This document shows positions 1 through 64,000 of a stretch of DNA of 64,000 nucleotides, one piece after another (within the stretch, counting starts at the first letter, position 1; every line of letters begins with the position of its first letter). The notes under the pieces were generated by a model that had not been told where the DNA came from, searched no databases, and was given only the letters and a program-made list of their open reading frames with translations. Source of the stretch: a virus (lineage: Duplodnaviria; Caudoviricetes); the IMG/VR virus record IMGVR_UViG_3300049298_000033, positions 30,539-94,538 of that record; one strand, written 5' to 3'. A program made the translations under genes and the position numbers.

Positions 1-28
1 GAGCATCTGGGATCTCACCGAGCCGGAG

Positions 29-283
29 ATGGCTGCCGCGTGGCGTCTCGCTGCGACTGCCGCGGGGCTTATCGCGGCCGAGCACCGGCCGGACGGCTGG
101 AACATCGGCGTCAACGACGGCGCCGCAGCCGGCCGAACGATTCATCATCTCCACATCCATTTGATCCCACGCTATGCCGGTGATCAGCCGGATCCGCGTG
201 GTGGGATACGCCGCGGCCTGCCGAACGGTGACCCGGACGTATGGGCCAGTGACATCGAACAGGAGGCCCGCTATGGCCAGTGA
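29..283 (+). CDS. HIT family hydrolase (probably 5'-truncated by window edge)
   Basis: PDGWNIGVNDGAAAGRTIHHLHIHLIPRY: histidine triad and typical GFNIGxNxG..AGQ-like context. Confidence 0.9.
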   Translation: MAAAWRLAATAAGLIAAEHRPDGWNIGVNDGAAAGRTIHHLHIHLIPRYAGDQPDPRGGIRRGLPNGDPDVWASDIEQEARYGQ

Positions 284-1067
284 CCGCACGATGCTTGGCG
301 ACAGGATGAAACAGTACGAGGCGGCCACTCGGTCAACCCTCCCGCGGCGGACGTTCACTGTCATCCGGGTTGATGGTCGCTGCTTCAGTTCATTCCTCCG
401 CCGCGCAGATAAGCCGTTCGACGCCACGGTCATAACGGCGATGGATGCGGTCACGGCAGCGCTGTGCAAGGAGATCTCCGGGGCGGTCTTCGGATACGCC
501 CAATCCGACGAAGCGTCGATCCTGCTGACGGACTTCGCCGCGCCCGGCACACAGCCATGGTTCGCAGGCGGTGTGCAGAAGATGGCGTCCATCGCCGCAT
601 CGGTGGCAACGGTCGCGTTCAACGATGCCTACCCCGGATCAGGCCGTGCGCTGTTCGATGCCCGCGTTTTCACCATCCCTGATCCGGTAGAGGTTGCGAA
701 CTACTTCCTGTGGCGGCAACGCGACTGCGTCCGCAACTCGATCTCCGTGGCCGCGCAAGCCCACTTCTCCCACAAGCGTCTGCACCGGGTGAACACCGAT
801 CAGATGCAGGAGCTTCTTTGGCGGGAGAAGGGCGTCAACTGGAATGACTACCCGGCCGGTTGCAAGCGCGGACGTGTGGTCACGCGGAAGACTGGCGAGC
901 GTCCGGTGACGTACACGGACCGCCGCACGCAGGAGGAGGTCTCGACGGTCGCGATGAGGTCGTGGTGGGAGACCGAGCCCGCGCCGCACTTCACCGCCGC
1001 TGAGGACGGCTGGCTTGCGCAGATGATCCCTGTGATCCCTTCTCTCGATGCGAGGAGGTCCGCGTGA
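273..1067 (+). CDS. Thg1-like protein (tRNAHis guanylyltransferase family, 3'-5' polymerase)
   Basis: LGDRMKQYE, IRVDGRCF, YAQSDE, FDARVF, YFLWRQRDCVRNSI, WNDYP..KRG motifs; AGGAGG at 261-266 before ATG 273. Confidence 0.93.
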   Translation: MASDRTMLGDRMKQYEAATRSTLPRRTFTVIRVDGRCFSSFLRRADKPFDATVITAMDAVTAALCKEISGAVFGYAQSDEASILLTDFAAPGTQPWFAGGVQKMASIAASVATVAFNDAYPGSGRALFDARVFTIPDPVEVANYFLWRQRDCVRNSISVAAQAHFSHKRLHRVNTDQMQELLWREKGVNWNDYPAGCKRGRVVTRKTGERPVTYTDRRTQEEVSTVAMRSWWETEPAPHFTAAEDGWLAQMIPVIPSLDARRSA

Positions 1068-1423
1068 CCGCCGTTCATGAGTACCTGTCTACGGCCTGCT
1101 GGCATGAGCTGAACGACGACAGGCCCGCTCTCCATGCCAAGTGCAGAGCTTCGTGTAAGTACGGGGAGAACGGCCCGGAGTTCTGTCGTTGTCCGAACCA
1201 CACGGAGGATGAGCTGAAGGCATCTCCGGTGTCCTGGGTGGACCAGGCTCGTGGGATCGCTCTTCGCCTCCTTGCTGTGTGCGATGCAGTGGGCGTGGAC
1301 CTAGCGGCTGAGGATCGGCATCTGGCGCGGGCGATCGCTGAGGACCCTGCCCTGTTCTGGCTCCGCGGCGAGGAACAGCCACCGGGGGAGTGGCGGGACA
1401 CGAGCGGGGAGGCCAGAGATTGA
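1064..1423 (+). CDS. Hypothetical protein, Cys/His-rich N-terminus
   Basis: GTGA overlap with upstream stop; HEYLSTACWH..CRASCKY..CRCPNH. Confidence 0.7.
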   Translation: MTAVHEYLSTACWHELNDDRPALHAKCRASCKYGENGPEFCRCPNHTEDELKASPVSWVDQARGIALRLLAVCDAVGVDLAAEDRHLARAIAEDPALFWLRGEEQPPGEWRDTSGEARD

Positions 1424-1731
1424 CCGCCGTGATCCCCGCCGATATGGAGCCCGTGTGGGTCGGTGATTCGAGTACCCGCGAATGGGATGCGATCTGGGCC
1501 GACCGGGACTACTACGAGCAGCTGATTGAGTGGCTCCGGAGCGAGGGCTTCGACGAGAAGATCACGTATCGCGTTGAGGTCTACCTGGTTGATGCCCCGT
1601 TCGCGAAGGTCTTCCAGTACGCCACCGACGATGACGGCGATATCAAGCTGAACGAGGCGGGCGATGACGTGGAGCTGGTCACTCGGACCGTGCTGCTGTC
1701 ATCGCTGCCGCCGGCGAAGGAGGCGGCGTGA
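1420..1731 (+). CDS. Hypothetical protein
   Basis: TTG start overlapping upstream stop; coupled to next gene. Confidence 0.65.
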   Translation: MTAVIPADMEPVWVGDSSTREWDAIWADRDYYEQLIEWLRSEGFDEKITYRVEVYLVDAPFAKVFQYATDDDGDIKLNEAGDDVELVTRTVLLSSLPPAKEAA

Positions 1732-2006
1732 TCCGACGTCGGAAAGATCGCGCTTGTGATGCGGAAACCCGTGAGCGGCAGGTTGCTGAGCTTGAAGAGC
1801 GCGAAGAACGAGACCGCCACGACGAAGCCGACGACCTCGCCCGCCGAATCGCCGTAGCCGAATGCGCCCGCCACGACCACGTTGAACCCGATGACGGCCC
1901 GCTCGCGGACACCGTCGACATCACCGCATGGGGCTTGACTACGCCGATCCGTATCGGCCCGCACTGTGCTCGCTGCGGAGCCAATCTCAGCAAGGAGACG
2001 ACGTGA
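1728..2006 (+). CDS. Hypothetical protein with C-terminal CxxC
   Basis: GGAGG RBS, GTGA overlap. Confidence 0.65.
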   Translation: MIRRRKDRACDAETRERQVAELEEREERDRHDEADDLARRIAVAECARHDHVEPDDGPLADTVDITAWGLTTPIRIGPHCARCGANLSKETT

Positions 2007-2170
2007 CCACCACGAAGACCGCGGAGGCTGAAGACCAGAAAGCGATGACGCTCGGAGAGCTCGAACGGTTCATCGAGCAGGCCCGGATCGTCGGCCTCGA
2101 TGGGGACGCGAAGGTCACGGCGACGCTTTCGTGGCGTGGGGCGATCAAGAAGATCACGGCTGTCGGCTGA
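2003..2170 (+). CDS. Small hypothetical protein
   Basis: AAGGAG RBS, GTGA overlap. Confidence 0.6.
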   Translation: MTTTKTAEAEDQKAMTLGELERFIEQARIVGLDGDAKVTATLSWRGAIKKITAVG

Positions 2171-2200
2171 CCCGTGACGGGTCTCTACGAAGGGGGAGCT

Positions 2201-3052
2201 ATGACGCGTTGGATCCACTCGGACCCGAATGCGGATGACGGCTACTGGTCTGGGGAGGGCGCTCAGCGGCCGTGCGCGCGGGGGAAGTGGTGCGCGAGCA
2301 AAGACTTCAACGGGGAGCCGGTGCTCGGCCCACGCGCCCTGTGCAGCGCGGACCGAGACCATCTCGTATCGGCGCTGGAGAAACTCCCGGAGATGTACCT
2401 GGAGCTCTACCTGATCCTCGGCGAACGCGGCTCTGGGGCTGATGGGCCGCGCGTGTCTGGTGGCGCGAAGACCCCACCGATCCCGTGGCGGCCGGACGTC
2501 AACGCACTGATGGTCCGGATCGTAGAGGAGTTGTCCTCCTGGGAGTGGCGTGTCCGCGAGGTCGCCCGCCTCGACATCACCGGCATGGAGATGCCACGCC
2601 GCGACAGCGTTGCGATGTCCACGGCCTGCCGAACCCTCGCCACACACGTGGACGTACTGCTGGCGCTCACACCGGAGCCAATGAACCGGACCGTCGGCGA
2701 GAGCGTAGTGGCGTCCCTCCCGGACGATGCGGAGGGGAACGTCCGGCCGGCCGGGTGGGCGATCCTCCGTAAGGAGCTCGGGGGAGCGGACGCGGCGGTG
2801 GAGATCTTCACGCTGCTGGAGAAGTGCAAGTCGAAGCTGGGGTGGCGGGCCCAGCATGAGGATCTGTTGTCGCCGTGCTGGAACGAGGAGTGCGAGCAGA
2901 GGATGCTGCGCCGCTGGGACGGGTCTACGGGGCTCGATGACTTCGTTGAGTGCCGTAACTGCGGCTGGCGGTATGAGGGGGAGCAGTTGCAGGGGCTGAT
3001 GGTGGAAGAAGAGCTCGCCCAGCAGCGCCGCCACCAGAAGGAGGCGTCGTGA
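2201..3052 (+). CDS. Conserved actinophage Zn-ribbon protein (possible late-gene regulator component)
   Basis: C-terminal PCWNEEC...VECRNCG; RVSGG..PPIP motif; GGAG RBS. Confidence 0.7.
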   Translation: MTRWIHSDPNADDGYWSGEGAQRPCARGKWCASKDFNGEPVLGPRALCSADRDHLVSALEKLPEMYLELYLILGERGSGADGPRVSGGAKTPPIPWRPDVNALMVRIVEELSSWEWRVREVARLDITGMEMPRRDSVAMSTACRTLATHVDVLLALTPEPMNRTVGESVVASLPDDAEGNVRPAGWAILRKELGGADAAVEIFTLLEKCKSKLGWRAQHEDLLSPCWNEECEQRMLRRWDGSTGLDDFVECRNCGWRYEGEQLQGLMVEEELAQQRRHQKEAS

Positions 3053-3564
3053 GGGACTCCACGGACAAGGTGCTCACATCGATCGATGAGGCCCTCGACG
3101 ACTACATCACCTGGGACGGAGACAGCGATGACGCACTGTCCTGGGAAGCGAACCCGGCCGAGCCGTTCGATGAGGACGCCTGGCTTCAGGACGGCGTGAT
3201 CGACGAAGGGGAGATCGACGCTGACATCCAGGTCGTGAGGATCTGCGCGGACCTCGGTCGTCGGTCGGTCGCCTGGTCAGCCGATCCGGAAGCGATGGCG
3301 CGTTCGGTGAGTGTGATCAGTGATGCCATGCGTCTTCAGGTTGAGTCGCTGAAGAGCGCATTCATGTCGATCGGCAAGATGGTCATCAAGACGATCGAGG
3401 CTAACCATCCCAGCTTCGCCCGCATGACGATGGGCGACGACTATCGGCGACACCGCCGGGCCTGCCGTCTCTGCAACCCGTCCGGGAACCCGAAACCGCT
3501 CAAGGTGAACGGCGCGGAATACCGGCGGCGGACGCGCTCCAGGAGGCGCAAGAACCAGCGATGA
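3049..3564 (+). CDS. Hypothetical protein
   Basis: Overlapping start/stop; acidic N-term, HxxxCxxC and basic tail. Confidence 0.7.
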   Translation: MRDSTDKVLTSIDEALDDYITWDGDSDDALSWEANPAEPFDEDAWLQDGVIDEGEIDADIQVVRICADLGRRSVAWSADPEAMARSVSVISDAMRLQVESLKSAFMSIGKMVIKTIEANHPSFARMTMGDDYRRHRRACRLCNPSGNPKPLKVNGAEYRRRTRSRRRKNQR

Positions 3565-3748
3565 CGTGGGATAATGGCGGTATCCCTTCCCGCTTTCGAC
3601 CTCCCTCGGATATCTCCATGCCTGCTCTTCGCTGCGTCTTTTCCCGTCTCCACCGTCGCTCCGCTGCCGCTGAGCCGTGGCAGTGGGAGCGGCTCGCCAC
3701 CCCTGAAGAGATCGAAGCGTTGACCCGAACCGACCTTTGGAAGGCAGC

Positions 3749-4087
3749 ATGAACGAGACCCGCGAGCCTGCATGTGACGGCGCCGACACGCTGGAAACCG
3801 TCGCCCGCTGGGAACTCCTCTGCCTCTGGAGCGACCTGAACGACGCTCGTCACTCCGCGATCCGCGACTCGTGGTCGATGACGTGCGACGACCTGGTGGA
3901 CCGGATCAAGTTGTTCACGCAGCAGGTCGGCCCGACGCCGTGGGAGGAGATCGACATCGGTCTGCTGGAGGACGGGATCTATCAGCGTGTCCATGCGGAG
4001 ATGGGTGTCACCGTTGATGTGGACATGGCGTCGGTCGCCGAGACGCGCGCCAACATCGAGGCGCGCATGGGCCGACTTCGCTCCTGA
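3749..4087 (+). CDS. Hypothetical protein (paralog of 4423..4746)
   Basis: ATGA overlap; shared LWxDL/VGP/VHAExG motifs. Confidence 0.7.
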   Translation: MNETREPACDGADTLETVARWELLCLWSDLNDARHSAIRDSWSMTCDDLVDRIKLFTQQVGPTPWEEIDIGLLEDGIYQRVHAEMGVTVDVDMASVAETRANIEARMGRLRS

Positions 4088-4129
4088 AGAGATCACCGAA
4101 CTGACCAAGACGGACGTGAGGAGAGCGGC

Positions 4130-4426
4130 GTGAGCAGCATTGAACGCGTGCAGACGAAGATGACATGCACCCCAGCCGAGCTGGAGTCCTGGGCGCGACG
4201 GGCCAGGGCTGACGAGATGATCGAGATCGCCGCCCACGTCATCCATACCGGGCTACGGCGCCTACCGCCGTGCATGGGCTGCGACGCTCCCGTGAGCGAA
4301 TGTCCAGAGGGCGCTCTGATGGTGGACACGGTGGCGCAGACCGCCACGTTCCGGCCCTGCGGATGCGTCCTGGCCATCGTGAAGTCGCCCGAGAGGCCAC
4401 TTCGCGGAGAGGAACAGCAACCGTGA
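4130..4426 (+). CDS. Hypothetical protein, putative Zn-binding
   Basis: GAGGAG RBS; CxxC...PCGC. Confidence 0.65.
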   Translation: MSSIERVQTKMTCTPAELESWARRARADEMIEIAAHVIHTGLRRLPPCMGCDAPVSECPEGALMVDTVAQTATFRPCGCVLAIVKSPERPLRGEEQQP

Positions 4427-4746
4427 GCGAACCCGCGACGGAGCAGTACATGCAGGCTCTACGGGACGAGGTGGAGCACCTGTGGGGCGACCTCGCCGAG
4501 GACTACCGGATGAGCCGGACGACTCCGCCTGAGCGGTCCATGGGCTGCCTTGGGCGGATCGAACGCATCCAGACGATCACGAATCTCGTCGGCCCGTGCC
4601 CGCCAACCAAGATTCAGTACCCGTTCCTGCTGTCTGGCATGTACATGAAGGTCCATGCGGAGATCGGCATCACCGCCACGGTTCCCGAGGAGATACTGCG
4701 GTCGGCGCGGGAGTACGTAGCCAAGTCGAAGAGGATGGCCGGATGA
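4423..4746 (+). CDS. Hypothetical protein (paralog of 3749..4087)
   Basis: GTGA overlap; paralogy. Confidence 0.7.
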   Translation: MSEPATEQYMQALRDEVEHLWGDLAEDYRMSRTTPPERSMGCLGRIERIQTITNLVGPCPPTKIQYPFLLSGMYMKVHAEIGITATVPEEILRSAREYVAKSKRMAG

Positions 4747-5183
4747 GCGAGATCACTGACTTCATCAAGGCTCAGTACGACCGCATCGAGAAGCGCGAGC
4801 ACGGTCGCTACGTGGTCCGCTACCCGCTGAAGGCTCTCTGTCCGGTGTGTTCCGATCGGCCGGAAGGGTTCGAGAGCGGTCGCGTAGGCGTCGATGAGAT
4901 TCGGCTAGATCCGTGTGGTCACGCGATCCCTAACGACCAGTTCGTGGAGTTGTACGCCGAGAGCAACCCGGACCTGTTTGTCCTCGCCGATATCGAGTCC
5001 AAGCGGCGGATCCTCAATAAGGTCGTGGATGAAGCCACCAGCCTTGACATGTCTGTCGACAACGATCGCCGCGTCGGGCCTCGGGACGAAGTAGCCGGGC
5101 CGTACCTAGGCGACAAGCTGCTCCGTCTCCTCGCTGCTCCGTTCTCTGCCGAACCCGGCTACGACGACAGGTGGGCGGCATGA
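4743..5183 (+). CDS. DUF6221-like protein
   Basis: VLADIESKRRIL...LLRLLAAPFSAEPGYDDRW C-terminal signature. Confidence 0.75.
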   Translation: MSEITDFIKAQYDRIEKREHGRYVVRYPLKALCPVCSDRPEGFESGRVGVDEIRLDPCGHAIPNDQFVELYAESNPDLFVLADIESKRRILNKVVDEATSLDMSVDNDRRVGPRDEVAGPYLGDKLLRLLAAPFSAEPGYDDRWAA

Positions 5184-5389
5184 AGAGTGACGGCTTCATC
5201 TATAGTTCCCGCACGATGCGTGGGCGCCTGTCCCATCTGCTACGCGCCGTCGCCGACCGGATCAATCCGAGCGTCTACGACTTCCATGAGTCCGAGGCAG
5301 ATACTGAGGCCCGTAGGCGGATTTATCGAGACCTTGAACTGGACTTGCGAGCGAGCGAAGCGGCCCGACCGATCGGCCGGCGGCGCTGA
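5180..5389 (+). CDS. Small hypothetical protein
   Basis: ATGA overlap. Confidence 0.5.
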   Translation: MKSDGFIYSSRTMRGRLSHLLRAVADRINPSVYDFHESEADTEARRRIYRDLELDLRASEAARPIGRRR

Positions 5390-5741
5390 ACGACTTCGGC
5401 TGGACGTAATCCACAGTCCGACGCGGTGTCTAGCAACTGTCAGCCCCTCAGAGAACAATGGTCTCCGTGACTTCCCAAGCGATCGTGATTGAGGACGGTT
5501 GCGTCCGCCCGCCCCGCCTAGACGAGCACCTCGTCCACCTGGAGGACGGCCGGTGGGTATGTGTCCTCGGCGAGCACGCAGGCATGGACTGCCAAGTGGA
5601 CCTCGCGGCCTGACCGCTGAGACAGGTGTGTCGCAATTGGACAATGCGGCCACCTGCATGCAAAGATTCGAAACAACATCGAGATTTCTGCCTCCGCATC
5701 GCATCCGCGCGCGGGGGCTTTCGTCATATCTGGGGGTGCTC

Positions 5742-6008
5742 ATGCTCCCCGCTTTCGATCGCACGACAGCCGAAGCAGCAGCCGAACGTCTCGGCCGCGC
5801 ACCCGGAACCATCCACTGCTGGGGCACCCGCTACCGCGCCCGCAAGCTCCGCATCCGTGGACGCGTCTACTACGACTACCGGGATCTCGCGGTCATCGAA
5901 CGCGAGCTCCGCCACGGCCATCCGGTCCCCGAGACCCCTGAAGCGCGTGCCGAGATCAGTCAGCGTTGCCCTCTGCGTGCCGCTGAGCGCCTCGCTGCCG
6001 CTGCATAA
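5742..6008 (+). CDS. Stand-alone helix-turn-helix DNA-binding protein
   Basis: TAEAAAERLGRAPGTIHCWGTR...YYDYRDL, MerR/Xis-like HTH. Confidence 0.75.
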   Translation: MLPAFDRTTAEAAAERLGRAPGTIHCWGTRYRARKLRIRGRVYYDYRDLAVIERELRHGHPVPETPEARAEISQRCPLRAAERLAAAA

Positions 6009-6254
6009 CACCCCTTAGACGCGCGCCCCGTCTTCTCGCGGAGACGGTGTGGCGCGCTGCCGGCGACGAGCCCCCCACCGTCTGGTCGCCGTGCCCCCTG
6101 ATGGTTGGCGGCCCGGTCCTGTCTTGGGGAAGTCCAGGGCTGGGCCGTCAACCTGGCACTGTTCTCCCGGCCTGCTCTCGCCGCTCTTGGAAGTGGGGTC
6201 GGCGCGGAGCAGGCCGGGCACCACCCCACTTCCAACAGGAATAGGAGCGACCGC

Positions 6255-6842
6255 ATGCATGATCCGCTGGTCGTCGCATTCGAGATCAAGCGCCCATGGC
6301 CGCACCGCTACAAGGCCCAGATTGTCAACGGCCGCGAGATCCCAGCACGCCGCTACTGGCCAGAGCTGATCACGATCTGGCACCGTGAGCCCGGCGGCCA
6401 TGACTCCGGTGACATCTGCAAGCACTACCGCCGCTACCAAAACGAAGCGGGGGAGTGGCAGACCAAGGTTCTCCGAGGCTGGCGTTTCCACGCCCACCAC
6501 TGGAAGATCCAGGTCCACTCGCTGCAAGCCCTTCGCCGTCGCCTCCTGACCCGCTGCGCCTGGTGCGGCGGACCCTCGCGCAAGGGCGACGTGGTGAACG
6601 TCTCCCACTCATGGGATGGCCCGCGCGGACGCTGGTGGCAAGGCGAACCCGGCCTGTACCACCACGACTGTTCTGCGATCGATCTCGCACACGCCACCTG
6701 CATATGTGAACAGCCCGTACTGGAGTACAACGGCTACGGGCGCTGCGCCCGCTGCAACAACCAGCGCTCCTACGGAATGACGGCCGAGAACCTCGCTCGC
6801 GCTCGTGAGCTGAAGGCCATCCAGGCTGGCGCTCGGTCATGA
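6255..6842 (+). CDS. Hypothetical protein, Cys/His-rich
   Basis: AGGAG RBS; CxxC motifs. Confidence 0.7.
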   Translation: MHDPLVVAFEIKRPWPHRYKAQIVNGREIPARRYWPELITIWHREPGGHDSGDICKHYRRYQNEAGEWQTKVLRGWRFHAHHWKIQVHSLQALRRRLLTRCAWCGGPSRKGDVVNVSHSWDGPRGRWWQGEPGLYHHDCSAIDLAHATCICEQPVLEYNGYGRCARCNNQRSYGMTAENLARARELKAIQAGARS

Positions 6843-7141
6843 GCGACACCCGCATCGTCCTGGTGAAGCCTGGCGACGTCCTCATGCTCGGCAACGTCAC
6901 CCTCCCAGAGGACGAGGACGCCCTGGAGGCGTTCGACTCGGCGCTCCGCACGTTGAAGGACGCTCTCGGCCTGGAGCACGTGCTCGTGTTCGAGGACGAC
7001 ATCGACCTCGCAGTGAAGCCCGCGACGGAGATCCGCCACGAGGTGCACGTCCAGCAGGACTGGTCGCCGGAACAGCACGCTCTCGCATCCGCGGTGGAGC
7101 GGCAGCAGAACGCGATGTCGCGCGTCGGCCGGTTCAAGTAG
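6839..7141 (+). CDS. Hypothetical protein
   Basis: ATGA overlap. Confidence 0.65.
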   Translation: MSDTRIVLVKPGDVLMLGNVTLPEDEDALEAFDSALRTLKDALGLEHVLVFEDDIDLAVKPATEIRHEVHVQQDWSPEQHALASAVERQQNAMSRVGRFK

Positions 7142-7210
7142 TAAACCAAGCCCGCCTCGCTGACCTGCGACGAGTCACCATCGCCCACCGGCGGGTAAGA
7201 ACGAACTTGG

Positions 7211-7834
7211 CTACTGTCCGGCAGCGTTGATCGGGACCTGAGCGGACTTCGGCCCATAGTTCAGCCGGCACAGCGGATGCCCTGCGCTATCCGTCACTTC
7301 CAACGCGCCCGGCCGGTCAGGCACGTTGTACATCCACATCCCGCTGACGTACTTCCCGGGCAGCGGTGCCGGCTGGTCGATCCCGGCCCACTCCGTGCCG
7401 CCGTTCGGCGCGCACGTCCCCATCGTCCCGGGGTTCGCATCCGCCTGTTGACCGTCCATTCCGAACCACTTCCCCTGCGTCTGCGCATCCGAGTCGTCCG
7501 ACCCGAACGACGTCGACCCCACGTTCTTCACCCGGACGTTCAGGCACAACGTCACTGAATGCTTCGGATCCGAGTCCGTACCAGGCTTCTGCCTGATCGA
7601 CCGGACCGTGATCTCCAAGTTCACGGCACCTTCCGCACTGGGAACCTGATACCTGAACGGCTGCCCGATCGTCACCGCTGGCACACCGATGAAGCTGGCC
7701 TTCGCGGTCGGCATGCACTCGGGGATGGCTTCATCGCACGACCTCGCAGGCTTGCCCGCGGACGATCTACCCGACGAACACCCCGCCATAGCGGCGCAAC
7801 ACACGACAGCAGTTAGGGCACGCATCATCCTCAT
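7211..7834 (-). CDS. Lipoprotein (Ig-like/DUF4352-like), moron-type
   Basis: Signal peptide with lipobox MAGC; VKNVG..; lone antisense gene. Confidence 0.75.
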   Translation of the reverse strand: MRMMRALTAVVCCAAMAGCSSGRSSAGKPARSCDEAIPECMPTAKASFIGVPAVTIGQPFRYQVPSAEGAVNLEITVRSIRQKPGTDSDPKHSVTLCLNVRVKNVGSTSFGSDDSDAQTQGKWFGMDGQQADANPGTMGTCAPNGGTEWAGIDQPAPLPGKYVSGMWMYNVPDRPGALEVTDSAGHPLCRLNYGPKSAQVPINAAGQ

Positions 7835-7885
7835 GCGCGGAGCCTAAGCCGCACCACCTCATCATCCCGAGGGGAAGTTCTGCCG

Positions 7886-8314
7886 ATGCCAGTCCTCCCA
7901 AGGAAACCCTGCACAGAACCAGGCTGCCCCGAACTGGTAGACAAACCCGGACCCTGCCAAGACTGCAGGCGACAACGCCGACGCCAATCCGACCGAGACC
8001 GCGGCACCGCAGCCGAACGCGGATACACCGGACCACGATGGAACACAGCCCGCACAACCACCCTGCAGGATGACCCAACCTGCACCTGCCACAACCCCGA
8101 CTGCGACGACCACGGACCCAACTGCTACCGGCCATCAACAGTCGCCGACCACCACCCCAAGACCCGCAAACAACTCATAGCCGAAGGCATCACCAACCCC
8201 GACGACCCTCGATACCTTCGCGGACTTTGCAAGGCATGCCACGATCGGCACACCGCGGCCACCACCCCCGGCGGCTGGAACAGCCACACAAAACCGCAGG
8301 TCATAGACCTATAG
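7886..8314 (+). CDS. Terminase-associated HNH endonuclease (HK97 gp74-like)
   Basis: PCTEPGC, AAERGY, TVADHH, LRGLCKACHD; immediately before terminase. Confidence 0.85.
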   Translation: MPVLPRKPCTEPGCPELVDKPGPCQDCRRQRRRQSDRDRGTAAERGYTGPRWNTARTTTLQDDPTCTCHNPDCDDHGPNCYRPSTVADHHPKTRKQLIAEGITNPDDPRYLRGLCKACHDRHTAATTPGGWNSHTKPQVIDL

Positions 8315-8418
8315 GGGTAGGGGCGGTGAAATCGCAGGTCAGAGGCCTGGCGATACCGCCCGGGTGGTGAAGCTTGTGATGTCTCAGCTGGGAGATGCCC
8401 CTTGACGGGGAGGTGTCC
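8314..8418. other. Probable cos (packaging) region
   Basis: Between HNH and small terminase; sharp switch from C/A-rich to G/T-rich top strand. Confidence 0.55.
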
Positions 8419-8877
8419 ATGGCCTCTACGTCGCCGCGTCCGGCTGCGCTGAAGCTGATTGAGGGGCGGTCGCCTGGCCGTGACTCGGGTGGCCGGCCGG
8501 TTAAGGAGCCGCCTCCGTTCAAGCGCCTGCCTCCGGAGCCTCCGGAGTGGCTTCCTGTTGAGGCTGCCGCGGAGTGGCGGCGGGTGGTGCCGGAGCTTGC
8601 ACGGTTGGAGCTCGTCAAGGAGATCGATCGGGCATCGCTGACGGCGTATTGCCTGACGTGGGATCGGCTGGTGACTGCGCAGCGGCAGATCGCGGATGAC
8701 GGCCTGCTGCACACGAACTCGCAGGGCCGTACCCGGCATCCTGCTGTGGCGATCGTCGAGGCTGCTTCGAAGGAGTTGAGGGCGTGGGCTGCGGAGTTTG
8801 GTCTAACGCCTTCGAGTGAGCAGCGCGTAGGCGGGAAGGACGGCGGCGGGAATGGGGAGGAGAACCCGTTCGCCTGA
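8419..8877 (+). CDS. terS: Terminase small subunit, P27 family
   Basis: P..LKLIEG, PPEWL..A..EW, HPAV, AEFGLTPSS. Confidence 0.93.
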   Translation: MASTSPRPAALKLIEGRSPGRDSGGRPVKEPPPFKRLPPEPPEWLPVEAAAEWRRVVPELARLELVKEIDRASLTAYCLTWDRLVTAQRQIADDGLLHTNSQGRTRHPAVAIVEAASKELRAWAAEFGLTPSSEQRVGGKDGGGNGEENPFA

Positions 8878-10615
8878 GCCGCCTAGGCTCACCGCGGACT
8901 ATGCGGCTGAGCTGGACCGGCTGAAGATCTCACCGGAGGTTGGCTGGTACCTGAAGGCGCGGGGGATCCCGCTGCCGGACTGTCCGCCGACGTGGAAGAC
9001 ACCTGAGCCGCGGGACTTTCCAGGTGCCCGGTTCGATCCGGAGCGGGTCGACAAGGTCCTGAAGTCGTTCAACCTGCTGCGGCATACGCAGGGAGAGTGG
9101 GCCGGACGGCCGCTGAAGCCGGACCCGTGGCAGGTCGCTTACATCCTTGCGCCTGTGTACGGGTGGGTACACAAGAACAGTCGCGGTAAATGGGTGCGGA
9201 TCATCCGCACCGAGTACGTCGACCTGTCGAGGAAGAACGGAAAGACCACGCTTGCCGGTGGTCAGGCGACTTACCTGACGTGCGCTGATGGTGAGGACGG
9301 CGCCCAAGTCATCGCTGCGGCGGCCGGTAGGGAACAGGCAGGCTACTGCTTCGCGCCGGTGAAGTTGATCGCGGAGAAGTCGCCGCACCTGTCGCCACAC
9401 GTGAAGTGCACTATCAACAAGATCGTGCATAAGCGGACCGGCTCGTACTTCATGGTCGTGTCCAGCGTCGCTGATCTGCTGCACGGCGCGAACGTGCACG
9501 GCTCCGTCATCGACGAGTTGCATGTCCACAAATCGCGGGACCTCGTCGACGCACTCGAGACCGGTACGGGCGCCCGATCCCAACCGCTGATCATCATCAT
9601 CACCACTCCTGATGACGGCCGGCGCGGCACAATCTACGCGGAGAAGCGGGAGTACTGCGAGCAACTGTCCCGGGGCGCGATCAGCGACCCGACCTTCTAC
9701 GGGGTCATCTGGGCGGCGGCGGAGTCAGAGAAAGCTCTCAAGGAGCAGGGTCTGACGCCTTTCGATGAGGAGGCGTGGCGTCGAGCGAACCCGGGCTACG
9801 GGATCTCGCCGACGAAGGAGTTCCTCGAGGCGGAAGCGCGCAAGGCGCGCCAGTCACCAGCGAACCTGTCGCGGTTCCTACGGCTACATCTTGGGATCCG
9901 CACGAAGCAGGCGAAGCGGTACATCACCTTGGACGTGTGGGACCGTAACGCCAGCCTCGTCGATGAGCAGGGATTGAGAGGGCGTCTAGCGTTCGGCGGT
10001 TTGGACCTTTCACGCACGCATGACCTGACGGCACTGGCGTGGCTGTTTCCGAAGGACGGCGAGTACGAAGCGGTCTGGCGGCTTTGGGTACCCGAAGCGC
10101 GGATGGACGATCTGAACAAGCGCACTGCTGGTTCCGCTGATGTTTGGCGCCGCGACGGCTGGCTCACGGTGACCGACGGGAACGTCATCGACTATGAGGT
10201 AGTTAAGAAGCAGATGCGCGCCGATCTGGCTGTGTTCCAGGCGAAAGAGATCGGCTACGACCGGTGGAACGCGACGCAGCTCGTCACTGACATGACCGAA
10301 GAGGGCGCCCCGATGGTGCCAATCGGCCAGGGCTACCAGTCGATGTCTGCGCCACTGAAAGAGCTATTGACGTTGCTGCTCCGCGGTACGCCACAGCGTC
10401 CGGTGCTCCGGCATGGCGGGAACCCGGTGATGCGGTGGATGGTCGACAACCTTGCGGTGTCAATGGATGCGGCAGGGAACGTGAAGCCGGACAAGGAGAA
10501 GGCCGGCGACAACATCGATGGGTTCTCGGCGGCGGTGACGGCGTTGGCGCGGGCGATGCTGCACAAACCACCCCGGAAGTCGGCGTATGAGGACCACGAC
10601 CTGCAGGTCGTATGA
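8852..10615 (+). CDS. terL: Terminase large subunit
   Basis: Walker A RKNGKT, Walker B IDELH, GGLDLS, YDRWNA, IDG..A nuclease motifs. Confidence 0.97.
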   Translation: MGRRTRSPEPPRLTADYAAELDRLKISPEVGWYLKARGIPLPDCPPTWKTPEPRDFPGARFDPERVDKVLKSFNLLRHTQGEWAGRPLKPDPWQVAYILAPVYGWVHKNSRGKWVRIIRTEYVDLSRKNGKTTLAGGQATYLTCADGEDGAQVIAAAAGREQAGYCFAPVKLIAEKSPHLSPHVKCTINKIVHKRTGSYFMVVSSVADLLHGANVHGSVIDELHVHKSRDLVDALETGTGARSQPLIIIITTPDDGRRGTIYAEKREYCEQLSRGAISDPTFYGVIWAAAESEKALKEQGLTPFDEEAWRRANPGYGISPTKEFLEAEARKARQSPANLSRFLRLHLGIRTKQAKRYITLDVWDRNASLVDEQGLRGRLAFGGLDLSRTHDLTALAWLFPKDGEYEAVWRLWVPEARMDDLNKRTAGSADVWRRDGWLTVTDGNVIDYEVVKKQMRADLAVFQAKEIGYDRWNATQLVTDMTEEGAPMVPIGQGYQSMSAPLKELLTLLLRGTPQRPVLRHGGNPVMRWMVDNLAVSMDAAGNVKPDKEKAGDNIDGFSAAVTALARAMLHKPPRKSAYEDHDLQVV

Positions 10616-10631
10616 ATACCTGGGAGGTCGT

Positions 10632-10850
10632 GTGTTCGCCTGGCGTCAAACCGCTGTCCGTAAGCGGGTAATCGTGAACCTGCCGGACCGTGCGTTCGCC
10701 GGGGTGTTGTGGGCGCAGCGCGGTCCGCTGTTGGTGCTGCGGAACGCGGAACTGCTCGAGCAGGGTGCACAACCGGTTCCGATGGACGGCGAGGTTGTCA
10801 TCGAACGGTCGCGTGTCGAGTTCGTTCAGGTCGTCCAGGCGGTCGGCTGA
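10632..10850 (+). CDS. Small Sm-like hypothetical protein between terminase and portal
   Basis: GGAGG RBS; MDGEVVIERSRVEFVQ. Confidence 0.7.
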   Translation: MFAWRQTAVRKRVIVNLPDRAFAGVLWAQRGPLLVLRNAELLEQGAQPVPMDGEVVIERSRVEFVQVVQAVG

Positions 10851-12835
10851 TGCCGTTCGTGCAGGCCGCCGGGTCGCTACGGACGGTGTCGGCGGCTCCG
10901 GTGCCGCACCCGTTCTCGATGACGATTGCGCCGAGCCTGCGACAGGACTACGCGACGATCTGGCGGACCCAGCCCGCGGTGCGGACCGTGGTGGACTTCC
11001 TGGCGCGGAACATCGCCCAGCTTGGCCTACACGTGTTCCGGCGTGCGAGCGACACGGACCGGGAGCGTCTTGCCAGTCACCCCATGGCACGGCTGATCGC
11101 GAACCCCGCACCAGCGGACATGAAGATCACCAGGTACCGCCTAATCGACGCGCTCGTCCACGATCTGGGGATCTACGACACGGCATGCTGGTTGAAAGTC
11201 AAGGCCGACGGGACGGAGAAGCCGGGCGCGTTGTTGCGGGTTCCGCCGTGGATGGTCGAACCCATCGACGGGGACTGGATGGCGGCGTCTCAATACCGGG
11301 TTCGGGGCAACCGCGGGTACAGAGACTTCCCCGCCGACCAGGTCGTGTTCTTCCGCGGATACAACCCGGACGATCCCCGGACCGGGTCACCGCCGATCGA
11401 GACGCTGCGGCGGATCCTGGCGGAGGAGTACGCGGCGACGGTGTACCGGGACCAGCTGTGGCGTAACGGCGCCCGATTCGCCGGATACATCAGCCGCCCG
11501 GTGGACGCCCCAGTCTGGGGCGACACGGCGCGGAACCGGTTTCGTGCGTCGTGGCAGGCGCAATATACCGGCGACGGGCCGCAGGCGGGCGGCACACCGA
11601 TCCTCGAGGACGGCATGGAGTTCGTGCCGGCCGCGGTAACCCCGCAGCAGGCGCAGTACCTGGAGGCACGGAAACTCACGCGCGAGGAAGTCGCGGCGGC
11701 ATATCACATTCCGCTGCCGATGGTTGGGATCCTTGACCACGCGACATTCTCGAACATCACGGAGCAGCACAAGCAGCTGTACCAGGACACACTCGGCCCG
11801 TGGCTGACGATGATCGCCGAGGATCTGATGCTGCAGCTCCTGCCAGACCTGGACGACTCGGTGGATGTGTACGTCGAGTTCAACATCGCTGAGAAGCTCA
11901 AAGGAAGTTTCGAAGAGCAGGCCAGCAGTATCCAGTCGCTGGTGGGTCGCCCGGTGCTGACCGCGGATGAGGGTCGGGCGCTGCTGAACCGTAACGCGCT
12001 CGGCGGCGACGCCGCACAGCTCGTCACGCCGTTGAATGTGCTGATCGGCGGGCAGGCGTCACCGACCGATTCCGCGCCGGACCCTGTGGCAGCGAATCTG
12101 GCCGCCATGCCGGATAGGGCTGTGAAGTCAGTAACAGTGAAGGCGAGGGCGCCGCGCACTGCCACGACCCGCACAGAGCAGGTCCTCGTGGGTTTCTTCG
12201 ACCGTCAGGCCAAGGCGCTCATCAGCAAGGTCGGCGCTGAGAAGGCGGCATTCCGAAAGGTCGCCGTCGATGATGTGTTCAACGAGGACAGGTGGAACGG
12301 CGAGTTGTCCGCGGACCTGCTGCGGCTGAATCTGCTTCTTGCTGTGGCTGCCGGGCAGGCGACACTCGAGGAAATCGGTGAAGACCCCGATGAACTCGAC
12401 AAGGACCGAATGGTCGGCTGGCTCACCGCGAACGCGGCTGGCGTCGCCGCCGGCATCAACGCCACCACGAAAGCGGCCGTGGCTGCGCTACTGAAGGACG
12501 CTGACCCGATCGGTGCGATCAAGGCTCTGTTCGACGCCTACCGCAGCCAGCGCGCGCCGCAGATCGCGCACGCGCAAACCTCGGCGATGTCGGGATTCGG
12601 CACAGTGGAAGCTGTCCGTCAAGTCGGTGGGGACGGCGCGGTGAAGACCTGGGTGACCGGATCCAATCCGCGATCCACCCATGCCCGGCTGGATGGCGAA
12701 ACCGTCGGTATCGACGACCTGTTCTCCAATGGCGCCCGCTGGCCAGGCGATTCGAAGCTCAGCGAGAACGACCGCGCTGGCTGTAACTGCTCAGTGACCG
12801 TCTCAATCGAGAGTGTCTCGTCGTCGACGGCCTGA
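10850..12835 (+). CDS. HK97-type portal fused to MuF-like head morphogenesis domain
   Basis: Portal motifs (GSPPI, ILEDGM, EVAAAYHIP, TFSNI) plus C-terminal KTWVT..R.TH...NG..WPGD..GCNC. Confidence 0.92.
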   Translation: MPFVQAAGSLRTVSAAPVPHPFSMTIAPSLRQDYATIWRTQPAVRTVVDFLARNIAQLGLHVFRRASDTDRERLASHPMARLIANPAPADMKITRYRLIDALVHDLGIYDTACWLKVKADGTEKPGALLRVPPWMVEPIDGDWMAASQYRVRGNRGYRDFPADQVVFFRGYNPDDPRTGSPPIETLRRILAEEYAATVYRDQLWRNGARFAGYISRPVDAPVWGDTARNRFRASWQAQYTGDGPQAGGTPILEDGMEFVPAAVTPQQAQYLEARKLTREEVAAAYHIPLPMVGILDHATFSNITEQHKQLYQDTLGPWLTMIAEDLMLQLLPDLDDSVDVYVEFNIAEKLKGSFEEQASSIQSLVGRPVLTADEGRALLNRNALGGDAAQLVTPLNVLIGGQASPTDSAPDPVAANLAAMPDRAVKSVTVKARAPRTATTRTEQVLVGFFDRQAKALISKVGAEKAAFRKVAVDDVFNEDRWNGELSADLLRLNLLLAVAAGQATLEEIGEDPDELDKDRMVGWLTANAAGVAAGINATTKAAVAALLKDADPIGAIKALFDAYRSQRAPQIAHAQTSAMSGFGTVEAVRQVGGDGAVKTWVTGSNPRSTHARLDGETVGIDDLFSNGARWPGDSKLSENDRAGCNCSVTVSIESVSSSTA

Positions 12836-12907
12836 ACCGCCCGCCAACTCTCTTTCCTACTGAACCCGCCGGAACCGACGGTCCTATCGAGATGGCGAGG
12901 AGAAACC

Positions 12908-13834
12908 GTGAAGATCAAGTCCTGCCCTGTCCGGATCAAGGCAGCGGGCGAGAACGAGGGCACCGAGGACGGGGTCTTTGAGGCCATCGTCGCCACCTAC
13001 GACCTCGACTCCGTCGGCGACAAGATCGTGCCAGGCGCGTTCGGGGAGACGCTCGCGGAGTGGAAGGGCCGCGGCGACCCGATCCCTGTGCTGTGGTCTC
13101 ACATGTCGCAGGATCCCGACTACCACATCGGGGTCGTCGAAGAGGCCGAGGAACGTCCCGAGGGGCTGTGGGTGAAGGCCCGCCTCGATTTGGACGAGCC
13201 GAAGGCCGCGAAGGTCTACAAGCTGTTGAAGGGCCGCCGCGTCACCCAGTTCAGCTTCGCCTACGACATTGAAGAGGGCGGCACCGTCGAGCAGAAGGAT
13301 GGCGAGTCCTACTACGAGCTTCGGAAGCTGAAGCTGTACGAGGTTGGGCCGACTCTGATCGGCGCCAACCAGGAAACCGAACTCCTCGACGTTAAGTCGG
13401 GTGACGGCCCTATTCGGATCGCTATCCACAACCCGGCCGGTGTGGATGTCGAAACGGTCCGGAAGGCCGTCGAGGACGCATTCAAGGCCCGCGACGACGC
13501 CGTGGAGCCCGCGTCGAAGGACGCCACGGAGACGGTCGAGAAGGCCGCCGACGCGGTCGAGAAGGCCGCCGACGCGGAGGAGGAGAAAGCCGGCAGGACC
13601 CTGTCGGCGAAGAACGAGGAACGCGTGAAAGACATCGCGCGTCTCGCTAAGGAACTGCTGGACTCCCTCGCATCCAGCGACGACGAAGAGAAGGCCAGGC
13701 AAGAAGCCCAGCCCGCCGCATCCGAGGAGCCTGCACAGGCCAAGGGTGACGTGCCAGCACGGCCAGGCCCCGCCTCGCTCCGTCTGCACACAGACCTCGC
13801 CGCATTCGCGGCTGAGGTCTCCGCGCTCACGTAG
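12908..13834 (+). CDS. Prohead (capsid maturation) protease, HK97 family
   Basis: GDKIVPGAF, VLWSH, GLWV, FSFAY, LYEVG..GAN. Confidence 0.93.
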   Translation: MKIKSCPVRIKAAGENEGTEDGVFEAIVATYDLDSVGDKIVPGAFGETLAEWKGRGDPIPVLWSHMSQDPDYHIGVVEEAEERPEGLWVKARLDLDEPKAAKVYKLLKGRRVTQFSFAYDIEEGGTVEQKDGESYYELRKLKLYEVGPTLIGANQETELLDVKSGDGPIRIAIHNPAGVDVETVRKAVEDAFKARDDAVEPASKDATETVEKAADAVEKAADAEEEKAGRTLSAKNEERVKDIARLAKELLDSLASSDDEEKARQEAQPAASEEPAQAKGDVPARPGPASLRLHTDLAAFAAEVSALT

Positions 13835-13851
13835 TGAAGGCAGAGAACCAT

Positions 13852-15126
13852 ATGAGCACGAAGATCGATCAGCTCACCGAAGAGCTGAAGGCGCATCTCA
13901 AGTCCGCGCAGGAGATCGCGGCGAAGGCCGAAGACGACGACCGGGACTTCACCGATGAGGAACGCGCCGAGGTCACCGCCAAGATGCAGGCGGCTTCGGA
14001 ATGCAAGGCCAAGCTCGAGAAGGCCAGGGCCGACGCCAAGATGCGGGAGGCGATCGCCGAGCTCGGCGACGGCATCGGCCTGGCCGAGAAGTCCGAGACG
14101 AAGACAACCCCGTCGGGTCTGATCGTTCCCGAGCGCGGTAAGAGCCTGGGTCAGCATTTCGTCGAGTCCGGCGCCTACAAGGCGCTGGTGTCGTCCACGC
14201 CGGGCGGGAACTTCGGCGAGAAGATGCGTGTCCAGTCCCAGCCGGTCGGGTTCAAGACCCTGGTGACCGGCGCGTCCGACACCTCCGCCGGCGCGTTCGT
14301 CCAGAACGACTGGCGGGCCCTGCAGGTCGGGCTGGACGCCTTCCAGCGTCCCTTGACCCTGCGGGACGTCGTCACTACGGGTACGACCACGTCCGACACG
14401 ATCGAATACGCGCGGATCACCTCGATCACCAACAGCGCCGCCCCGACCGCTGAGGCGACCGCGAGCACCGGCACCTCCGGCACCAAGCCCGAGTCGGCGA
14501 TCGCTACAGAGAAGGCCACCGCGACCGTCAAGACGATCGCGCACTGGATCCCGGTCACTAAGCGGGCACTCGCGGACGCCGCGCAGATCCGTACCCTCAT
14601 CGACAACTTCCTCCGATACGGCCTGGAGGAGGAACTCGAAGACCAGATGGTGTCCGGGGATGGCTCCGGTGAGAACTTCGCCGGCATCTCCAACGTCTCC
14701 GGCGTCCAGGCGCAGGCGTGGGACGCCGACATCCTCACCACCACCCGGAAAGCCAAAACCAAGGTCCGCACCGTTGGCCGATCCATGGCCAACGCCTACG
14801 TCCTCAACCCGGCCGACTGGGAAACCATCGACCTGCTGCAGGACAACGAGGGCCGCTACTACTACGGCGGCCCAGCCACCCCCGGTGCACCCCGACTGTG
14901 GGGTCTGCCGGTCATCGAATGCGAAGGCGTTCCTTCGGGCACCGGCTACGTCGGCGACTGGCGGAAGGCGGTCCTGTGGGACCGCGAGCAGGCGTCCATT
15001 TCTGTCACTGACAGCCATTCTGACTTTTTTGTCAGGAATTTGGTAGCAATCTTGGCGGAGATGCGCGCCGCCTTTGGCGTTGTGCAGCCAAATGCCTTTG
15101 TGGAGATCGACCTCACCTCCGCGTAG
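13852..15126 (+). CDS. Major capsid protein, HK97 fold
   Basis: Coiled-coil delta domain, KPES, TIAHW, LWGLPV, FVRN..AE.R. Confidence 0.95.
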   Translation: MSTKIDQLTEELKAHLKSAQEIAAKAEDDDRDFTDEERAEVTAKMQAASECKAKLEKARADAKMREAIAELGDGIGLAEKSETKTTPSGLIVPERGKSLGQHFVESGAYKALVSSTPGGNFGEKMRVQSQPVGFKTLVTGASDTSAGAFVQNDWRALQVGLDAFQRPLTLRDVVTTGTTTSDTIEYARITSITNSAAPTAEATASTGTSGTKPESAIATEKATATVKTIAHWIPVTKRALADAAQIRTLIDNFLRYGLEEELEDQMVSGDGSGENFAGISNVSGVQAQAWDADILTTTRKAKTKVRTVGRSMANAYVLNPADWETIDLLQDNEGRYYYGGPATPGAPRLWGLPVIECEGVPSGTGYVGDWRKAVLWDREQASISVTDSHSDFFVRNLVAILAEMRAAFGVVQPNAFVEIDLTSA

Positions 15127-15204
15127 AGCGGATAAAGGCACAGTTGTGCGCCCCTCCCGGGTAGGATAGTGGCAAAATAGTCGCTTCCCGGGAGAGGCGT
15201 AACA

Positions 15205-15918
15205 ATGGCTCTCAAAGGTCGGCCGAGAGTTGCGCGAGTCAGTGTCCAGTGCACTGGCTGTGGGGCCGAACTGATCCGTCGCAAGACTGACATGGCGCGA
15301 AACAGGACCGGCCGAGTCTTCTGCTCTAAGGCCTGCCGTGACCAAGTAGGCTGTAAGCCCAGGTCCGGGAAGCTAGTGCCGTGCAAGGAGTGCGGCTCCG
15401 ACTTCTACCAACCTCCGGGCATTGAGCGCACATACTGTTCGAAGTTCTGCCACGACGCAGGACAGCGGGTCGACCTCATCGAGATCACCTGCGGATCCTG
15501 CGGCAACACCTTCATGAGTCAAAGGTCGAGAAACCGAAGGTTCTGTAACCGGCAGTGCTATGAAGCAGGGCGAATTCGGACAGCGGTCGGACGCGAGCAC
15601 AACGGGAGACCTGTACGCCAGAATGCCCAGGGCTACCTCCTCGTGTACGAACCCAATCATCCGAATGCGTACAGGGATGGATGGGTCCTGGAGCATCGGC
15701 TCGTCGCAGAGAAAGTCCTTGGCAGACGCTTGGAATCCTCCGAAGAAGTCCACCATAAGAACCGCGACAAGACCGATAACCGTCCAGAGAACCTGGTCGT
15801 CCTATCTGGCGAGGACCACGGCCAAATCACTGCTCTCGACAACTGGCGCGATCTCAAGCAGATGAAAGATCGTCTTGCCCGGTATCGCGAGTTGTACGGC
15901 GAACTACCAGAGGAATGA
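15205..15918 (+). CDS. Free-standing HNH homing endonuclease with CxxC/CSxxC repeats
   Basis: VLEHRLVAE..LGR.L..EVHHKNRDKTDNRPENL; three zinc-finger repeats. Confidence 0.9.
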   Translation: MALKGRPRVARVSVQCTGCGAELIRRKTDMARNRTGRVFCSKACRDQVGCKPRSGKLVPCKECGSDFYQPPGIERTYCSKFCHDAGQRVDLIEITCGSCGNTFMSQRSRNRRFCNRQCYEAGRIRTAVGREHNGRPVRQNAQGYLLVYEPNHPNAYRDGWVLEHRLVAEKVLGRRLESSEEVHHKNRDKTDNRPENLVVLSGEDHGQITALDNWRDLKQMKDRLARYRELYGELPEE

Positions 15919-15919
15919 C

Positions 15920-16135
15920 ATGGGGTACCTGAACTCAGGCCGCGGCGAAGCCCGCGAGGTTAAGCAGGCCGCTACCGTAACGGCGCTCACTGGCACGGCC
16001 GGCACCGCTGACGGCGCCGTCGCCGATGTCGGCGCTTCCTTCAACCAGGGGACCCTCAACGACAACTTCAAGGAGTTGTCGACGAAGGTCAACGCCATCA
16101 TCACGGCGCTGAAGAACGCCGGTCTGATGGCGTGA
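15920..16135 (+). CDS. Small head decoration/head-fibre-like protein
   Basis: KVNAIITALKNAGLMA C-terminus; position after capsid. Confidence 0.6.
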   Translation: MGYLNSGRGEAREVKQAATVTALTGTAGTADGAVADVGASFNQGTLNDNFKELSTKVNAIITALKNAGLMA

Positions 16136-16560
16136 CATTGCTGATCACTTCGGGAGGTGCGCGCTGCCCGCTGTGTGGCCAGTCCGGCCATGCGTGCGGG
16201 CCGCGCACCTCCCACACACCAGTGGACTGGCCACCAGAGGAGGCTGCCGTGGCAGGAGAACTCAAGGTCTACGACGTGGAGATCCACGGTACGAAGACGC
16301 AGATGAAGCTAACGGCTGAGCATGCGAAGCGGATGGGCGGCACCTCTGTGACGTCAGCTCCGCAGCTCGCTGCGCAAGATGCCGACGACCCCACGGAAGG
16401 CGAGAAGTCCACCAGGACGCAGGACGCCGAAGAGGCCGATGCGGTCGGCTCGCAGGAGCCCGAGGAGGCTTCCGAGGCCGGGCAGAAGGCGGCACCTGCC
16501 CGGTCGAAGGCACGGACGGCCCGGAACAAGGCGCGGACCGCGTCCAACAAGGACGGGTGA
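16132..16560 (+). CDS. Hypothetical virion-associated protein (alternative start 16249)
   Basis: Position; ..NKART..NK tail. Confidence 0.65.
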   Translation: MTLLITSGGARCPLCGQSGHACGPRTSHTPVDWPPEEAAVAGELKVYDVEIHGTKTQMKLTAEHAKRMGGTSVTSAPQLAAQDADDPTEGEKSTRTQDAEEADAVGSQEPEEASEAGQKAAPARSKARTARNKARTASNKDG

Positions 16561-16563
16561 TTC

Positions 16564-17079
16564 GTGGCCCCGCTGGCGGACCTCAACGACTGGGGTAATT
16601 ACGCCACTGGCGATCCGCCTTCCAACGCGGAGGCACTGTTGGACGCCGCGTCTGGTCTGGTACGCACGTACTGCGGGTGGTCGATCAGCGAAGAGATCGT
16701 TGACGGGGCTGTCTTTGATAGTGACGGATCGAAGCTGCTTCTGCTGCCGACGTTGCATCTCACCGTCGTGACTCAGGTGCTTGTCGATGGTACGGAAGTC
16801 ACCGACTTCACCTGGTCTCAGATGGGCGCACTCGCGCGCGAAGGCTGCTGGCCGGCCGGGTTCCGGAGAATCACCGTCAGCTTCACGCATGGGTGGAATC
16901 CGGTGCAGGCGGAGGTGAAAGCAATGGTGGTCGGCTTGGTGTCCCGAGTCTCCACCACGCCGGCCAACTTGGAACAAAAGACGGTCGGTGCCGTCACTTA
17001 TCGGTACACCGAAGCCGGTGCGTCGATGGTTCTCGGCTCGGCCGAGCAGCGTGTCTTGGACAGGTATCGGCTGCCGTGA
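16564..17079 (+). CDS. Head-to-tail adaptor
   Basis: LLDAAS..VRTYCGW, FTHGW, VLDRYRL; synteny. Confidence 0.85.
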   Translation: MAPLADLNDWGNYATGDPPSNAEALLDAASGLVRTYCGWSISEEIVDGAVFDSDGSKLLLLPTLHLTVVTQVLVDGTEVTDFTWSQMGALAREGCWPAGFRRITVSFTHGWNPVQAEVKAMVVGLVSRVSTTPANLEQKTVGAVTYRYTEAGASMVLGSAEQRVLDRYRLP

Positions 17080-17399
17080 GTCTGGGATCTCATACCATCA
17101 TTCGGATCCGGCTGCCCGAGAGGGACAAGAACGGCGATCCGAAGCCCGGCACCGGCAGCGAGATCAACATCGAGGGCTGCTCTGTCCAACCTCGGCAGTC
17201 CACTGAGGCGACCGACCTGCGTAACACAGTCACGACCGGCCTCATCGTCTTCGCTCCTGGCCGACCGGACATCCTCCCGGTTGATCGGATCCGCTGGGAC
17301 GGCGTCACGTATGCCGTCGATGGCGAGCCGGCGTTCTGGGAAGACCTCGAAGCCGCCGAGGATCACGCTGAGATCACGCTACGGCGAGTGGAGGGCTGA
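17076..17399 (+). CDS. Head-to-tail stopper
   Basis: GCSVQP, DRI..DG..Y.VDGEP, LRRVEG. Confidence 0.85.
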   Translation: MSLGSHTIIRIRLPERDKNGDPKPGTGSEINIEGCSVQPRQSTEATDLRNTVTTGLIVFAPGRPDILPVDRIRWDGVTYAVDGEPAFWEDLEAAEDHAEITLRRVEG

Positions 17400-17400
17400 C

Positions 17401-17700
17401 ATGGCCAAACGTGTCACCTACAAGCCGGACTTCAAAGGGGTCGGGCAGCTCCTTCGCTCGTCGGACGTGCAACATGTTTGTGTTGCGGCAGCCGAACGCG
17501 GTAAGACCTACGCCGAGTCGATATCTCCGGTGCGTACCGGGGAGTACCGCAGATCGTTCCTCGTCGTACCGGTGATGGCCAAGGACCGTTCCGGCGCCAA
17601 ACTCATCAACACTTCTGGTCACGCCACTGCGGTGGAGTGGATTCTCGGTTTCCGTGTCCTTGGTAGGACCGTCGACTACATCGAAAAGAACGGCCCGTGA
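17401..17700 (+). CDS. Neck protein (HK97 gp10-like)
   Basis: SPVRTGEY, HATAVEW; synteny. Confidence 0.75.
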   Translation: MAKRVTYKPDFKGVGQLLRSSDVQHVCVAAAERGKTYAESISPVRTGEYRRSFLVVPVMAKDRSGAKLINTSGHATAVEWILGFRVLGRTVDYIEKNGP

Positions 17701-18098
17701 GCGACCCGGCCTCGTTCGTTGACGTCGAAGCCGCACTCGAAGAGATCCTTGCTGATCTCGTGGCGGCCGACCACGTTGTCACCTGGACTGGCACGAACCT
17801 GCAGGAGCTTCTCGCGGACGGTCCGCTCATCAAGGTGACCCGCCTCGGCGGTGACGCGTCCCGGCATACCGCGGTCCCGCGCGTCGACATTGGTGTGTAC
17901 GCCACCACTATGGCTGACGCCAAACCACTGGCTGATCGTGTCCTCGACCGGTTGGTTTTCCGTCCGCACGTGACATCCGCTGGCGTTATCGACCGCACTG
18001 AGGTTGAGGTACTGCCGCATGAGGTGCCGTATGACGACGCCGGCATCCGGCTCGTGACCGCGACGTACCGCATCTCGACGCGCCGCCGCGTGGCCTGA
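17697..18098 (+). CDS. Tail terminator
   Basis: VTRLGG..RVDIGVYA; synteny. Confidence 0.8.
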   Translation: MSDPASFVDVEAALEEILADLVAADHVVTWTGTNLQELLADGPLIKVTRLGGDASRHTAVPRVDIGVYATTMADAKPLADRVLDRLVFRPHVTSAGVIDRTEVEVLPHEVPYDDAGIRLVTATYRISTRRRVA

Positions 18099-18171
18099 AT
18101 AGCACCGCCCGCCCTTCGCCCCGCTCGCGGGGCTCTCCATTTCCGAGTCCCGATTCCGAAGGGGTACCCGC

Positions 18172-18831
18172 ATGACCGGGATGACCTTTGATGAGATGCA
18201 GGCCCACAATGCCGCGCTCATCATGAAGACGCTGGAAGTTGCGGTGTTCACCGCCGATTACTCCGCAGACGCGATCACCACGCTCACTGACATCGACAAG
18301 GGACTGAAGCCCCTCCCGGCAGGGTGGGGCGACCTCGGCTGGCTGTCCGACGATGGCGCGCAGTTCAGTCGTGACGTTGACCAGAGCGACATCACGGCGG
18401 CGGGCTCGGTCGAGCCGGTCCGATCCGACATCACCAGTGACGTCACCACCCTTCAGGTGACGTGCCTGGAGACGAACCTGCGATCGATCGGCCTGTACAC
18501 GGGCGCGGACATGTCCACCGTCACCCCTGACCCGACCACCGGCGAGGTCGGCATCGCCAAGCCCACCCGACCGGCGATCAAGTACTACCGGGTGCTGGGC
18601 GTCGGCTCCGACCTCACCGATGCCGGTGAGTACTACGTCGGCAGGTTCTTGCCCCGCTCGAAGGTCGACGACTTCGACGATCAGAACTACCAGAGCTCCG
18701 ATGACACCCCGAACGTGTGGCCGGTCACCCTGAAGGGCTTCACCGACCCCGTACTCGGATACTCGGAGAAGTACTTCTGGGGCGGGCCCGGGTGGTACGC
18801 CAAGCTCGCCGACATGGGATTCAGCGTCTGA
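18172..18831 (+). CDS. Major tail (tube) protein
   Basis: DLGWLSDDG, PVRSDIT, GGPGW. Confidence 0.9.
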   Translation: MTGMTFDEMQAHNAALIMKTLEVAVFTADYSADAITTLTDIDKGLKPLPAGWGDLGWLSDDGAQFSRDVDQSDITAAGSVEPVRSDITSDVTTLQVTCLETNLRSIGLYTGADMSTVTPDPTTGEVGIAKPTRPAIKYYRVLGVGSDLTDAGEYYVGRFLPRSKVDDFDDQNYQSSDDTPNVWPVTLKGFTDPVLGYSEKYFWGGPGWYAKLADMGFSV

Positions 18832-19160
18832 TGGCCCGCACACACATTGCTTCGGTTCCGTTCTCCCGGGCCGGTGTCACGGATCCGGTCGATGCTGCGG
18901 CGGACGCCACGAACGGCAACGTCATCACCAATACCGGCAAGACCGCCATCAGGGTCGTCAACGCCGACGGAACGAACCCGCACACCGTCACGTTCGTGAC
19001 CCCGGGCACGGTCGACGGCCAGCCCGTCGAGGACCGCGACGAGGTCATTCCGGCCGGAGAGACGCAGTGGTTCGGGCGCTTCCAGTCCTCCATCTATGGC
19101 TCGTCGATGGGCATCAACGTCGACTCGACGGAGATCAAGCTGACCGTCTTCGAGCCCTGA
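18831..19160 (+). CDS. Small beta-rich virion protein
   Basis: TGATG coupling to major tail gene. Confidence 0.7.
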   Translation: MARTHIASVPFSRAGVTDPVDAAADATNGNVITNTGKTAIRVVNADGTNPHTVTFVTPGTVDGQPVEDRDEVIPAGETQWFGRFQSSIYGSSMGINVDSTEIKLTVFEP

Positions 19161-19247
19161 TACGTCACGGCGGCCGGTAACCCGGGCGGGCGGCCGGCCG
19201 CCGTGACCCTAACGCCCGCCGACTCAATCACCCACGGAGGTATCGGC

Positions 19248-19457
19248 ATGGCCGACGACCAGTCCGCCCCGGTGTACGTCAGCCCGGACGGATCCAGCGA
19301 GATGCGCGTGACGTCCCCGGCGACGCGCATCAACCTCGAACACCGCGGCTGGAAACCGAAGGGCGACGTGCCGCTTGCGACTACCAGCCCGCAGCCCATG
19401 GGCCAGACCGACGACACCCCGAAGTCCAAGCAGCGCCGTCAGGCCGCCGACGAGTAG
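19248..19457 (+). CDS. Small hypothetical tail-region protein
   Basis: GGAGG RBS. Confidence 0.6.
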   Translation: MADDQSAPVYVSPDGSSEMRVTSPATRINLEHRGWKPKGDVPLATTSPQPMGQTDDTPKSKQRRQAADE

Positions 19458-19475
19458 AGCAGGAGGCGCCCGCCC

Positions 19476-19841
19476 ATGAGCAACACCCGCAGCACCCCCA
19501 AGCCGAAGGTCCCGAACCGGTCCGAGACGTTCGACCTCGACATCCTGGAGAAGGACGGCGAGGCCCCAAAGCCACTGCCTGTCCGGCTCGGCGGCGAAGA
19601 GTTCGTGTTCAACGACCTCGATGAGGCCGACTACTGGGCCGAACTCGCTGAGGCGCCAGCCGAAGAGGACGTTGAGACGCAGCTGCGCATCATGCTTGGC
19701 GAGGAGCAGTACGAGCGCTTCCGGGCCAAGCCACTCAAAGGCTGGAAGCTCAACGCACTGATGAAGCGCCTCGACGACCACTTTGGGTTCACCAAGCGTA
19801 TGGGCAGCCAGGGGGAAGGCAACGGCTCGTCTACCTCTTGA
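19476..19841 (+). CDS. Tail assembly chaperone (gpG-like)
   Basis: Position before tape measure; slippery GGGGGAA at 19811-19817. Confidence 0.85.
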   Translation: MSNTRSTPKPKVPNRSETFDLDILEKDGEAPKPLPVRLGGEEFVFNDLDEADYWAELAEAPAEEDVETQLRIMLGEEQYERFRAKPLKGWKLNALMKRLDDHFGFTKRMGSQGEGNGSSTS

Positions 19842-20278
19842 GGAGGTATGGCGGGCACATTGAAGCCGACCTGGCCGACCGAGGATGGGATCTGGCCGAG
19901 CTGTACCGCGGGCTCCGCTGGCGGTTCATCCTCAATCAGATCGACCATCTGGGGCGCACCAGCCACTTCATCGCGGCCGTCGCTGACGATGACGAGCTGG
20001 CCGAGCAACAGGCCGCCGGGAATGCCCCGGCCGGAGCGCCTGTCGTGCCACTGACGGAGTACTCCCCTGAGGCCGAACGGCTCTCGGCGCTGATCGACGT
20101 CATGCGTGAGCTGCTCTCCCTGGAGATCGGCAAGGCGACCCGCAAGAAACCGAAGCGCGTCCAGCCCTACCCGCGCCCTGTGACGGCGGCTCAACGCGTC
20201 AGCCGTCGGCGCAAGTACGAGAAGTTCCTTGATCTGAAGCATCGTCTTCTCGGAGACCGTGCGAACAGAGGGAGGTGA
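19811..20278 (+). CDS. Tail assembly chaperone frameshift extension (gpT-like)
   Basis: -1 frame open from GGGGGAA to 20278. Confidence 0.8.
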   Translation, partial: GGRQRLVYLLRRYGGHIEADLADRGWDLAELYRGLRWRFILNQIDHLGRTSHFIAAVADDDELAEQQAAGNAPAGAPVVPLTEYSPEAERLSALIDVMRELLSLEIGKATRKKPKRVQPYPRPVTAAQRVSRRRKYEKFLDLKHRLLGDRANRGR

Positions 20279-20280
20279 CG

Positions 20281-23200
20281 ATGACCGAGTACGTGGCCGG
20301 TAGCGCAGCAGTCATCGTCACTCCCGCCCTCCCGGGCTTCCACAAGATCATCGCCAAGGAGCTTGCTGGGATTGGCCCGCTCGCCGAGAAGTCAGGCGAG
20401 GACGCCGGCCAGCGGACCGGCACCGGCTACACCGGCGCGCTCCAGAAGGTCATCGGCGGCGGCAAGAAGGTCGCCGGCGTCATCGACAAGGCCATGACTG
20501 CTGCAGGTGTGGCCGGTGCGGCGGCGCTCGGCGCGGCGTTCAGCGACGCCCTTTCGATTGACAGTGCCCGCGGGAAGCTCACCGCCCAGCTCGGCTTGAC
20601 GGCCAAGGAGTCCGGCCGGGTCGGGAAGGTCGCCGGCCAGCTGTACGCCAGCAACTACGGCGACTCGATGCAGGACGTCCAGGGCGCGATCACTCAGGTG
20701 ATCCGCAACATGGACGGCCTGCGCGGTGCCAGCGCGTCGGCGCTAAAGGACACGACCGCGCGGGCGATCACGCTCAGCCAGGTTATGGACGCCGACGTCG
20801 GCGACGTAACCCGGTCCGTGTCGCAGCTCATGCGGACCGGCCTGGCCAAGAACTCCATGCGGGCATTCGATCTGATCACCCGCGGCGCCCAACTCGGCGG
20901 CGACAAGGCTGGCGACCTCCTCGACACGCTGAACGAGTACCCCACCCAGTTCCGCAAGCTCGGCCTGTCAGGCGCGGCGGCGATGGGCCTCATCGTCCAG
21001 GGGCTGAAGGCCGGCGCGCGCGACTCCGACATTGTCGCGGATGCCCTGAAGGAATTCAGCATCCGGGCCGTCGACGGCTCCACCACCACAGCGCAGGGCT
21101 TCAAGCTGCTCGGCCTGTCCGGCAAGAAGATGTCTGAGCAGATCGGCAAGGGCGGCAAGTCCGCATCTACTGGCCTCCAGGTCGTCCTTGACCGGCTCCG
21201 CGGGATCAAGGACCCGGTCAAGCAGTCTCAGGCCGCCGTCGCTCTGTTCGGTACGCAAGCCGAGGATCTCGGCAAAGCCCTCTACGCCCTCGACCCGTCC
21301 ACGGCGACGAAGAAGCTCGGCGCGCTCGGTGGTGCGACCGACAAGGCCGGCGACGCCATGTCGAACACGGCCGAGGCGAAGTTCACCACCTTCAAGCGCG
21401 GCCTGCAGACCAACGTCGTGCAGGCGATCGTCAGCGACGTCATCCCGGCGGTGACCAAACTCGGCGGCGCATTGGACAGCGTTCACATTTCCCCGGACAC
21501 CGTCGTTAAGGCGGGCCTGGCGGCCGGTGGCGCGGTGGTCGGCTGGAAGGCACTCTCAGCCTCTATCACCGGGGTCAAGAAGACCATCGTCGGTGTGAAG
21601 GCCGTCGGCTCCGGCGCGGGCAAGGCCGTCACGCTGGCCAAGAACGTGCCGGGCGGCTGGGAGACGCTGCGCCTAAAGGCCCTGTATGCGGGCGACTCGG
21701 TGAAGGGTGCCGGGTCGAAGATCAAGACGGCTGCTGCGGCGGCCGGTCGCGGCGTTGCCGCAGTGGGAAAGTTCGCCGGATCGCTGGCCGCAGCCGGCGG
21801 TAAGGCGGCACTGTCCGGCCTCACGACAGCCGGTCGCGCGATCGGCGGCGTTGCGGCGTCTGCATGGCGTGGCGTGACCGCTCTCGGCGCTCTAGCGGCG
21901 TCGTATGCCCGTGCGGCGGCCACGGCGGCCTTGAGCGCCGTCCGCACGGTCGCGATGACGGTCGCGACGAACGCGGTCCGGGTCGCGTCCCTAGTGTGGA
22001 CCGGCGTGCAGTGGCTGCTGAATGCGGCGCTGAACGCCAACCCGATCGGCCTGATCGTCATTGCGATCACCGCGCTGGTCGCCGCGGTTGTCTACGCCTA
22101 CACCCACTTCTCCTGGTTCCGGGCGGGAGTGCAGGCGGCTTGGGCGGGGATCCAGGCGGCCGGCCTCGCAGCCTGGAACTACGGCATCAAGCCGATCTTC
22201 GAAATCATCAAGTTCTACATCACCCAGATCGTGATCCCGTACTACAAGCTGCTGTGGACGATTGCCAAAGCCGTCTGGTCGGGGGTCGCCGCCGCGGCGC
22301 AGTGGGCGTGGAACACGGTGATCCGGCCGGTCTGGTCGGCGATCAAGGCATTTATCACCGGCGTGCTTGTGCCCGGATTTCGGTTCCTGCTGTCCGGCGG
22401 ACGGGCCGCGTTCAACGCCCTGTCGAGCGTGGTGAAGGCCGTCTGGTCCGGCGGTATCCGGCCCGCGTTCGAGGCGCTCAAGAACGGAGTCGGTGCGGTC
22501 AAGAGTGCCTTCTCGGCAGCGGTCTCCGGGATCTCTAAGCTTTGGAAGGGCCTGGAGTCTGCCACGAAGAAGCCGGTCCAGTTCGTCGTCAACACGGTGT
22601 ACATGCAGGGCATTCGCCCAGCGTGGAAGGCCATCGCCGACCTCGTCCATCTGCCGCAGCTTCCTTCGGTGAAGTTCTCCCGCGGCGGCGTGAACGACGT
22701 TCTGCCGGGCTACACCCCGGGTCGTGACCCGCACCAGTTCGTCAGTCCTACCGGCGGCCGGGTCGCCATGTCCGGCGGCGAGGCGATCATGCGCCCGGAG
22801 TGGACGCGCGCCGTCGGCCCGGGCTTCGTGCACGCCGCCAACCGCATTGCCCGCAAGCGCGGCGTCTCCGGAGTCAGGGACTTCCTCGCTAACGGAGACA
22901 TGAAGTTCGACCGCGGCGGCATCCTGCCCGGTGGCGGTCCGGTGCAGAAGTTCGGTCTTGGCGGCATCTTCGACGCTGTCAAGCACGCCGGGAGCCTCGT
23001 CGTGCACGGCGCCTCGTCGCTGCTCGACGCAGGCGCCTCCGCGTTTGCCAAGCACCTGCTGAACCCGATCCTCGGGAAGATCCCCGGCGGCGACTCGATG
23101 TTCGCGAGGGCGATCTACTCGCTGCCGAAGCGGATGATCGGGGGATTCCTCGACTTCCTGAAGAACTCGATCGACCCGAAGCTCGGCGGCGACGGTCACG

Positions 23201-24009
23201 GCGTGGTGGCCGCGGCGAAGAAATATGTCGGGCGCGGGGACGATAGAGGGCCGAACAACAACATCTTCAGTCGCCGCTGGGGTGTCGCAGGTCAGCCCTG
23301 GTGCGCCTACTTCATCGACCAGGCGGTCAGCGACGCGCACGCCGGTAAGTACTACCGCGGCTTCCCAACCGGCTTGGCTGCCGGCTTCAATGCGATGCGC
23401 CACGTCGGCGTCGGCTCCGGCCGCGCTGGTGACCTGGCGGTCTACGGCAGCCCCGGAGATCACATCAACCTGATCGAGAAGCCGCAGTCCGGGGCCTATC
23501 TCACCATCGGCGGCAACCAGAACCGGTATGTGCAGCGGCGGGTCCGCGGCGGCCAGAACCACATCCTGCGGCCGTCGTTCGCCAGTGGCGGCATCGTCAG
23601 CCGCATGGGCCGCGAGGCGCACCGTATGTTCGCGATCGAGGCCCCTAACAACGCCGACTCCCACGAACTGCAGACGCCGCTGGTACGGCTCATGCGGTCC
23701 CTGCCGGCCGGGCAGATGGCGGGTGTCATGCGTGCGATCGCCCGGCAGAACCTCAGCGTCACCAATGCCGGCGTCTATGACTCGGGCGGCGTCGTCACAC
23801 CGGGCCTGAACCTGATTGCGAATGCGAGCCGGAAGCCGGAGGCGCTTCTCAGCAACGCCCAGTGGTCGGCGATCACGAAGGCGGCGGGCAGCGACGGTGC
23901 GACGTATGAGACGACCTACCACCTGTACCAGCGCGACATGACCATCCGGGACTTGGAGGTCCTCGAACGTCAGCAGGAGGCGCGTCGGCGCGTGGGGAGG
24001 GCGCGGTAG
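20281..24009 (+). CDS. Tape measure protein with C-terminal CHAP/NlpC-like domain
   Basis: ~1240 aa Ala/Gly-rich; DLLDTLNEY, LFGTQAEDLG, ANPIG; PWCAYF...HINL...TIGGNQ. Confidence 0.95.
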   Translation: MTEYVAGSAAVIVTPALPGFHKIIAKELAGIGPLAEKSGEDAGQRTGTGYTGALQKVIGGGKKVAGVIDKAMTAAGVAGAAALGAAFSDALSIDSARGKLTAQLGLTAKESGRVGKVAGQLYASNYGDSMQDVQGAITQVIRNMDGLRGASASALKDTTARAITLSQVMDADVGDVTRSVSQLMRTGLAKNSMRAFDLITRGAQLGGDKAGDLLDTLNEYPTQFRKLGLSGAAAMGLIVQGLKAGARDSDIVADALKEFSIRAVDGSTTTAQGFKLLGLSGKKMSEQIGKGGKSASTGLQVVLDRLRGIKDPVKQSQAAVALFGTQAEDLGKALYALDPSTATKKLGALGGATDKAGDAMSNTAEAKFTTFKRGLQTNVVQAIVSDVIPAVTKLGGALDSVHISPDTVVKAGLAAGGAVVGWKALSASITGVKKTIVGVKAVGSGAGKAVTLAKNVPGGWETLRLKALYAGDSVKGAGSKIKTAAAAAGRGVAAVGKFAGSLAAAGGKAALSGLTTAGRAIGGVAASAWRGVTALGALAASYARAAATAALSAVRTVAMTVATNAVRVASLVWTGVQWLLNAALNANPIGLIVIAITALVAAVVYAYTHFSWFRAGVQAAWAGIQAAGLAAWNYGIKPIFEIIKFYITQIVIPYYKLLWTIAKAVWSGVAAAAQWAWNTVIRPVWSAIKAFITGVLVPGFRFLLSGGRAAFNALSSVVKAVWSGGIRPAFEALKNGVGAVKSAFSAAVSGISKLWKGLESATKKPVQFVVNTVYMQGIRPAWKAIADLVHLPQLPSVKFSRGGVNDVLPGYTPGRDPHQFVSPTGGRVAMSGGEAIMRPEWTRAVGPGFVHAANRIARKRGVSGVRDFLANGDMKFDRGGILPGGGPVQKFGLGGIFDAVKHAGSLVVHGASSLLDAGASAFAKHLLNPILGKIPGGDSMFARAIYSLPKRMIGGFLDFLKNSIDPKLGGDGHGVVAAAKKYVGRGDDRGPNNNIFSRRWGVAGQPWCAYFIDQAVSDAHAGKYYRGFPTGLAAGFNAMRHVGVGSGRAGDLAVYGSPGDHINLIEKPQSGAYLTIGGNQNRYVQRRVRGGQNHILRPSFASGGIVSRMGREAHRMFAIEAPNNADSHELQTPLVRLMRSLPAGQMAGVMRAIARQNLSVTNAGVYDSGGVVTPGLNLIANASRKPEALLSNAQWSAITKAAGSDGATYETTYHLYQRDMTIRDLEVLERQQEARRRVGRAR

Positions 24010-24954
24010 ATGCCGGTTCTCGTCAGGCCGCCGGGTGGGCAGACACCGCAGGTTCTGCCGGATGTCGGGTTCGCGGTTGCGACCTGGTATGCCCCGGATG
24101 GCAGCGTGTGGCCGCTAATGGCCCCGGACGCCGGATGGTTCACCCAGTCCGAGGGGATCTCGGGGCTCGGCTCGGCCGCGATCACCATCACGAGCGATTC
24201 GCGCGCACGCGGCGGCGCGCGGGTCCGGCACATCCAGCCGGAGACCCGTTCGATCACCTGGCCGCTGTACGTGTACGGCGAGACACACATGGAGTTCATC
24301 GAGCGCTGGCACGCCCTGGAGGACGCGTTCACGTCGACGTCTGAGCAGGGCCCCGGCCAGTTGGAGATTGCCCGCCCGGATGGCTCCGCGCGCGTCGTGG
24401 ACGCCTACTACGAGGCCGGTTTCGACCCGTCGGTGAAGCAGGGCTACTACATCACCAGCGACTATTGCGTGCTGTCGCTGTTCTGTGAGGACCCGTACTG
24501 GCGGGGCCGGCAGCCACAGACCGTGCATCGTGAGTTCGCGACCGGCGTCGACTTCCTGTCACCCTATCCGTCCGTGTCATCCTCCCAGGTGCTCGGCGAC
24601 ACGACGCTATTCAACCCGGGCCAGGTCGAGGCATGGCCGAGCTGGGTCATGACCGGCCCATCCAGCTTGCTCACGGCGACGCTCGTTGACACCGGAGAGT
24701 CGTTCTCGCTCGATCCGAACGCCACGGACATTGCCCACGGGAACCTCGCCGCTGGGGAGCAGGTCACCGTCGAGACGGATCCGCCGCGAGTGCGATTCCA
24801 GGACGGCTCGAATTGGGTCGCGGCGCTGAACTGGCCAGGCGCCGTCCTGTGGTCGTTGCCGCGCGGCGTGTCTCAGGTGACGTTCGACCTTGAGGGTGCG
24901 GCTGCAGGCAGCGCTGTCGACCTGTCGTTCTATCCTCGATACAAGTCGGCCTGA
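24010..24954 (+). CDS. Distal tail (Dit-like) protein
   Basis: After tape measure; DPYW, NPG.V.AWP. Confidence 0.85.
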   Translation: MPVLVRPPGGQTPQVLPDVGFAVATWYAPDGSVWPLMAPDAGWFTQSEGISGLGSAAITITSDSRARGGARVRHIQPETRSITWPLYVYGETHMEFIERWHALEDAFTSTSEQGPGQLEIARPDGSARVVDAYYEAGFDPSVKQGYYITSDYCVLSLFCEDPYWRGRQPQTVHREFATGVDFLSPYPSVSSSQVLGDTTLFNPGQVEAWPSWVMTGPSSLLTATLVDTGESFSLDPNATDIAHGNLAAGEQVTVETDPPRVRFQDGSNWVAALNWPGAVLWSLPRGVSQVTFDLEGAAAGSAVDLSFYPRYKSA

Positions 24955-26159
24955 TGGCGGTCGATCGCGTCGACGAGGAGATCAAGCTTCTCGTCACGGA
25001 CAAGAACCTCGTTGTCCAAGGCGACCCGCTCGACGGCTGGACGGATCTGTCCTCGACGCTGAACGACAACCAGCCCGGTTCGGGTCAGGTGACACTGCCC
25101 GCCTACCCGGAGGTCATGGAGCAGCTCCAGCCCGGGAACCGGCTCGTCGTCATCGATCAGGGCGAGATCTGGTCGGCCGGCCCGATGGAGATCCCTGAGG
25201 ACTACTCCTGGGGTGTCGGCGGCGACGTGAACCAGCCCGATCCCGGGCAGGTCGTCGTCAACTTCTCCGACGATCTGGCGCGCGTCGCCGGGTACCTGAC
25301 CTATCCCGACCCCACGAAGACGTTCGCGAATCAGGTGACCGCGACCGATGACGTCTACGCGCTCACCGCCACGAACGCTGAGGTCATCATCCGCGCGCTG
25401 GTCAACCTGAACTGTGGCCCCGGCGCCATCGCGGGACGGAGGATCGAGAAGCTGGTGCTGGGCGCACTCGCTGGCGTCGGCTCCAACACCTCCATCTCGA
25501 CGCGGTTCGAAGACCTCCTCGACCCGTGCCGCACTGTTGCCTCCGGCGACGGTCTCAGCTTCCGCACACGGCAGGTCGGCAACCAGATCGTGTTCGAGGT
25601 CTACGCCCCGGCGGACCGGACCGGGACGGCCCGGTTCTCGGCCGGGCTTGGGAACCTGCGCAGCGTGTCATTCAAGATGTCCGCGCCGACCGCCACGCAG
25701 GAGCTCGTGCAGGGCGGCGACACTGGCGCCCGCGTGTACGTCGAGGTGAGTTCCGGTGCCGCTGCGGACTGGTACCGCGTTGAGAAACTCGTCGACCAGT
25801 CCGGCACGGCGAACGATGCGAACGGTGAACTCACGCAGGCCGGCAACCTGGCCCTCGGCGACGACAACCCGCAGGTGACGCTCTCGACGGTCACGGTCGA
25901 TGTGCCAGATGCGCCGGGCGAGCCGGGATCCGGGATGATCGCAGGCCGCGACTTTGGCCTGAGTGATCTCGTGACCGTCGTCCTTCCGACCGGCGTGGAG
26001 GTGGCGGACAAGGTCCGCTCGATCACCAAGGCAGCCAGCCCTGGCGCCGGGAAGCTGGTCACGTCGGTGATCGGCAGCCAGGACGCGACGACGAACTCGG
26101 CGACGGTGAAAACGATCCGCGATCTCGCCCGACGGCTCGGGCGAATGGAGGCACGATGA
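24954..26159 (+). CDS. Minor tail/baseplate hub protein (Gp37-like)
   Basis: FSAGLGNL, GRDFGL.D.V; synteny. Confidence 0.8.
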   Translation: MAVDRVDEEIKLLVTDKNLVVQGDPLDGWTDLSSTLNDNQPGSGQVTLPAYPEVMEQLQPGNRLVVIDQGEIWSAGPMEIPEDYSWGVGGDVNQPDPGQVVVNFSDDLARVAGYLTYPDPTKTFANQVTATDDVYALTATNAEVIIRALVNLNCGPGAIAGRRIEKLVLGALAGVGSNTSISTRFEDLLDPCRTVASGDGLSFRTRQVGNQIVFEVYAPADRTGTARFSAGLGNLRSVSFKMSAPTATQELVQGGDTGARVYVEVSSGAAADWYRVEKLVDQSGTANDANGELTQAGNLALGDDNPQVTLSTVTVDVPDAPGEPGSGMIAGRDFGLSDLVTVVLPTGVEVADKVRSITKAASPGAGKLVTSVIGSQDATTNSATVKTIRDLARRLGRMEAR

Positions 26160-27094
26160 CGCAGGCTTCATGGCCGTCCCCGAGCCACGGCAGCCCGGCT
26201 CGGGCGGTCACCGATGCGGAGTATCCGCACCTGGCGCCCTGGGCGAGCGATGGCGTATTCCAGAGCGCGTCTGATGTGGTCTACGGCAACAGCTCCGGCC
26301 TTGAGGTGCATGTCCGGACCGGGAAGTATGCGATAGTGCAGGGCCACGCCTGGGAGTCCGGTGCGTCTGAGTTCGCCGTGGAGATCGCCGCGAACACCTC
26401 CGGGTCCACACGCGTGGACACGGTCGTGCTGCGTCTCGACCGCTCTACGTGGGATGTCACCGCCGCCGTCCGGCAGGGCACCCCTGGCGCCGGCCCGCCG
26501 ACGCTGCAGCGCGACGCCGGTGACACCGGCCTGTGGGAGATCCCGCTCGCCGACGTCACTGTCGACAATGGCGCCGCGACGATCGCCTCGGGAAAGGTCG
26601 TGGCCCGAACCTTGTTCCAGTCCGGCGCGATGCGGCCGTGCAACGTCATCACCGACATCCAGACCACCCTCGACGACGGCGACATGGTGTACGAGGCGTC
26701 GACGGGCCGGTGGATCGGCTGGGGCTCCGCCGGGGGTGTGGTGCTGTACGAGGACACGGGGAACGTCGCGGTGACGCTGACGAACTCGGCGTGGTCGCAG
26801 CTGCTGGCCTGCTCAGCGCGGCGTAGGAGCGGAATCGTTTCCCTGCGCTTCGCGATCACGCGGCAGAGCTCCACGTTCACGAAATCGGACCCGGATGGCT
26901 CGGCGCTGTGCACGCTGCCGTCGCAGTTCCGGCCGGATATCGACCAGTACGGGACAACCAGTTTCTCCGGCGGTATCGGGACTGCCCGCGTGCAGGTGCT
27001 GCAGGCCACCGGCGTCGTCAGCCTGCAACACAACACCGTCGACGTCACGGTCGGCCGTACAGCCGCGTTCTCGATGTCCTTCCCCGGGAGGTGA
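26156..27094 (+). CDS. Minor tail protein
   Basis: RVDTVVLRLD, WEIPLA, LP..FRP. Confidence 0.8.
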   Translation: MTQASWPSPSHGSPARAVTDAEYPHLAPWASDGVFQSASDVVYGNSSGLEVHVRTGKYAIVQGHAWESGASEFAVEIAANTSGSTRVDTVVLRLDRSTWDVTAAVRQGTPGAGPPTLQRDAGDTGLWEIPLADVTVDNGAATIASGKVVARTLFQSGAMRPCNVITDIQTTLDDGDMVYEASTGRWIGWGSAGGVVLYEDTGNVAVTLTNSAWSQLLACSARRRSGIVSLRFAITRQSSTFTKSDPDGSALCTLPSQFRPDIDQYGTTSFSGGIGTARVQVLQATGVVSLQHNTVDVTVGRTAAFSMSFPGR

Positions 27095-27156
27095 GCACTG
27101 TGCCGATCCTCATCCGCCGACCCGTGCAGCAGTCCACGACCGAGGAGGACCAGTAG

Positions 27157-27729
27157 ATGGCGCGGCATTTTTTCCTCGGTGATCTGTCGGCTTGGGCGAT
27201 GGCGCTCGGCGCGGATGAGACCTCCGTGGACTCCCAGTCCGGCAAACGGGTCCTGATGATCCCGTCAGCGTCGGTGACGTTCTGGACGGCACAGACCGGC
27301 GGTGTGCAGTACACGGATCTGCTCGACTCCATCGGCACGCCGATCACAGAGGCGACCGCTGACGACGACGGCGAGTTCAACCCGATCCAGGGCCCGGATA
27401 CCGATCCGGACACCTGGTACATGTGGGCGGACGGGTCTGGTGGCGCCGGGCCGCGTCAGCTGGTCATCGCCACCGACATGGGCGACACGGTCAACGCACT
27501 GGCCGCCACGATCAGCGACATGGCCGCCGACGCCGCTGCTCTCGGTGCTCAGGTGGCCGCCTCGCTGGGCGTCGTGAACTACGACACGACGACCTCATCG
27601 TGGCCGCCCCGGCCCGCCGGGGACCCGCGCCGGTTCATGTGGTTCGGTCCGACCGCGCCGCCCGTCGGCGGGGACTACATGGTCGATGGGCTCGACGTAT
27701 TCGCGAACACGAACCCGGCTGGATCATGA
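27157..27729 (+). CDS. Tail fibre-associated protein
   Basis: GAGGAGG RBS; TFWTAQTGG.QYTDL. Confidence 0.75.
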   Translation: MARHFFLGDLSAWAMALGADETSVDSQSGKRVLMIPSASVTFWTAQTGGVQYTDLLDSIGTPITEATADDDGEFNPIQGPDTDPDTWYMWADGSGGAGPRQLVIATDMGDTVNALAATISDMAADAAALGAQVAASLGVVNYDTTTSSWPPRPAGDPRRFMWFGPTAPPVGGDYMVDGLDVFANTNPAGS

Positions 27730-28664
27730 CGACCGTCGCGCTCTACATCGCCTCGGGCGGCCGGTTGCTGCCGCTGGCCGGCGGCCCGGCGATCATCCCG
27801 CCAGAGGCGCCCGGTGGCGGTGGCACGCCGACCGGCGATCGGAACGCGATGCTGGTTGGCGCGGCTTCGGCGAGCCTGGCGGGCAGCGACTTCGATGACC
27901 TCGACGCGAGCGCCGGGCCGTTCACCGTCAGGCGTTCCTACGAGACGGGCATCCCGGGCTCGTGGGCGGCGAGCGTCGCGGGGATCGACGTCGGCCGCCG
28001 TGCGTCGGTGTGGTCGTGCAAACCGGATCTGGCCGCGCTGGCCGCCGGGAGTCTCGATACGCAGATCCGGGCGCTGGTGGCCAGCATTCCGGTGACACAT
28101 GTGGCGTGGCTGACGGCGTGGCATGAGCCGGACCACAAGATCCGGAGCGGGGATTTCACCCTCAGCCAGTACCTGCCCGCGTTCGCCCGCTGGTGCTCCG
28201 TCGTGAAGCAGGCCGCGATCGAGTTCGGCCGCCCGCACGTCTACACCTGTCAGATCGTCGAGGCTTGGTCCGGGCAGCATCCGACGCCGGGTAGCACGTA
28301 CACGGACATGTGGCCTGGTGACGGGCTCGTCGACTGCTACGGCGTGGACGGCTACAGCAACACCGGGTCCGGTGAGACTCTGTGGGGCCCGGCGCGCACG
28401 TTCGCGGCCAGCCGCGGCATTCCCTGGGGGGTCGCTGAGGTCGGCTGCGGGACCGCGATCGACACCTCATGGATGACGGCGCAGGCGATCTACGCGGCGA
28501 CGCACGCGGCGGGCGGGGCGCACTCTCGGGCGGCGTTCTATTGCTGGTTCAGCAACAGCACGGGCGGGGTCGTCCCCACGCCGGGCACTGATCCGGCCGC
28601 GCTGGCCGCCGCGCGGAACATCAGCCAGACCTACTACGCGGACGTCAACGCGTTCGTGCTCTGA
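27726..28664 (+). CDS. GH26-like glycoside hydrolase (tail-associated)
   Basis: WHEPD, WPGD..VD..GVDGY, PWGVAEVG clan-A motifs. Confidence 0.7.
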   Translation: MTTVALYIASGGRLLPLAGGPAIIPPEAPGGGGTPTGDRNAMLVGAASASLAGSDFDDLDASAGPFTVRRSYETGIPGSWAASVAGIDVGRRASVWSCKPDLAALAAGSLDTQIRALVASIPVTHVAWLTAWHEPDHKIRSGDFTLSQYLPAFARWCSVVKQAAIEFGRPHVYTCQIVEAWSGQHPTPGSTYTDMWPGDGLVDCYGVDGYSNTGSGETLWGPARTFAASRGIPWGVAEVGCGTAIDTSWMTAQAIYAATHAAGGAHSRAAFYCWFSNSTGGVVPTPGTDPAALAAARNISQTYYADVNAFVL

Positions 28665-28676
28665 CCGGGAGGAACT

Positions 28677-29726
28677 ATGGCAGTAGGCATCCGTGGAGTC
28701 AGCTCCCTCGCGGTCGGCACGAACTCCATCGCCCCGACGATCCCCTCCAGCGTCCAAGCCGGCGACGCCTTGTTCCTGCTCGCCGGTGTCGGCGACGCCG
28801 GCGTCACATGGCCCACCCCCGACGGGTGGACGCTCGTCGAACGGCGGTCGCGGGACAGCGGCACCACCGGCATGATGGCCGCGCTGTACAAGCGGGTCGC
28901 GAGCTCCGGTGACGCCAGCGCGACGGTGACGCTCAGCGCCTCGACGACGGCCCATAGCGCCGCGATGATCATCGCGTTCAGTGGCTCAGACGTCGTCAAC
29001 CCGCTTCATGCCTGGTCAGGGTTCACTGAGTCGGCGGGCTCGGCCATCAACACGCACGCCCTGCCCAGCGTCACGACGACCCTCGACCAGTGCATGATCG
29101 TGAGCGGGATCGTCGGTAAGGACTCGGCGACGACCCTATGGACGCTCCCCGCGGGTTACACGAAGCAGACCGAGATCTACTTCGCACAGAGCGGCCGGAC
29201 GACCGGTGCGATGGGCACCAACGGCCCGCAGCCGATCGGCACGTACTCGCCCGGCAACGCCGCCCAGGACGGAGCGTCGAAGTACGCGTTCGCCTGGACG
29301 TTCGCCGTCGCCCCGTTCAGCAACGTCCAGAAGGCACGGCCAGTCGCCGACGAGGTCACGACCAGCGTCATCGGCGTGCCCACGCCCGGCACAGGCTCCG
29401 GCATCTACGCCGACGTCGCCGCCGACGATGACAGCCACTACGCGCGGCTCAGCAACGGCGGCGTCTATGAATGCCTCTTCGGAGCGCTCGTCGACCCCGG
29501 TGACAACACGGGCCACACGATCTCTTATCGGCTCCGATTCGCCGGCGGCGCAGCGAGCGGCTCATCCTCGACCGAGATCTGGCAGGGCGCCACCGTCATC
29601 GCGAGCTACACCGATACGGCCGCCGGATCCTTCGGCGACTTCAGCCATACCCTGACATCGACGCAGGCCGGGAACATCACCGACTACTCGGACTTGCGTG
29701 TCAGGTTTACCGCGACGGTCGCCTGA
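28677..29726 (+). CDS. Beta-rich tail/receptor-binding protein
   Basis: GGAGG RBS; Ser/Thr/Gly-rich; ITDYSDLRVRF. Confidence 0.7.
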   Translation: MAVGIRGVSSLAVGTNSIAPTIPSSVQAGDALFLLAGVGDAGVTWPTPDGWTLVERRSRDSGTTGMMAALYKRVASSGDASATVTLSASTTAHSAAMIIAFSGSDVVNPLHAWSGFTESAGSAINTHALPSVTTTLDQCMIVSGIVGKDSATTLWTLPAGYTKQTEIYFAQSGRTTGAMGTNGPQPIGTYSPGNAAQDGASKYAFAWTFAVAPFSNVQKARPVADEVTTSVIGVPTPGTGSGIYADVAADDDSHYARLSNGGVYECLFGALVDPGDNTGHTISYRLRFAGGAASGSSSTEIWQGATVIASYTDTAAGSFGDFSHTLTSTQAGNITDYSDLRVRFTATVA

Positions 29727-30031
29727 TGGCCGGCACGCTCGATGTCGCTCGCGTCCAGTTCTTCGCGCCGGCCGAACCGGTCCTCGACGTCTCCCAGGTC
29801 ACCTTCGAGGCGCCCGGCCCGCCGAACCCGAGCACCATCCCCTACCTCGACGTCGCCCAGGTGCGTCTCGCCGCACCGTCGCCGCCGCTGCCGTCATTTC
29901 TGGACATCGCCCAGGTGACGTTGAGAGCCCCACAGCCGCCGGGGGAGGCGCCGTACTCCGGTATCCGGGTCGCCCGCGACGGCAACTTGCACAACGTCTC
30001 GCTTCAGATCGCAAAGGGCGGAACGCTGTGA
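29726..30031 (+). CDS. Small protein with four LD(V/I)xxV repeats
   Basis: TGATG coupling; internal repeats. Confidence 0.7.
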   Translation: MAGTLDVARVQFFAPAEPVLDVSQVTFEAPGPPNPSTIPYLDVAQVRLAAPSPPLPSFLDIAQVTLRAPQPPGEAPYSGIRVARDGNLHNVSLQIAKGGTL

Positions 30032-30040
30032 GGGGGCCGA

Positions 30041-30364
30041 GTGGCGGATGAGCCATCGAACGCCGAACTTGCGCGCCGCCTCGCGGATATTGCCCTCCTC
30101 CTACAGCAAGTTGTCGGCCGGCCCGAGTACGCAGCGGACCAGCGCCATACCGAACATCGGTTCACCGAGATCGAACGGGACATCGAGGACGTCAAGAAGA
30201 CCCACAGCAAAGACATCGAGGCAATCCGCGGCCTGCTCGACAAGGCAGCGGAGAAGCGGGGAACGGACTGGAAGCAGGCCATCTACAGCGGTCTCCTCCC
30301 CGCGGTGTTCCTTGCGATCACGCTGCTCGTCACGATCCTGCTGGCGTTCAAGGGCGGCAAATGA
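30041..30364 (+). CDS. Coiled-coil protein with C-terminal TM helix (lysis-associated)
   Basis: [11 protein letters not shown]...[18 protein letters not shown]. Confidence 0.7.
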
Positions 30365-30903
30365 CTGAGCACATACGTAGGGCGCGCCGCGGACTCCCGG
30401 CCGTGCTGCTCGCCATCGTGTTCCTGGTCCTCGTGGCGTGGCTCGCAGTGGAGATCCGGGACGTACATGACCGGCTACGGCAGGCCCAACAGGACAATAA
30501 GACGCTCGCGCAGCAGGTCCGCGACCTGGGTGGGGTGCCGAAGGTGACGCCGCAACCGGGTCCGACAGGCGCACCAGGCAGTCCCGGCGCCCCCGGGCAG
30601 ACGGGATCCGCCGGTCAGCCGGGTTCGAATGGGAGACCGGGGCAGAATGGCGCTTCCGGGCAGCCGGGGAAGACTGGTCCGTCTGGCGCACCTGGAGCTG
30701 CGGGTGCTTCCGGCGCTCCCGGCGTGACGGGTGATACGGGTCCGAAGGGCGACAAAGGCGATACGGGGGAGCAGGGTCCGAAGGGTGATCAGGGTGACCC
30801 AGGGCCGCCTGGCCCGACGTGCCCGGACGGCTACCACACCACGACGACGACGGTCGTCACCGCGGCGGGCCCACAGGACGCCGTGATCTGCACTGCCGAC
30901 TGA
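30361..30903 (+). CDS. Membrane-anchored collagen-like protein
   Basis: N-terminal TM, long GXY run, CPDGY...VIC. Confidence 0.85.
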
Positions 30904-30913
30904 GGAGAGATAG

Positions 30914-31063
30914 ATGACGACCCCTGACGACCCGGACTTCATCCCGGCCGACGACCCGCGCTTCGTGCCGTACCCGGACGAGCCGCCGATGGACGCCAGC
31001 GGCCCGACCGACCGCAACGCGCCCGACCTTGGGGAAGTGGACGACGATGCCGACGAGAACTGA
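30914..31063 (+). CDS. 49-aa acidic Pro/Asp-rich peptide
   Basis: GAGGAG RBS; MTTPDDPDFIPADD...; below ORF-track cutoff. Confidence 0.55.
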   Translation: MTTPDDPDFIPADDPRFVPYPDEPPMDASGPTDRNAPDLGEVDDDADEN

Positions 31064-31952
31064 GTACGTCAAGTACCTGCGCTCGCTGGAGGGCGGGTAT
31101 GGCCCGGCGCGCGGCCTGCGGAACAACGACAACCAGTTCAACACCTGGTACTACGGCCGCCGTGTCTCCGGCGACGACTACGCCTGGTGCGCGGTGACCG
31201 AGTGCTACGTCGAGAACCATTTCGACATCCTGACGGTCAACGGCGGCAAGGTCGCCTATGTGCCCAACATGGTCGCTGTGGCGAAGAAGGCCGGTGCGAA
31301 GGTCTGGCATAAGCCGCGCATGGTGCCCGAGCAGGGCACGAGCTGGGCGAAGCCCGGCAACAAGATCACCTTCGATTTCAACAGGACGAATGAGGCCGAG
31401 CACACCGGCACGTTTGTTCGGCGGCTCAGCGCCACGAGGATTCTCACGAGCGAGGGCAACACCTCGACCAGCAGGTACAGCGATGCGCTCACGCCGAAGG
31501 AGCGCGACGTGGCCGACGTGCTCGACGTGATCGAGCTGCTCGGCGTAGACGGAGACAGCCCTCAGGAGGACGATATGCCCAGCTATGTGAGCCTCGGCCA
31601 GAAGAAGCCTCAGCAGGTCAAGAAGGGCGAGACCGTCCGCGCGATCTTCGACACCGAGTACAGCGACAGGGACAAGGCGCACGCCGACGGCCCGCACCCG
31701 GGCATCATCCGGGCAGGGAAGAACGGTACCCAGTTCGTCATCGAGGTCGACGTGGCGGGCTCCGGCGGCGGTGACTACCGGCTCGTCGAGACCGACCCGG
31801 CGAAGGACTACGCGGTCACCAAGACGTACTCGGTGAACAAGCCGACGTATGTCGGGCTGTGCGACGCCGGGAAGCACCTGTACGTCGAGCTGCACCCGGC
31901 GGCCGACGGCGACGCGAACGTGGCCGTGAAGGCCCAGTACTGGCACCGCTGA
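31047..31952 (+). CDS. Endolysin, CHAP-type peptidase
   Basis: NQFNTWYYG, AWCAV, EHTG, EGNT. Confidence 0.85.
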   Translation: MPTRTEYVKYLRSLEGGYGPARGLRNNDNQFNTWYYGRRVSGDDYAWCAVTECYVENHFDILTVNGGKVAYVPNMVAVAKKAGAKVWHKPRMVPEQGTSWAKPGNKITFDFNRTNEAEHTGTFVRRLSATRILTSEGNTSTSRYSDALTPKERDVADVLDVIELLGVDGDSPQEDDMPSYVSLGQKKPQQVKKGETVRAIFDTEYSDRDKAHADGPHPGIIRAGKNGTQFVIEVDVAGSGGGDYRLVETDPAKDYAVTKTYSVNKPTYVGLCDAGKHLYVELHPAADGDANVAVKAQYWHR

Positions 31953-32188
31953 TGGCCGACGAGCTACCGCGCGTCGAGCGCGACGAGGACGGTCACCCGG
32001 TCTGGATCGACCATTGCCCGGCCACATCGCCGGGATTCGATCCGGTGGCCCGTGTGACGCTGCCGCTCGGCCCGCAGGGCTGGCAGTGGACCGCAGACGG
32101 CGGGCTGACGCCGTCGATCCTCTGCGGAGGGTGCGGGATCCACGGCTTCTGGATCGGCGGCGAACAGCCGTACTGGCGTAGCTGCTGA
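31952..32188 (+). CDS. Small metal-binding protein (DUF6527-like)
   Basis: LTPSILC..C..HGFW. Confidence 0.65.
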   Translation: MADELPRVERDEDGHPVWIDHCPATSPGFDPVARVTLPLGPQGWQWTADGGLTPSILCGGCGIHGFWIGGEQPYWRSC

Positions 32189-32325
32189 GAGCCTACGCAG
32201 CTCCGTAAGCTGCCTGACCTGCCTTTTTCGCGGATCCGCGAAAAAGGTCCCGCGTTCATACCAGCGGATATACCGCCCCCTCTCGCCCGGCCAGCGTGCC
32301 GGGCTTCGTCATTCCTGGAGTCCGA

Positions 32326-33303
32326 TTGACCACCACGAAGCATGCTGAAGCGCGGCAGGTACCAGGCCGGCGTCTCGGCCGGCGAAAGCCGAAGAACGCA
32401 CCTGCACTGCGTCTCGCTAGCTTCCTCACTGGACGGGTCCCAGCGCATCCTGCCGCGGCCGACCACTTCGCCAAGGTCACCGACTGGGGCCTCTGGCAAA
32501 ACGACACCTACGGCGACTGCGGGCCCGTGTCGTTCTTCAACCTTCGAAAGCTCGTCACGGTCTACGCCACCGGCGAGGAAGTGCAGCCGACACAGGACGA
32601 TGTCTTCCGGCTGTACAAGCTCGTCAACCCCACGTTCGATCCTGACGACCCCGGAGGTCCTGGGGACGCGGGCGTCGACATGCAGACCATGCTCGAGCTC
32701 GCACTCAAGCACGAGGTGTGCGGCCCCGGCGTGATGCTCGGCTTCGCGAAGGTCGACGTCTCCAACCCCGACGAGGTCCGCGCCGCGACGAGCATCTTCG
32801 GCGGCGTCCTCCACGGCGTCGACCTCGAAACCGCGCAGCAGGACCAGACCGACGCCGGCCTGTGGGACTACAAGAGGTCGGGGGAGTGGGGCGGCCACGC
32901 GGTCCTCTCCGGCCGCTACACCGACCCTTCCGGCACCGCCCAGGACCGTACCGCGGTCGTCACCTGGGCTGAGGTCGTCGACTGCACGGACGCGTTCGAG
33001 CAGCATCAGCTCGAGGAGTGCTGGGTGGTGATCTTCCAGGAGCATCTGGATCATCCGGCATTCCAGGAAGGGGTCGACGTCACTGCATTGGCGAGTGCAT
33101 ACGAGTCCCTGACTGGGCGTCCGTTTCCCGGGCAGCCCAGCCCCGAGCCCGAACCCTCTCCTGAGCCTGCTCCGGGTCCTGTGGACGACGCTGACCGCGT
33201 TCTTGCGGAAGCTGCTCGGCACTGGCTGAGGCGCCGTCACCGCGGCGAGAACGAACACCTGGCGAGCGAGCTGATCGTCTGGCTCGCCTCGAAGAACCTC
33301 TGA
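32326..33303 (+). CDS. Papain-like (C1) cysteine peptidase
   Basis: NDTYGDCG, GGHAV, VTWA; TTG start after GGAG. Confidence 0.7.
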   Translation: MTTTKHAEARQVPGRRLGRRKPKNAPALRLASFLTGRVPAHPAAADHFAKVTDWGLWQNDTYGDCGPVSFFNLRKLVTVYATGEEVQPTQDDVFRLYKLVNPTFDPDDPGGPGDAGVDMQTMLELALKHEVCGPGVMLGFAKVDVSNPDEVRAATSIFGGVLHGVDLETAQQDQTDAGLWDYKRSGEWGGHAVLSGRYTDPSGTAQDRTAVVTWAEVVDCTDAFEQHQLEECWVVIFQEHLDHPAFQEGVDVTALASAYESLTGRPFPGQPSPEPEPSPEPAPGPVDDADRVLAEAARHWLRRRHRGENEHLASELIVWLASKNL

Positions 33304-33365
33304 ACCCTGTTCAACCTCTACTCGGCCCGCCATCGTGCGGGCCTCCGTCATGAAAAGGGAGACCC

Positions 33366-33713
33366 ATGAAGTACAGACTCACAGGGGAACCGGCCCTGGT
33401 CCTCACCCTCATCAACGCCGTCGTCGCGCTCGTCGCCGGCATGATCCCCGCGTTCACGCCCACCGAGGCCGGCGCCGTCAACGCTGCCGCGGCCGCAGTC
33501 CTCACGCTCGTCGCCGCCTGGGCCGTGAAGCCGTTCCCGGTCGCGCTGCTCATCGGCGCGTTCAACACCCTCGCCGCTTTGGCGGTCGCGTTCTACCCGC
33601 ATCTGCACTTGACGCAGAACTGGGTGGGTTTGGCGGACGCGGTGATCGCTGCGGCGTTCGGCGTGTGGATGCGGGTGCACGTGTCGCCTGCGCCGGCAAG
33701 CGTCGGACGGTAG
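33366..33713 (+). CDS. Holin
   Basis: Several TM helices; GEPAL start, R.HVSP end typical of actinophage holins. Confidence 0.8.
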   Translation: MKYRLTGEPALVLTLINAVVALVAGMIPAFTPTEAGAVNAAAAAVLTLVAAWAVKPFPVALLIGAFNTLAALAVAFYPHLHLTQNWVGLADAVIAAAFGVWMRVHVSPAPASVGR

Positions 33714-33770
33714 CCGTGTAGACCTCCGCTGCGTCTCTGGTCACCCTGGCGCAGCGGAGCCCCACGAAGA

Positions 33771-33815
33771 AGCCCCGCTCTCTCATCCGGTGCGTCCGGG
33801 TGGGGGAGCGGGGCT
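33771..33815. terminator. Hairpin terminator at end of late operon/convergence point
   Basis: AGCCCCGCTC...GAGCGGGGCT inverted repeat. Confidence 0.75.
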
Positions 33816-34169
33816 CTCATCATGTCTGAGATCAGGTCGTGACGAGCTTCAGCATCGGGGCGCTGGACTCCTCAGACGGAATAGGAGCGGAGTCGATCTC
33901 CCTGCCGCCGAGAACGATCCGCAGCGGAGGCGGCGGAGCGCTCGAAGCTTCAACGACCTTCGCCATGATGGGCCAGTCGTCAGCGCAGATCCCGACCTAA
34001 GGTAGAGCCCCCGGCGGGTACCTCCGAAGTCCCTTGGACAACGGCACCGGGGGCGGTCTGGCACCTAACCGAACAAAGGCCCGGGGCAGCGCCGGAGGCT
34101 CGGGGCGCATCAACCAGCTAAGGATGGAAGGGTCTGGCAGCAGACCAAGCGGACTCCCCGCAACCACCA

Positions 34170-34343
34170 TCAGGATACGCGCTTCGGCCCACATCCGTCG
34201 TGTCTGGCATCGCCATCAGGGCCGATGCTGAACGCCTTCATCCCGATCAGGTTGCCGCACTCAATGCAGTGAAGCGGCTCGGTGGCGTCCTCCGACGCAT
34301 ACACGTCGCCGCTGGCCTCGTCCACCCAGGCCTTGCCAGTCAC
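34170..34343 (-). CDS. 57-aa hypothetical (CxxC...HxxC)
   Basis: GTGA overlap; MTGKAWVDEASG... Confidence 0.55.
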   Translation of the reverse strand: MTGKAWVDEASGDVYASEDATEPLHCIECGNLIGMKAFSIGPDGDARHDGCGPKRVS

Positions 34344-34678
34344 GACTCGCTCCGTTCCCGAGAGGGAGGCATGGGAATCGCCCGCTTAATCCACCCCTGC
34401 GGTTCACTGTCATCGGATCCGTCCCAAGCGATCGCTTCGCCGACCGCCCGCAGGAACGAGTGCATGTCCGTGCCCTCATAGCACCAGCCACGATCCATCG
34501 ACAGGTGAACGCCGTCGGCACTGCGCTCATCGGTGCGAACTACCCTCCAGTTGAAGATCATGCGCAGCACATCCACGCACTTGCCGCTGGGGAGTTCCTT
34601 GACGTGGTATCCGCCCTCGACGGGCTCAAGGGCGGCGCCGTATTGGTTGGTAGCGATGGTCTGCAGGAAGTCGGTCAC
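34340..34678 (-). CDS. Hypothetical protein
   Basis: Coupled to recombinase stop. Confidence 0.65.
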   Translation of the reverse strand: MTDFLQTIATNQYGAALEPVEGGYHVKELPSGKCVDVLRMIFNWRVVRTDERSADGVHLSMDRGWCYEGTDMHSFLRAVGEAIAWDGSDDSEPQGWIKRAIPMPPSRERSES

Positions 34679-35688
34679 GTGTCCATCCTGTCTTGGGGGA
34701 GAGGCTTAGCGTCACGCAGAGACTCCAGAGAAGGCAACGACAGCTTGTCCGCGGCAGCACGGGCAGCCCGCGCGGGGCGCCGGTCATAAGCCGCTGTGGT
34801 CGTCGCCGATGCGTGGCCGAGGAGCCGCTGAGCGGTCGCCAGGTCGACGCCAGCGTCGAGCAGGTCCCCGGTGTGTGTGCGCCGGAAGTCGTGGGTCGCG
34901 AGCGGCGGCAGACCAGCTTTGCGGCAGACGCGGGCGACGATGTAGCCGATCGCGCGGGGCGTCATCTGCTCGTCCTGGATCTTCCCCGTCTTATGGATCG
35001 GGCGGAACATCGGGCCGCGGCGGCTGCCGAGCAGTCTCAACCACTGGTCGAGGATCGGGACGGCGGTCGGGTTGATGTAGACCTCGCGTTCCTTGTTGCG
35101 CTTCCCGATGATGCGGAGGGTGCGTTCGCCTGCGTCGTAGCGCTCGAGGAGCGCGCCGGCGGCTTCGGCGCGCCGCATTCCGGTGCAGTACAGGACAGCG
35201 ATCAGAGCGGCGTCGCGTGCCGCTGCAGGGCCGTCCTGCTCAGCGCAGATCTTGAGCATGGCAGTGAGCTCGTCGGTGTGAATGTTCCGGCCGGCGGGCA
35301 GCCGCTGTACCGGGAGGCTCTTCACGTCGGCGGCCCGCTCGTATTCCTCGGCGGTCATGAGTCCCATTCGCCAGCAGGTGCGGAGGACCTGACGCATGGC
35401 GATGAGGTGCTTGTTGACGTGGCTGGGGGAGTGGCCTTCGGCGATGAGCGCTGAGCGGATCTGGTTGGTGTGCTCGTAGCGGAGCAGCCACCACGGTTGC
35501 CACGCGCCGGTCGCGTCGTCGTTGCCGGTCTGCATGCGGGCGATCTTGTCGAGGGCGCCGCGCATGGTCCGCTTCGACTCCGGCGACGTCAGCGAGTCAA
35601 GGTACACCTGGTACGGGTCATGGGTGGGGCGCCGCTCGACAGGGAGGGCGGGGAACGGGGAAGTAGAGGCCGGTTCGAGCGCTGTCAT
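34675..35688 (-). CDS. Tyrosine recombinase (XerC/D-, Cre-like)
   Basis: TGMRRAE, GKRNKER, HDFRRT, LGHA, TAAY catalytic residues. Confidence 0.95.
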   Translation of the reverse strand: MTALEPASTSPFPALPVERRPTHDPYQVYLDSLTSPESKRTMRGALDKIARMQTGNDDATGAWQPWWLLRYEHTNQIRSALIAEGHSPSHVNKHLIAMRQVLRTCWRMGLMTAEEYERAADVKSLPVQRLPAGRNIHTDELTAMLKICAEQDGPAAARDAALIAVLYCTGMRRAEAAGALLERYDAGERTLRIIGKRNKEREVYINPTAVPILDQWLRLLGSRRGPMFRPIHKTGKIQDEQMTPRAIGYIVARVCRKAGLPPLATHDFRRTHTGDLLDAGVDLATAQRLLGHASATTTAAYDRRPARAARAAADKLSLPSLESLRDAKPLPQDRMDT

Positions 35689-36605
35689 GCATCCTGCCGT
35701 TCGATACCCAGAGCCGCCTCCACGCGTTCCCGCCAGTCATGGCCGAGCAGGTCGATCACGCTCAGACGGTGGTCGAAGCGGTAGTTGACCCAGTCGTTCG
35801 TCCGCATCTCCAACTTCCCCCGGCGAGCCCGCAGGCCCGCCATGGCTGCCTTCCACTGCTCGTGGCGGGGGAGCTCGCACCAGAGTTCATCGGCCTGGCC
35901 GATACGGTGATCCTCCTGCTCGTCCTCCGACAGGGCATTCCATTCGTCGGGAGCATCGCGAGCCCAGTCCGGGGTGAGATCCGCGTCCTCGGGTGGCGAC
36001 CATTGTGCGATCTCCTGGTTCGGGAACCCGTCGCACACGCTGTAGGACATCACCACTGGCTCGTCATCGCGTGACCGCAGCAACTCGATGACGTCTTCCC
36101 AGCCCTGCGAGACCCATCGCCGCTCGATGTCAGCGGCGCCTCCGTGCCAGTAGCCCTTGCGGTACAGGCCGGTGTCGAGGCCGCCTTGGATGATGTCAGC
36201 GAGCCACGCCCGGTTTGGCCCATCGATCCAGCCGTGGAGCTCGCACTGGCCGTGGAGGCGGGCCAGGAGCCTTATCTGGTCGCTGCCGACGACCATTGCC
36301 GTGTTGAGAGCGAGGGAGAACGTGTCGATCTCGCGTCCGGCGTAGACCATGAGGGGGTCGCTGCCGACCCTGAACGAGGTCTCGTAGGTGGATGCCCATG
36401 ACAGCTTCCAGCCGGGTTGGGTGCGGTCGTGCAGGGCGAGGTAGTGGGAGGGCGGCAGTAGCTCCAGAAGCGTGTCGGTGTGACCGTACTGTCCGACAGC
36501 GAGTAGGCCCACGGCCATGTCGGAGATGAGACCTCCGGCGTATGCGCGTTCGGAGCCTCGCAGTTCGGCGGTGCCGCTAGGGGAGTGAAAGTAGACGCGA
36601 CTCAT
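35685..36605 (-). CDS. Hypothetical protein
   Basis: 306-aa ORF coupled to recombinase start. Confidence 0.75.
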   Translation of the reverse strand: MSRVYFHSPSGTAELRGSERAYAGGLISDMAVGLLAVGQYGHTDTLLELLPPSHYLALHDRTQPGWKLSWASTYETSFRVGSDPLMVYAGREIDTFSLALNTAMVVGSDQIRLLARLHGQCELHGWIDGPNRAWLADIIQGGLDTGLYRKGYWHGGAADIERRWVSQGWEDVIELLRSRDDEPVVMSYSVCDGFPNQEIAQWSPPEDADLTPDWARDAPDEWNALSEDEQEDHRIGQADELWCELPRHEQWKAAMAGLRARRGKLEMRTNDWVNYRFDHRLSVIDLLGHDWRERVEAALGIERQDA

Positions 36606-36675
36606 ACCTTGGATTCTTTCAGATTTCGACGTTTAGTTTCCGGGATTTTCTAATCTCGACAAGATCCATTTGGAT

Positions 36676-37281
36676 TCACCTTCGTACCTTCTGGGCGACA
36701 ACCTGCCGGTAGATCTCCTCGGCAAACGCCCACCCAGCAGGTGTGTGCCGGTATTGCTCGAACGGCGTAGGAGCCACCACAAGTTCAGGCTTGGCAGTGG
36801 CATTGACGATCAGGCCGATCCCCCAGAAGTCCGCCTCGATCGCCTTCTCAGCCAGGGAACGTGGCTTCCCAGTGAGTGCGAGGACACGGTTGCAGTACGC
36901 GCCAAAGCGGCCAGCGCGGATCATGCCCGGCTTCCACTGCTGCCCGGTGACGAGCGCGAGGCGCACATCCAATGGCTTTAGGATCTGCCGGACGACACCG
37001 CCCAAGGTGATATCGACGCACCCGTGCGGAAGCTTCTTCACCATCCGCCAGTCTGTGTCTCGCGGGAGCACGGGCAGGCCGGCGGGTAGTTCCATCATCA
37101 GGTCGAGCTGGTCGAGGCGGGTCACAGCAGTCAGCCCGACGGCCTGCCGTCGCTGATGCTCGCCGCGGTTGAGGCGGTACGCAATGGTGGCGTCGGTCTT
37201 CACGGAGACCTGCGCGGCTTCGGTGTCGGCGAGGTTGAGGTCTGGGCACTGCTCGGCAAGGAGCGCAACGATGGCATTCAC
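36676..37281 (-). CDS. Hypothetical protein (degenerate restriction-endonuclease-like fold?)
   Basis: EADFWGIGLIV motif. Confidence 0.6.
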   Translation of the reverse strand: MNAIVALLAEQCPDLNLADTEAAQVSVKTDATIAYRLNRGEHQRRQAVGLTAVTRLDQLDLMMELPAGLPVLPRDTDWRMVKKLPHGCVDITLGGVVRQILKPLDVRLALVTGQQWKPGMIRAGRFGAYCNRVLALTGKPRSLAEKAIEADFWGIGLIVNATAKPELVVAPTPFEQYRHTPAGWAFAEEIYRQVVAQKVRR

Positions 37282-37284
37282 CGG

Positions 37285-37656
37285 TCATGCTCCTGTCGGT
37301 CTCGTGATCCACCGGACCTTGATGCCGGGGTGCTCCCCCGCGTGCTCACTCGCGGACGTCTCAGCGCCGCGGCGGGTCTTGTAGTTGTTCGCGGTCCACG
37401 GGCATGAGCCGCACCGCCACGAGTAGGTGTCGCCGCGGAACGGGTTCGCGTAGACGGCCATTGAGGTGCCAACGATGATCGTGCCGGCGGGCGGGTGGAC
37501 TGCCTTGCCTGCGGCCTGTGCGATCTCGCCGATGGAGGTCCGCTCCGCGGCAGATCTGAAGACTTCCTGCGCGGTGTCGATGTCACCGTGGGCGATAGCA
37601 GCGATGACGGCCGAGATGCCGGCGGCTGGTTTGTGGTCCTGCCCGGTGCGGGTCAC
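37285..37656 (-). CDS. Hypothetical protein with C2H2-like finger
   Basis: WRCGSC...EHAGEH. Confidence 0.65.
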   Translation of the reverse strand: MTRTGQDHKPAAGISAVIAAIAHGDIDTAQEVFRSAAERTSIGEIAQAAGKAVHPPAGTIIVGTSMAVYANPFRGDTYSWRCGSCPWTANNYKTRRGAETSASEHAGEHPGIKVRWITRPTGA

Positions 37657-38057
37657 TCGGCCTCCCGCTCGCATCCAGGCGTCCAACGACGACCGACACG
37701 GCGCCAGTGGCACTGCCCAGCCTTCGCGGAGTCCTTCGCATCCCAGCGCTTCCCGTCGACGGTGTGGCTCTTGAAGAACGCGAATGCGCCAGCGGTGCTG
37801 GTCGCGACGAGGCGTCCGCATTTGCACTTCGCGCCCTTCAGGAGGCGCTCGGCGAGTGCCTGTGCGGCCTCGGTCGGGTTGCGGTGGTTCTCGACGGTGA
37901 GCCGTGCGCCGCGGAGCTGAGCGTGGGCGTACCAGCCTGCCTCCTCGGGCGGGACATCATCGTGGAGGTATCCGATCTCGAAGCCGCGGGCGCCGGTGCG
38001 GCCAACAAGGTCGGCACAGGCGATGACGACTTCGTCATCGATCAGGGGGTCGCTCAC
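37653..38057 (-). CDS. Hypothetical protein
   Basis: GGAGG RBS. Confidence 0.65.
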   Translation of the reverse strand: MSDPLIDDEVVIACADLVGRTGARGFEIGYLHDDVPPEEAGWYAHAQLRGARLTVENHRNPTEAAQALAERLLKGAKCKCGRLVATSTAGAFAFFKSHTVDGKRWDAKDSAKAGQCHWRRVGRRWTPGCEREAE

Positions 38058-38088
38058 TGGTTTCCTCCGAAGGTCTTGCAGGCGGCGG

Positions 38089-38703
38089 TCACTCGGCCTC
38101 CCGAGGGAAGTCACGCGCCTTGATCTTGGCCATCTCGGTGTTCGGGTCGCCGGGCGATCGGTGGTAGACGATGCCCTCCCAGCCGTTCTGCGCAAGGCCG
38201 AGTACGAGGAACCTGATGTCCTCGTAGGTGCGGAGACCGTGATCCCGGTCGTCGAGGCTCTTCTCCGCGAACTCGTGCTTCAGGAGCGTGTGGACCTTTT
38301 CGCCCTCAGGATTGCCGTTGATCTTCGGGCCGACCAGCTCATAGGTGCCTGGGTACCAGACGGTGTTCGCGCCCTCCGGGTAGTCCGCGTCTGCCGCTTC
38401 ACGGATCGCTTCGGCATGCCACTTCGCGAACCCGGACTGCTCGATCGGCTCCCAGCCGACCGTCTTCCCGGTCTCCTCATCAACGGCGACCTGTGTAAAG
38501 TTCGCGGGCGGCTGCTTGCCTTTCTTGACCTCGCGGCGAGCCCACCAGCGCTGGCCGTCGAACCACATGCAGGTGCCGTCGTACTTCCTCGTCGCCGCGC
38601 CTTCCCCGGCGAACACCCAGGCGCACTCGGGATTCGGCTCCTTGGTGACGTACTTGGGGTTGTTGTCCCAGTCGCGGATGAACACTGTCGGGATCTTCTT
38701 CAC
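38089..38703 (-). CDS. ATP-dependent RNA ligase-like nucleotidyltransferase (DUF5565/RLIG1-like)
   Basis: KYDG motif I, TYELVGPKINGN, EGIV, AKIK. Confidence 0.8.
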   Translation of the reverse strand: MKKIPTVFIRDWDNNPKYVTKEPNPECAWVFAGEGAATRKYDGTCMWFDGQRWWARREVKKGKQPPANFTQVAVDEETGKTVGWEPIEQSGFAKWHAEAIREAADADYPEGANTVWYPGTYELVGPKINGNPEGEKVHTLLKHEFAEKSLDDRDHGLRTYEDIRFLVLGLAQNGWEGIVYHRSPGDPNTEMAKIKARDFPREAE

Positions 38704-38915
38704 TGGTCTCCTCCGAACGTCTCGGTTGCTGCGGTCTATGGGTCGGTACGGGCGGTCTCAGCCGGTAGCTCCTGTTCGAACCGTGCTGGATATCGGGCGC
38801 GCCGGCCGAGAGGCCCGACCGGGATGCCACCGGCGGCCAGAGACGGCGTGTCTCTCGGCGGCCCGGCCGCAGAACGAGCAGGAGCCCTGGATCATCACGG
38901 CGTCACGGACGCTGC

Positions 38916-39092
38916 TCACTGTGGGCGCTCCTGAGCCTCTCCAGCCCCATCGGTGAGCTGGTCTCGTGCGCCGTGCGCGACATGGGAGATGGCATCCAGG
39001 ACAGGGCCGGGCTGACCGGTCAGGGTGATCTCGGCGTTGAGGGTGTCTCCGCCGTCCGCTGTGACGATCTTGAGTGTGGCTGTGACGTTCAC
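38916..39092 (-). CDS. 58-aa hypothetical
   Basis: GTGA overlaps at both ends. Confidence 0.5.
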   Translation of the reverse strand: MNVTATLKIVTADGGDTLNAEITLTGQPGPVLDAISHVAHGARDQLTDGAGEAQERPQ

Positions 39093-39367
39093 TCTCTGGA
39101 CTCCTGTGCCTCTCCCGTACCGTCGTGCGCCTCAGCCCCTGGGGTTGAGGATGAGGGAGTCGCAGCGGTGCTGTGAACGCCGCGCATTAGCCGTGCTACG
39201 TCCTCATCGTCAGTGAGGTCATGTAGAGCCTCAGTGATCTGTGGGTGCTCCAGGTCGCGGGTCGCGAGGACGCGGGCGGCGGTGATGATTCCGTCGATCA
39301 GCCCGATCGTGACACCCTCAGGGCTACGGCAGTCGACCGTCAGGTCTTCGGTAGTGGTCTCACTCAC
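39089..39367 (-). CDS. Hypothetical protein
   Basis: Overlaps upstream stop. Confidence 0.6.
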   Translation of the reverse strand: MSETTTEDLTVDCRSPEGVTIGLIDGIITAARVLATRDLEHPQITEALHDLTDDEDVARLMRGVHSTAATPSSSTPGAEAHDGTGEAQESRE

Positions 39368-39929
39368 CGGGCTTCGCCTCCTCGGCGTCTCCGGGGGTCT
39401 GGGCGGCGAGGTGCTCGGCCATGACCTTGATGTGCCGGGCATCAGCGAGAGCGTTGTGGACACCGGATTCCTGCTCGGGCAGACGCGGCTCGCCGAGGCG
39501 CAGGTGCTCCTGCTTCAGGTCGTTGGTCCACATGGGGATGCCGGTCGGCAGGTCGATCATCCGGCCGAAGAGCTGCGCGAGGCACACGTGGTCGTAGGCG
39601 GAGTACCAGCCCCACAGTTCGACGTTCGGGGTGTTGACGATGAACCGCTGGACCTCGTCGCGGATCTGCTTGGTCGGTTTGATGTCGGGGTGCTGCCAGT
39701 CGATCGCGAGCGGGTTGCCGCGGCCGGCGAACATCCGGGCATCGCCATGCAGGCGCGGTAGACCAGGGACGACGTTCTTCCTCAGCCAGTCGTGCTTGGC
39801 GATCCGCTTGGTCGGCATGTCCGCGAAGACGGCGTAGTACTCGCGGTCGTCCTCGCGCACGAGCGCCACAGAGATCGGCTCGATCGTCTCGCCATCCTCC
39901 AGGAACTCCCAGTCCGTGTAGATCTTCAT
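39360..39929 (-). CDS. DEDDh 3'-5' exoribonuclease (Rv2179c/RNase AS-like)
   Basis: DWEFLEDG, LWGWYSAYDHV, DLKQ, HNALADA. Confidence 0.9.
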   Translation of the reverse strand: MKIYTDWEFLEDGETIEPISVALVREDDREYYAVFADMPTKRIAKHDWLRKNVVPGLPRLHGDARMFAGRGNPLAIDWQHPDIKPTKQIRDEVQRFIVNTPNVELWGWYSAYDHVCLAQLFGRMIDLPTGIPMWTNDLKQEHLRLGEPRLPEQESGVHNALADARHIKVMAEHLAAQTPGDAEEAKPGE

Positions 39930-39932
39930 CGG

Positions 39933-40277
39933 TCAGTCCTCTCCGCCCGTGAGGGCGTCTCCGGGGGTATGGGCGGTTGCGGTGGTCGTCCTCAAGTGCA
40001 GAAGGTGCTGTTCGCGGAGCGGTGCGGAGTGCCAGGACGCCCACCGAGCTGGCGGTATCCAGCCACAGGCGCAGTTCAGATACCAGTAGGTGACGGCCCA
40101 TGAACCGCGACCGCGCGTACTGCTGTCCACGTTGGCCTTGTGAGCGGCGACGATGCTGGCGTGTTGCGGGCAGCCGTGCGTGTAGATGCCGTCGAACCAG
40201 CCGTCCGCGCCTTCCGGAGCCCGGATGCCGCAGTCGGAGGCGTCGCAGACCCAGTACTTGACCGTCTCAACGCTCAT
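39933..40277 (-). CDS. Hypothetical Cys/His-rich protein
   Basis: Ends ...TPGDA. Confidence 0.65.
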   Translation of the reverse strand: MSVETVKYWVCDASDCGIRAPEGADGWFDGIYTHGCPQHASIVAAHKANVDSSTRGRGSWAVTYWYLNCACGWIPPARWASWHSAPLREQHLLHLRTTTATAHTPGDALTGGED

Positions 40278-40761
40278 CGGCGTCTCCGGGGGTCTCGTGG
40301 TGACCACATCCGCAGCCGGGCGGGCACTTGCAGACCGGCCGTTCGGTGTGGATGTGGTGGTCGGGCGGCTGCCCGCAGATGCAGACGGCCACGTTGTCGA
40401 CGGCACGGCTCTGCACGAAGGGGTGACGGTCCCAAGAGCGCCCGTGACGGTCCACGTGGGTCTCGTCGGTGCCGGTGGTCTCAGGGGCGTCCTCGATCCG
40501 GACCTCAAGGCCAGCGGGACCGAACCATGCGCACGAGGTGACGCCCTGCCGGAAGTTGCGGGCCGACTCGTTCTTGGCCTTCCGCCAGTTCTGCGGCGTC
40601 CAAACCCACTGTGCGGGCCGGTCGATGTAGGGGTTACGCGACTCCGGGCCTTGGTCTCTGAGCTGTTCGACCAGACCCGCCGCGTACTCTCGGGCGTCCT
40701 CGACGGAGCCGGTGAATACTCGGAGTTCGTGAGTTCGCGAACCTACGATCACGTCAGCCAC
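40267..40761 (-). CDS. Hypothetical protein
   Basis: Ends ...ETPGDA. Confidence 0.65.
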   Translation of the reverse strand: MADVIVGSRTHELRVFTGSVEDAREYAAGLVEQLRDQGPESRNPYIDRPAQWVWTPQNWRKAKNESARNFRQGVTSCAWFGPAGLEVRIEDAPETTGTDETHVDRHGRSWDRHPFVQSRAVDNVAVCICGQPPDHHIHTERPVCKCPPGCGCGHHETPGDADER

Positions 40762-40976
40762 GGCCGGTCTCCTCGGGGGTCTCCGGGGGTCTCAGGGGCG
40801 ACGGGCGCGGGCTTCTCGATGCCGAGGATGACGCGGATCGTCTGGGCAAGGTCGGCCGCCCCGCGCGGGTCGAAGTCGAACAGCAAGCCGTTGATGTAGA
40901 TGCGGATGAAGTCGGTGTCAACGGCCCTCACGCCCCATTGGGTGGCGTTCATGGGCTCTGTCGTGTTCTCACGCAT
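40749..40976 (-). CDS. Hypothetical protein
   Basis: Ends ...APETPGD. Confidence 0.6.
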   Translation of the reverse strand: MRENTTEPMNATQWGVRAVDTDFIRIYINGLLFDFDPRGAADLAQTIRVILGIEKPAPVAPETPGDPRGDRPWLT

Positions 40977-41100
40977 CGGCGTCTCCGGGGGTACGGGCGG
41001 CGTACCAGCGGTTGAGCGGCACGCTGGCGAGGCAAATCAGCATGGTCATGAGCGCCACGGCCGCCATGAAGATCACGAGGCGCTCTCCGGGCGTCAACAC
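40969..41100 (-). CDS. Small membrane peptide
   Basis: Hydrophobic helix; ends RTPGDADA. Confidence 0.5.
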   Translation of the reverse strand: MLTPGERLVIFMAAVALMTMLICLASVPLNRWYAARTPGDADA

Positions 41101-41222
41101 GTGTACTCCCAGCCGCCGTTGTAGTCGTCCCAGACGACGTGCCAGGCGTAGACCGCCTGTCCAGCGCCGTCCGTCCTGAGCTTGCGGACGAACTGCCCGC
41201 ATGCATCGCATCGTGGGTTCAT
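41094..41222 (-). CDS. 42-aa hypothetical (CxxC)
   Basis: ATGA overlap, GGAGG RBS. Confidence 0.5.
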   Translation of the reverse strand: MNPRCDACGQFVRKLRTDGAGQAVYAWHVVWDDYNGGWEYTC

Positions 41223-42136
41223 GACCGGTCCTCCGTCTCGGCGTCTCCGGGGGTCTCAGGGGCGTCCAGGGCGCCGGGGTGGTTAGCCCAGTCACGCAGC
41301 AGGCTCGCGGCATCGCGCACACCCTGCCGGTACCAGTAGGGGCCCGACAGCAACGCACCCCCAGGCGGCAGCGCATCGAGCATGTCTGCCGCTGCATTCA
41401 GGACATCGGCGTTGGCGGCCTTGAGTGCGTCCCTCTCGCGACGGAACCGCAGCCACTCCTTCTGTGCCCCACGCAACTCCTCCAGGTCCTTCTGGAGGGT
41501 CTTCACCTCATCGACGAGCGCGTCCCGCTCGGCCACGACCGAGCAGTTGTCGTCGTTGTGGTTCAGCGCCTCGTTCAGCTCGACGTCAGCGGCGGCCAGC
41601 TCGGCTCGCAGCCGCTCCACCTCGGCCTCGGTGCGGTCGAGGTCGGCCGCCGTGGTCACGGCGTCGATGTTCGCGAGGCGCAGCTGCTCGCGCGCTTCGT
41701 CCCGCTCGGCCTCGGTGCGGACAAGCTCAGAGCTGAGGCCGCCGTAGGCGTCCTGCGTCCTGTTCAGCTCGGCTCGTAGCCGCTCCAGCTCGGCCTCAGC
41801 CCGCTCGCGTCCGGCCCAGCGCCTCTCGTGGTCGCGGCGTGAGGACAGCTGCCCCTCGGCGTACTCGGCGCGCGCACGGTCCCGGACGGCGTCCTCCCAG
41901 CGGACGGACAGGGCGACCTCGGCGAGCTGCTCGACGTAGACGGGGTCGCTGGCGAGGTCCGGCCAGGCTTTGATGATCGCGGCGGCCATCCGGGCGGGCA
42001 GGTCGCCGGGGTCGAACAGCCGGGAGAGCGCGGCCACGACGGCATTCAGGGCATTGCCGTCCACCTCACGTCCAGCAGCGCGTATGGCACGGAACAGCGT
42101 CTCGCGCAGGCCCTCGGTGGTCTCGGTCATCGGCAC
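41219..42136 (-). CDS. Coiled-coil protein
   Basis: Repeated AE(L/V)ERLRAEL, AERD(E/A) heptads. Confidence 0.75.
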   Translation of the reverse strand: MPMTETTEGLRETLFRAIRAAGREVDGNALNAVVAALSRLFDPGDLPARMAAAIIKAWPDLASDPVYVEQLAEVALSVRWEDAVRDRARAEYAEGQLSSRRDHERRWAGRERAEAELERLRAELNRTQDAYGGLSSELVRTEAERDEAREQLRLANIDAVTTAADLDRTEAEVERLRAELAAADVELNEALNHNDDNCSVVAERDALVDEVKTLQKDLEELRGAQKEWLRFRRERDALKAANADVLNAAADMLDALPPGGALLSGPYWYRQGVRDAASLLRDWANHPGALDAPETPGDAETEDRS

Positions 42137-42456
42137 TCCTCATGGATCGGGCCCTGCGGGGACCAGCGCAGCCGCCACGTGATGGCGTCGCTCAGCTCAA
42201 TCGGCGCGCCGCACTCGATGCATGCCCCGGTCCAGATGGCCCCGCCGGGAGCTTCCTCAACGGCTTTGCGGTACCGATCCAGCACGGGCGAGACCACGGC
42301 CCACACGGCAGCGAGCGCGTCATCGAGAGCCGTCCACGGGTGACGCTCGGCTGCCAGCTCGTACACACCGGCCTCGTCAGGCGGCTGTCCAGCGAACGCT
42401 CGACACGCCGACTCGGTCGCCAGCTCGCGCAGGCCCTTGGTGGTGTCGTCCGACAT
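42127..42456 (-). CDS. Hypothetical protein
   Basis: Starts MSDDTTKGLRE. Confidence 0.65.
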   Translation of the reverse strand: MSDDTTKGLRELATESACRAFAGQPPDEAGVYELAAERHPWTALDDALAAVWAVVSPVLDRYRKAVEEAPGGAIWTGACIECGAPIELSDAITWRLRWSPQGPIHEECR

Positions 42457-43505
42457 CAGCCAGCCCGCCAGACCGTCACCGGCAAGTCGCCCTCACCGAA
42501 CTTGACCTCGAAGTCGTAGTACGGGAAGTCGGACGGGTCCACGATCCGAGCCGTCTCGTGGGTGCTGTCACCTGCGATCTGCGTCAGGCCCTCGTCCACG
42601 GCCTCGGCGGGGGAGTAGCTCCAGATCTCACGCGCGTAGGCGTCGCAGGCCTTGGCGAAGACATCCCTGTCGATGTGGCCCACGGTCATGAGCAGGTCGC
42701 CGTCTTCGCCTAGCTCCCAGATGCGGACGCCGTCGTAGGTGTGAGCCCAGTCGGCCTCTTCGAGCTGCTGCGGAATTGTCGTAGTCATGATCTTTCCTAT
42801 CGGGGTGGTGTCGTCCGGCGGTGTGGCAGTCGATGCCCACCTGAAGCCGCCGCTCCCGTGATCACCGTCGTGACCAGTGAGTCGGCTGCAATACAGGCCG
42901 GTCCCGAGCGGTCCGGGCGCTTCGTCATGGCAGCGCCCAGGGGCGCGTGTGGTGTCGTCCGGCGGTGTGCGCTCCGGTGCGGGCTCGCCTGCCTTCGCGC
43001 CGCACAGATCTCCCTGATGCGCGATAACAGGCCGACGGCAGAACACACACCACGGCACAAAGCCGTCCTGGCCGGCGTTCACGGCAGCAACGAAGAGCTC
43101 GGCCAGCTCGGGCGTATCCATGACGCCCATCTGCTGGTCGGCCTTGCTCGGCTCGGTGCCGGTCTGGAAGCGGACGAGCGGCCCGAACTGACTCTCGACG
43201 TCGTTGGGGTAGCCGCGCTGGCCGTTCTCGCAGACCAGGTCCGGGTCATCGAAGTCCCCGGACTGCTCTTCCATGGCAAACCAGAGGTGACCGTCGCGGT
43301 CTCGCCATAGGTCGCCGGGCTTCGGATCGAACTCCGTGCCCTCGGTGGTGTCGTCCGGCACGTCCTCGCAGTCAGGTCCCGTGCACCGCTCGCGCGGACC
43401 CTTGTGCTGGCAGAGGTTCCCAAACGCCGGGTCCGGACCCCAATGCCAGTCGATGCCTTCACGGCTCGTCTCGGTGCCCTCGGTGGTGTCGTCCGGCATG
43501 GTCAC
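42456..43505 (-). CDS. Mosaic ORF of modules joined by PDDTT linkers (likely separate internal start at 42788)
   Basis: Four PDDTT repeats; AGGAAAG RBS before internal MTTTIP. Confidence 0.65.
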   Translation of the reverse strand: MTMPDDTTEGTETSREGIDWHWGPDPAFGNLCQHKGPRERCTGPDCEDVPDDTTEGTEFDPKPGDLWRDRDGHLWFAMEEQSGDFDDPDLVCENGQRGYPNDVESQFGPLVRFQTGTEPSKADQQMGVMDTPELAELFVAAVNAGQDGFVPWCVFCRRPVIAHQGDLCGAKAGEPAPERTPPDDTTRAPGRCHDEAPGPLGTGLYCSRLTGHDGDHGSGGFRWASTATPPDDTTPIGKIMTTTIPQQLEEADWAHTYDGVRIWELGEDGDLLMTVGHIDRDVFAKACDAYAREIWSYSPAEAVDEGLTQIAGDSTHETARIVDPSDFPYYDFEVKFGEGDLPVTVWRAG

Positions 43506-43831
43506 GCCGCCTCCATCTGGTGGGTACGGCTGGTTGGTGTGACGTACTCCGGGGCGTTAGCGAGCATCCACGCGAGACGCTCAACAGGATCGGCGATGTA
43601 ACCGACCGGATCTGAGATGTAGCCGACGTCGCTCTCGTCCAATACCTCGCGATCGAACATGCAGACGGCGTCGCGGTCAGAGTCGACGAGCCAGCCGGGC
43701 GTCTTGTCGATGAAGATCCTTATGCTGCAGCGTGGCCAGCCATAGGTGTCTACGCACCACTGGATCGTCTTGCCGCTCTGGAGTGCCTCGCGGATCCTTT
43801 GAGCTTCCTCGTTCGCTGGTCGTCTGACCAC
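43502..43831 (-). CDS. Hypothetical protein (HTH-like N-terminus)
   Basis: GGGGGA RBS. Confidence 0.55.
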   Translation of the reverse strand: MVRRPANEEAQRIREALQSGKTIQWCVDTYGWPRCSIRIFIDKTPGWLVDSDRDAVCMFDREVLDESDVGYISDPVGYIADPVERLAWMLANAPEYVTPTSRTHQMEAA

Positions 43832-43845
43832 GATCTTTCCCCCGT

Positions 43846-44157
43846 TCAGACTGAGAACCGGACTCGATCGACGATGAGGGCGTCGCCCTCTTCGTATTCG
43901 GACTGTGTGCAGATGCGGGACAAGTGGAGCCCGCACGCGAAGTCAGGTGGGAGGTGGTCCGCGTACTCCTCGTGCTGCACAGACCAAAGCGGGCGATGAG
44001 TGCAGTCGTCGTAATCGCAGTGAGTGGGGACGGGTCTCTGGCAGCGCTTGGCGCGTGAGCCCTCAACCTCATGTTCGAGTTCGGCGATGCGCTCCTTGTG
44101 CTGCCTGCACTCCACGAGAAGTCTGGACATGAGCCGTTCGTCCTGCTTGACGGTCAT
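43846..44157 (-). CDS. Hypothetical protein
   Basis: AGGAG RBS; Cys motifs. Confidence 0.6.
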   Translation of the reverse strand: MTVKQDERLMSRLLVECRQHKERIAELEHEVEGSRAKRCQRPVPTHCDYDDCTHRPLWSVQHEEYADHLPPDFACGLHLSRICTQSEYEEGDALIVDRVRFSV

Positions 44158-44195
44158 CGTGCGCTCCTGTTTCTCAGTGCGACGACTCGGAAGGG

Positions 44196-44402
44196 TCAGC
44201 CCGCCATCAGTCGCCGGGCAGCGGACCGGATAGTGGTCCAGTGCGGGCAGACCTCGGCGGCCTTCTTGATCAGGCCGGTAGACGACAGGGCCTCGGCGCG
44301 CATCTCTTCGATGAAGGTCTTGTCGACCCTCGTGACGCCGTAGTGGCGAGCGCGGACGTTGATCCAAGTGACCAGAGTCTCGGCGGCTTCGGCCTTCGTC
44401 AT
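44196..44402 (-). CDS. Small hypothetical protein
   Basis: AAAGGGG RBS; divergent from RHH gene. Confidence 0.55.
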   Translation of the reverse strand: MTKAEAAETLVTWINVRARHYGVTRVDKTFIEEMRAEALSSTGLIKKAAEVCPHWTTIRSAARRLMAG

Positions 44403-44431
44403 CGGTGCCCACAGCCCCTTTCCGGCTTGTT

Positions 44432-44549
44432 TCTGTGTACACAGATTACTCCCTACGCGGCTAGTCGGGCAAGGCTTCCGCTGATATTCTTGTGTACACA
44501 GAAACTGATCACTGACCGAAAGAGGTGGCTATGATTCCGTGGACACAGA
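44432..44549. promoter_or_regulatory. Three TGTGTACACAGA-type operators and a -10 (TATGAT) between divergent genes
   Basis: Perfect palindrome TCTGTGTACACAGA 44432-44445; copies at 44491 and 44539. Confidence 0.75.
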
Positions 44550-44569
44550 AGCAGCGACCGAGGAGCCGC

Positions 44570-44758
44570 GTGGCGCGACCGCGAACGGGCGAGACACCGA
44601 TCCGACATGTGCGCATCTCTGACGAGCTGTGGGGCAAGATCGAGCGCCTCGCCAACGAAGAAGGCCGCACCAAGACCGATGTGGTCGTTGAGGCGCTGAC
44701 GCGTCACGTGGCCCGTGTCCGCCGACAGCAGCAGCGAGCCAAGCGCGATGACGGCTGA
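44570..44758 (+). CDS. Ribbon-helix-helix (Arc/CopG-like) regulator
   Basis: RPRTGETPIRHVRISDELW...TKTDVVVEAL; GAGGAG RBS. Confidence 0.85.
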   Translation: MARPRTGETPIRHVRISDELWGKIERLANEEGRTKTDVVVEALTRHVARVRRQQQRAKRDDG

Positions 44759-44816
44759 CCTTCACTGACGCTCGTCCTCGGTGGTGTCGTCCGGCGGTGT
44801 GCGCTCCGGTGCGGGC

Positions 44817-45020
44817 TCAGGCATCGAACACCTCGGCATTGATCTCACGAGCACACCCCAGGACACGGGTGATCGGATAGCCGGACGGCGGCGTACCGAC
44901 AGCACCTTCGAGGTGCTCCGCAGCGGACAGCAGGGCAGCGGCAGCGGCACGTAGATCGTCGGATGGCCTGCGCTCGGGTGTGGTGGGGTCAGGCATCGTT
45001 GGTCCTTCCGGGTGGGTCAT
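44817..45020 (-). CDS. Small hypothetical protein
   Basis: ATGA overlap. Confidence 0.5.
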   Translation of the reverse strand: MTHPEGPTMPDPTTPERRPSDDLRAAAAALLSAAEHLEGAVGTPPSGYPITRVLGCAREINAEVFDA

Positions 45021-45223
45021 TTCGGGTCGGTATTCAGCCCTGCACGCCTCAGCTTGCCGATCACATTCGCGACCGACCTGCGGTCAGACGGCGTCGACGG
45101 GCAAAACACGGTTCGCCCATTCGGGGGCTTCCATGCGAGGTGACCGTTGCGGGTTTGTTCGATCACCCACCCGGCCTTACGTGCCTGGTCGGCAGTGCGA
45201 CGTAAATCTCGGGGGATCTTCAA
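45017..45223 (-). CDS. HicA-like toxin/mRNA interferase
   Basis: AGWVIEQTRNGHL..PNG...TPSD.R...LRRAG. Confidence 0.7.
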   Translation of the reverse strand: MKIPRDLRRTADQARKAGWVIEQTRNGHLAWKPPNGRTVFCPSTPSDRRSVANVIGKLRRAGLNTDPK

Positions 45224-45400
45224 ATCGCCTCGATCGGGTGGGGAGTCTATCTATTCAAAGCTGCTTCTATTTTAGCTTATTGGCGCAAATCGAACGGCTT
45301 GTTCGACGTGCTCTAAGGAATGGTTTCTGTCGGCAGAACTCGATTATTGAGGGGTCCTGCGAGGCGTACCGACACGGGGCCGGTACGCCAGGACGGATCG

Positions 45401-45616
45401 TCAGTCCCTTTCGGGAGTCAGGGTCACAACGGAGTCCGGATGCCAGCCGAGTTTCTTGGCGATGCGCCAGCGGGCGAAGTCCTCAGCGTTCGTGTTGAAG
45501 TAGTCGATCGTCGCGCCGTCTGGGCGTTTGATGTCGACGCGGACCAGGCCACCGTTCTTCCATGTCTCATGTGCCAGGTCATAGCCGTCGATGGCGGCCA
45601 GGCTTACGGCTGCCAC
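45401..45616 (-). CDS. Small hypothetical protein
   Basis: ORF with RBS. Confidence 0.55.
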   Translation of the reverse strand: MAAVSLAAIDGYDLAHETWKNGGLVRVDIKRPDGATIDYFNTNAEDFARWRIAKKLGWHPDSVVTLTPERD

Positions 45617-45620
45617 GGGA

Positions 45621-46073
45621 TTACTTCCTTCCGGTGATGATCGCTGCGGTGATGGCGAGCCAGCCGATATGCCAGGCCTGGTCGAGTGCGTAGGTACCTG
45701 TGCCGCACGGGGCTGCTTTGCCGTCGCCGAGCTCGTAGAAGCCTCGCTTGCCGAACCGTCCTAGACGGTCAACCAGCTTGGGCAGGGCTCCGTGTTCGCG
45801 GCGGTCGGCGGCATAGTGGCTGACGGCGTTGATGGTGAGGCCGATAGCGACACGGCTGACGCTGAGACGTTCCCTGGCGGCGATACAGCCGGCGGCGAGG
45901 AACAGCGCCTGGGTGGCGGTGAGGGTAGCGACGTGCGCGGCGCATGCCCGCTGGCCCCGTTCCCCTTCGTCGCCCTTGCGTTGTGCCTGGTTGTCTGTCT
46001 GGACCCAGTGGTCGGCGACTTCGTGGCCGGCGTGGAGGAGGGCGTAGACACCTCCGAGGTGTCCGAGGCTCAT
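45621..46073 (-). CDS. DUF3307-like membrane protein
   Basis: H..ADHWVQT, H, SHY.AD, DQAWH. Confidence 0.8.
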   Translation of the reverse strand: MSLGHLGGVYALLHAGHEVADHWVQTDNQAQRKGDEGERGQRACAAHVATLTATQALFLAAGCIAARERLSVSRVAIGLTINAVSHYAADRREHGALPKLVDRLGRFGKRGFYELGDGKAAPCGTGTYALDQAWHIGWLAITAAIITGRK

Positions 46074-46079
46074 CGTCGG

Positions 46080-46292
46080 TCAGCCCTCGTAGTAGACGGC
46101 GCGCATGCCGGGATGGGTGGTGGCGTGATCCTCGGCCCTCTGCTGCGCGTCTTCGACGCTTACACATACCGAGGACCCGTTGAAGCAGCGGTTGCAATGC
46201 CACGCGGCAGCACCGGGGCCGACGCCTTTGAATGGGCCGTAGTTGACCTGCCTGCAGATCGGGGTCACGGCGTCTTTGATCTTGTCGAGCAT
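46080..46292 (-). CDS. Small C2H2-like protein
   Basis: AAAGGA RBS; CxxC..H...H. Confidence 0.55.
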   Translation of the reverse strand: MLDKIKDAVTPICRQVNYGPFKGVGPGAAAWHCNRCFNGSSVCVSVEDAQQRAEDHATTHPGMRAVYYEG

Positions 46293-46360
46293 TTTTGTTC
46301 CTTTCCTGGTGTCTGGTGTTCCGTGAGGCGCCGGTACGAGACCGGCGCCAGGACGCAACG

Positions 46361-46552
46361 TCAGCGCTGCGGTTCGCAGCCGGGGTGGTAGGCGGCGACG
46401 AGTTCGGCGTCCTCGACCTTGACGACGTCGTTGCGTCCCCGGACGCGTTCGATGAGGTTGGGTTTCGCCGCGACCTAGATGTGGCGGTTGATGGCGACGT
46501 ACCGCTCGCCTCGGCGGATCTCTCGACGGCAGTTCTGGTTGGCGCAGTTCAT
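46361..46552 (-). pseudogene. 63-codon Zn-binding ORF interrupted by in-frame TAG
   Basis: MNCANQNC...RHI*VAAKP...YHPGC; TAG at 46475-46477. Confidence 0.55.
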
Positions 46553-46745
46553 GGCTAGTCAGTTCCTTCTGGTTGATTGGGCTGGTCAGTGCTTCGCATC
46601 GAGGACGGCGTGGACGACGGGAAGCGCGGCCTCGATCGCGACCTGGTCGTCACGTGGTGGTGGATGACCTCTGCGTGGACGCCAAGAAGGTTCGCGAGGC
46701 CATGTAGCGGCCATGGACGGTGACCCAGTAGGTGTTGGCCACAGC

Positions 46746-47051
46746 TCAGCCCTCGTCCATCAGGCTGCAGTAGACCCAGTTCAGGCTGTCCCAGATCTGG
46801 TGACCGCCCTGCTCATGGCGCGGGTCGAGACCATTCATGGACCCACACTCGCGATACAGCGTCATCGCGTCCTTGACGGGCAAGACGACGGTCATCTCGG
46901 TGTCGCAGCGGGCCGTGTTGACGGTGTTGACGTCCTCGATGATTCCGGCGATGACTCCGAAGGCGTCGTCGCGGACGACCGCAGTGAGCTCGGTGACTTC
47001 CTCGTCATCGTCGAAGCGGATGTTGGTGATGCGGAACTGGAGCTTGGCCAT
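46746..47051 (-). CDS. Hypothetical protein
   Basis: GGAGG RBS. Confidence 0.65.
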   Translation of the reverse strand: MAKLQFRITNIRFDDDEEVTELTAVVRDDAFGVIAGIIEDVNTVNTARCDTEMTVVLPVKDAMTLYRECGSMNGLDPRHEQGGHQIWDSLNWVYCSLMDEG

Positions 47052-47054
47052 GGG

Positions 47055-47264
47055 TCAGCCCTCCGGGGTTTCGTAGAGAGGCTGGTTGTAGGCGCTGGTG
47101 ATCCGGACCCGCACGCCGGTTGCCTCGAGCTCGTCACGGCGTTGCTCGGCCTCGGTGAGGTTCGTGACGGTTTCGCTGCCGCCGGTGGTGAGGTTCCGGA
47201 CGTAGCAGTGACGGTCGAACGCGCGCGTGTAGGCGCGGTCTGTGTCGAGATGGTTGCTGTCCAC
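47055..47264 (-). CDS. Small hypothetical protein
   Basis: Junction motif. Confidence 0.55.
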   Translation of the reverse strand: MDSNHLDTDRAYTRAFDRHCYVRNLTTGGSETVTNLTEAEQRRDELEATGVRVRITSAYNQPLYETPEG

Positions 47265-47267
47265 GGC

Positions 47268-47435
47268 TCAGCGCCCCGTCCATGGCTCTGGGAGGCGGGC
47301 CTGCTTGCACAGCCCGCGGACGACCTCGGCCACCTCTGATCTGGACCAATCGACGATCGTCTGAGACCCGCCGGTGGCCGTGATCGTGACTCGTACACCG
47401 TTGCGTTCCTGCTGAATGTTGATGTTGTGTGCCAC
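47268..47435 (-). CDS. 55-aa protein, tandem paralog 2
   Basis: ...VRGLCKQARLPEPW. Confidence 0.6.
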   Translation of the reverse strand: MAHNINIQQERNGVRVTITATGGSQTIVDWSRSEVAEVVRGLCKQARLPEPWTGR

Positions 47436-47438
47436 GGC

Positions 47439-47606
47439 TCAGCCCTTCTTCCAGGGCTCAGGGAGACCCGCGACGTGGCAGAACATCCTGACGAACTGCT
47501 CGGCCGCTCGAAGGTCGAAGTCCTCAGAGACGGCGCTCTTTCGGTCATCGGAGATCAGAGTGAGCGTGGCACCGTCACGCCGGGGCTGAATGTCGAAGGA
47601 CGCCAT
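47439..47606 (-). CDS. 55-aa protein, tandem paralog 1
   Basis: ...VRMFCHVAGLPEPW. Confidence 0.6.
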   Translation of the reverse strand: MASFDIQPRRDGATLTLISDDRKSAVSEDFDLRAAEQFVRMFCHVAGLPEPWKKG

Positions 47607-47609
47607 GGC

Positions 47610-47858
47610 TCAGGCCACCTCCAGGGTGTTGGTGAGGTGGCGGCGGCCAGCCTCAGTGATCGTGTACGTCGTGTGCACCGCACCGCGGTGAGCGGACAGG
47701 AACCCGTGCTCGGTGTTCTGGTTCAGCGCGGCGCGAATGTAGGAGTCCGGGACGTCCCGCAGGACACGGCGCACATCACCGGCAGTGAGCGGAGTGTCCT
47801 TGAAGACGGCCAGCACGGCGTTGTTCAGGTCGTTCCAGGTATCACTAGTAGAAGACAC
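47610..47858 (-). CDS. Winged-helix protein
   Basis: YTITEAGRRHL wing signature. Confidence 0.65.
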   Translation of the reverse strand: MSSTSDTWNDLNNAVLAVFKDTPLTAGDVRRVLRDVPDSYIRAALNQNTEHGFLSAHRGAVHTTYTITEAGRRHLTNTLEVA

Positions 47859-47891
47859 GGCAGGTGTCCTTTCGTGGGGGCGGTGTAGGGG

Positions 47892-49967
47892 TCAGGCGGC
47901 GCGTTCGTAGCGGCCGTAGCGGGGCTGGGTCAGGTAGCCGGCCGCGACAAGCTCCTTCAAGAGCTCGGCGACACGGCGATGCTTCAATCCGGTGTGCTCT
48001 TCGATCTCGCTGGGGCGTGTCGCGCCAAGCGCGACCGCTTCGAGTACTGCCTGCTGCGATGCACTGAGTTCCTCAGTCCGCGTCGGCCGATGTGGGGTAC
48101 GGACCTGTTCGGCCGTGAGTGCCCGCGGGAACTCGATGAGCTCACCGAGCTCCTCGTCGGTTGCCGCCGCGGTCGGTGCCGGACGGGTCAGGGCGACGGT
48201 CGGACGTGGCGCAACAACATCCGGGTCGAGGCCGTTCCGCATCGCCTCGACTCGGGCGCGGGCCAGGTCCCGTCGCTGTGCGGTTGCATCATCGACCTCA
48301 TCGAACAGAAACCCGCCACGGCTGCGTGCGAACGCGTTCGCTAGCAGTGGATCGATCTGCGGTGCAGGCTGGGCGGCGAGCCATCGGCCAGTAGCTTCGC
48401 TGTCATCTCCGGTATCACGGTTCCGGAACGGGGCGGTACGAGATCCATTCTCGGCGCTGCCCAGGATGTACCCATAACCGGGGATCTTCGGGAGGGTCTT
48501 CGGGTCGACATCAAGGCCCGGCATGAGGCCCTTCGTCTGGTTCGACGTGGACCGCAGAACGATGCCGTTACCTTCCATGATCGAAGAGCGGAGGGCTTCG
48601 TTGTTCCCAAACGTGACGAGGCCGGGATACTGCGACACGGTGAGCAACGCGAACCCGACCTTGCGGCCCTCGCGGGCGACATAGGAGGCTTTCGCGGCGG
48701 TCTCCTTGTCCGCGAACGGACGATGACACTCCTCGATGATGGTGAGGATCCCAGGCCGCTCGGAGGAAGCGGTGAAGCCGATCCAGCCCTCGGCGGCGTT
48801 CTCTTCGCCGCGGGCTGCGATACCCGCCAGAAGCGCCTCAAGGAGCATGTCGATGTTCACGCCCGGGATGAACACGCGCGCATTGTCGGCCAGCGCCGGC
48901 GACGACACACCACCCTGCGGGTCGACGTAGATGATGATGGTGTCGCCGCCGGACAGCGCGGAGATCGCAATGTTCTCCACGAGCCGAGACTTCCCGATAC
49001 CGGTACCGCCGATGATCACCCCAGACCACATGGAACCGGGCGTGTACAGCCGCCAGGACGCGTCCCCGGCGCCATCGGCGAAGGGGCCAAGGTTGAGCAT
49101 GCCGCCATCGCGACGCGGACCGGTGAAATTTACGTCCCCGGCGATCGGTGAGTTCGTGATGACCTGGAACCGGGCTCGGGCTGCGGACCGGCGCTGACCG
49201 GGAACCTTCGGCGGGCCTTCGAGGATGATCTCATCGACGTCCCGGTCGAGCCCGCCCGCGATCTTCTCCAGGTTCGCGAACGCTGTGGACAGGCTCTGCC
49301 GGCCGCGCCAGAACTCAAGTTCGAACGACTGCGTGTGCGGGGTGATCTGAGGGTTTACCAGCCGGGACTTCGGGAGCGGGCCGCCATCGCAGGCGACGTA
49401 CTGGTCCCAGTCCGCGACGATCTCGTCTATCTCGGTGATCTCCTCCTCTGCCGGCTCTTCAATCGCGTCCGGCAGCGGGCATCCGATCCGGTTCGCTCGC
49501 CACCAGGCCGCGCCGAACGCATAGTCCGCAGCGAGAAGAGCTCCGGCCTGTTCGATCGTCACTCCGAATGGTGTCGTCGCCAGCCAGGCGGACGCGAACA
49601 TGCCGGCGCCGAGGACACGGTTTGCCCAGCGAGGGCGCCGCCGGAGCATCGCCTTCCAGGCCGTAGCCGTCGTCATAGCGCCGCCCGCCGCAGTGACGAG
49701 CGCAAGCATCCACGCGGGCATGCCGCCGGGCGCGGCGATGGAGTGTGCCGCCAGGCCCGCACCTGCTACCCCGCCCGTAACGAGGTGGGGAACTATCTGC
49801 CGGCGCAGCCGCCACAGCGTGGACGTCAGGTCACGCTGGGTTTTCACGAAGATCCCGGAAGACTCCCAGCGCTTCGCCGTGTCGAGCGGCGTGGATCGGG
49901 TGTCGTTGTTGGAGTCGTGCCGAATGTCGTCGCCGGTGGCCTGCGGTGGCGTCTGCTGGTCCAACAT
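47892..49967 (-). CDS. traB: TraB-like FtsK/SpoIIIE conjugative DNA translocase
   Basis: N-terminal TM helices, Walker A GGTGIGKS, Walker B IIEECH, REGRKVG, SQYP, PGYGY, C-terminal winged helix. Confidence 0.85.
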   Translation of the reverse strand: MLDQQTPPQATGDDIRHDSNNDTRSTPLDTAKRWESSGIFVKTQRDLTSTLWRLRRQIVPHLVTGGVAGAGLAAHSIAAPGGMPAWMLALVTAAGGAMTTATAWKAMLRRRPRWANRVLGAGMFASAWLATTPFGVTIEQAGALLAADYAFGAAWWRANRIGCPLPDAIEEPAEEEITEIDEIVADWDQYVACDGGPLPKSRLVNPQITPHTQSFELEFWRGRQSLSTAFANLEKIAGGLDRDVDEIILEGPPKVPGQRRSAARARFQVITNSPIAGDVNFTGPRRDGGMLNLGPFADGAGDASWRLYTPGSMWSGVIIGGTGIGKSRLVENIAISALSGGDTIIIYVDPQGGVSSPALADNARVFIPGVNIDMLLEALLAGIAARGEENAAEGWIGFTASSERPGILTIIEECHRPFADKETAAKASYVAREGRKVGFALLTVSQYPGLVTFGNNEALRSSIMEGNGIVLRSTSNQTKGLMPGLDVDPKTLPKIPGYGYILGSAENGSRTAPFRNRDTGDDSEATGRWLAAQPAPQIDPLLANAFARSRGGFLFDEVDDATAQRRDLARARVEAMRNGLDPDVVAPRPTVALTRPAPTAAATDEELGELIEFPRALTAEQVRTPHRPTRTEELSASQQAVLEAVALGATRPSEIEEHTGLKHRRVAELLKELVAAGYLTQPRYGRYERAA

Positions 49968-50071
49968 CGGCTCCTCCGTTCTTTCAGGTCGATTGGCGGG
50001 TGGCGGGTCAGGGATCCCCGCGGCCCTGCGTCCGCGGGTGACCCTCACGCTCCACACGGAACGTGGCGTGG

Positions 50072-51229
50072 TTACTCGGAAGTCGCGAACTGCTTGTTAC
50101 CGGCGTCCGGGTTGGCGCTGTACGCCTCCGTGACGTTCAGGTGGGAGGTGAGTTCCTCGCCGGCCGTCTCGAAGCAGGCCTGCGCGAGCTTCAGGTACTC
50201 CTTGCCCTGCGTCATCGGGTCGGTGACGGACGCGCCGACCTCGCCGTTCTGCAGCGCGGCAATGGACTGCTCCACGCTCGTGGCGCCCTCCTCACACGTC
50301 TTCGCCATGGCCTCGTTGTAGGCGATACCGGACTGGTTTCCGGTGGTCTCGATCGTGGTGGTCACGTCGGTCTCCTCCTCGGGTGTGGTTGAACCGCCAG
50401 ATGCTCTGGCGGGGTCCTGGGTGGCCTGGTCGGCGAGCTGCCGGACCTGCTCGTCGTGCTGTTCTCGGGGAGTTGAGCTACGCGGGATCTGCGGGCAGTC
50501 GTCTCTGGCGTGATCGACACCCACAACCCACTGGCCGGGCCGTTGCTGGTCTTTCGTGAGCGTGATCGGCCCGCTGCAGTCTCGGCAGCGACTGCTCTTC
50601 TGGTACTCGAGCAGGTGCGGCGGGGGCTGGTCCGGGTCAATCTCCCGGTGGTATCGGGCCTCCCACGCATTGCAGACGTGGGCTGCCTCGGCCATAGAGA
50701 TATCGAGCTCATCGGCGAGCGCCACTGGGGTCGACGGCTGGCCGCCGTTGCGGCGGCGTATCGCATACCGCTGGTACAGCGATTCCCGCATCCCGCCAAG
50801 GACGTAGGTGTCTTCGTCATGTACGACCGGCGCCGGAGGTGCCGGCTCGGACGGCTGGGCCGTCTCGCCCGGAACGTCAGGAGCTGCGACGGCGGGTGTC
50901 GTGAGGGCTTCCTCCGGTCGTGCATTGGTCTGCACGGGAGCGGGAGCAGCGCCGTCTTCTGTCGCCCACTTTTCGTGGCGTTTCTGGGTGCGCTTCCCGG
51001 CCCACCGGGCGCGCCGTTCCTCGGCGGTTTCCCATGCATCGTTGTAAGCGTTCCGGAAGAACTTCCGATGCCCGCGGTTCGCGGTTATCGGACGATTCGC
51101 TTCACGCCGCCTGATGCGTTCCTGTTCGCGAATGAACGACGGCGGAATCCGGCCGGTGATCGCATAGATCAGGTCCTGCGTCGTGTTCCGCACGCAGTAG
51201 TAGGCGAAGATCACGATGAGGAGGGCCAT
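50072..51229 (-). CDS. AICE-type transfer-region protein; probable internal start at 50365 (helical ~97-aa domain)
   Basis: N-terminal TM, Pro-rich linker; GAGGAGGAG before in-frame GTG. Confidence 0.65.
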   Translation of the reverse strand: MALLIVIFAYYCVRNTTQDLIYAITGRIPPSFIREQERIRRREANRPITANRGHRKFFRNAYNDAWETAEERRARWAGKRTQKRHEKWATEDGAAPAPVQTNARPEEALTTPAVAAPDVPGETAQPSEPAPPAPVVHDEDTYVLGGMRESLYQRYAIRRRNGGQPSTPVALADELDISMAEAAHVCNAWEARYHREIDPDQPPPHLLEYQKSSRCRDCSGPITLTKDQQRPGQWVVGVDHARDDCPQIPRSSTPREQHDEQVRQLADQATQDPARASGGSTTPEEETDVTTTIETTGNQSGIAYNEAMAKTCEEGATSVEQSIAALQNGEVGASVTDPMTQGKEYLKLAQACFETAGEELTSHLNVTEAYSANPDAGNKQFATSE

Positions 51230-51675
51230 TAGCCGTGGCCGCCCATCTTCACAACCTGCGTGTGCAGACGCTGATACGTCTGATGCACTGCGTTACCGCC
51301 TGTGGCTCCGATCGAGCCGGCGATGACCAGCGCCAGCATCGTCGGCGCGAGGATGGCTGAGAACTGGGCAGCGTTGTCGGCGCGACGGTCGAACGCGATG
51401 TCCGCGACGGCGACACCGGCCGCGGCGATAGTCAGCGCCAGCGGGATCCCGATCTTCAGGGCTGTGGACATTCCCGACACCCAGTCGACGCTCCAGGCGA
51501 GGAAGTCGCCGAGGAACGTGTACGCCATGCCGAGCCCGGCGATGAGCGAGACGAGCATGACGATGACCGACACGGCGGTCTGGCCTCGTCCGCGCGCGTT
51601 GACGCGCTTGTTGATCACCCACCGGAGCGCGAGCGCCGGGAGCATGAGCGCGAACCCTTCCAAGTGCAGATGCAT
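51229..51675 (-). CDS. Membrane protein (Spd-like)
   Basis: About 4 TM helices; upstream of TraB. Confidence 0.7.
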   Translation of the reverse strand: MHLHLEGFALMLPALALRWVINKRVNARGRGQTAVSVIVMLVSLIAGLGMAYTFLGDFLAWSVDWVSGMSTALKIGIPLALTIAAAGVAVADIAFDRRADNAAQFSAILAPTMLALVIAGSIGATGGNAVHQTYQRLHTQVVKMGGHG

Positions 51676-51694
51676 TGTCCTTCTCCTTCCTGTG

Positions 51695-52144
51695 TTAAAT
51701 GAGCCAGCTCACCGGCGGGAACTGGGCGAGGACGAACAGCAGCGCGCTGGCGGCGATGAGCCGGGTCGGGCGCTTGACGATCCACTTGAGGTACTCGGCG
51801 ACTGTGACGATCGGTATGACGACGAGCAGGGAGTAGACCTGGCCGGCGGTGCGGGGGATGCCGTCCTTGGACGTCCACTCGCCGCGGCACGCGTAGGCCC
51901 ACTCCTGCTCGAGGGGTTCGCTGCCGTCTGTCCAGACCGCAGGCGGAGTGATCCAGTCCTTGAACCACTCCCACACATCCCAGAAGCCGTCACTCTCGGT
52001 CACTGCACTCTGTGGGTCGGACTGTGCGGTAGACTCAGTCCTCTCGCGCGCAGGTGCGCGCACGGACGCGTGGACCCCGTTCGAGGGCGCGTCTCCCCGC
52101 TGGTCCGCACTGTGCAGTGCACTGTGACTGTCCGTCACGGTCAT
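51695..52144 (-). CDS. Membrane protein
   Basis: Two C-terminal hydrophobic segments; W...RP.R. Confidence 0.7.
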   Translation of the reverse strand: MTVTDSHSALHSADQRGDAPSNGVHASVRAPARERTESTAQSDPQSAVTESDGFWDVWEWFKDWITPPAVWTDGSEPLEQEWAYACRGEWTSKDGIPRTAGQVYSLLVVIPIVTVAEYLKWIVKRPTRLIAASALLFVLAQFPPVSWLI

Positions 52145-52404
52145 GCCGCTACCTCCTTCAGGTTCAGAATCCGGTCGCCGGCGTCCGTGAGCCCATCGAC
52201 GACCTCGGTAGCGACGTCCACACGGCCTGGCTGGCGGGCCAACGCTGCCCGCACGTAGTCCGCTGCGGCATTCACCCGGTCGCGAGGATCGGTGAGGTCG
52301 GCGAGCTCGGCGTCGAGGCGCTGCCGCAGCCGCTGAGCGCTGACGGCCCGCTTCAGGGGCTTGCCCTTATCCCGCCGCCTACCGGCCATCGCTGGACTCC
52401 TCAC
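52141..52404 (-). CDS. Small helical protein
   Basis: ATGA overlap. Confidence 0.6.
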   Translation of the reverse strand: MRSPAMAGRRRDKGKPLKRAVSAQRLRQRLDAELADLTDPRDRVNAAADYVRAALARQPGRVDVATEVVDGLTDAGDRILNLKEVAA

Positions 52405-52606
52405 CGTGCGCTGGCTTCGGCTTCATGTAGGTCTGGTAGATCCAGGCGCCGACCACGACGAAGGCGACGACGACCAGGAAGCCGACGAACTTCATGTAGG
52501 TGTTCAGGTCCCATCCCGTGGCCGTCGCGAACACTCCACCGAAGACAGCCCCGGTGATGGCCGCCGCTACCGCGGTCGTTACGGCTGGTCTGATGTTGGA
52601 GCTCAT
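52379..52606 (-). CDS. Small 2-TM membrane protein
   Basis: Hydrophobic helices; GAGGA RBS. Confidence 0.65.
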   Translation of the reverse strand: MSSNIRPAVTTAVAAAITGAVFGGVFATATGWDLNTYMKFVGFLVVVAFVVVGAWIYQTYMKPKPAHGEESSDGR

Positions 52607-52608
52607 CG

Positions 52609-53090
52609 GGTTCCTCGATTCGGTTCACGGCAGGTTCGCGGTTCAGGGTGGTTCAGGTTCACGAGGCGGCTGCCTGGTTCGTGAGTTTCCGTGCTTCTAC
52701 GAGGCGGTTGTAGGCGGTCGTCTTCGTGAACCCGCACCGGTCGCGAACCACGCCCAAGGTGACGGCGTCGTAGCCGAGCTCGTCGATCAGGTCGCGAACC
52801 TGCTGAACCTCAGCGGCCTTCTTGCGCGCCCTGTCGCCGAAGCTGGTGGCGGTCGGCTTGGTTCGCTGCGGTTCCTGAACCTCGGGGTTTGGAACCTGCT
52901 GGTTCGCCGGTTCGTGAACCTCGGGTTCTTGAACCTCGACTCGCTGGTTCGCGGGTTCGGGTTCACGCGGTTCGCGTTGGTTCAGGTTCGCGGGTTCATC
53001 AGCATCGTGAACAGGGACATCGTGAACCTTCGGCTCCTCCGGTTCGCGAACTTGCTGAACCTCGGGTTCGTGAACCGGTTCGCTGGTTCG
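52609..53090. repeat. Dense GGTTC/GAACC repeat field (candidate clt/TraB or centromere-like binding locus)
   Basis: About 23 GGTTC plus 11 GAACC by manual count; extends beyond stop codon. Confidence 0.75.
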
Positions 53091-53852
53091 CGCAGAGAAC
53101 AGATCGTCGCCAACCGCGATCTCGCGGAGCGACGCCTCATCCTCGCCCGTGACCTTCTCGGCCTGGCCCCGGGCGGACACCGCGAACACGGTCGCGACGA
53201 TGAACGAGAAGAACGCGAACGCTGCGGCTCCGGCAGCGCAGATCGCACCGATCACGTTGCCGCCGTAGACGTTCGCTCCCATCGATGCCGCGAGAGGCGT
53301 GATCATCAACGCCCACAAGGCGACGTCCTGCCATGCCTTGACCTTCCCGCCATGCTGAGCCAGGTCGGACTTGGCGAGGATCACGACGGTCGCGAGCCCG
53401 GTGAGGCCGATCTCGGCGATGTACCCCGAACCCTTCGGGATGTTGTCGTACTCGCCGGCCAGGTGCTCCAGTCCGCGAGCCGACCCGAACGCCAACACGA
53501 CCGACGTGGCGAGCGACAGACGCATATACCGAATTCGGCTGGCATGCAGCGCGAGAACAGACCGGGCGGCCGATGAGGCTTCTCGTGCTTCCTGCAATGC
53601 CTCAAGCGCTTTTTCGGCATGCGAGGCACGTCGGTCCTCGACGCGGTGACGGCGACGAGTGCGGCCGTGCTCGGCATCCAATGCCATTCGGTGCTGAATG
53701 TCCCGGAGCCGGTCGGCGTGGGGGCGTACTGCGGGATTAGTGCGCGGGTCCGCGAGCCGTTCCTGACCCGGAATGCGGGCAAGGTCTTCGGCTTTCGATG
53801 TTTGGTCCTGAACGGACGAGACAACGTTAGGTATTTGCCTACGGAACTTCAT
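52659..53852 (-). CDS. SpdB-like spread protein (TM domain, repeat region, C-terminal HTH)
   Basis: About 4 TM helices, EPEV/EPAN repeats, C-terminal GFTKTTAY HTH-like. Confidence 0.7.
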   Translation of the reverse strand: MKFRRQIPNVVSSVQDQTSKAEDLARIPGQERLADPRTNPAVRPHADRLRDIQHRMALDAEHGRTRRRHRVEDRRASHAEKALEALQEAREASSAARSVLALHASRIRYMRLSLATSVVLAFGSARGLEHLAGEYDNIPKGSGYIAEIGLTGLATVVILAKSDLAQHGGKVKAWQDVALWALMITPLAASMGANVYGGNVIGAICAAGAAAFAFFSFIVATVFAVSARGQAEKVTGEDEASLREIAVGDDLFSARTSEPVHEPEVQQVREPEEPKVHDVPVHDADEPANLNQREPREPEPANQRVEVQEPEVHEPANQQVPNPEVQEPQRTKPTATSFGDRARKKAAEVQQVRDLIDELGYDAVTLGVVRDRCGFTKTTAYNRLVEARKLTNQAAAS

Positions 53853-54295
53853 GCCGCCACCGCCATCCGGTCGTTCCGGCGCCCTTCGGTGTTCCGGCAG
53901 GACGCACACTTGCCCGTGCGCCCGTTCTTCGTCTTCGGGTTCCGGTGGAAAGCCGACAGCGGCTTAATCTGCTCGCACTTTACGCACCGCTGGTGCCCGT
54001 CCGCGACAGGCTCCCGGCGCTCCTGGGCGAGCCGGCGGCGTTCCCGCTCGGACATGCCGCCCCAAATCCCGTACCGCTCGTCGTTGCGCAGTGCGTAGTC
54101 GAGGCATTCCGTGCGGACCTCGCATTTGCGACACACAGCTTTGGCGGCACGAGTCGAGCCGCCCTTCTCCGGGAAGAACGACTCAGGATCCGTCTCGGTG
54201 CAGCGGCTCTGCGCCATCCACGGTTCGGTGTCGACGAGGTCCTCGCGGTCGGGACGGTACAGCGCCTCCGCGCGGCGGATCTGGCGGGCGGTCAT
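53849..54295 (-). CDS. whiB: WhiB family transcription factor with extra C-terminal Zn finger
   Basis: C..DPE.FFP, CxxC, C, GIWGG. Confidence 0.93.
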   Translation of the reverse strand: MTARQIRRAEALYRPDREDLVDTEPWMAQSRCTETDPESFFPEKGGSTRAAKAVCRKCEVRTECLDYALRNDERYGIWGGMSERERRRLAQERREPVADGHQRCVKCEQIKPLSAFHRNPKTKNGRTGKCASCRNTEGRRNDRMAVAA

Positions 54296-54297
54296 GA

Positions 54298-54738
54298 TCA
54301 GACCTCTTCGTTGGCTCGGTCGGGTTCAAGCTCGGCGTCGAGGGCGGCAAGCCACTCTTCGTCGGAGTCGGACAGGAGGTGGGTCATGGAGTCGGGGTGG
54401 CCGGGAGGCGGCTCGTCGTCGCGGCGGATGATGCTGCAGCGGCTGCAGGACTCCAGGGCCGGGTTGATGCGGCGGTCGTCGTCCGCGGACATGCGGAACC
54501 ACCGGTGCCCGTACTGCTTGCAGTCCTGCTTGCCGACGCACACGGAACAGAGCATGTGGTGGCGTCCGTCGACCTGACGGGTGATCCGCCACTCGTAGTC
54601 GTTGGTGAGTTCTTGGATCGCGAGGGTGTGGGAGATGAACAGGGGGAGGGTGTCGGTGACGCCTTCCCACCAGTCGGGTCCGCATCCGTCGCAGACGACG
54701 GCGAAGAGGATGGTCTTCTCGAACGGCATCGGGTTCAC
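54298..54738 (-). CDS. Cys-rich hypothetical protein
   Basis: Multiple CxxC. Confidence 0.65.
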   Translation of the reverse strand: MNPMPFEKTILFAVVCDGCGPDWWEGVTDTLPLFISHTLAIQELTNDYEWRITRQVDGRHHMLCSVCVGKQDCKQYGHRWFRMSADDDRRINPALESCSRCSIIRRDDEPPPGHPDSMTHLLSDSDEEWLAALDAELEPDRANEEV

Positions 54739-54832
54739 CTCCCGCTGGTGCTGGTCTGGTTGGTGGCCTGCTCGAGCTGGCGGAGCAGGAACTGCTGGTC
54801 GACCTGGTGGCCGACGAGGTCCGTGTACGCGG

Positions 54833-54994
54833 TCATGACGCCACCGCCTGGCCAGTCAGCTCGACGCGTTCCGCTTTCAGCCGGGCGAGCGTGCTGTCCT
54901 GGTTGAGGACGTCACCGAGGTCGTGCATGTGCTCGCGGAGCCATTGGCAGCGGTCGATGTCCGCATCGATGTCGGCGAGAGTGCGTGTGCTCAT
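54833..54994 (-). CDS. 53-aa hypothetical
   Basis: ATGA overlaps. Confidence 0.5.
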   Translation of the reverse strand: MSTRTLADIDADIDRCQWLREHMHDLGDVLNQDSTLARLKAERVELTGQAVAS

Positions 54995-55320
54995 AGGTCA
55001 TCACCGGCCTCACGGAACTCTGCGAGCATCTCGGTGACGTCGACACAGTCCTCGTAGCGGGCCGGGGGCCGGTTCTGCGAGTCGCGCATCGCCTGCTGGT
55101 ACTCGGGGATGAGACGCAGCCTGACCGTCAGCTTGAGGGACTCGGCGAAGGCCACCAGCGGGGCGTTGTCGCCCGTGTCGTTGGCTGCGGCGACTGCACG
55201 GATCAGGTTCTGGAAGATGCCGCGGCGTTCATCCTCGTTGAGGACGTCGTCGTACAGGCGCATCGCCTTGACGACGGCGGGGTGGTCGTCCGGGACGACA
55301 TGCCACTCGGCGCTGCTCAT
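54991..55320 (-). CDS. Hypothetical protein
   Basis: ATGA overlap. Confidence 0.65.
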   Translation of the reverse strand: MSSAEWHVVPDDHPAVVKAMRLYDDVLNEDERRGIFQNLIRAVAAANDTGDNAPLVAFAESLKLTVRLRLIPEYQQAMRDSQNRPPARYEDCVDVTEMLAEFREAGDDL

Positions 55321-55577
55321 CGAGTGTCACCGTCCTGGCCGCTGCTCGGAGCGGAGATCACCTGGATGCCGGTGCGCATCTTGAGGTACTCGCGGCGCTC
55401 GGCACGTGACTCGCGCATGTCGAGGACGAACGCCACCGCGAGGATGATTGCGCAGACGACGCCGATCGCTGTGCCCATCGGGCCGGACGGCGACGGCATG
55501 ACCGCAATAGCGATACCGGCGACCATGAACACAAAAGCGACAATGATCCTGAGGATGGTTGCGGTCATGGTCGTCAC
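55317..55577 (-). CDS. Small 2-TM membrane protein
   Basis: Hydrophobic helices. Confidence 0.65.
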   Translation of the reverse strand: MTTMTATILRIIVAFVFMVAGIAIAVMPSPSGPMGTAIGVVCAIILAVAFVLDMRESRAERREYLKMRTGIQVISAPSSGQDGDTR

Positions 55578-55680
55578 CGCCCGCCCTGGTTCTGGAGCTT
55601 GTCGTACTGGTCGCGGAGGTCCTGGTTCTCGTCGCTGTCAAAGTCCCGGCCGACGTGGACGATGAGAGGGAGGGGACGCA

Positions 55681-55908
55681 TCACGCCACCTCCGCGAGGG
55701 AGCGCTGGTGCTCCATGCCCATCGCGAAGGCCGCTGCGGTGACCGTGAGGAACCCGGTCACCTCGTCGGTGACGTCCGCGCCATTGAGCTGAGAGTTCAG
55801 GGCAGCGGCGAGGGCGGTGATGTCGATGACGCTGGGAACCCGGAACTGAGGGGTGCCGTCCTTGTCTGCTATGCGACGGGGCACGCCGTGTTCTAGAGTT
55901 ACTGCCAT
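55681..55908 (-). CDS. Small hypothetical protein
   Basis: AGGAG RBS. Confidence 0.55.
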   Translation of the reverse strand: MAVTLEHGVPRRIADKDGTPQFRVPSVIDITALAAALNSQLNGADVTDEVTGFLTVTAAAFAMGMEHQRSLAEVA

Positions 55909-55951
55909 TGGAACAGTTCTCCTGTCTGTTGGAAGCGGGTTGGTTCCGTTC

Positions 55952-55989
55952 GCCCCGTTCCGGCATGCCAGTGCCGGGCGGGGCTTTTT
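55952..55989 (+). terminator. GC-rich hairpin with T tract
   Basis: GCCCCG..CCGGCA-loop-TGCCGG.CGGGGC-TTTTT. Confidence 0.55.
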
Positions 55990-56008
55990 GCTGTCCATGG
56001 GGGCGGCG

Positions 56009-56140
56009 CTACTGGTGCAGGTCCTCGCAGTTCTCGGCCCAGCACTGGTGCATCCAGCAGGTCGCACGGTCGTCGCCGTGCATCCCAGCGTCCTCAAGCT
56101 GGTTGTCGCATTCGATCGCGGCAGCGAGCTTCTTGCCCAC
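56009..56140 (-). CDS. 43-aa Cys/His peptide
   Basis: AAAGGTGA RBS; C..H.CW...C...H. Confidence 0.55.
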   Translation of the reverse strand: MGKKLAAAIECDNQLEDAGMHGDDRATCWMHQCWAENCEDLHQ

Positions 56141-56177
56141 GCGAGATCACCTTTCGTTTCGCTGCTCATGGGGGCGG

Positions 56178-56453
56178 TCACTGCCACTGGATCTCCAACC
56201 GGACCCCGCCGCGCAGCCCGTACTTGATGAGCTTCTGGAAGAGGTTGAAGATCTCCTCGCCGTGGTCGACGTCCGACAGCAGCCGTGTGCCTCCCATGGC
56301 GTAGATCCGGATCTCGTAGCCAGGCCACCGGTCAGCGCCCGATCCGTAGATGTGGTGTAGACGTTTGGTGAGTTCCTTGTCGGCGTCCTGCAGGATCTGG
56401 AGGGCTTTCGCGGTGTCGTCGGGGGAGATCCGCCAGACAGTCTGTTCGCTCAT
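56178..56453 (-). CDS. Hypothetical protein
   Basis: ATGA overlap. Confidence 0.6.
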   Translation of the reverse strand: MSEQTVWRISPDDTAKALQILQDADKELTKRLHHIYGSGADRWPGYEIRIYAMGGTRLLSDVDHGEEIFNLFQKLIKYGLRGGVRLEIQWQ

Positions 56454-56785
56454 GACGCCATCTCCTCTGCGGCCTGCTGGAACCAATCCTTGGCATAGTC
56501 CTCAAGCACGGGCTGAAGGCCGGCCTTGATCTCAGCGACATAGCCGTCAACGAAGACCCGCAGGATCAGCCGAGTCCGGTTGATGGTCTGGCCGGGGAGC
56601 TTGCGTGCGTCGTAGAGGCGGCGGACTGTCATCGGGCTTACGCCGATCGCCTTGGCCGCCTCGCCGACCCGAATGAACTCAGGCCGGTCGTCGGGCTCGG
56701 GGAGAGGGCGAACGTCTGCGACGTCCTGCGTCTCGTTGCCTTGCTCTTCGGTCTGGCCGCTCAAGACTTCCTCAACTGACTGCAC
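56450..56785 (-). CDS. Excisionase/Cro-like HTH protein
   Basis: IRVGEAAKAIGVSPMTVRRL...LPG..I. Confidence 0.8.
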   Translation of the reverse strand: MQSVEEVLSGQTEEQGNETQDVADVRPLPEPDDRPEFIRVGEAAKAIGVSPMTVRRLYDARKLPGQTINRTRLILRVFVDGYVAEIKAGLQPVLEDYAKDWFQQAAEEMAS

Positions 56786-56994
56786 GCTCTGAGCGTGCCG
56801 GACCTAACGCCCAGAGTCAAGAATTATTCTCTAACTATTCGGAATGACTCTCCTAGCGAATCCCGTTCGGTACCACCGTTTGGGCTCTCAGGACGCCCAA
56901 AGCTCCCTTGACGACGGCATACGCGAACGGCGACGCTGGATGGCAGACACGCATGATGCAAGAATCATGCGCAACAGCAGGTGGAGGACCGAGC
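56786..56994. promoter_or_regulatory. Divergent control region (switch)
   Basis: AT-rich core; AGAGTCA(56813)...TGACTCT(56845) inverted repeat; leftward -35 TTGACT. Confidence 0.6.
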
Positions 56995-57216
56995 ATGAAG
57001 CTCACCAAGCTGCACAAAGACCCGGGCTCAGGGAACGGAGGCTGCCCGACCGTGTACGTCGCAGAGTCAGGCGAACTCGTCGTCCAGGGCCACGTCCTCG
57101 ACGACAACACGTTCGGCGAGCTCGAGAACGTCCTCCCCGGAGAGTCCGCCGTCCGGATCGACCCGGAGATCGTGCTCGGCGCGATCGAGCGCTACAAGGC
57201 GCAGCGGGAGCAGTGA
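56995..57216 (+). CDS. Small protein (GCPTVY/VVQG family) preceding DUF6879
   Basis: GGAGG RBS; S..G.CPTVY...LVVQG...PGE.AV.I. Confidence 0.8.
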   Translation: MKLTKLHKDPGSGNGGCPTVYVAESGELVVQGHVLDDNTFGELENVLPGESAVRIDPEIVLGAIERYKAQREQ

Positions 57217-57788
57217 TGGGGAAGCGCATCACCACGCTCGGCCCGGAGTTCACCGACCTGTTCCGCACGTTCGAGCACACGGCGTTCCGGCTCGAGACGT
57301 TGCAGCAGTACACCGTCGAGTACGAGCAGGAGCCGATCCGACGCTTCCTCGCAGGGGAACCCCGCCCTGACGACCCGTCGAAAGACGAGTGGTGCGCTCT
57401 CATCCGTGACGCCTCCGCCCGCGGCAAGCGGATGGGACGCGTCCACATCGTTACTGAGCCCCTCACCGACTACCTGCGGTACGAGATCGGCTGGAGCTAC
57501 GGGGACAACGTCACGGCCGGCGAGGACATCCGAATCGCACCCGTACAGGCCGGAACGTGGGTCGACGGGCTTCCCCGCGACTACGACTTTTGGCTGTTCG
57601 ACTCCCGCTACCTATGGGTCATGTCCTACGACGAGGACGGCCGGTTCCTGTTCGCTGAGCACATCGAAGACCCAGCCGAGGTCGTCAGGCACAACCACAT
57701 GAGGGACGTAGCCATGCACACGGCCGTCGGCTTCACCGAGTACATGCACCGTCATCCAGACCTAATGAGGCTTCAAGAAGTCTCGTGA
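57216..57788 (+). CDS. DUF6879-like protein
   Basis: AFRLETL..Y, RVHIV.EP.TDY.RYE, AGEDIR, DFWLFD. Confidence 0.85.
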   Translation: MGKRITTLGPEFTDLFRTFEHTAFRLETLQQYTVEYEQEPIRRFLAGEPRPDDPSKDEWCALIRDASARGKRMGRVHIVTEPLTDYLRYEIGWSYGDNVTAGEDIRIAPVQAGTWVDGLPRDYDFWLFDSRYLWVMSYDEDGRFLFAEHIEDPAEVVRHNHMRDVAMHTAVGFTEYMHRHPDLMRLQEVS

Positions 57789-57800
57789 GATAGGAGAACC

Positions 57801-58685
57801 TTGCCGATCCGGATATACCAGCGAGACCGCGCCCGGCTCGCTGAACGCCTCAAGAAACTGCGGGAAAGTGCCGGGCTTAGCGGCTCGGCGCTCGCGCGTG
57901 CCCTCGGCTGGCCGCAGTCGAAGATCTCGAAGATCGAGACCATGAAGCAGCTTCCATCCGCTGACGACATCACAGCGTGGACGGAACGAGTCGGCACCCC
58001 AGCAGGCACAGCTGACGAACTGGTAAGCCTGCTCGACACTGCGCGCTACGAGCACACTCACTGGAAGGACGCTTTCCGCGAGGTCGGCGCCGCGGGCGTG
58101 CAGGCCGAGATCCTCGCAATCGAATCGCAGGCGGATCGGATCGGGGAGTTCCAGCCGAGCATGATGTCGGGTCTGTTGCAGACGGCCGAGTACGCCCGCG
58201 AGTCGCTGCATATCCCCTCGGGGCCGCTCGCGTTCGGTTCGAGCGAGGACGACATTGAGCGGACAGTCGCCGCCCGCATGCAGCGGCAGCAAGTGTTGTA
58301 CGACCCGAGCAAGCGGGTCCAGGTCGTTCTGCTTGAGAGCGCGCTACGTGTGCGGCTGGCGTCCGTCCCAACTCTTAGGGGACAACTGGATCGGCTCATA
58401 GCTGTGGCGGGTCTGGCGAGTCTCGATCTCCGGATCGTCCCGTTTGAAAGTGAGGTTCCGGTCTTTCCTCTGAGCGGGTTCCGAATCTATGACGACAACC
58501 TTGTAATCGTGGAGTCCATCTCCGGAGAGGTGGAGATCAGCGACCCGGAAGAGGTCGCGAAGTACGTCAGCTTTTTTGAGTTGCTGCGGGAGGCTGGCGC
58601 TAGCGGGGATGATGCGCTGCGGGTCATCAGCCGGTCGTTCGATCTATTGACGGATGGCAATTCGGAGAACACGCGGGAGTCCTGA
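57801..58685 (+). CDS. XRE HTH + DUF5753 regulator (candidate repressor)
   Basis: LRESAGLS..LA..LGW.QSKISKIE; GLLQTAEYA, R..RQ.VL, E.AL, QL..L. Confidence 0.9.
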   Translation: MPIRIYQRDRARLAERLKKLRESAGLSGSALARALGWPQSKISKIETMKQLPSADDITAWTERVGTPAGTADELVSLLDTARYEHTHWKDAFREVGAAGVQAEILAIESQADRIGEFQPSMMSGLLQTAEYARESLHIPSGPLAFGSSEDDIERTVAARMQRQQVLYDPSKRVQVVLLESALRVRLASVPTLRGQLDRLIAVAGLASLDLRIVPFESEVPVFPLSGFRIYDDNLVIVESISGEVEISDPEEVAKYVSFFELLREAGASGDDALRVISRSFDLLTDGNSENTRES

Positions 58686-58901
58686 AAGGCAAGGAAGCTT
58701 TGGGAGTCTAGTAACCTTAGAAATGACAAAGCCCCGGGTTGCGACCGGGGCAGTGTCGAAGATCCGAGAGACTTGACGAGTCGGAAGCCGGACCCTGAGC
58801 TGACTTCCCTCCATGGTACACACCGCTCAGCAGCGTTGCTACCAATGGCAGGTTCCGGCCCCGACCTTCCGGTCTCTCGCCCCCGAGAGATTGGAGCGAT
58901 C

Positions 58902-59663
58902 GTGGGCAAGCCACGAATCCCAAAGACCATCCCGGACCTCAGGACGCTCCGCGTCATCGACAACTCCTACGAGTGGCTCCGGACCTGGCGGTACGTCATC
59001 GTCCGCCCGCCCGTGAAGAACGTCGGTTTCGCTATTGCCACATTCGCGAACAGGGATGGCAAGCAGGTCTTCCCAGGCATTCGCCGCCTGATGGCCATCA
59101 CCGGGCACTCGAAGTCCACGGTCATCGAAGCGCTCGCCACCATGCGCTGGATGGGCTTCCTGTTCCGCAGGGCAAGCGCCCAGGGGAGTAACTCCGGACT
59201 CAGCGACGAATACCAGCTCTGCCTCCCCATCGATCTGAGCCACATCCCCATGGTCGGCAAGAACGGGCGCGAGCCAGCCTTCGAAGCGCTGACGCTGGCG
59301 GCACAGCAGACCGCGCGGATCCTGGATGTTGCCGCACGCCTGACGAAGAGTGGTACGCACACCGAACCACTAGTGGACCGGGAGCCGAACCAGGGGTGGT
59401 CCGCCCAGCAGACACCACCTACACATGACACCAACACATATGACCTTTCCGCTCCTCATGTCGCGGGCCAGCGAGCAAGCTCACAGGCCGAGAGGTATGA
59501 CTTCGATGACCCAAACGACTGCCACGACTACATCCTCGATGCCTTCGGTAATGACCTCGACGTCTACGAGATGTCTGCCGCTGACGGGATGCTGAGCAAG
59601 GGGTATCACCCCGTGGAGATCGTGAACATGATCAGCAGGAGACGACGAGGAGTAGCTGCATGA
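58902..59663 (+). CDS. Winged-HTH replication initiator-like protein
   Basis: ATFANRDG..VFPGI.RL...TG.S.STV..AL; internal iteron-like repeats. Confidence 0.65.
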   Translation: MGKPRIPKTIPDLRTLRVIDNSYEWLRTWRYVIVRPPVKNVGFAIATFANRDGKQVFPGIRRLMAITGHSKSTVIEALATMRWMGFLFRRASAQGSNSGLSDEYQLCLPIDLSHIPMVGKNGREPAFEALTLAAQQTARILDVAARLTKSGTHTEPLVDREPNQGWSAQQTPPTHDTNTYDLSAPHVAGQRASSQAERYDFDDPNDCHDYILDAFGNDLDVYEMSAADGMLSKGYHPVEIVNMISRRRRGVAA

Positions 59664-59863
59664 GCTTGCATCCGTGGATCGACCCCGACGACATCGAACC
59701 GAGTGTGCCGACCGATGTGCGCAACCACGGTATGGCCATCGTTGACGACGAAGGGCTCATGGTGCCGCTCGACTCTGACGATCAGGCGGACCGCGACCTG
59801 TACGCGATGGTGATCGGCAGTCATCCAGTCGAGTGTTGTGACAACTGCCCAGGGCTGGCCTGA
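59660..59863 (+). CDS. Small hypothetical protein
   Basis: ATGA overlap, AGGAG. Confidence 0.55.
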   Translation: MSLHPWIDPDDIEPSVPTDVRNHGMAIVDDEGLMVPLDSDDQADRDLYAMVIGSHPVECCDNCPGLA

Positions 59864-59894
59864 CGGACGGGCTCGCGCGGGCCGTGTGCCGCGG

Positions 59895-60350
59895 CTAGCG
59901 CTTCCGGTCCTGTCGGATGCCCTGCCGGATCGTCTCCCAAAGAGACATCTTCGCTGGCGTCTCCGGTTCGGCCAGGTCCTCGCGTGCCATATCGAGTTGG
60001 CACTGCTCTTTGGTGTGGACGGCCCGCAGGTGCCGGAGGATCTCGCCGCGTCCGGTCGGCGTATTGCCTTCGAGAATCCCTAGAAGCGCGCCGAGTTGGT
60101 CGAGGTCGCCTTGGTCCATGTGGTCGATGTGGTCGAGGATCGTCCGCAGATAGGTTCGGTAGGGGCCGAGTCCTCGTTTGAGGCTTCGCCGGAGGTCGTT
60201 GACGGCTTTGCTGCGTGGTTCCTCGTCGCCCATGTCGGGCTGGTGCCCGTATGCGGTGATCGGGATGCGGCTGGTTGCCGGTTGCGGCCGTTCGTAGCCG
60301 GTACCGGTCTCCGCGCTTGACGGGCCACCTGTGAGGCGAAGGTCTAGCAT
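59895..60350 (-). CDS. Hypothetical protein
   Basis: Open frame; start uncertain. Confidence 0.4.
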   Translation of the reverse strand: MLDLRLTGGPSSAETGTGYERPQPATSRIPITAYGHQPDMGDEEPRSKAVNDLRRSLKRGLGPYRTYLRTILDHIDHMDQGDLDQLGALLGILEGNTPTGRGEILRHLRAVHTKEQCQLDMAREDLAEPETPAKMSLWETIRQGIRQDRKR

Positions 60351-60357
60351 TGTGAGC

Positions 60358-60654
60358 ATGGAGGCCCCCGAGGCGACGCAAGAGCTCCTGAACCGTCTCA
60401 CCCGCGCGGAAGACGCGGTTCAGCGGTTCGAGTTCATCCACCTCGTGAAGACCGACGCGCAGACAACCGGGTTGGCGATCCTGTACTCGCAGCACAAGCG
60501 GATGCAGGAGGACTTGGCGGGGTTCCGTGGGGAAACCACGGCGCATCTTGGGTCGATCGATACCCGGTTGAGGTCGCTGGAGTCGGACGTGGCGGAGATC
60601 AAGACGTCTCTCGCTGAGGTGTTGCGTCGTCTCCCGGAGCCGGGATCGTCCTAG
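60358..60654 (+). CDS. Coiled-coil protein
   Basis: Heptad repeats. Confidence 0.6.
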   Translation: MEAPEATQELLNRLTRAEDAVQRFEFIHLVKTDAQTTGLAILYSQHKRMQEDLAGFRGETTAHLGSIDTRLRSLESDVAEIKTSLAEVLRRLPEPGSS

Positions 60655-60662
60655 GGCAGCAG

Positions 60663-60691
60663 AAAGCCCCCGCCTCGGAGACGGGGGCTTT
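60663..60691. terminator. Bidirectional terminator
   Basis: AAAGCCCCCG...CGGGGGCTTT between convergent genes. Confidence 0.8.
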
Positions 60692-60706
60692 GATCGTGCT
60701 CAGGGG

Positions 60707-61174
60707 TCAGCACAGCGACGGGGGCGGCTTCCCTACATGGTCGCCGCTGTAGCAGTTCGTGCAGTTCGCGGCCTTGGCCTCGGCGGGCCACAGCTCATCG
60801 AGAACCCAGTACCCGCACTCGCGGAGAACATCGGCCGTCTCTGCTGGCGTGCGGATCGGGTCACCGTTCGGCAACCGGATCTCCTTGCCCGGCTTGTCGT
60901 TCGGGGTGTGGTGGACGTACCGGCCGCAGACACGGGCGCAGAAGTCCATGTACTCCCGCGTGTACAGGATGAATGCATCCCATGCCAGGTCAACGGCCTC
61001 ACTAGGGGACAGGCCCATACCGGGATAGCGTCCCGCGGCAGCAACAAACAGCACCGCCTGGTCAACGATCTTCCCGGCTTGAATCCGGTCGATCTCGGGG
61101 TGTTCGCGGGTGATGCGGGTTGCGATCCGGTTGAAGAGCTCCATGTCGTCTAGGAGGGAGACGCCGGAGGTCAT
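60707..61174 (-). CDS. Glycine-rich-domain (GRDP/DUF1399-like) protein with Cys tail
   Basis: SPS..VD.AW..FILYT.EY..FC....GRYVHH.P. Confidence 0.75.
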   Translation of the reverse strand: MTSGVSLLDDMELFNRIATRITREHPEIDRIQAGKIVDQAVLFVAAAGRYPGMGLSPSEAVDLAWDAFILYTREYMDFCARVCGRYVHHTPNDKPGKEIRLPNGDPIRTPAETADVLRECGYWVLDELWPAEAKAANCTNCYSGDHVGKPPPSLC

Positions 61175-61450
61175 GCCTAGTTGCACTGCCATGGTGGGAG
61201 TGTGGCGTGGATCGGTGGGAGGCGCTACTACCTTCGCGGTGATGCTAGCTGGCAAAATGTGGTGTGGAGCTTAGCGCCCCCGCTCGCCTCAGGGCCGGCG
61301 GGGGACCGTTCACCTGCCCCTAATCGGCTGGGGCGTGGACGTGCTGATTGTCGGCGCACACCCCTGAGTTGTCCTCGTCGAGCCACGCGCCGTTGTCGGC
61401 GAGGTCTGGCACGATGAACACGCCGCAATGGCGGCACAGCGGAACAATCA

Positions 61451-61777
61451 TCAGTACACGGTCCTTTCGATACCCATGGCGATCTCAGCGCAGTACAGGG
61501 CGAACTTGGCGGCATAGTCAACGTGGCCGCCGGCCTGGATGTTGGCGGTCTGGACCTGATCGGCGGTCGCAGGCGGCAGGTTCCGGCGCTGACGTTCCTT
61601 GTTAACGGCGGTCAGCATGGACTCCCGTTCGAATCGCATCCACTCCCACTCCGGCCCGAACTCGGTGTGGATCGCGTCCGGCCGCTTGCCCCGCTGCTTG
61701 GCGGCTTCGAGGAGGACGTTTCGGAAGCGGTCGCGGAGCTGGCGGCGCTCCTCAGCGGTCCTGGTGTTGATGGTCAT
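61451..61777 (-). CDS. Hypothetical protein
   Basis: GAGG RBS. Confidence 0.65.
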   Translation of the reverse strand: MTINTRTAEERRQLRDRFRNVLLEAAKQRGKRPDAIHTEFGPEWEWMRFERESMLTAVNKERQRRNLPPATADQVQTANIQAGGHVDYAAKFALYCAEIAMGIERTVY

Positions 61778-61842
61778 GGTCGGCTACCTCGCTGCTCTGT
61801 CGAGTGCTGCTTTGGCTTTGGCGATGTGCTGGCGGTCATCGG

Positions 61843-62079
61843 TCACACTGCCGGGACTGCGACCGAGATCTGGCCGGCCATGTCCTTGCGGACGATACGG
61901 ACCTCACGCCACTGCAGCGCCCTGCTGAGCTTGTCAGCATGCACGCGAGCTTCTCTCATGCTGGTGTGCCAGTAGTCGCCAGCGAGGCCAGCACCAGAGC
62001 CATGGTTGATTGGCGGGGTCATGGGCGTCCATCTGTCGTCGAGGTCGTTGCTGACCTGGACCTGGTAGCTGTTGTTCAT
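61843..62079 (-). CDS. Hypothetical protein
   Basis: ATGA overlap. Confidence 0.55.
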   Translation of the reverse strand: MNNSYQVQVSNDLDDRWTPMTPPINHGSGAGLAGDYWHTSMREARVHADKLSRALQWREVRIVRKDMAGQISVAVPAV

Positions 62080-62387
62080 TCGCAGCCGTCCTCTCCGGTC
62101 GGGTGTTCGGGGCAGTCGGTGTCGTGGTCTTCGGGTTCGGCATCGTCCGGAGCCCAGCAGGTGCAGTCCGGGTAACGGTCGGTCCCGTTGCTGATCTCTT
62201 TGACTTGGCCGGGGAACGCCCAACTCAGACCCTTCTCCATGAACAGTCCGCGCATGTACTCGTCGCCGAGGTGGTACTTCGTGCGTCCCATGTCGTAACC
62301 CCGGACGATCGCCTGGTACGGACGCTTCTCACTGGTCGGAAACGGCGTGACCTGTACGAGCGTCCCAATGGGAAGTAGTTCCTTCAC
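62076..62387 (-). CDS. Hypothetical SH3-like protein
   Basis: LPIGTLV.V start. Confidence 0.6.
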   Translation of the reverse strand: MKELLPIGTLVQVTPFPTSEKRPYQAIVRGYDMGRTKYHLGDEYMRGLFMEKGLSWAFPGQVKEISNGTDRYPDCTCWAPDDAEPEDHDTDCPEHPTGEDGCE

Positions 62388-62390
62388 GAT

Positions 62391-62576
62391 CTACCTCGCT
62401 GCTCTGTCGAGTGCGGCTCTCGCTTTGGTGATGAAGGAGCGGGCCTCCGCCCAGTCCTCGGCCTGCCGGGCGGTTGGGCCGGCTCCGGGCTGCCAGTCGG
62501 AGCGCATGCCGTCGAGTACGTCAGCGAGTTCACGGTGCGCGTTGCGGCGCATCTCCTCGAACGTCGGCAGAGCCAT
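62391..62576 (-). CDS. Small hypothetical protein
   Basis: GAGGAG RBS. Confidence 0.6.
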   Translation of the reverse strand: MALPTFEEMRRNAHRELADVLDGMRSDWQPGAGPTARQAEDWAEARSFITKARAALDRAAR

Positions 62577-62731
62577 CACGTCTCCTCGTCGGTCAGACGA
62601 CGGATAGCCGCCACGGCGTCCGCGGATGTGATCTCGCCAGCACGTTGCCACGCCAGGATCGTTTCGAACCGCTTCCAGAACTCCTCATCGGTGAGTTCGG
62701 CGCCGTCCTGCGGTGTCGGCCGCTTCGCCAT
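62576..62731 (-). CDS. 51-aa hypothetical
   Basis: GAGGAGG RBS. Confidence 0.55.
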   Translation of the reverse strand: MAKRPTPQDGAELTDEEFWKRFETILAWQRAGEITSADAVAAIRRLTDEET

Positions 62732-62732
62732 G

Positions 62733-62972
62733 TCACGCCTCCTCGGTCATCAGTCGCCAGCGGAGCGCACCGTCCCATGCTCGCCGCAGCGAGTCCGCCC
62801 AGAACACGTCTGGCCTACCTCGGTTGACCGCACGATCCTCGTAGTCGACTTGGAGGTAGGAGCCCTCCGTTGCCACAACTCGGGCGGGGAGTCTCTGCCC
62901 TCCTGGCCGGGGTGTGCGGGTGGCCTCGTCATGCTCGACGACGACCACCTGATCGCCCACGTTGAGTGTCAT
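62733..62972 (-). CDS. Small SH3-like protein
   Basis: LNVGDQVVV; GAGGAG RBS. Confidence 0.6.
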   Translation of the reverse strand: MTLNVGDQVVVVEHDEATRTPRPGGQRLPARVVATEGSYLQVDYEDRAVNRGRPDVFWADSLRRAWDGALRWRLMTEEA

Positions 62973-62973
62973 C

Positions 62974-63177
62974 TCACGTCTCCTCGGCATTCGGGTTGAC
63001 CAGCGTCCATGGAATCCGCGCCTTCTCCTGCACTGTGATGCTGCAGTCCGGAAGAATCCGCTCGTACACCTCTTCGCCCTGCTTGAGCCGTGCCCACGCC
63101 TCGCTGTAGCCGAGACGGAAGTAGCGGCCCGTGGAGGACTTCCAGGCGAACTCATTGCGCCGGTTCAGGTCACGCAT
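62974..63177 (-). CDS. Small hypothetical protein
   Basis: GGAGG RBS. Confidence 0.55.
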   Translation of the reverse strand: MRDLNRRNEFAWKSSTGRYFRLGYSEAWARLKQGEEVYERILPDCSITVQEKARIPWTLVNPNAEET

Positions 63178-63355
63178 CGGTCGATCCTCCGTCCCGCGCG
63201 GCGGCCTCGCGCCGCGCACGGGCCCGCTCGGCACAGTTGTGCGGCGGCAGTGACTCCAGCGTCCGAGGACGGACACGGCTACCGCAGTCGTCGCAGAGGA
63301 CACTGCCAGTGGCGCGGAAGTCGGCCTCAGCGTCGTAGCCCTCAGGGGTGAACAT
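63170..63355 (-). CDS. Small CxxC..HxC protein
   Basis: GAGGAGG RBS. Confidence 0.55.
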   Translation of the reverse strand: MFTPEGYDAEADFRATGSVLCDDCGSRVRPRTLESLPPHNCAERARARREAAARDGGSTDA

Positions 63356-63358
63356 CGG

Positions 63359-63592
63359 TCAGTCCTCCTCGGCAAGGAAGCGAAGATCCTCGGTGACCTT
63401 CAGAGCGGAGAGGGAAGCAGTCAGTTCAGCGAGCGTCATCGCGGCGTTCCGCGCGGTCGACAACGCGAGCGTCGCACTGTTAACGTCCATGCTGTTGACC
63501 GCGCGACGCAGGTCGTTAAGGGCGTCCTTAGCGGTCTTCTTCTGGTTCTCGACCGTGTTCTCGTACATGCGGACCGCATGCTTGTCGGCCAT
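63359..63592 (-). CDS. Small helical protein
   Basis: GGAGG RBS. Confidence 0.6.
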   Translation of the reverse strand: MADKHAVRMYENTVENQKKTAKDALNDLRRAVNSMDVNSATLALSTARNAAMTLAELTASLSALKVTEDLRFLAEED

Positions 63593-63595
63593 CGG

Positions 63596-63775
63596 TCAGC
63601 CCTCCTCCACGAGCGGGATGTACTCAACACGCCGACCGTTCTCGATACGCACGCGGCAGATCGGCTCGTCTCCGGTCTGGCAGGGATGCACGTAGCGGTA
63701 GCCCGGGTGTGATCCGCAGGCGCTGCCATCGCAGTCGACCTCGAACATGCCCAACGGGAAGTTGTCGAAGTCCAT
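63596..63775 (-). CDS. 59-aa hypothetical
   Basis: GGAGG RBS. Confidence 0.55.
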   Translation of the reverse strand: MDFDNFPLGMFEVDCDGSACGSHPGYRYVHPCQTGDEPICRVRIENGRRVEYIPLVEEG

Positions 63776-63778
63776 AGG

Positions 63779-64000
63779 TCAGCCCTCCAACTCTGCCAGG
63801 TACGCGTTCAGGCTCTCCGCTGCCTTCGCGAGCTTCTGCTGCTCGCTAAAGCTTCGCGGCGCGCCCTGGAGGAGGATCCGCTGAGCCTCCTGAACATCGA
63901 CGAACGCGTGACCGTGAGCTGACGCCTGCCTGTCCATGCGGGCGTTCTCTTCCGGGGTTCTGTGGCTCTCGCAGGTGTAGTCGGGGGAGCAAGTGCACAT
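63779..64000 (-). CDS. Hypothetical protein (may be truncated at window edge)
   Basis: ORF track. Confidence 0.5.
   Translation of the reverse strand: MCTCSPDYTCESHRTPEENARMDRQASAHGHAFVDVQEAQRILLQGAPRSFSEQQKLAKAAESLNAYLAELEG

Follow-up and report, generated by a model that had tools for sequence, protein, structure and literature searches.

The repeat array lies in a 94,538-bp provirus record, a soil-actinomycete prophage of the pZL12-like actinomycete provirus type. Positions are those of the window, a 64,000-nt stretch of this record. The genes of the array are all on the minus strand, and in their sense a 15-nt core reads ACCCCCGGAGACGCC. It is found as GGCGTCTCCGGGGGT in five exact copies and one copy with one mismatch (Table 1), and the six unrelated genes described in an earlier sequence-only reading as ending in one 15-bp repeat are present with correct coordinates and sequence. 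Allowing up to two mismatches, six matches were found compared to 0.74 expected; all six are located within 1.9 kb, with no seventh copy anywhere in the 94,538-bp record. The exact core occurs once in five related genomes of 10-14 Mb each (61 Mb in total). The extension GGTCTCAGGGGCG recurs at 40477, 40788 and 41252, as previously reported, the copy at 40477 being internal to a gene and not terminal.

Table 1. Repeat copies, genes and islands of DNA identity in and around the array (window coordinates; codons counted from the motif to the stop, nucleotides from the motif to the next start codon).
Feature	Position	Strand	Codons to stop	nt to next start	Description
Copy 6	41240..41254	-	6	17	gpC tail ALDAPETPGDAETEDRS, then stop; before gpD start
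Copy 5	40978..40992	-	2	1	Tail of gpE, a membrane protein: AARTPGDADA, then stop
Copy 4	40776..40790	-	8	14	ACCCCCGGAGACCCC, one mismatch; gpF tail APETPGDPRGDRPWLT, then stop; before gpG GTG
Copy 3	40279..40293	-	3	1	gpG tail HHETPGDADER, then stop
Copy 2	39954..39968	-	6	24	gpH tail HTPGDALTGGED, then stop; before gpI ATG
Copy 1	39384..39398	-	7	16	gpI tail QTPGDAEEAKPGE, then stop; before gpJ GTG
Decayed internal copy	40460..40492	-			In gpG, residues 91-101, EDAPETTGTDET
Second joint element	39933..39959	-			LTGGED, then stop; SD GGAGAGGA; directly after copy 2
gpC	41219..42136	-			305 aa, coiled-coil; sole cassette with G001 homologues; family highly mosaic
gpD	41094-41222	-			42 aa, CxxC; inside the array, without a motif copy
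gpE	40969-41100	-			43 aa, hydrophobic; with gpD (40969..41222) one 262-nt inter-repeat unit
gpF	40749..40976	-			75 aa; homologues all diverge right after RVILGIE(K/T)P
gpG	40267..40761	-			164 aa, two modules; elsewhere found apart or in other fusions
gpH	39933..40277	-			114 aa, Cys-rich; tail of P0039 differs (GGAGEAQEG, then stop)
gpI	39360..39929	-			Rv2179c-like 3'-5' exoribonuclease
Tyrosine recombinase	34675-35688	-			Distal end of operon; generic Xer-like
Joint island	41237-41273				37 nt, 97% identity
Joint island	39933-39959				27 nt, 96% identity
Joint island	42949-42986				38 nt, 95% identity
Joint island	44777-44826				50 nt, 94% identity

The reading frame of the core is identical in all six copies, TPGD(A/P), each copy lying 2-8 codons before a stop, in line with the few codons initially noted. 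Third codon positions do not differ between any of the copies, even at the glycine, which is written with the rare codon GGA (9% of Gly). The chance of TPGDA being spelled in this way, calculated from genome codon use, is 0.0037 per copy. The identity of the core therefore resides at the DNA level. The six proteins have nothing in common except a tail of 6-9 residues, and only one of them has a family match, to Rv2179c-like exoribonucleases. The inter-repeat units (262, 202, 497, 325 and 570 nt) are promoterless and in a single orientation on the minus strand. No sigma-70-like promoter was found between 38800 and 45300, and no promoter-like or terminator-like site at the joints.

The tail of gpI is extra, since the family match stops at residue 176; the motif is absent from ten gpI homologues in other prophages. 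In gpG, the matches of module G1 end at residues 92-99 and those of module G2 begin at residues 86-94. The two modules are joined by the decayed internal copy, which is 85% identical to copy 6 over 33 nt and has lost its GGAG. The confident domain of the gpG AlphaFold model ends at residue 91 and the tail has a pLDDT of ~55. According to this model, the motif encodes a linker and not a fold.

At copies 5 and 3, the GGAG of the core is located 6 nt before the ATG of gpF and gpH, respectively, and is the sole Shine-Dalgarno (SD) sequence there. The start of gpH is confirmed by the homologue P0039. A second SD lies between the core and the gpD start at copy 6 (GGAGGA) and downstream of the core at copy 4 (GGAGAC). 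With regard to the regulatory site proposed earlier as an alternative to recombination, a translational role is real for at least two copies, in which the motif is the only GGAG before the start.

Two genes anchor the comparison with phage G001: o47610 (60% amino acid identity) and o37285 (82%). The stretch between them spans ~9.8 kb here and 5.3 kb in G001, with only the gpC-like gene in common. On this comparison the array sits in a hyperplastic stretch of the leftward early operon. The region from 34 to 49 kb was compared by blastn with G001, L015, L012 and L016; only two or three relatives contribute DNA to the comparison, L015 and L016 were recruited by the DNA motif itself, which biases them toward DNA conservation, and the reading frames of L015 are inconsistent. 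Outside two conserved genes, the significant matches are short islands. One of them (41983-42010) is inside gpC and the rest, 27-50 nt long, are at gene joints, where the surrounding sequence cannot be aligned. The island at copy 6 is identical in 36 of 37 nt to the end of the G001 gpC-like gene, yet the two proteins are only ~37% identical. Thus synonymous sites are not free to vary; free variation had been named beforehand as evidence against recombining boundaries. The second joint element matches the end of the same G001 gene in 26 of 27 nt and L015 in 30 of 33 nt. It is adjacent to the core here, and ~22 codons inserted in G001 separate the two there. Tails ending in TGGED or KGGED are also present in P0011, P0021 and P0046.

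A single core copy was found in each of G001, L015 and L016, in different contexts. In G001, 25 codons separate the copy from the stop and no start is close by, so that a ribosome-binding role cannot explain its conservation there. Because G001 and L015 carry one copy each, the six-copy array is peculiar to this provirus; for it to have grown, a further event would therefore be needed, for example the insertion of a circle or an unequal exchange.

The flanks of the core form a patchwork. The L015 joint consists of the 9-nt upstream flank of copy 5, the core, and a 10-nt downstream flank that is the same as that of copy 1; the identity with copy 5 extends over 26 nt. An upstream flank is common to copies 6 and 4, the internal gpG copy and G001, whose downstream flanks differ, and a downstream G-ATG is common to copies 5 and 3, whose upstream flanks differ. 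On this evidence the flanks assort independently of the core. A similar pattern is observed at the protein level. Homologues of gpF, gpG, gpH and gpC diverge exactly at the start of the tail, as in gpH compared to P0039 (70% identical), gpF compared to P0041-P0046 and gpG module 1 compared to P0020-P0024. Gene bodies and tails thus also assort independently. Among metagenomic homologues, no fewer than seven unrelated bodies lead into ALDAPETPGDA, and at least four distinct distal tails come after it. Inserted modules with the motif on both sides are found, at the protein level, in P0005, P0012, P0030 and P0042, and in-frame fusions across the joint in P0015 and G001; the peptide is located inside the fused proteins P0015 and P0042. 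The divergence at the tails and the motif-flanked modules bear out the expectation that homology breakpoints fall on the repeat. Overall, 48 of 471 internal HSP endpoints, only ~10% of the total, have TPGD, PETP, APET or DDTT at a distance of 8 aa or less, compared to 19.5 +/- 4.4 expected. Many joints in relatives are without such a sequence (e.g. P0043-P0045), which suggests that illegitimate recombination is also at work.

The explanation we prefer, with about an even chance of being correct, is that the repeats belong to short conserved in-frame boundary sequences at which modules are shuffled through short homology and which, in addition, contain a ribosome-binding site. We read the repeat as a portable module-swapping joint because it is also present at gene and domain joints in distant relatives. 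On this view, small early genes carry at their 3' ends a short conserved boundary (linker) sequence, with the 15-nt repeat as its core. The repeat is translated in frame into a disordered, acidic Thr-Pro-Gly-Asp tail, and its GGAG acts as the ribosome-binding site when the next start follows directly. General or short-homology recombination would have repeatedly joined modules at this patch of DNA identity, which is shared by otherwise unrelated cassettes and by different phages of the group. Owing to the constant frame of the patch, a crossover within it would leave the upstream protein intact. This protein would gain a harmless tail and a stop; without the stop, two modules would fuse in frame. 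Campbell-type insertion and excision of cassettes, or unequal crossing-over at the patch, would then have built the six-copy array. The identity, position and frame of the copies, the shared islands at joints, the patchwork flanks, the homology breakpoints and the motif-flanked modules are shown by the comparisons; that recombination at the patch built the array, and by which enzyme, is inferred. The main significance of the repeat is evolutionary. The role of the repeats as boundary sequences joining modules, already suggested in the sequence-only reading, is supported by the DNA islands and the homology breakpoints, both of which are found at joints. Also against this explanation, a stretch of 15-37 nt is on the short side for homologous recombination to be efficient, and the record yielded no RecT or ERF gene.

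Comparable joints have been described in other phages. In the promoter-early stem-loop (PeSL) cassettes of T4-type phages, small orphan genes of a hyperplastic region are bordered by copies of a repeated motif (Arbiol et al. 2010, PMC2839356; PMC4122927). PeSLs are ~100 bp intergenic elements composed of a strong early promoter and a terminator hairpin; excised mini-circles were shown, and the mechanism proposed is homologous exchange between neighbouring copies, leading to cassette excision and insertion (PMC2839356). Like PeSLs, the present motif flanks small genes in a hyperplastic region, bounds gene-content differences and has an expression function, and we propose the same mechanism. Unlike PeSLs, it is a 15-37-nt coding stretch in a fixed frame that holds an SD, without promoter, terminator or hairpin, and it allows the fusion of modules into one protein, which PeSLs do not. 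Motif-bounded indels of the PeSL type are seen here at the protein level, and at the DNA level in one relative only.

The modular theory of phage evolution includes short conserved boundary (linker) sequences, as summarised in PMC3029335. The present joints resemble them as islands of DNA identity at junctions of otherwise dissimilar genomes, with independent flanks. They differ from known boundary sequences in having six copies in one genome, in being translated in a fixed frame and in joining domains as well as genes. The origin of phage mosaicism has long been debated, between homologous exchange at boundary sequences and random illegitimate joining followed by selection, and most mosaic junctions lack boundary sequences (PMC3029335). 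The array locus offers an unusually clear example of their presence: a 15-50-nt patch recurs at gene and domain joints, within the genome and among distant relatives, with neighbours that vary freely. The coding nature and fixed frame of the patch would explain how small phage genes fuse or split without damage. For annotators, C-terminal tails and N-terminal leaders in these operons would be junction DNA and not functional protein.

A reading to which we give a small but appreciable probability is that the motif is a start-associated translation-initiation element, recognised in the mRNA by the ribosome or by a phage or host factor that would modulate or couple the translation of the following cistron, the mosaicism being incidental. 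The model for this is the start-associated sequence (SAS) of Cluster K mycobacteriophages, dispersed in 11-19 copies located 3-7 bp upstream of starts (Pope et al. 2011, PMC3203893). The SAS, of consensus GGGATAGGAGCCC, is spread over the non-structural half of the genome, where its association with particular gene families is conserved between related genomes, and in some cases it extends into the end of the gene before it (PMC3203893). The motif, ACCCCC-GGAG-ACGCC, is similarly asymmetric, with all copies on one strand of a non-structural early operon; only its GGAG matches the anti-SD, and the conserved flanks are unable to pair with it, as in the SAS (PMC3203893). The sole SDs of copies 5 and 3 and the stop/start overlaps typical of coupling support this reading. 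In addition, gpI homologues in unrelated prophages end in GDA followed by the stop, with GGGGACGCCTGATG, so that the group commonly places GGNGACGCC ahead of a start. Junction RNAs are no more structured than shuffled sequences in 5/6 joints (z-scores 0 to +0.9), as expected for open initiation regions. However, the distance to the start ranges from 1 to 24 nt compared to 3-7 bp for the SAS: two copies are 1 nt from the ATG, and the other four, at 14-24 nt, are followed by a second, better placed SD. The sequence also differs from the SAS, the six copies are clustered in 1.9 kb with none in the other 90-odd kb, they are not at the same genes in G001, where several genes are without the motif, and the core is conserved in G001 far from any start. 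Neither does translation initiation account for the peptide within fused proteins of relatives (P0015, P0042). Finally, the complementarity of the 36-nt joint to related 16S rRNA is 8 nt, which is the chance level.

Somewhat less probable again is that the phage group runs an exon-shuffling-like system, at a rate well above that of illegitimate recombination and maybe by a dedicated enzyme. A small set of in-frame coding joints would then be formed by TPGDA at module ends, PDDTT at module starts and tails terminating in TGGED or EAQEG. Cassettes would leave as circles, insert again and be joined into rows of individual cistrons or into fused multi-domain proteins, a process driven possibly by the Xer-like recombinase or by an unrecognised recombinase in the operon. 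If so, the early accessory gene set would be a combinatorial library.

It is unlikely that the repeat is conserved for its product, a functional C-terminal or interdomain peptide containing ALDAPETPGDAE (linker, protease site, docking motif or degron), with the DNA identity reflecting no more than recent common descent. The frame is the same in the six copies and in every homologue occurrence, and the peptides of the other frames (PPETP, PRRR) are absent from the homologue set, save for one PRRR in P0035, an unrelated 5,020-residue weak match. Many metagenomic proteins likewise have unrelated modules that end in the peptide, which fused forms retain. However, the uniform frame has a simpler cause, since, of the two alternative frames, checked at copies 3 and 5 only, one continues into the downstream gene and the other encodes a poly-Arg tail. 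Moreover, synonymous sites are identical, including the rare GGA and the CCT codons of the extension, within the genome and compared to G001. Close homologues of gpH, gpF and gpI are without the peptide. The motif lies 2-8 codons from the C-terminus here and 25 in G001, with different residues after it. The degron put forward earlier is therefore improbable, given an identity that lies in the DNA and a position that is not fixed relative to the C-terminus.

We give slightly less credit to an array of sites for a DNA-binding protein, like the repressor-bound stoperators or the recognition repeats of TraB/FtsK-type translocases, which would occupy gene ends as the regions of weakest coding constraint. 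The core is sharp-edged and asymmetric; its copies are located at gene junctions and all point the same way with respect to transcription. Such sharp 15-nt edges would suit a binding site equally well, and this counts against the boundary-sequence explanation. In these features the copies are like the 13-15 bp asymmetric stoperators of Cluster A mycobacteriophages, which are genome-wide and share their sequence with an early-promoter operator (PMC3203893, PMC3029335). Here, in contrast, no copy at up to two mismatches lies outside the 1.9-kb stretch of the 94.5 kb, and none is at a promoter. The core is without dyad symmetry, the spacing of 200-570 bp tracks gene ends exactly, and G001, L015 and L016 have one copy each, in different contexts. 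A binding site also leaves unexplained the uniform frame and the motif-flanked modules of relatives.

Finally, we consider very improbable an integron-like system, in which the repeats would be cut and rejoined by the tyrosine recombinase. The units are indeed promoterless, mostly single-gene and in one orientation, each bounded by the same separator sequence, and the recombinase (PF00589, E=3.6e-25), the sole tyrosine recombinase nearby, is present 3.7 kb downstream on the same strand, in the same operon, in agreement with the distance of ~4 kb given earlier. Its score is only 40.3 bits for TIGR02249 (IntI), with a cut-off of 265, compared to 120.7 bits for XerC, so that the protein is Xer-like, and a homologous recombinase is present in G001, which has one motif copy; its proposed role as the catalyst is thus not supported. 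An attC site is an imperfect inverted repeat of 57-141 bp that folds into a hairpin after the stop codon of the cassette. No inverted repeat involving the six core copies and no hairpin common to the joints was found, nor is there an IntI-type integrase, an attI or a Pc. The integron-like logic is therefore unsupported: attC-like hairpins are lacking, the recombinase is a generic Xer-like enzyme, and the sites are inside reading frames, in a fixed frame, before and not after the stop codons. The identity around the core is variable in length (15-37 nt) and patchwork, as expected for homology-dependent exchange.

The window covers bases 30539-94538 of a provirus record (94,538 bp, 65.6% G+C), and its minus-strand genes at ~34-52 kb form a single long operon. 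Six small early genes within it carry the same 15-nt repeat, ACCCCCGGAGACGCC in gene sense, in their last codons. The sequence-only reading had placed this repeat at the ends of six unrelated genes, and this was confirmed: exact copies are found at 41240 (copy 6), 40978 (copy 5), 40279 (copy 3), 39954 (copy 2) and 39384 (copy 1), and a copy with one mismatch at 40776 (copy 4). The number of matches expected with ≤2 mismatches is 0.74. No further copy at this level is present in the whole 94,538-bp record, and a single exact copy occurs in 61 Mb of sequence from five related actinomycete genomes. The extension described by the same reading, CGCCCCTGAGACC in sense, was recovered at all three of its positions, 41252, 40788 and 40477, the last lying within a gene. 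The reading frame of the repeat is identical in the six copies and encodes TPGD(A/P). The small gene gpD (42 aa) is devoid of a copy. Paralogy of the six genes was ruled out, their similarity being confined to the tail. A family could be assigned to gpI alone (Rv2179c-like exoribonuclease / PHROG 2259), with a match ending at residue 176, before the tail.

Repeat-bearing genes, with the distances from the repeat to the stop and to the next start codon, and DNA islands shared with relatives.
Feature	Coordinates	Strand	Codons from repeat to stop	nt from repeat to next start codon	Length and identity
gpC, copy 6 in last codons	41219-42136	minus	6	17	
gpE, copy 5 in last codons	40969-41100	minus	2	1	
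gpF, copy 4 in last codons	40749-40976	minus	8	14	
gpG, copy 3 in last codons	40267-40761	minus	3	1	
gpH, copy 2 in last codons	39933-40277	minus	6	24	
gpI, copy 1 in last codons	39360-39929	minus	7	16	
Island, gpC TPGDA joint vs G001 gpC-like gene (proteins ~37% identical)	41237-41273				37 nt, one mismatch
Island, gpH ..TGGED* tail vs end of G001 gpC-like gene	39933-39959				27 nt, 96%
Islands, sister PDDTT-family joints	42949-42986, 44777-44826				38 and 50 nt, 94-95%

The GGAG within the repeat is the sole Shine-Dalgarno sequence at copies 5 and 3, where it lies 6 nt before the ATG. A second, closer Shine-Dalgarno sequence follows the repeat at copies 6, 4, 2 and 1. Complementarity of the extended joint to the 16S rRNA of a related genome, at a 16S locus without its 3′ end, reached 8 nt, which is the chance level. 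No promoter- or terminator-like site was detected at the joints. The probability that TPGDA be spelled as in the repeat, calculated from the codon use of the genome, is 0.0037, owing to GGA representing only 9% of the Gly codons. Therefore the identity of the copies resides in the DNA. In the AlphaFold model of gpG, a confident N-terminal domain extends to residue 91 and is followed by a low-confidence linker and tail; as the confident domain stops there, the repeat is predicted to encode an unstructured linker.

Relatives of the exoribonuclease gpI were found at ten prophage loci (L001-L010; Nonomuraea, Actinomadura, Streptomyces and others; 48-62% identity). Neither the repeat nor a comparable junction repeat was found at these loci, which were dropped as breakpoint informants because they are too distant. 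Single-protein scans of IMG/VR with gpG, gpC and gpF yielded no relatives. An IMG/VR search with an alignment retrieved one 105-kb phage, G001 (loci L011, L014, L019 and L020), and degenerate DNA patterns back-translated from ALDAPETP and PE.PGDAE gave chance matches and G001 only. A gpC or gpG relative was present in 1 of 401 family genomes (G363) and in none of 104 Actinomadura genomes; G363, the sole whole-genome match, is without the repeat. The DNA comparison set consisted of G001, the 52-kb contig L015 and the small fragments L012 and L016. G001, L015 and L016 carry one repeat copy each, the last two having been recovered by searching with the repeat itself.

G001 shares with the provirus the anchor genes o47610 (60% amino acid identity) and o37285 (82%), and the recombinase (27%). 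The stretch between the two anchors is ~9.8 kb long in the provirus and 5.3 kb in G001, and a gpC-like gene is the only gene common to both. The array thus sits in a hyperplastic region. Apart from two conserved genes, the significant matches from short-word blastn of the 34-49 kb region against the comparison set are short islands, almost all of which coincide with gene joints. The G001 core is placed 25 codons ahead of the stop and does not precede a start codon. The flanks were compared after lining up the joints on the core. Copy 4, copy 6, G001 and the decayed copy inside gpG have 10-19 nt of upstream flank in common, with downstream flanks that are unlike. Copies 5 and 3 have a downstream G-ATG in common and unlike upstream flanks. 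The L015 joint combines the 9 nt that precede the core in copy 5 with the 10 nt that follow it in copy 1. Such freely combined flanks are what crossovers within the shared core would produce. The apparent coding frame of L015 switches twice in 400 nt (3750-4160), and its upstream gene reads into the TPGDA core in a different frame with no stop nearby. These frame changes may be either indel errors of the metagenomic contig or a truly frameshifted joint.

Protein searches revealed a strongly mosaic set of families from soil metagenomes. gpG consists of two modules, linked by a decayed joint (..DAPETTGTDET..): matches to module 1 end at residues 92-99, matches to module 2 begin at residues 86-94, and each module is found alone or in fusion with others. 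gpH and its homologue P0039 (70% identical) share the body and diverge at the tail, all six gpF homologues diverge past ..RVILGIE(K/T)P, and the tail is absent from the gpI homologues. The sequence ..ALDAPETPGDA.. follows at least 7 unrelated bodies and precedes at least 4 different distal tails. A module is enclosed between two repeat copies in P0005, P0012, P0030 and P0042, and reading continues through the joint into another module in P0015 and G001. In an all-against-all BLAST, 48 of 471 internal alignment ends fell within 8 residues of TPGD, PETP, APET or DDTT (19.5 ± 4.4 expected); these end points are mutually dependent, and ~90% of them fall away from the motifs.

DNA identity, geometry, inter-phage islands, patchwork flanks and breakpoints at the joints are direct observations, and the best-supported reading is that the repeats are short conserved boundary sequences as postulated for modular phage evolution. 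Such sequences at phage module junctions have rarely been seen (PMC3029335). Closest in logic are the PeSL cassettes of T4-type phages (PMC2839356), which likewise combine a repeated element, an expression function and homology for cassette exchange. Unlike PeSL, the repeats are coding, have a fixed frame and carry the ribosome-binding site aboard. Exchange at the shared patch, by insertion and excision of circles or by unequal crossing-over, would have built the six-copy array, presumably with an enzyme acting at the patch. A crossover in the shared frame would leave a short acidic tail followed by a stop. Of the two alternative frames, checked at copies 3 and 5 alone, one enters the next gene and the other encodes a poly-Arg tail; we attribute the fixed frame to viability.

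The sharp edges of the 15-mer would also fit a protein binding site, or an element resembling the start-associated sequences (SAS) of Cluster K phages. Membership of the SAS (PMC3203893) was rejected on sequence, distance to the start, dispersion and conservation in the relative. GGNGACGCC before a start is also seen in unrelated prophages, which indicates that part of the repeat is ordinary initiation-region sequence. The repeats are not stoperators, since no copy lies outside the 1.9-kb stretch of the array.

The sequence-only reading took the repeats for integron-like recombinogenic boundaries. Its boundary role is upheld by the islands, the patchwork and the breakpoints; its integron logic is not. 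The joints contain no inverted repeats and no shared hairpins. Structures in RNA or DNA, attC-like ones included, were ruled out, no fold being common to the joints. A stable fold is formed solely at the copy 1 joint (39339-39428, minus; -34 kcal/mol, z = -3.3 vs shuffles); it pairs the core region with the start region of gpJ and is absent at the other joints. In the 37-46 kb region, no match to an Rfam family attained the gathering score; the only one listed is a sub-threshold snoRNA match away from the joints (21.7 vs 38 bits, E=0.022). The recombinase at 34675-35688 scores 120.7 bits as XerC and 40.3 bits as integron integrase (cut-off 265), and is, judging from these profiles, a generic Xer-like tyrosine recombinase. 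The hairpin-less site, its placement with respect to the ORF, and the Xer-like enzyme therefore set the array apart from integrons. The same recombinase had been put forward as a candidate catalyst, and a dependence of the repeats on it found no support. Neither RecT nor ERF, the two recombinase families searched, was found in the provirus.

Every exact copy within 39384-41257 contains CGTCTC on the plus strand, and four copies run on into GGTCTC. Both sequences are recognised by type IIS restriction enzymes and matter solely to anyone cloning the region. A synthetic origin, considered on account of these sites, was rejected because the same joints are present in independent metagenomic contigs.

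Other joints nearby carry repeats of their own. A sister repeat, CCGGACGACACCACC (PDDTT; 42101-44826, minus), is located at the N-termini of gpA, gpB and gpC and recurs within gpA (349 aa). The longer form of this repeat, EPAPERTPPDDTT, spans 38 nt at 42949-42986, is found again at 44781-44818, and matches G001 over 38-50 nt (94-95%). In P0016, a TPGDA joint tail is fused to a PDDTT leader (..AEAEERSPDDTTEG..), so that the two families may be halves of a single composite joint. The mini-ORF MPEPAPERTPPDDTTEDERQ* (20 codons; 44762-44824, minus) begins with an ATG overlapping the stop codon of the 44817-45020 gene, and is a joint leader followed directly by a joint-like tail. In G001 its leader begins a 141-165-aa protein. 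The mini-ORF looks like an emptied joint remaining after cassette loss.

A third boundary repeat (46733-47446, minus; sense ..GGGCTGAGCC(G/A)TGG..) extends across stop and start and separates five small genes (46746-47858). They include a pair of 55-aa paralogues with the C-termini ..LPEPWKKG* and ..LPEPWTGR*, and a 55-aa G001 homologue ends in ..LPDPWKRG*. gpJ and gpK (38916-39367, minus) have a common tail (..DGTGEAQESRE*, ..DGAGEAQERPQ*) of the ..EAQEG* family, which is found on unrelated proteins of relatives (P0020, P0039, L011:10926-11237). The coiled-coil part of gpC (41597-41816) contains three direct repeats with 84-nt spacing (65-83% identical; ..AEVERLRAEL.. units). Finally, dense short direct repeats occur in related prophages (L001:5730-5963, L007:4830-5207) and in G001 (L020:5914-6419). 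These clusters of 11-17-mers in 4-7 copies, many spaced ~24-34 nt apart, look like iterons or a partition/transfer site.

Follow-up and report, generated by a model that had tools for sequence, protein, structure and literature searches.

Does this locus give a temperate phage a second, plasmid-like route of spread? In a 64,000-nt stretch (hereafter the window) of a 94.5-kb IMG/VR record, which is itself part of a 302-kb contig, a minus-strand block encoding an FtsK-like ATPase and several small membrane proteins lies beside the genes of a tailed phage (Table 1). On balance, gene order and homology slightly favour a joint reading of the block as both a conjugative DNA-transfer operon of plasmid type and a stable part of a ~95-kb temperate siphovirus-like element, hosted by a Thermomonosporaceae-like soil actinomycete. 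By analogy with a known plasmid-phage, a prophage with a full virion gene set may spread in two ways, by particles and by cell contact. All open reading frames described in the initial annotation of this DNA exist on the minus strand; what it observed is confirmed, and its interpretation is partly supported.

Table 1. Features of the window and the basis of their assignment (positions in nt from the first letter of the window).
Feature	Position	Strand	Basis or remark
Siphovirus packaging, head, tail and lysis module, complete	8395..33713	+	profile matches
Tyrosine integrase, 3' end of leftward array, beside gap after holin gene	34675..35688	-	Pfam Phage_integrase, 3.6e-25
DUF3307 membrane protein	45621..46073	-	phrog_2470, 1e-15
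Four tiny genes (101, 69, 55, 55 aa), 3 nt apart, extending operon	46746..47606	-	ORF calls
82-aa winged-helix-like protein just downstream of ATPase	47610..47858	-	phrog_2440, E 6e-4
TraB/Tra-like dsDNA translocase, predicted	47892..49967	-	691 aa; fold and profile comparison
385-aa protein, hydrophobic N-terminus only; directly upstream of ATPase	50072..51229	-	positional partner, conserved
148-aa protein, 4 TM helices	51229..51675	-	TM scan
149-aa protein, 2 C-terminal TM helices	51695..52144	-	TM scan
87-aa soluble protein	52141..52404	-	homologues in G001-G003
75-aa protein, 2 TM helices	52379..52606	-	TM scan
GAACC/GGTTC repeat field, candidate cis-acting transfer (clt) site	52607..53214	.	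copy count
397-aa protein, 3 TM, acidic Glu/Pro repeats, HTH-like C-terminus	52659..53852	-	TM scan
WhiB-like regulator, C-terminal zinc-ribbon region	53849..54295	-	Pfam Whib, E 8e-26; phrog_472
HTH_17 (Xis/MerR-type) gene heading long leftward array	56450..56785	-	Pfam

The ATPase gene starts with an ATG preceded by GGAGG, and the protein carries a Walker A motif, GGTGIGKS, at residue 320. Its AlphaFold (AF2) model (pLDDT 78) has four long N-terminal helices (residues 39-158), of only moderate hydrophobicity, an alpha/beta motor (179-530) and a C-terminal winged helix (636-689), in agreement with the helical membrane N-terminus and winged-helix C-terminus annotated initially. In this model the TraB plan is present: membrane anchor, P-loop motor of FtsK fold and C-terminal winged helix, as in pSVH1 TraB and pIJ101 Tra. 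The best PDB fold found with Foldseek was the FtsK motor 6t8b (E 2.4e-13), followed by the conjugative coupling protein TcpA of pCW3 (6o1x, E 8.5e-13); no other structures matched the motor domain better, whereas the N-terminal domain and gene context of the ATPase differ from those of FtsK/SpoIIIE and TcpA.

Profile comparison places the protein nearest to pSLE1 Tra, then pIJ101 Tra, then FtsK. An alignment of the ATPase family scored 99.2% (E 1.2e-19) in hhalign against Tra of the pZL12-like pSLE1, 96.9% (E 1.5e-10) against pIJ101 Tra, C-terminal wHTH included, and 92.6% (E 4.4e-7) against Escherichia coli FtsK, where only the core aligned (140 columns around the Walker motifs). Judged from these profiles, the ATPase is TraB/Tra-like, if distantly so. 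The proposed identification as TraB thus stands as regards domain plan and nearness to plasmid Tra proteins, but not by the strict TraB model, which the ATPase failed (39 bits; cut-off 800); weak matches to TraB models also come from FtsK in control genomes. Pfam FtsK_SpoIIIE gave no match to the ATPase at E<0.01. A role of the ATPase and its membrane proteins in defence or in type VII-like secretion is highly improbable. The fold matches do include EccC, but it ranks below FtsK and TcpA, and the protein has a single ATPase domain; the matches to HerA and mad8 models obtained with PADLOC are local P-loop matches that span just 40-50 residues around the Walker motifs. Moreover, the protein can be aligned with pIJ101 Tra across the winged helix, and profile searches turned up no Esx, EccB or EccD-like genes.

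The related records were retrieved with the ATPase from a collection of viruses only, which biases co-occurrence with phage genes. Three of them are further IMG/VR records of 87-104 kb (G001-G003; the record of this window is G000), each of which carries five or six of the eight block genes beside siphovirus genes. Four of the six genes upstream of the ATPase encode multi-pass proteins in the TM scan, as expected from their description as mostly membrane proteins. The most widely conserved ATPase partner is the 149-aa protein, with homologues in G001-G003 and G005-G007; homologues of the 385-aa protein, which had no family match in profile searches, adjoin the ATPase upstream in G002, G003, G005 and G006, and the 148-aa protein has homologues in G001-G003. 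None were found for the 75-aa protein, and the 82-aa gene is not conserved among the relatives compared. Homologues of the 397-aa protein (45-67%) adjoin WhiB in G001-G003, and WhiB keeps its position directly upstream of the block in G001 and G003. The annotated coupling of block and WhiB gene is real: the ATG of the 397-aa gene overlaps the WhiB TGA (ATGA; TCAT on the plus strand at 53849-53852). Further downstream, the 101-aa gene of the tiny-gene run has 66% identity in G001, and the DUF3307 gene has homologues in G001 and G002. The HTH_17 gene at the head of the array faces DUF6879 and XRE-DUF5753 genes, is kept in G001-G003, and no terminator-like site was found on the minus strand from 56.8 to 44 kb.

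Taken as a whole, the operon most closely resembles predicted transfer operons on two plain actinomycete plasmids. On CP091383.1 of Saccharothrix sp. AJ9571, an 81-aa ORF matches the 87-aa gene (hhalign 97.4%, E 1e-11) and is accompanied, in the same order, by equivalents of the 149-aa gene (96.5%) and the 148-aa gene (94.7%), after which follow a 439-aa gene, an ATPase homologue and a NUDIX gene. On NZ_CP080601.1 of Nocardiopsis sp. MT53, the 149-aa equivalent (95.5%) holds the same operon position, and a DUF3307 gene lies downstream of Tra and NUDIX (99.4%, E 5e-22). The shared order is therefore 87-aa, 149-aa, 148-aa and ~400-aa protein, ATPase and, further on, DUF3307; the colinearity of three block genes and the downstream DUF3307 gene suggests a plasmid-type transfer operon. 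These plasmids differ from the window in having ParA (ParB, too, on the Saccharothrix plasmid only), NUDIX and a GntR regulator (found on NZ_CP080601.1), and in lacking annotated virion genes; CP091383.1 has no annotated phage genes at all. GntR and NUDIX genes are typical of actinomycete conjugative plasmids. The plasmid-type character of the annotated conjugation module is thus upheld, whereas "Streptomyces-type" is too loose, as the relatives are mostly Thermomonosporaceae. The label "Spd-like" is less well founded than annotated; it reflects only the size, membrane topology and position of the small genes, which showed no homology to SpdA, SpdB or KilB.

The operon could alternatively be the phage's own module with a role other than transfer to other cells, such as intramycelial DNA movement, spore segregation or exclusion of incoming DNA. 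We regard this as rather improbable. Lytic Streptomyces phages are reported to have FtsK-like genes, whose roles are conjectural; distant relatives of the ATPase occur in three 17-kb phage-like records with a portal gene and no integrase (G008-G010), and the fold is equally near to FtsK, a segregation motor. However, the whole operon, not the ATPase alone, is common to plasmids with GntR and NUDIX genes, and tblastn of the ATPase family against 50,697 deposited phage genomes gave no match, which indicates that it differs from the common phage FtsK-like family. This explanation also overlaps with the favoured plasmid-type operon, intramycelial spread being part of the TraB/Spd mechanism.

Like TraB/Spd plasmids, the window combines small membrane proteins in an operon with dense short repeats nearby, as in clt/TRS. 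Most small genes precede the ATPase, unlike the Tra-SpdA-SpdB-KilB arrangement of pIJ101, in which they follow Tra. GAACC/GGTTC occurs 34 times in 608 bp, against 1.6 copies expected, and no other 7-mer cluster in the record is as dense; six copies fall in the non-coding gap at 52607-52660. The homologous gene in G002 and G003 carries the same field, which is absent from G001. Published TRS are unlike the repeat unit of the window, (C/T)GAACC.

Whether the block belongs to the phage is the harder question. The virion and lysis module is complete, which bears out the annotation as an intact tailed phage: profiles identify TerL, portal, S78 protease, HK97 capsid, tape measure and Sipho_Gp37, besides adaptor, major tail, Dit, endolysin and holin. 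The proposed search for the block in related phages found it beside tailed-phage genes in several independent records. G001-G003 share the order of tail, tape-measure and replication genes, and each has an HK97 capsid and a single detectable integrase in mid-record, a position matched by the tabulated integrase. Within these records the block is shown to travel with tailed-phage genes across several diverged sequences. The ATPase gene of G004, a 55-kb provirus with an integrase at its end, lies between DnaB and TerL, and the contig G007 (65.5 kb, ends overlapping by 146 bp) has capsid, tail-tube and Mu-F genes together with an ATPase relative.

The initial annotation had noted the lack of att or IS boundaries, and indeed no att-like repeats or IS elements were found in the record, outside which both host-contig ends lie; it had, however, omitted two tyrosine integrases. 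One ends the arm that carries the block, which keeps a separate integrative element among the readings and constitutes our main doubt: the block could belong to an AICE-like element that extends from this integrase to at least 64 kb, includes the HTH/XRE regulators, lies in tandem with or inserted at the end of a 64-kb prophage with its own left-end integrase that ends at the holin gene, and transfers only itself. We consider this unlikely, if less so than the preceding alternatives. The second integrase is found at the left edge of the 94.5-kb record; each integrase is on the minus strand and marks the left end of a unit that is self-consistent and has its own XRE-DUF5753 regulator region, the pattern expected of tandem elements, and the left unit is complete alone, with integrase, regulator, DnaB, methylases, virion and lysis genes. 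Right-hand parts of 22-35 kb in G000-G003 are near the upper size of AICEs, and the operon is also present on plain plasmids. Phages with a related terminase (56-71% identity) or tail module (up to 81%) have no ATPase, so that virion modules appear mosaic and not tied to the block. The favoured reading is supported by a 48-kb contig in the source run, which spans the holin/integrase junction.

Against such a tandem stands that the phage part of G001-G003 would have no integrase, the only detectable one being in mid-record, and that order and orientation of the block recur in the four diverged records G000-G003. No att-like repeats that bound the arm were found in any of these, including the whole-contig record G003. 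The gene content of the arm also appears phage-like: it holds the PHROG families RNA ligase (2e-36) and RNase H-like protein (3e-50), homologues of which lie in the other, plus-strand arm of G003, and profile searches found no Rep, Par or NUDIX gene in it. The ATPase relatives inside the phage genomes G004 and G007 point in the same direction, as does CheckV completeness of 86-90% for the 87-104 kb records, from which we infer a reference length near 100-117 kb. AICEs do resemble the arm in a tyrosine integrase that ends the operon, small membrane proteins encoded with a TraB-type translocase and a prophage-like maintenance. Unlike AICEs, the arm showed no RepSA, RepAM, Prim-Pol, NUDIX/Pif or GntR KorSA gene and no tRNA att site or flanking repeats; it measures at least 30 kb, compared with 9-24 kb for AICEs, and is joined to a full virion module.

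If the block is the transfer operon of the phage-like element, as we favour, the ATPase would form a membrane ring, in analogy to pSVH1 TraB and the pZL12 tra locus. Its winged helix would bind short repeats, with the GAACC field as candidate site, and the motor would pump the excised double-stranded element into the adjoining hypha, aided by the small membrane proteins in crossing walls and cross-walls. Two routes would result for the element, virions and cell contact. This dual-route concept is not new, as it has already been published for pZL12, a Streptomyces plasmid-phage with a tra locus, for which both routes of spread were reported experimentally in 2010. By sequence comparison, what sets this lineage apart from pZL12 is the presence of integrases, the lack of ParAB, and a transfer module and repeat field of its own. 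pZL12 and its syntenic relative pSLE1 (NZ_LN831788.1), whose Tra is the best-aligned to the ATPase family, have ParAB, plasmid replication and Tra just upstream of the terminase; ParA and ParB were not found in the lineage studied here. They are also plasmids, whereas the window copy lies within the 302-kb contig; its module is encoded on the other strand and belongs to a leftward array with an integrase at its end. No homology was seen between the block genes and those that precede Tra on pSLE1, and in the compared 43-86 kb half of pSLE1 only the ATPase and one gene outside the block (window positions -599..-126) are detectably common. Like G000, pSLE1 carries two integrase genes.

By sequence comparison, the 691-aa ATPase and the operon around it belong to the plasmid conjugation type, and in several lineages they are found linked with tailed-phage genomes. 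All minus-strand ORFs named in the initial annotation are present, including that of the ATPase, and its description as an FtsK-type motor with a membrane N-terminus and a winged-helix C-terminus agrees with an AlphaFold (AF2) model and a Foldseek search. The ATPase gene has a GGAGG ahead of its ATG and encodes a Walker A motif, GGTGIGKS, at residue 320; G323, G325, K326, S327 and E413 are invariant across 24 homologues. The AF2 model (pLDDT 78) consists of four long N-terminal helices (39-158), an alpha/beta motor and a winged helix-turn-helix (wHTH; 636-689). The N-terminal helices are Ala/Gly-rich hydrophobic stretches that are not called at a strict Kyte-Doolittle threshold; as modelled, they would provide the membrane-associated domain by which TraB/Tra-type translocases are recognized. 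The best Foldseek matches were the FtsK motor (E 2.4e-13) and TcpA of pCW3 (E 8.5e-13), with EccC and HerA below them. Pfam PF01580 (FtsK_SpoIIIE) did not match the ATPase, which gave hits to weak wHTH families only, among them MarR_2 in the wHTH region (7e-4). The C-terminal region aligns with the C-terminus of Tra of the conjugative Streptomyces plasmid pIJ101, and one homologue, P0076, bears PF09397 (Ftsk_gamma). The ATPase combines an FtsK/SpoIIIE-fold P-loop motor with an FtsK-gamma-like C-terminal wHTH, as broadly defined TraB/Tra proteins do.

The name TraB, which the initial annotation had used, is appropriate in the broad sense of the plasmid Tra/TraB kind but not in the narrow sense of the curated equivalog. 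NF041214 (plasmid_TraB, equivalog) is the best NCBIfam match of the ATPase, with 39.1 bits (E 3.4e-10) against a curated cut-off of 800 bits; the alignment covers profile positions 5-630 of 639, and weak matches to the same profile, from FtsK, occur in nine of 14 control genomes too. When a profile of the 24 homologues (A1) was compared by hhalign, E-values were 1.2e-19 for Tra of pSLE1 (related to pZL12, a Streptomyces plasmid-phage), 1.5e-10 for pIJ101 Tra with the C-terminal winged helix included, and 4.4e-7 for E. coli FtsK, confined to 140 core columns. Plasmid Tra is thus nearer to the ATPase than E. coli FtsK is, in a ranking of pairwise profile E-values for these three reference proteins. 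Relatives at 26-32% identity were found by tblastn on 86 actinomycete plasmids, and no match among 50,697 deposited phage records. From the profile ranking, the plasmid relatives and their absence from deposited phages, the ATPase is placed as a distant relative among the Tra/TraB proteins of plasmids. A defence system or type VII secretion locus is a very improbable reading of the block; the matches that might suggest it are at P-loop level only, and PADLOC gave only local P-loop matches. Homologues of the ATPase number at least 100, mostly from Thermomonosporaceae; Thermomonospora umbrina, Actinomadura decatromicini and A. harenae are among the species that have one. Six different ones lie on contigs of 95-108 kb (95,313; 96,738; 100,465; 101,564; 104,490 and 107,606 bp), a clustering expected if whole replicons or elements of ~100 kb assemble as separate contigs.

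The block is coupled to the phage WhiB gene as described initially, the ATG of its 397-aa gene overlapping the WhiB TGA at 53849-53852. The six genes upstream of the ATPase had been called mostly membrane proteins, which is true of four with 2-4 predicted TM segments; one has a hydrophobic N-terminus only and one is soluble. In a profile comparison run in Python, block genes were colinear with the surroundings of the homologous ATPase on two plasmids. On the Saccharothrix plasmid CP091383.1 (a circle of 84 kb that has ParAB but lacks annotated virion genes), ORFs of 81, 177 and 144 aa match the 87-aa, 149-aa and 148-aa four-TM genes of the block with probabilities of 97.4%, 96.5% and 94.7%, and are followed in order by a 439-aa ORF, the ATPase and a NUDIX gene. 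The Nocardiopsis plasmid NZ_CP080601.1 (29 kb) has a match to the 149-aa gene (95.5%), a DUF3307 gene downstream of Tra that matches window 45621-46073 (99.4%), a NUDIX gene, and a GntR regulator that faces the operon. Synteny with these two ordinary plasmids, the strongest of the new results, supports an interpretation of the block as a plasmid-type transfer operon, and the conserved five-gene transfer core common to plain plasmids is a testable item. The characterization of the upstream genes as Spd-like did not hold at the level of homology: NCBIfam gave no match to SpdA, SpdB, SpdB2 or KilB among block genes at E<0.1, and hhalign probabilities to SpdA, SpdB and KilB of pIJ101 were <5%. Since there is no similarity to these pIJ101 proteins, the term describes an analogy in size, TM topology and operon position only. 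Similarity of block genes to those upstream of pSLE1 Tra was likewise not found, and an Atlas search with the 385-aa protein gave nothing informative.

A field of short repeats within the block is a candidate clt, i.e., a putative recognition repeat for the winged helix of the ATPase, and offers a concrete testable item. GAACC/GGTTC occurs 34 times in 608 bp, as against 1.6 copies predicted by its frequency elsewhere in the record (Poisson 1e-32), and forms the densest 7-mer cluster in the whole 94.5 kb. The non-coding gap 52607-52660 holds six of the copies, and in the coding part of the field GAA makes up 11 of 16 Glu codons as compared to 26% record-wide (p = 4e-4). At the homologous gene the field is present in two related IMG/VR records (G002, G003) and absent in a third (G001). 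The last ~60 residues of the 397-aa membrane protein (DLIDELGYDAVTLGVVRDRCGFTKTTAYNRLVEARKL; 52659-52850 encodes the C-terminus) resemble a helix-turn-helix; the gene that bears the GAACC field would encode a membrane protein whose cytoplasmic end binds DNA. Arrays of a different repeat, AACCCTT / GGAACCCTTC, with 6-8 copies, were observed in G001 (L014 2191-2695) and in a 55.5-kb provirus, G004 (L031 9564-9771), where the array lies inside the gene directly upstream of DnaB. They might serve as iterons of an origin or, for G001 with no GAACC field, as the recognition site.

The window comprises bases 30539-94538 of a 94,538-bp record that is classed as a provirus with a CheckV completeness of 90%; the ATPase protein is recorded on a 302-kb contig, and the window copy is the provirus within it. 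GC content is 62-69% across the window. The soil metagenome run X1, marked as a possible source, holds the whole stretch, and X2, from an independent soil study, contains 91% of the sampled words, its listed contigs matching without differences. At contig level, both arms are present in the two studies, with summed word depths on each arm of ~13x in X1 and 4-8x in X2, which are not equal to copy numbers. The main features are listed in the table.

Features of the provirus record and of the window
Feature	Position	Strand	Remark
490-aa tyrosine integrase (integrase 1)	record 1-1473	-	left end of record
XRE-DUF5753 regulator	record 3617-4453	-	beside left integrase-bearing unit
Early genes: PD-(D/E)XK nuclease, N6 methylase, DnaB, C5 methylase, Thg1	after left regulator	+	
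Virion and lysis module, complete	window 8.4-33.7 kb	+	TerL to holin
Second tyrosine integrase	window 34675-35688	-	foot of leftward array, plus two small ORFs
Block (probable transfer operon)	window 47610-53852	-	
ATPase	window 47892-49967	-	
GAACC/GGTTC field	window 52607-53214		
HTH_17 gene	window 56450-56785	-	head of leftward array
XRE-DUF5753 regulator	window 57801-58685	+	follows DUF6879 gene; beside right unit

The initial description of an intact tailed phage is borne out by the genes for TerL, portal, S78 protease, HK97 capsid, adaptor, major tail, tape measure, Dit, Gp37-like protein, endolysin and holin. A 450-bp gap separates them from the leftward array, in which the stretch from 56.8 to 44 kb showed no terminator-like site on the minus strand. 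The record holds two XRE-DUF5753 regulators, one per integrase-bearing unit, and G001-G003 retain a copy that is flanked by the lysis genes and the middle integrase.

Scanning IMG/VR with A1 yielded ten records, whose co-occurrence of ATPase and phage genes is biased by retrieval through the ATPase from a virus-only collection. The block recurs in related records: G001-G003 (87, 101 and 104.5 kb) carry five or six of the eight block genes as well as WhiB and the HTH head gene, and their tail, tape-measure and replication genes are 26-66% identical and kept in order and orientation. Each has an HK97 capsid gene and exactly one detectable tyrosine integrase, which separates the transfer arm from the lysis end; nothing corresponding to integrase 1 was found at their ends. 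The leftward early operon on the vegetative map of phage lambda ends in int beside attP, and the layout of G001-G003 resembles this map. Their capsid gene is different from, and shorter than, that of the window. G003 is a stand-alone whole contig with small genes at both ends; an end-spanning ORF that could have indicated circularity was rejected as an artefact, its C-terminal half reading as wrong-frame sequence. In G004 the minus strand carries the ATPase gene (41-43% identity) between DnaB (10.2 kb) and TerL (28.0 kb), and an integrase stands at the provirus end. G007 (65,532 bp; L040-L043) encodes a TraB-like relative of the ATPase at 33-35% identity together with capsid, tail-tube, Mu-F, DUF6093, GntR/UTRA regulators, a DUF2637 protein and two integrases, and looks pZL12-like. 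Its ends share an imperfect direct overlap of 146 bp at 97.9%, as do those of G006 (62,034 bp; L036-L039) with 169 bp at 99.4%; both are probably closed circles listed as linear in IMG/VR.

We cautiously favour the view that the block and the virion genes form a single element. A tandem or nested AICE-like element beside a separate prophage, which we consider rather unlikely, would fit the record itself (G000), which divides into two self-consistent units, each with an integrase at its left end and an XRE-DUF5753 region of its own, the left one being a complete prophage alone, whereas G001-G003 share the same layout with one middle integrase each. The retrieval bias speaks for separate elements as well, and so does the position of the element's true ends outside the 94,538-bp record; the ATPase relatives among phage genes in G004 and G007, and one contig in the source run that bridges the holin/integrase junction, argue against them. 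AICEs are defined by an integrase, a Rep (RepSA, RepAM or Prim-Pol) and a Tra, are att-bounded and measure 9-24 kb. The long leftward gene array, or arm, likewise has an integrase and a Tra-like gene, but it extends over at least 30 kb, and Rep (including these three families), Par and NUDIX genes were not found among its scanned ORFs. Between integrase and block it instead contains genes of phage families, an RNA ligase (phrog_14301, 2e-36) and an RNase H-like protein (phrog_2259, 3e-50), homologues of which lie in the plus arm of G003. The initial annotation had reported no att boundaries, and in G000-G003 we found no att-like repeats bounding the arm, no direct repeats linking the gap beside the integrase to other parts of the record, and no terminal repeats; it had, however, left the two tyrosine integrases unmentioned. 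No tRNA genes were detected in the window or at the junctions, and no serine recombinase. Among the metagenome contigs compared, the material to which the search was confined, there were no credible excision or circularization joints; short-sided joints were rejected as excision products, as they resemble repeats or other organisms.

The ATPase is absent from phages whose terminase (56-71% identity) or tail module (up to 81%) is shared with the record and which have almost nothing else in common with it; this, too, suits two separate elements. Because these relatives have only those modules in common with the record, the virion modules are strongly mosaic; relatives derived from TerL and tail genes were accordingly rejected as markers of element limits. 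TerS/TerL (window 8395-10615) have counterparts at 48-71% identity in phages of 43-55 kb, which are otherwise nearly unrelated to the record; in one of them a WhiB-like gene and a further gene are shared too. The tail module (window 18172-30031) reaches 81% identity to that of G024, with which little else is shared beyond three other genes, one at 78%.

Our overall proposal, still tentative and somewhat less secure than the unity of the element, is a widespread temperate actinophage lineage of ~90-105 kb with integrases, a complete plasmid-type TraB operon and its own clt field but without ParAB; its members would travel in virions and, in addition, by dsDNA transfer that depends on cell contact. 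Less probably, the role of the ATPase may be limited to moving or segregating DNA within one mycelium, since FtsK-like genes without an assigned role are reported in lytic Streptomyces phages and distant ATPase relatives occur in 17-kb phage-like records. These very small records, G008 (17,404 bp, L044; 17 genes), G009 (L045-L046) and G010 (17,382 bp, L047; 19 genes), each encode a 670-aa relative at 28-31% identity, a 501- or 521-aa ORF at the putative large-terminase position, a Pfam portal match and a tail-gene-like array; no integrase was detected in them.

Gene flow through phages is commonly regarded as distinct from that through conjugative elements. If the proposed lineage transfers by contact, its members would be real 'conjugative phages', against the statement of a 2025 review that no phage-plasmid was found to be conjugative. 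The idea of such a dual route is already published, because pZL12 is cited as a plasmid-phage that has a locus for conjugal transfer. pSLE1, which is described as its syntenic relative and as having ParAB and two integrases, has a Tra gene directly upstream of the terminase; within the half of pSLE1 compared, the genes common to it and the present record are the ATPase gene and a single one located outside the block. Unlike pZL12 and pSLE1, the present lineage has its module in a different place and orientation, has its own conserved membrane-protein set, common to other plasmids, and a distinct repeat field, and lacks ParAB: the record has a complete virion module, and neither ParA (AAA_31) nor ParB was detected in G000-G004. 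A second such lineage, unrelated and seemingly common, in which a full virion module is combined with a plasmid-type TraB operon, would show that such combinations recur in mycelial actinomycetes, where contact spread through hyphae could bypass receptor limits and extracellular virion decay.

Two further observations concern single genes. Summed contig depth over window 38005-38671, which overlaps the RNA-ligase-like gene (38089-38703), reaches 60x in X2 and 186x in a third soil run, X3, as compared to a background of 1-8x, and many short joints fall in the same interval; close relatives of this gene seem to be abundant in other organisms of those soils. A 103-aa protein encoded at window 62076-62387 on the minus strand is 92% identical to the product of a G002 gene close to that record's left end, whereas elsewhere the two records are only 30-60% identical, which indicates either recent exchange or unusually strong constraint.

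Follow-up and report, generated by a model that had tools for sequence, protein, structure and literature searches.

A field of GGTTC/GAACC words inside the gene of a Spd-like membrane protein in a tailed prophage, and the candidate reader carried by the same protein

Introduction

To our knowledge, the only specific protein-site pair described for transfer is that formed by TraB and clt. Proteins whose sites are embedded in their own gene are known from origin and centromere functions: the lambda origin sits in the linker-coding, flexible part of the O gene, and in Bacillus subtilis parS is found inside spo0J.

The known clt loci are clusters of 5–9-bp repeats read by TraB or TraA, with 8-bp repeats in pSVH1, nine 9-bp repeats in pJV1, four copies of TGACACC in pWTY27, and a 54-bp clt in pIJ101 (PMC4447253, PMC3583192). 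SpdA2 of the Streptomyces lividans plasmid pIJ101 recognises palindromic sites within its own coding sequence and has an influence on stability (Thoma et al., 2014, PMC4170104); it is a small soluble protein (117–163 aa) with an N-terminal DNA-binding region, and its sites are 1–3 copies of one 12-bp palindrome conserved across plasmids (PMC4170104). SpdB2 of pSVH1, with four transmembrane (TM) helices and a coiled coil, binds dsDNA non-specifically, oligomerises, interacts with TraB and is needed for intramycelial spreading, and homologues of it have been noted on actinophages (PMC4447253).

The DNA considered here, which we call the window, is a stretch of 64,000 nucleotides, bases 30539–94538 of a replicon represented by one contig of 94,538 bases (IMGVR_UViG_3300049298_000033), which IMG/VR classifies as a provirus. 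It encodes a large terminase, a portal, a head protease, a major head protein, a tape measure, an endolysin and a tyrosine integrase, as well as XRE and RHH regulators, and it also contains a leftward operon in the order WhiB, Spd-like gene, five small and mostly membrane-protein genes, and a TraB-like translocase. In other words, a transfer-type module sits in a tailed prophage. The parts of this module, in the order of the operon, are as follows (L numbers denote related loci).

53849–54295, minus strand: WhiB-family gene, directly upstream of the Spd-like gene and translationally coupled to it.
52659–53852, minus strand: Spd-like gene, 397 aa from the ATG at 53852 (the longest ORF reaches 53909); the ATG overlaps the WhiB stop codon (ATGA).
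50072–52606, minus strand: block of five small genes, most of them for membrane proteins, that separates the Spd-like gene from traB; orf87, orf149, orf148 and orf385 are common to L001, L030 and L003, and orf75 occurs in the window only.
47892–50057, minus strand: TraB-like FtsK-family dsDNA translocase, with Walker A GGTGIGKS and a C-terminal winged HTH (wHTH); a rival reader of the word.
47610–47858, minus strand: small ORF, called a wHTH in the initial annotation; it has no relative in any related locus and no Pfam match.

Comparison with the described systems

Among the known systems, SpdA2/sps and clt come nearest in function and SpdB2 in architecture; none of these memberships holds. 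The likeness to SpdA2/sps is that of an actinomycete transfer or spread DNA-binding protein with sites in its own coding sequence, visible there as a repeated peptide (SRDD/E in SpdA2, EP/EV/AN here), and in both cases, putatively for the window, protein and sites act on the element's own DNA. In contrast to SpdA2, the protein of the window is membrane-anchored, carries its HTH at the C-terminus, and is accompanied by some 34 sites of a 5–8-bp word that varies by cassette class. The sps palindrome CGTCACGTGACG has no match in the replicon at 0 mismatches and one distant site at 1 mismatch, and no sequence relationship to SpdA2 was found.

With clt the locus shares a cluster of short repeats on an element with a dsDNA-moving TraB, an 8-mer consensus and subarrays of direct repeats, and by analogy the role of the field may equal that of clt, which is to mark element DNA for the translocation machinery. 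It differs from clt in that the word does not co-vary with TraB and is placed in another gene, 2.6 kb from traB; moreover, clt is read by the pump, whereas the reader proposed here is the membrane Spd-like protein. A scan of the replicon for the published clt words found no cluster of them.

The Spd-like protein takes the operon position of SpdB2 and SpdB, upstream of traB, and at about 400 aa it has the build described for SpdB2 (PMC4447253), in which an N-terminal coiled coil and four TM helices precede a C-terminal domain; no cognate sites have been described for SpdB2, and hhalign of the family profile against pIJ101 SpdB gave a probability of 2.3%, that is, no detectable homology. The lambda O/ori and parS/spo0J pairs share with the window the embedding of the sites in the protein's own gene, but they serve as origin and centromere, with 4–10 longer sites, and the window has neither an AT-rich element nor Par proteins. 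The field and its gene would thus be a putative DNA-binding protein of the spread module with sites in its own gene, an arrangement of which the searchable literature gave no published description.

The word field

The field and its two densest parts are defined as follows.

52609–53090, no strand assigned: whole word field, with 34 copies of GGTTC/GAACC; the only such cluster in the replicon by counts and Poisson test.
52607–52661, minus strand: spacer after the stop codon; its six words share one orientation (GAACC on the coding strand), the first overlapping the stop codon and the last overlapping the ribosome-binding site (RBS) of the next gene, GAGGAACC.
52860–53092, minus strand: linker-coding field, with 23 words in mixed orientation and four palindromes, the 5-mer covering 49% of the bases; it encodes the disordered linker of about 90 residues.

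The initial annotation had reported about 23 GGTTC and 11 GAACC in some 480 bp, with palindromes at four positions, copies in both orientations and a continuation past the stop codon, and all of this is borne out: the exact counts in the window are 23 and 11, the four 12-bp palindromes GGTTCnnGAACC at 52870, 52909, 52924 and 53065 are perfect, inverted copies make up about a third of the field, and six copies (52609–52660), all in a single orientation, follow the stop codon. The rest of the 94.5-kb replicon has 2.7 words per kb, so that 1.3 would be expected in 482 bp; with 34 words, the field is 26-fold above the remaining replicon (Poisson P ~7e-36), and this enrichment is established. The runner-up among 480-bp stretches of the replicon has 6 words, which leaves the field as the sole such cluster in 94.5 kb, and a scan of the whole replicon for other short words found no comparable local cluster.

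Alignment of the 34 copies extends the consensus to the 8-mer GGTTC-R-C-G and gives 7–8 bp as the most frequent centre-to-centre spacing, most of the words being direct repeats at this distance. Per 100 bp, the spacer (55 bp) holds 10.9 words and the linker-coding part 9.9; the density is 2.5 where the HTH is encoded and 0.1 over the codons of the N-terminal membrane domain. Within the coding sequence lie 27–28 of the 34 words, and the peptide repeat dialect EP/EV/AN is the result. An Rfam scan of the field gave no match, and scans for promoters and terminators found nothing in it, a promoter-like site included.

Selection on the DNA and the linker peptide

On the coding strand GAACC can be read as GAA-CCn (Glu-Pro), as G-AAC-C (Asn) or as CGA-ACC (Arg-Thr), and therefore the word stands in frames 0, 1 and 2; the inverse word reads G-GTT-C (Val). 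The rare codons GTT and GAA are used in building it: GTT makes up 9 of the 11 Val codons of the linker, against 9 of 140 in the genes nearby (Fisher 3e-8); all 10 Glu codons that precede Pro are GAA, and all 6 that precede Val are GAG, supplying the G of GGTTC. When the peptide was held fixed and synonymous codons were redrawn from local usage, the 27 words of the coding part stood against 6.4±2.1, and none of 2000 draws reached this number, the maximum being 14. A second statistic, for which the word is not pre-selected, takes the most frequent 6-mer, whichever it is, and sets its count against that of the most frequent 6-mer in the resamplings; for the gene of the window it gives z = 7.2.

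The signal sits in the DNA, not in the peptide. The selection on the DNA itself, which the initial annotation had suspected, is established by the codon resampling, the three frames, the two strands and the continuation past the stop codon. On the other hand, the earlier picture of a field overprinted on an EPEV/EPAN peptide should probably be reversed, as the linker is predicted to be disordered (pLDDT ~30) and its peptide looks like a by-product of the DNA words. The sites would lie in the linker codons because a disordered linker accepts nearly any peptide, and from this tolerance it follows that EP/EV/AN would have no more than this derived status. The locus is a clear case of a non-coding signal that dictates the linker sequence of a protein, with consequences for the annotation and interpretation of low-complexity "peptide repeats".

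Domains and fold of the Spd-like protein

Two structured regions flank the linker.

53093–53852, minus strand: N-terminal coiled coil and four TM helices, forming the membrane anchor; its 760 bp hold a single word; as a family it is conserved across Actinomadura, Thermomonospora and Nocardiopsis.
52662–52859, minus strand: C-terminal three-helix HTH with recognition helix ...TKTTAYNRL..., the proposed reader of the word; five words in its codons; pLDDT 84–93.

An AlphaFold model built on 15 relatives predicts an N-terminal coiled coil, four long TM helices, some 90 disordered residues (pLDDT ~30) and a three-helix C-terminal domain (pLDDT ~90), the latter being recovered at pLDDT 84 when modelled by itself. 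With this domain as the query, about 45 of the top 50 Foldseek matches in the PDB were DNA-binding domains of the TetR family (rmsd 2–3 Å over 40–55 residues), at E-values that are weak, 0.5–2, as expected for a domain of 68 residues; phmmer against PDB sequences reached E ~0.03 to TetR proteins of the gamma-butyrolactone-receptor type. The same fold search with the full-length model returned helical-bundle noise alone. Pfam, NCBIfam and PHROGs gave no match for the Spd-like protein, and DUF2637 (PF10935) matched neither this protein, nor 38 members of its family, nor the six-frame translation of the replicon.

The C-terminal HTH is TetR-like, but only the HTH resembles TetR, and membership of the TetR family fails. 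With TetR-family repressors it shares the three-helix HTH and a recognition helix of the T-x-x-Y type, and its best matches in both sequence and fold are the N-terminal domains of TetR proteins. These repressors, however, carry the HTH at the N-terminus, followed by a C-terminal ligand-binding and dimerisation domain, whereas in the window the HTH is at the C-terminus of a membrane protein that has neither ligand-binding nor dimerisation domain; Pfam TetR_N does not match the Spd-like protein, and a regulatory domain was not found in it either. HTHs of the TetR type are normally dimeric and bind palindromes, which counts against this HTH as the reader, as the field consists mostly of direct repeats 7–8 bp apart.

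Cassettes and words among the relatives

The relatives of the Spd-like protein, about 95 in number, are found in Actinomadura, Thermomonospora, Spirillospora and Nocardiopsis. Across them the membrane domain is conserved, while the linker and the C-terminal domain occur as distinct cassettes, each with a peptide "dialect" of its own. Wherever DNA of the locus is available, every cassette that has a field also has its own DNA word, clustered solely at this place of the locus, and the words seen over the relatives are GAACC, CGGACC, CCGTAC, CCGCTC, GNCCAC and CGAAGC. The cassettes of the family loci are these.

KTTAYxRL cassette (class A): word GAACC, 28–58 copies; window, L001, L004, L030 and L041; N-terminal identity to the window 44–63%.
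IGKxAALELV cassette (class C): word CGGACC; L002, L025 and L026.
NRRIVRELL cassette: word GNCCAC; L003 and L023.
Single cassette: word CCGTAC, 41 copies; L006.
Single cassette: word CCGCTC, 20 copies; L032.

In all the field loci open to the test, the observed word count exceeds every synonymous resampling. The largest cassette class, with a TVKRHRRA HTH, has no field in its 7 loci (z ≤2), nor have some 20 DUF2637 genes drawn at random (z ≤2.4), which ties the field to particular cassettes and not to disordered linkers in general; for the same reason, the basic function of the family does not require it. A soluble HTH relative, L042, has no field nearby.

The cassettes appear to move independently of the anchors. 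P0007 and P0009 are 84–91% identical in the N-terminal domain, yet carry another cassette; conversely, the linker dialect and HTH of the window are also found on the unrelated anchors P0094–P0097, two of which are DUF2637. L003 and L004 belong to one strain (Actinomadura sp. CNU-125) and have different cassettes, as expected of element-specific addresses. Outside these loci, an 87.8-kb Streptomyces plasmid with a GntR-spd-tra arrangement has a DUF2637 gene with a KQTTAYDRL HTH, whose linker contains 30 CGAAGC words against 5.5±2.1 expected, with Glu codons GAA:GAG at 30:8 compared to 17:41 in the neighbours. As a first pair of recognition helices to set beside their words, TKTTAYNRL goes with GCGAACC and KQTTAYDRL with CCGAAGC.

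These data bear on the explanation that needs no reading protein at all, in which slippage or duplication of short units would have filled a mutation-tolerant linker, and the word would share its ancestry with the adjacent HTH merely through linkage. Disordered linkers do accept such changes, an 8-bp unit expanding in threes would by itself place the word in three frames, and Tandem Repeats Finder detects local two-copy duplications with periods of 15, 16, 25 and 39 bp in the field. These duplications are few, however, and the same program found no long array of fixed period, so that the field is not a simple slippage array; a third of the copies are inverted, with four perfect palindromes among them, and the word and a similar density persist where the flanking domains are only 44–50% identical and where positions and linker lengths differ. 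The words also run past the stop codon into non-coding DNA in 5 of 5 class-A loci (6 words in L001, 8 in L030, at least 9 in L041/L090, and present in L004), and the absence of any excess from the largest cassette class and from the random DUF2637 linkers is not what a general tendency of such linkers would produce. We consider this explanation very unlikely.

Which protein may read the word

The initial annotation took the field to be a binding platform, a view that stands as the most reasonable one, and named three candidate readers: the wHTH of TraB, the C-terminal HTH of the gene itself and the small ORF at 47610. The last of these has no counterpart in any of the word-carrying relatives and is thereby excluded as a conserved reader. 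Between the other two, the comparison of the loci favours the protein's own HTH and disfavours TraB, as judged from sequence. Within ±10 kb, the C-terminal domain of the Spd-like protein is the only segment present in all the GAACC loci and absent elsewhere, and the word changes with the HTH cassette and not with the membrane anchor, the type of TraB or any other neighbour; this co-variation is established.

Three comparisons separate the candidates. L003 has in common with the group of the window WhiB, the membrane domain, orf87, orf149, orf148, TraB and orf150, and the body of its TraB is 80% identical to that of L001 (recognition helix LKHRQ vs LKHRR); in it the block of linker plus HTH alone has been swapped, the word is GNCCAC and no cluster of GAACC was found, and the similarity of its DNA to the window ends exactly at the start of the field. 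L004 has the HTH class of the window and the densest GAACC field, and its nearby translocase is a protein with an FtsK-gamma domain in which no similarity to the TraB of the window was detectable. Finally, L025 and L026 have the same word and HTH class, with TraB C-termini that are 26% identical and recognition helices that differ. The window, L001 and L030 cannot separate the readers, because in them TraB, including its wHTH, is conserved as well. As word and HTH are within 0.5 kb of each other, part of their co-variation may be linkage; that the swapped block is flanked on either side by conserved genes, and that the cassette is portable, lessens this concern without removing it.

A true clt would be a locus at which the C-terminal wHTH of TraB reads the 8-mer GGTTCRCG, in the manner of pSVH1 TraB on its own 8-bp repeats, and TraB loads and pumps the DNA of the element. 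The consensus is indeed an 8-mer, spaced at 7–8 bp with many direct repeats, the TraB wHTH is conserved in the window, L001 and L030, which all have the same word, and a search for a second shared repeat near traB that could act as a separate clt found none. Nevertheless, the same type of TraB goes with another word in L003, the same word goes with an unrelated translocase in L004, and one word goes with unrelated TraB C-termini in L025 and L026; furthermore, the clt of pWTY27 and pIJ101 adjoin tra or korB (PMC3583192), whereas the field is separated from traB, which lies downstream of it, by 2.6 kb and five genes, and its 34 copies far exceed any described clt (3–9 repeats). As this evidence weighs against TraB as the reader, the label of clt given by the initial annotation is not established, and we regard it as unlikely.

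The sites could also be read by the protein's own HTH for a regulatory purpose: bound inside its gene and just past the end of it, the protein would repress its own expression or act as a roadblock to transcription, and so hold down the downstream operon with its potentially toxic traB. The array is inside the operon, with the five small genes and traB downstream, and its final copies extend over the intergenic spacer and the RBS region of the next gene; TetR-like HTHs are classically repressors, and tight control is required of traB in Streptomyces plasmids, where it is a kil function (PMC4447253). But one or two operators suffice for repression, not 34 sites, the field has no promoter-like site that could be found, a repressor needs neither a membrane anchor nor a 90-residue tether, and in most such modules regulation falls to a gene dedicated to it (GntR in L045, and XRE and RHH in the window). 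In our judgement, regulation as the purpose is rather improbable.

As for a replication origin or a centromere read by some other factor, either with iterons as in lambda O/ori or in the manner of parS, the lambda origin and the B. subtilis parS are precedents for a binding array inside a gene. ParA and ParB were not found in the replicon (PF02195 and PF13614 unmatched), which removes membership of the ParB/parS group and leaves room for an unconventional stability system, and SpdA2/sps influences segregational stability (PMC4170104). Against this, the DNA next to the field has a GC content of 0.57–0.68, with no AT-rich unwinding element adjoining it, no other co-varying reader was found within ±10 kb, and the element, which encodes an integrase and is listed as an integrated provirus, has no need of an autonomous centromere or origin at the field. 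A separate factor of this kind has, in our estimation, hardly any likelihood, although a centromere-like role is a live alternative as a function of the Spd-like protein and its own sites.

A proposed mechanism for the protein and its sites

The reading that we prefer, with a probability of roughly 0.55, is that the field is a docking array for the protein's own TetR-like HTH, which would tether the DNA of the element at a TraB/Spd complex. The protein would be anchored in the membrane by its four helices, with the coiled coil probably driving oligomerisation, and the disordered linker of about 90 residues would let the HTH domains reach the DNA, where some 34 sites in 480 bp could give rise to a high-avidity nucleoprotein complex specific to the element. 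This complex would keep the element DNA close to the membrane, in the neighbourhood of the TraB pump and of the other Spd-like and small membrane proteins, in such a way that the element's own DNA would be selected for dsDNA translocation between hyphal compartments or cells; alternatively, the outcome could be the retention and stabilisation of the element DNA, as with SpdA2/sps. The location of the sites within the gene may favour loading in cis during the synthesis of the protein. The binding of the word by the HTH, a tether built of oligomers and a connection to transfer or spreading are all inferred; each piece has a plausible precedent in SpdA2 of pIJ101, SpdB2 of pSVH1 or the TraB-read clt clusters.

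A broader and more tentative proposal, to which we give a smaller chance, is that these are self-addressed DNA-capture modules, in which a docking array and its reading HTH would form a portable unit attachable to any membrane anchor, with a private address code by which the genome of a temperate phage or plasmid would be caught at the membrane, perhaps in cis and while the protein is being translated, before being handed to a TraB pump. If so, the diversified words would avert cross-talk between the elements of one host, and a tailed prophage could spread through the mycelium like a conjugative plasmid, without lysis. Independently of this proposal, the locus points to a putative second specificity system, encoded by the cassette, in which the tail of a membrane protein would be sequence-specific and its cognate sites, dozens in number, would lie in the gene that encodes it. 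The presence of the module in an intact tailed prophage bears on a possible conjugation-like movement of some actinophages between hyphal compartments; no relative of the Spd-like protein or of TraB was found in any of the deposited phage genomes, and a query of genome contigs with TraB returned no loci.

Other cassettes and minor observations

For the cassette classes B (QVT), E (VSDT) and G (GANG), DNA was not found in viral contigs, nor, for class B, in 401 genomes of the family; for these classes, the peptide dialects predict words that would be GGTCAC-like and GACAC-like.

An apparent cluster of four copies of TGTACACA is really one palindrome in two copies, that is, an ordinary operator pair. 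The sequence forms of the word that are candidate ligands of the HTH are GGTTCGTGAACC and, in tandem, GGTTCGCG, and a further word-type sequence, putatively of the kind found in other Spd-like genes, is GTTGCAAC.

A word field and other DUF2637 genes on Streptomyces plasmids

The arrangement of a word field with a related C-terminal helix-turn-helix (HTH) is found in a gene of the DUF2637 class, membrane anchors of actinomycete plasmids unrelated to the Spd-like protein. On the 87.8-kb plasmid of Streptomyces sp. NBC_01723 (locus L045, 2426-3925), where the gene order is GntR-spd-tra, the DUF2637 gene contains about 30 CGAAGC words within an AEAEA-type linker that has a strong GAA codon bias, and its product carries a KQTTAYDRL HTH, a close relative of that of the window; the arrangement is therefore also present on a genuine Streptomyces plasmid. 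In a Streptomyces cyaneofuscatus linear plasmid (L046, 143-4195) a DUF2637 membrane protein gene, which has no word field, lies directly 3′ of parA-parB, and this adjacency hints at a link of this class of membrane proteins to partition. Repeats of another type occur in the linker of a DUF2637 gene of the 1.05-Mb Streptomyces globisporus plasmid (L044, about 3200-3500), where, in contrast to the word fields, the unit is long and kept in a single frame: eight near-perfect 36-bp tandem repeats, encoding the peptide EQPKQHEQPEPT.

Words and cassettes among the relatives

In the class-A proteins (KTTAYxRL HTH with the GAACC word), the C-terminal ...VNQ is nearly invariant and coincides with a conserved copy of the word (window 52676-52680), which is situated 22 bp before the stop codon in the window and in the related loci L001 and L030. 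Part of what appears to be C-terminal protein conservation in class A may be conservation of a DNA site.

Two related elements are found in a single strain, Actinomadura sp. CNU-125, namely L003 (NODE_6, 95.3 kb) and L004 (NODE_133), and they differ both in their linker/HTH cassettes and in their words, GNCCAC in the former but GAACC in the latter. In both assemblies the membrane-domain and cassette parts of the Spd-like gene are separated by an apparent frameshift, which may be either genuine or an assembly error in the repeat.

In the Nocardiopsis-type relatives with the STVRRIR HTH (L081 and L083-L088), the linkers contain a PSERSHG peptide repeat, and GAGCGC is in modest excess (z 1.3-4.7); these linkers may hold a comparable field that is either weaker or more ancient.

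Nature of the replicons

Many of the relatives (loci L001, L003, L030 and L037, proteins P0036, P0042 and P0053) are carried by contigs of 80-97 kb, a size similar to that of the 94.5-kb record of the window, and within the CNU-125 assembly coverage is higher for NODE_6 (271) than for NODE_133 (228). Instead of being integrated prophages, some of the contigs could represent whole phage-plasmids that exist outside the chromosome. L001 (CAZYSQ010000001.1; 96.7 kb) has a high GC content and Actinomadura-like genes, yet is labelled “uncultured Acholeplasmataceae”, probably a binning error.

A palindrome pair in the window

Another repeated element lies at 44425-44760:

About 44432 and about 44491: the 12-bp palindrome CTGTGTACACAG, once at each position, 5′ of the small ORF
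44532-44759, plus strand: small ORF, whose product resembles a ribbon-helix-helix regulator

The palindrome has no further copies in the whole replicon, and the two are probably an ordinary operator pair.
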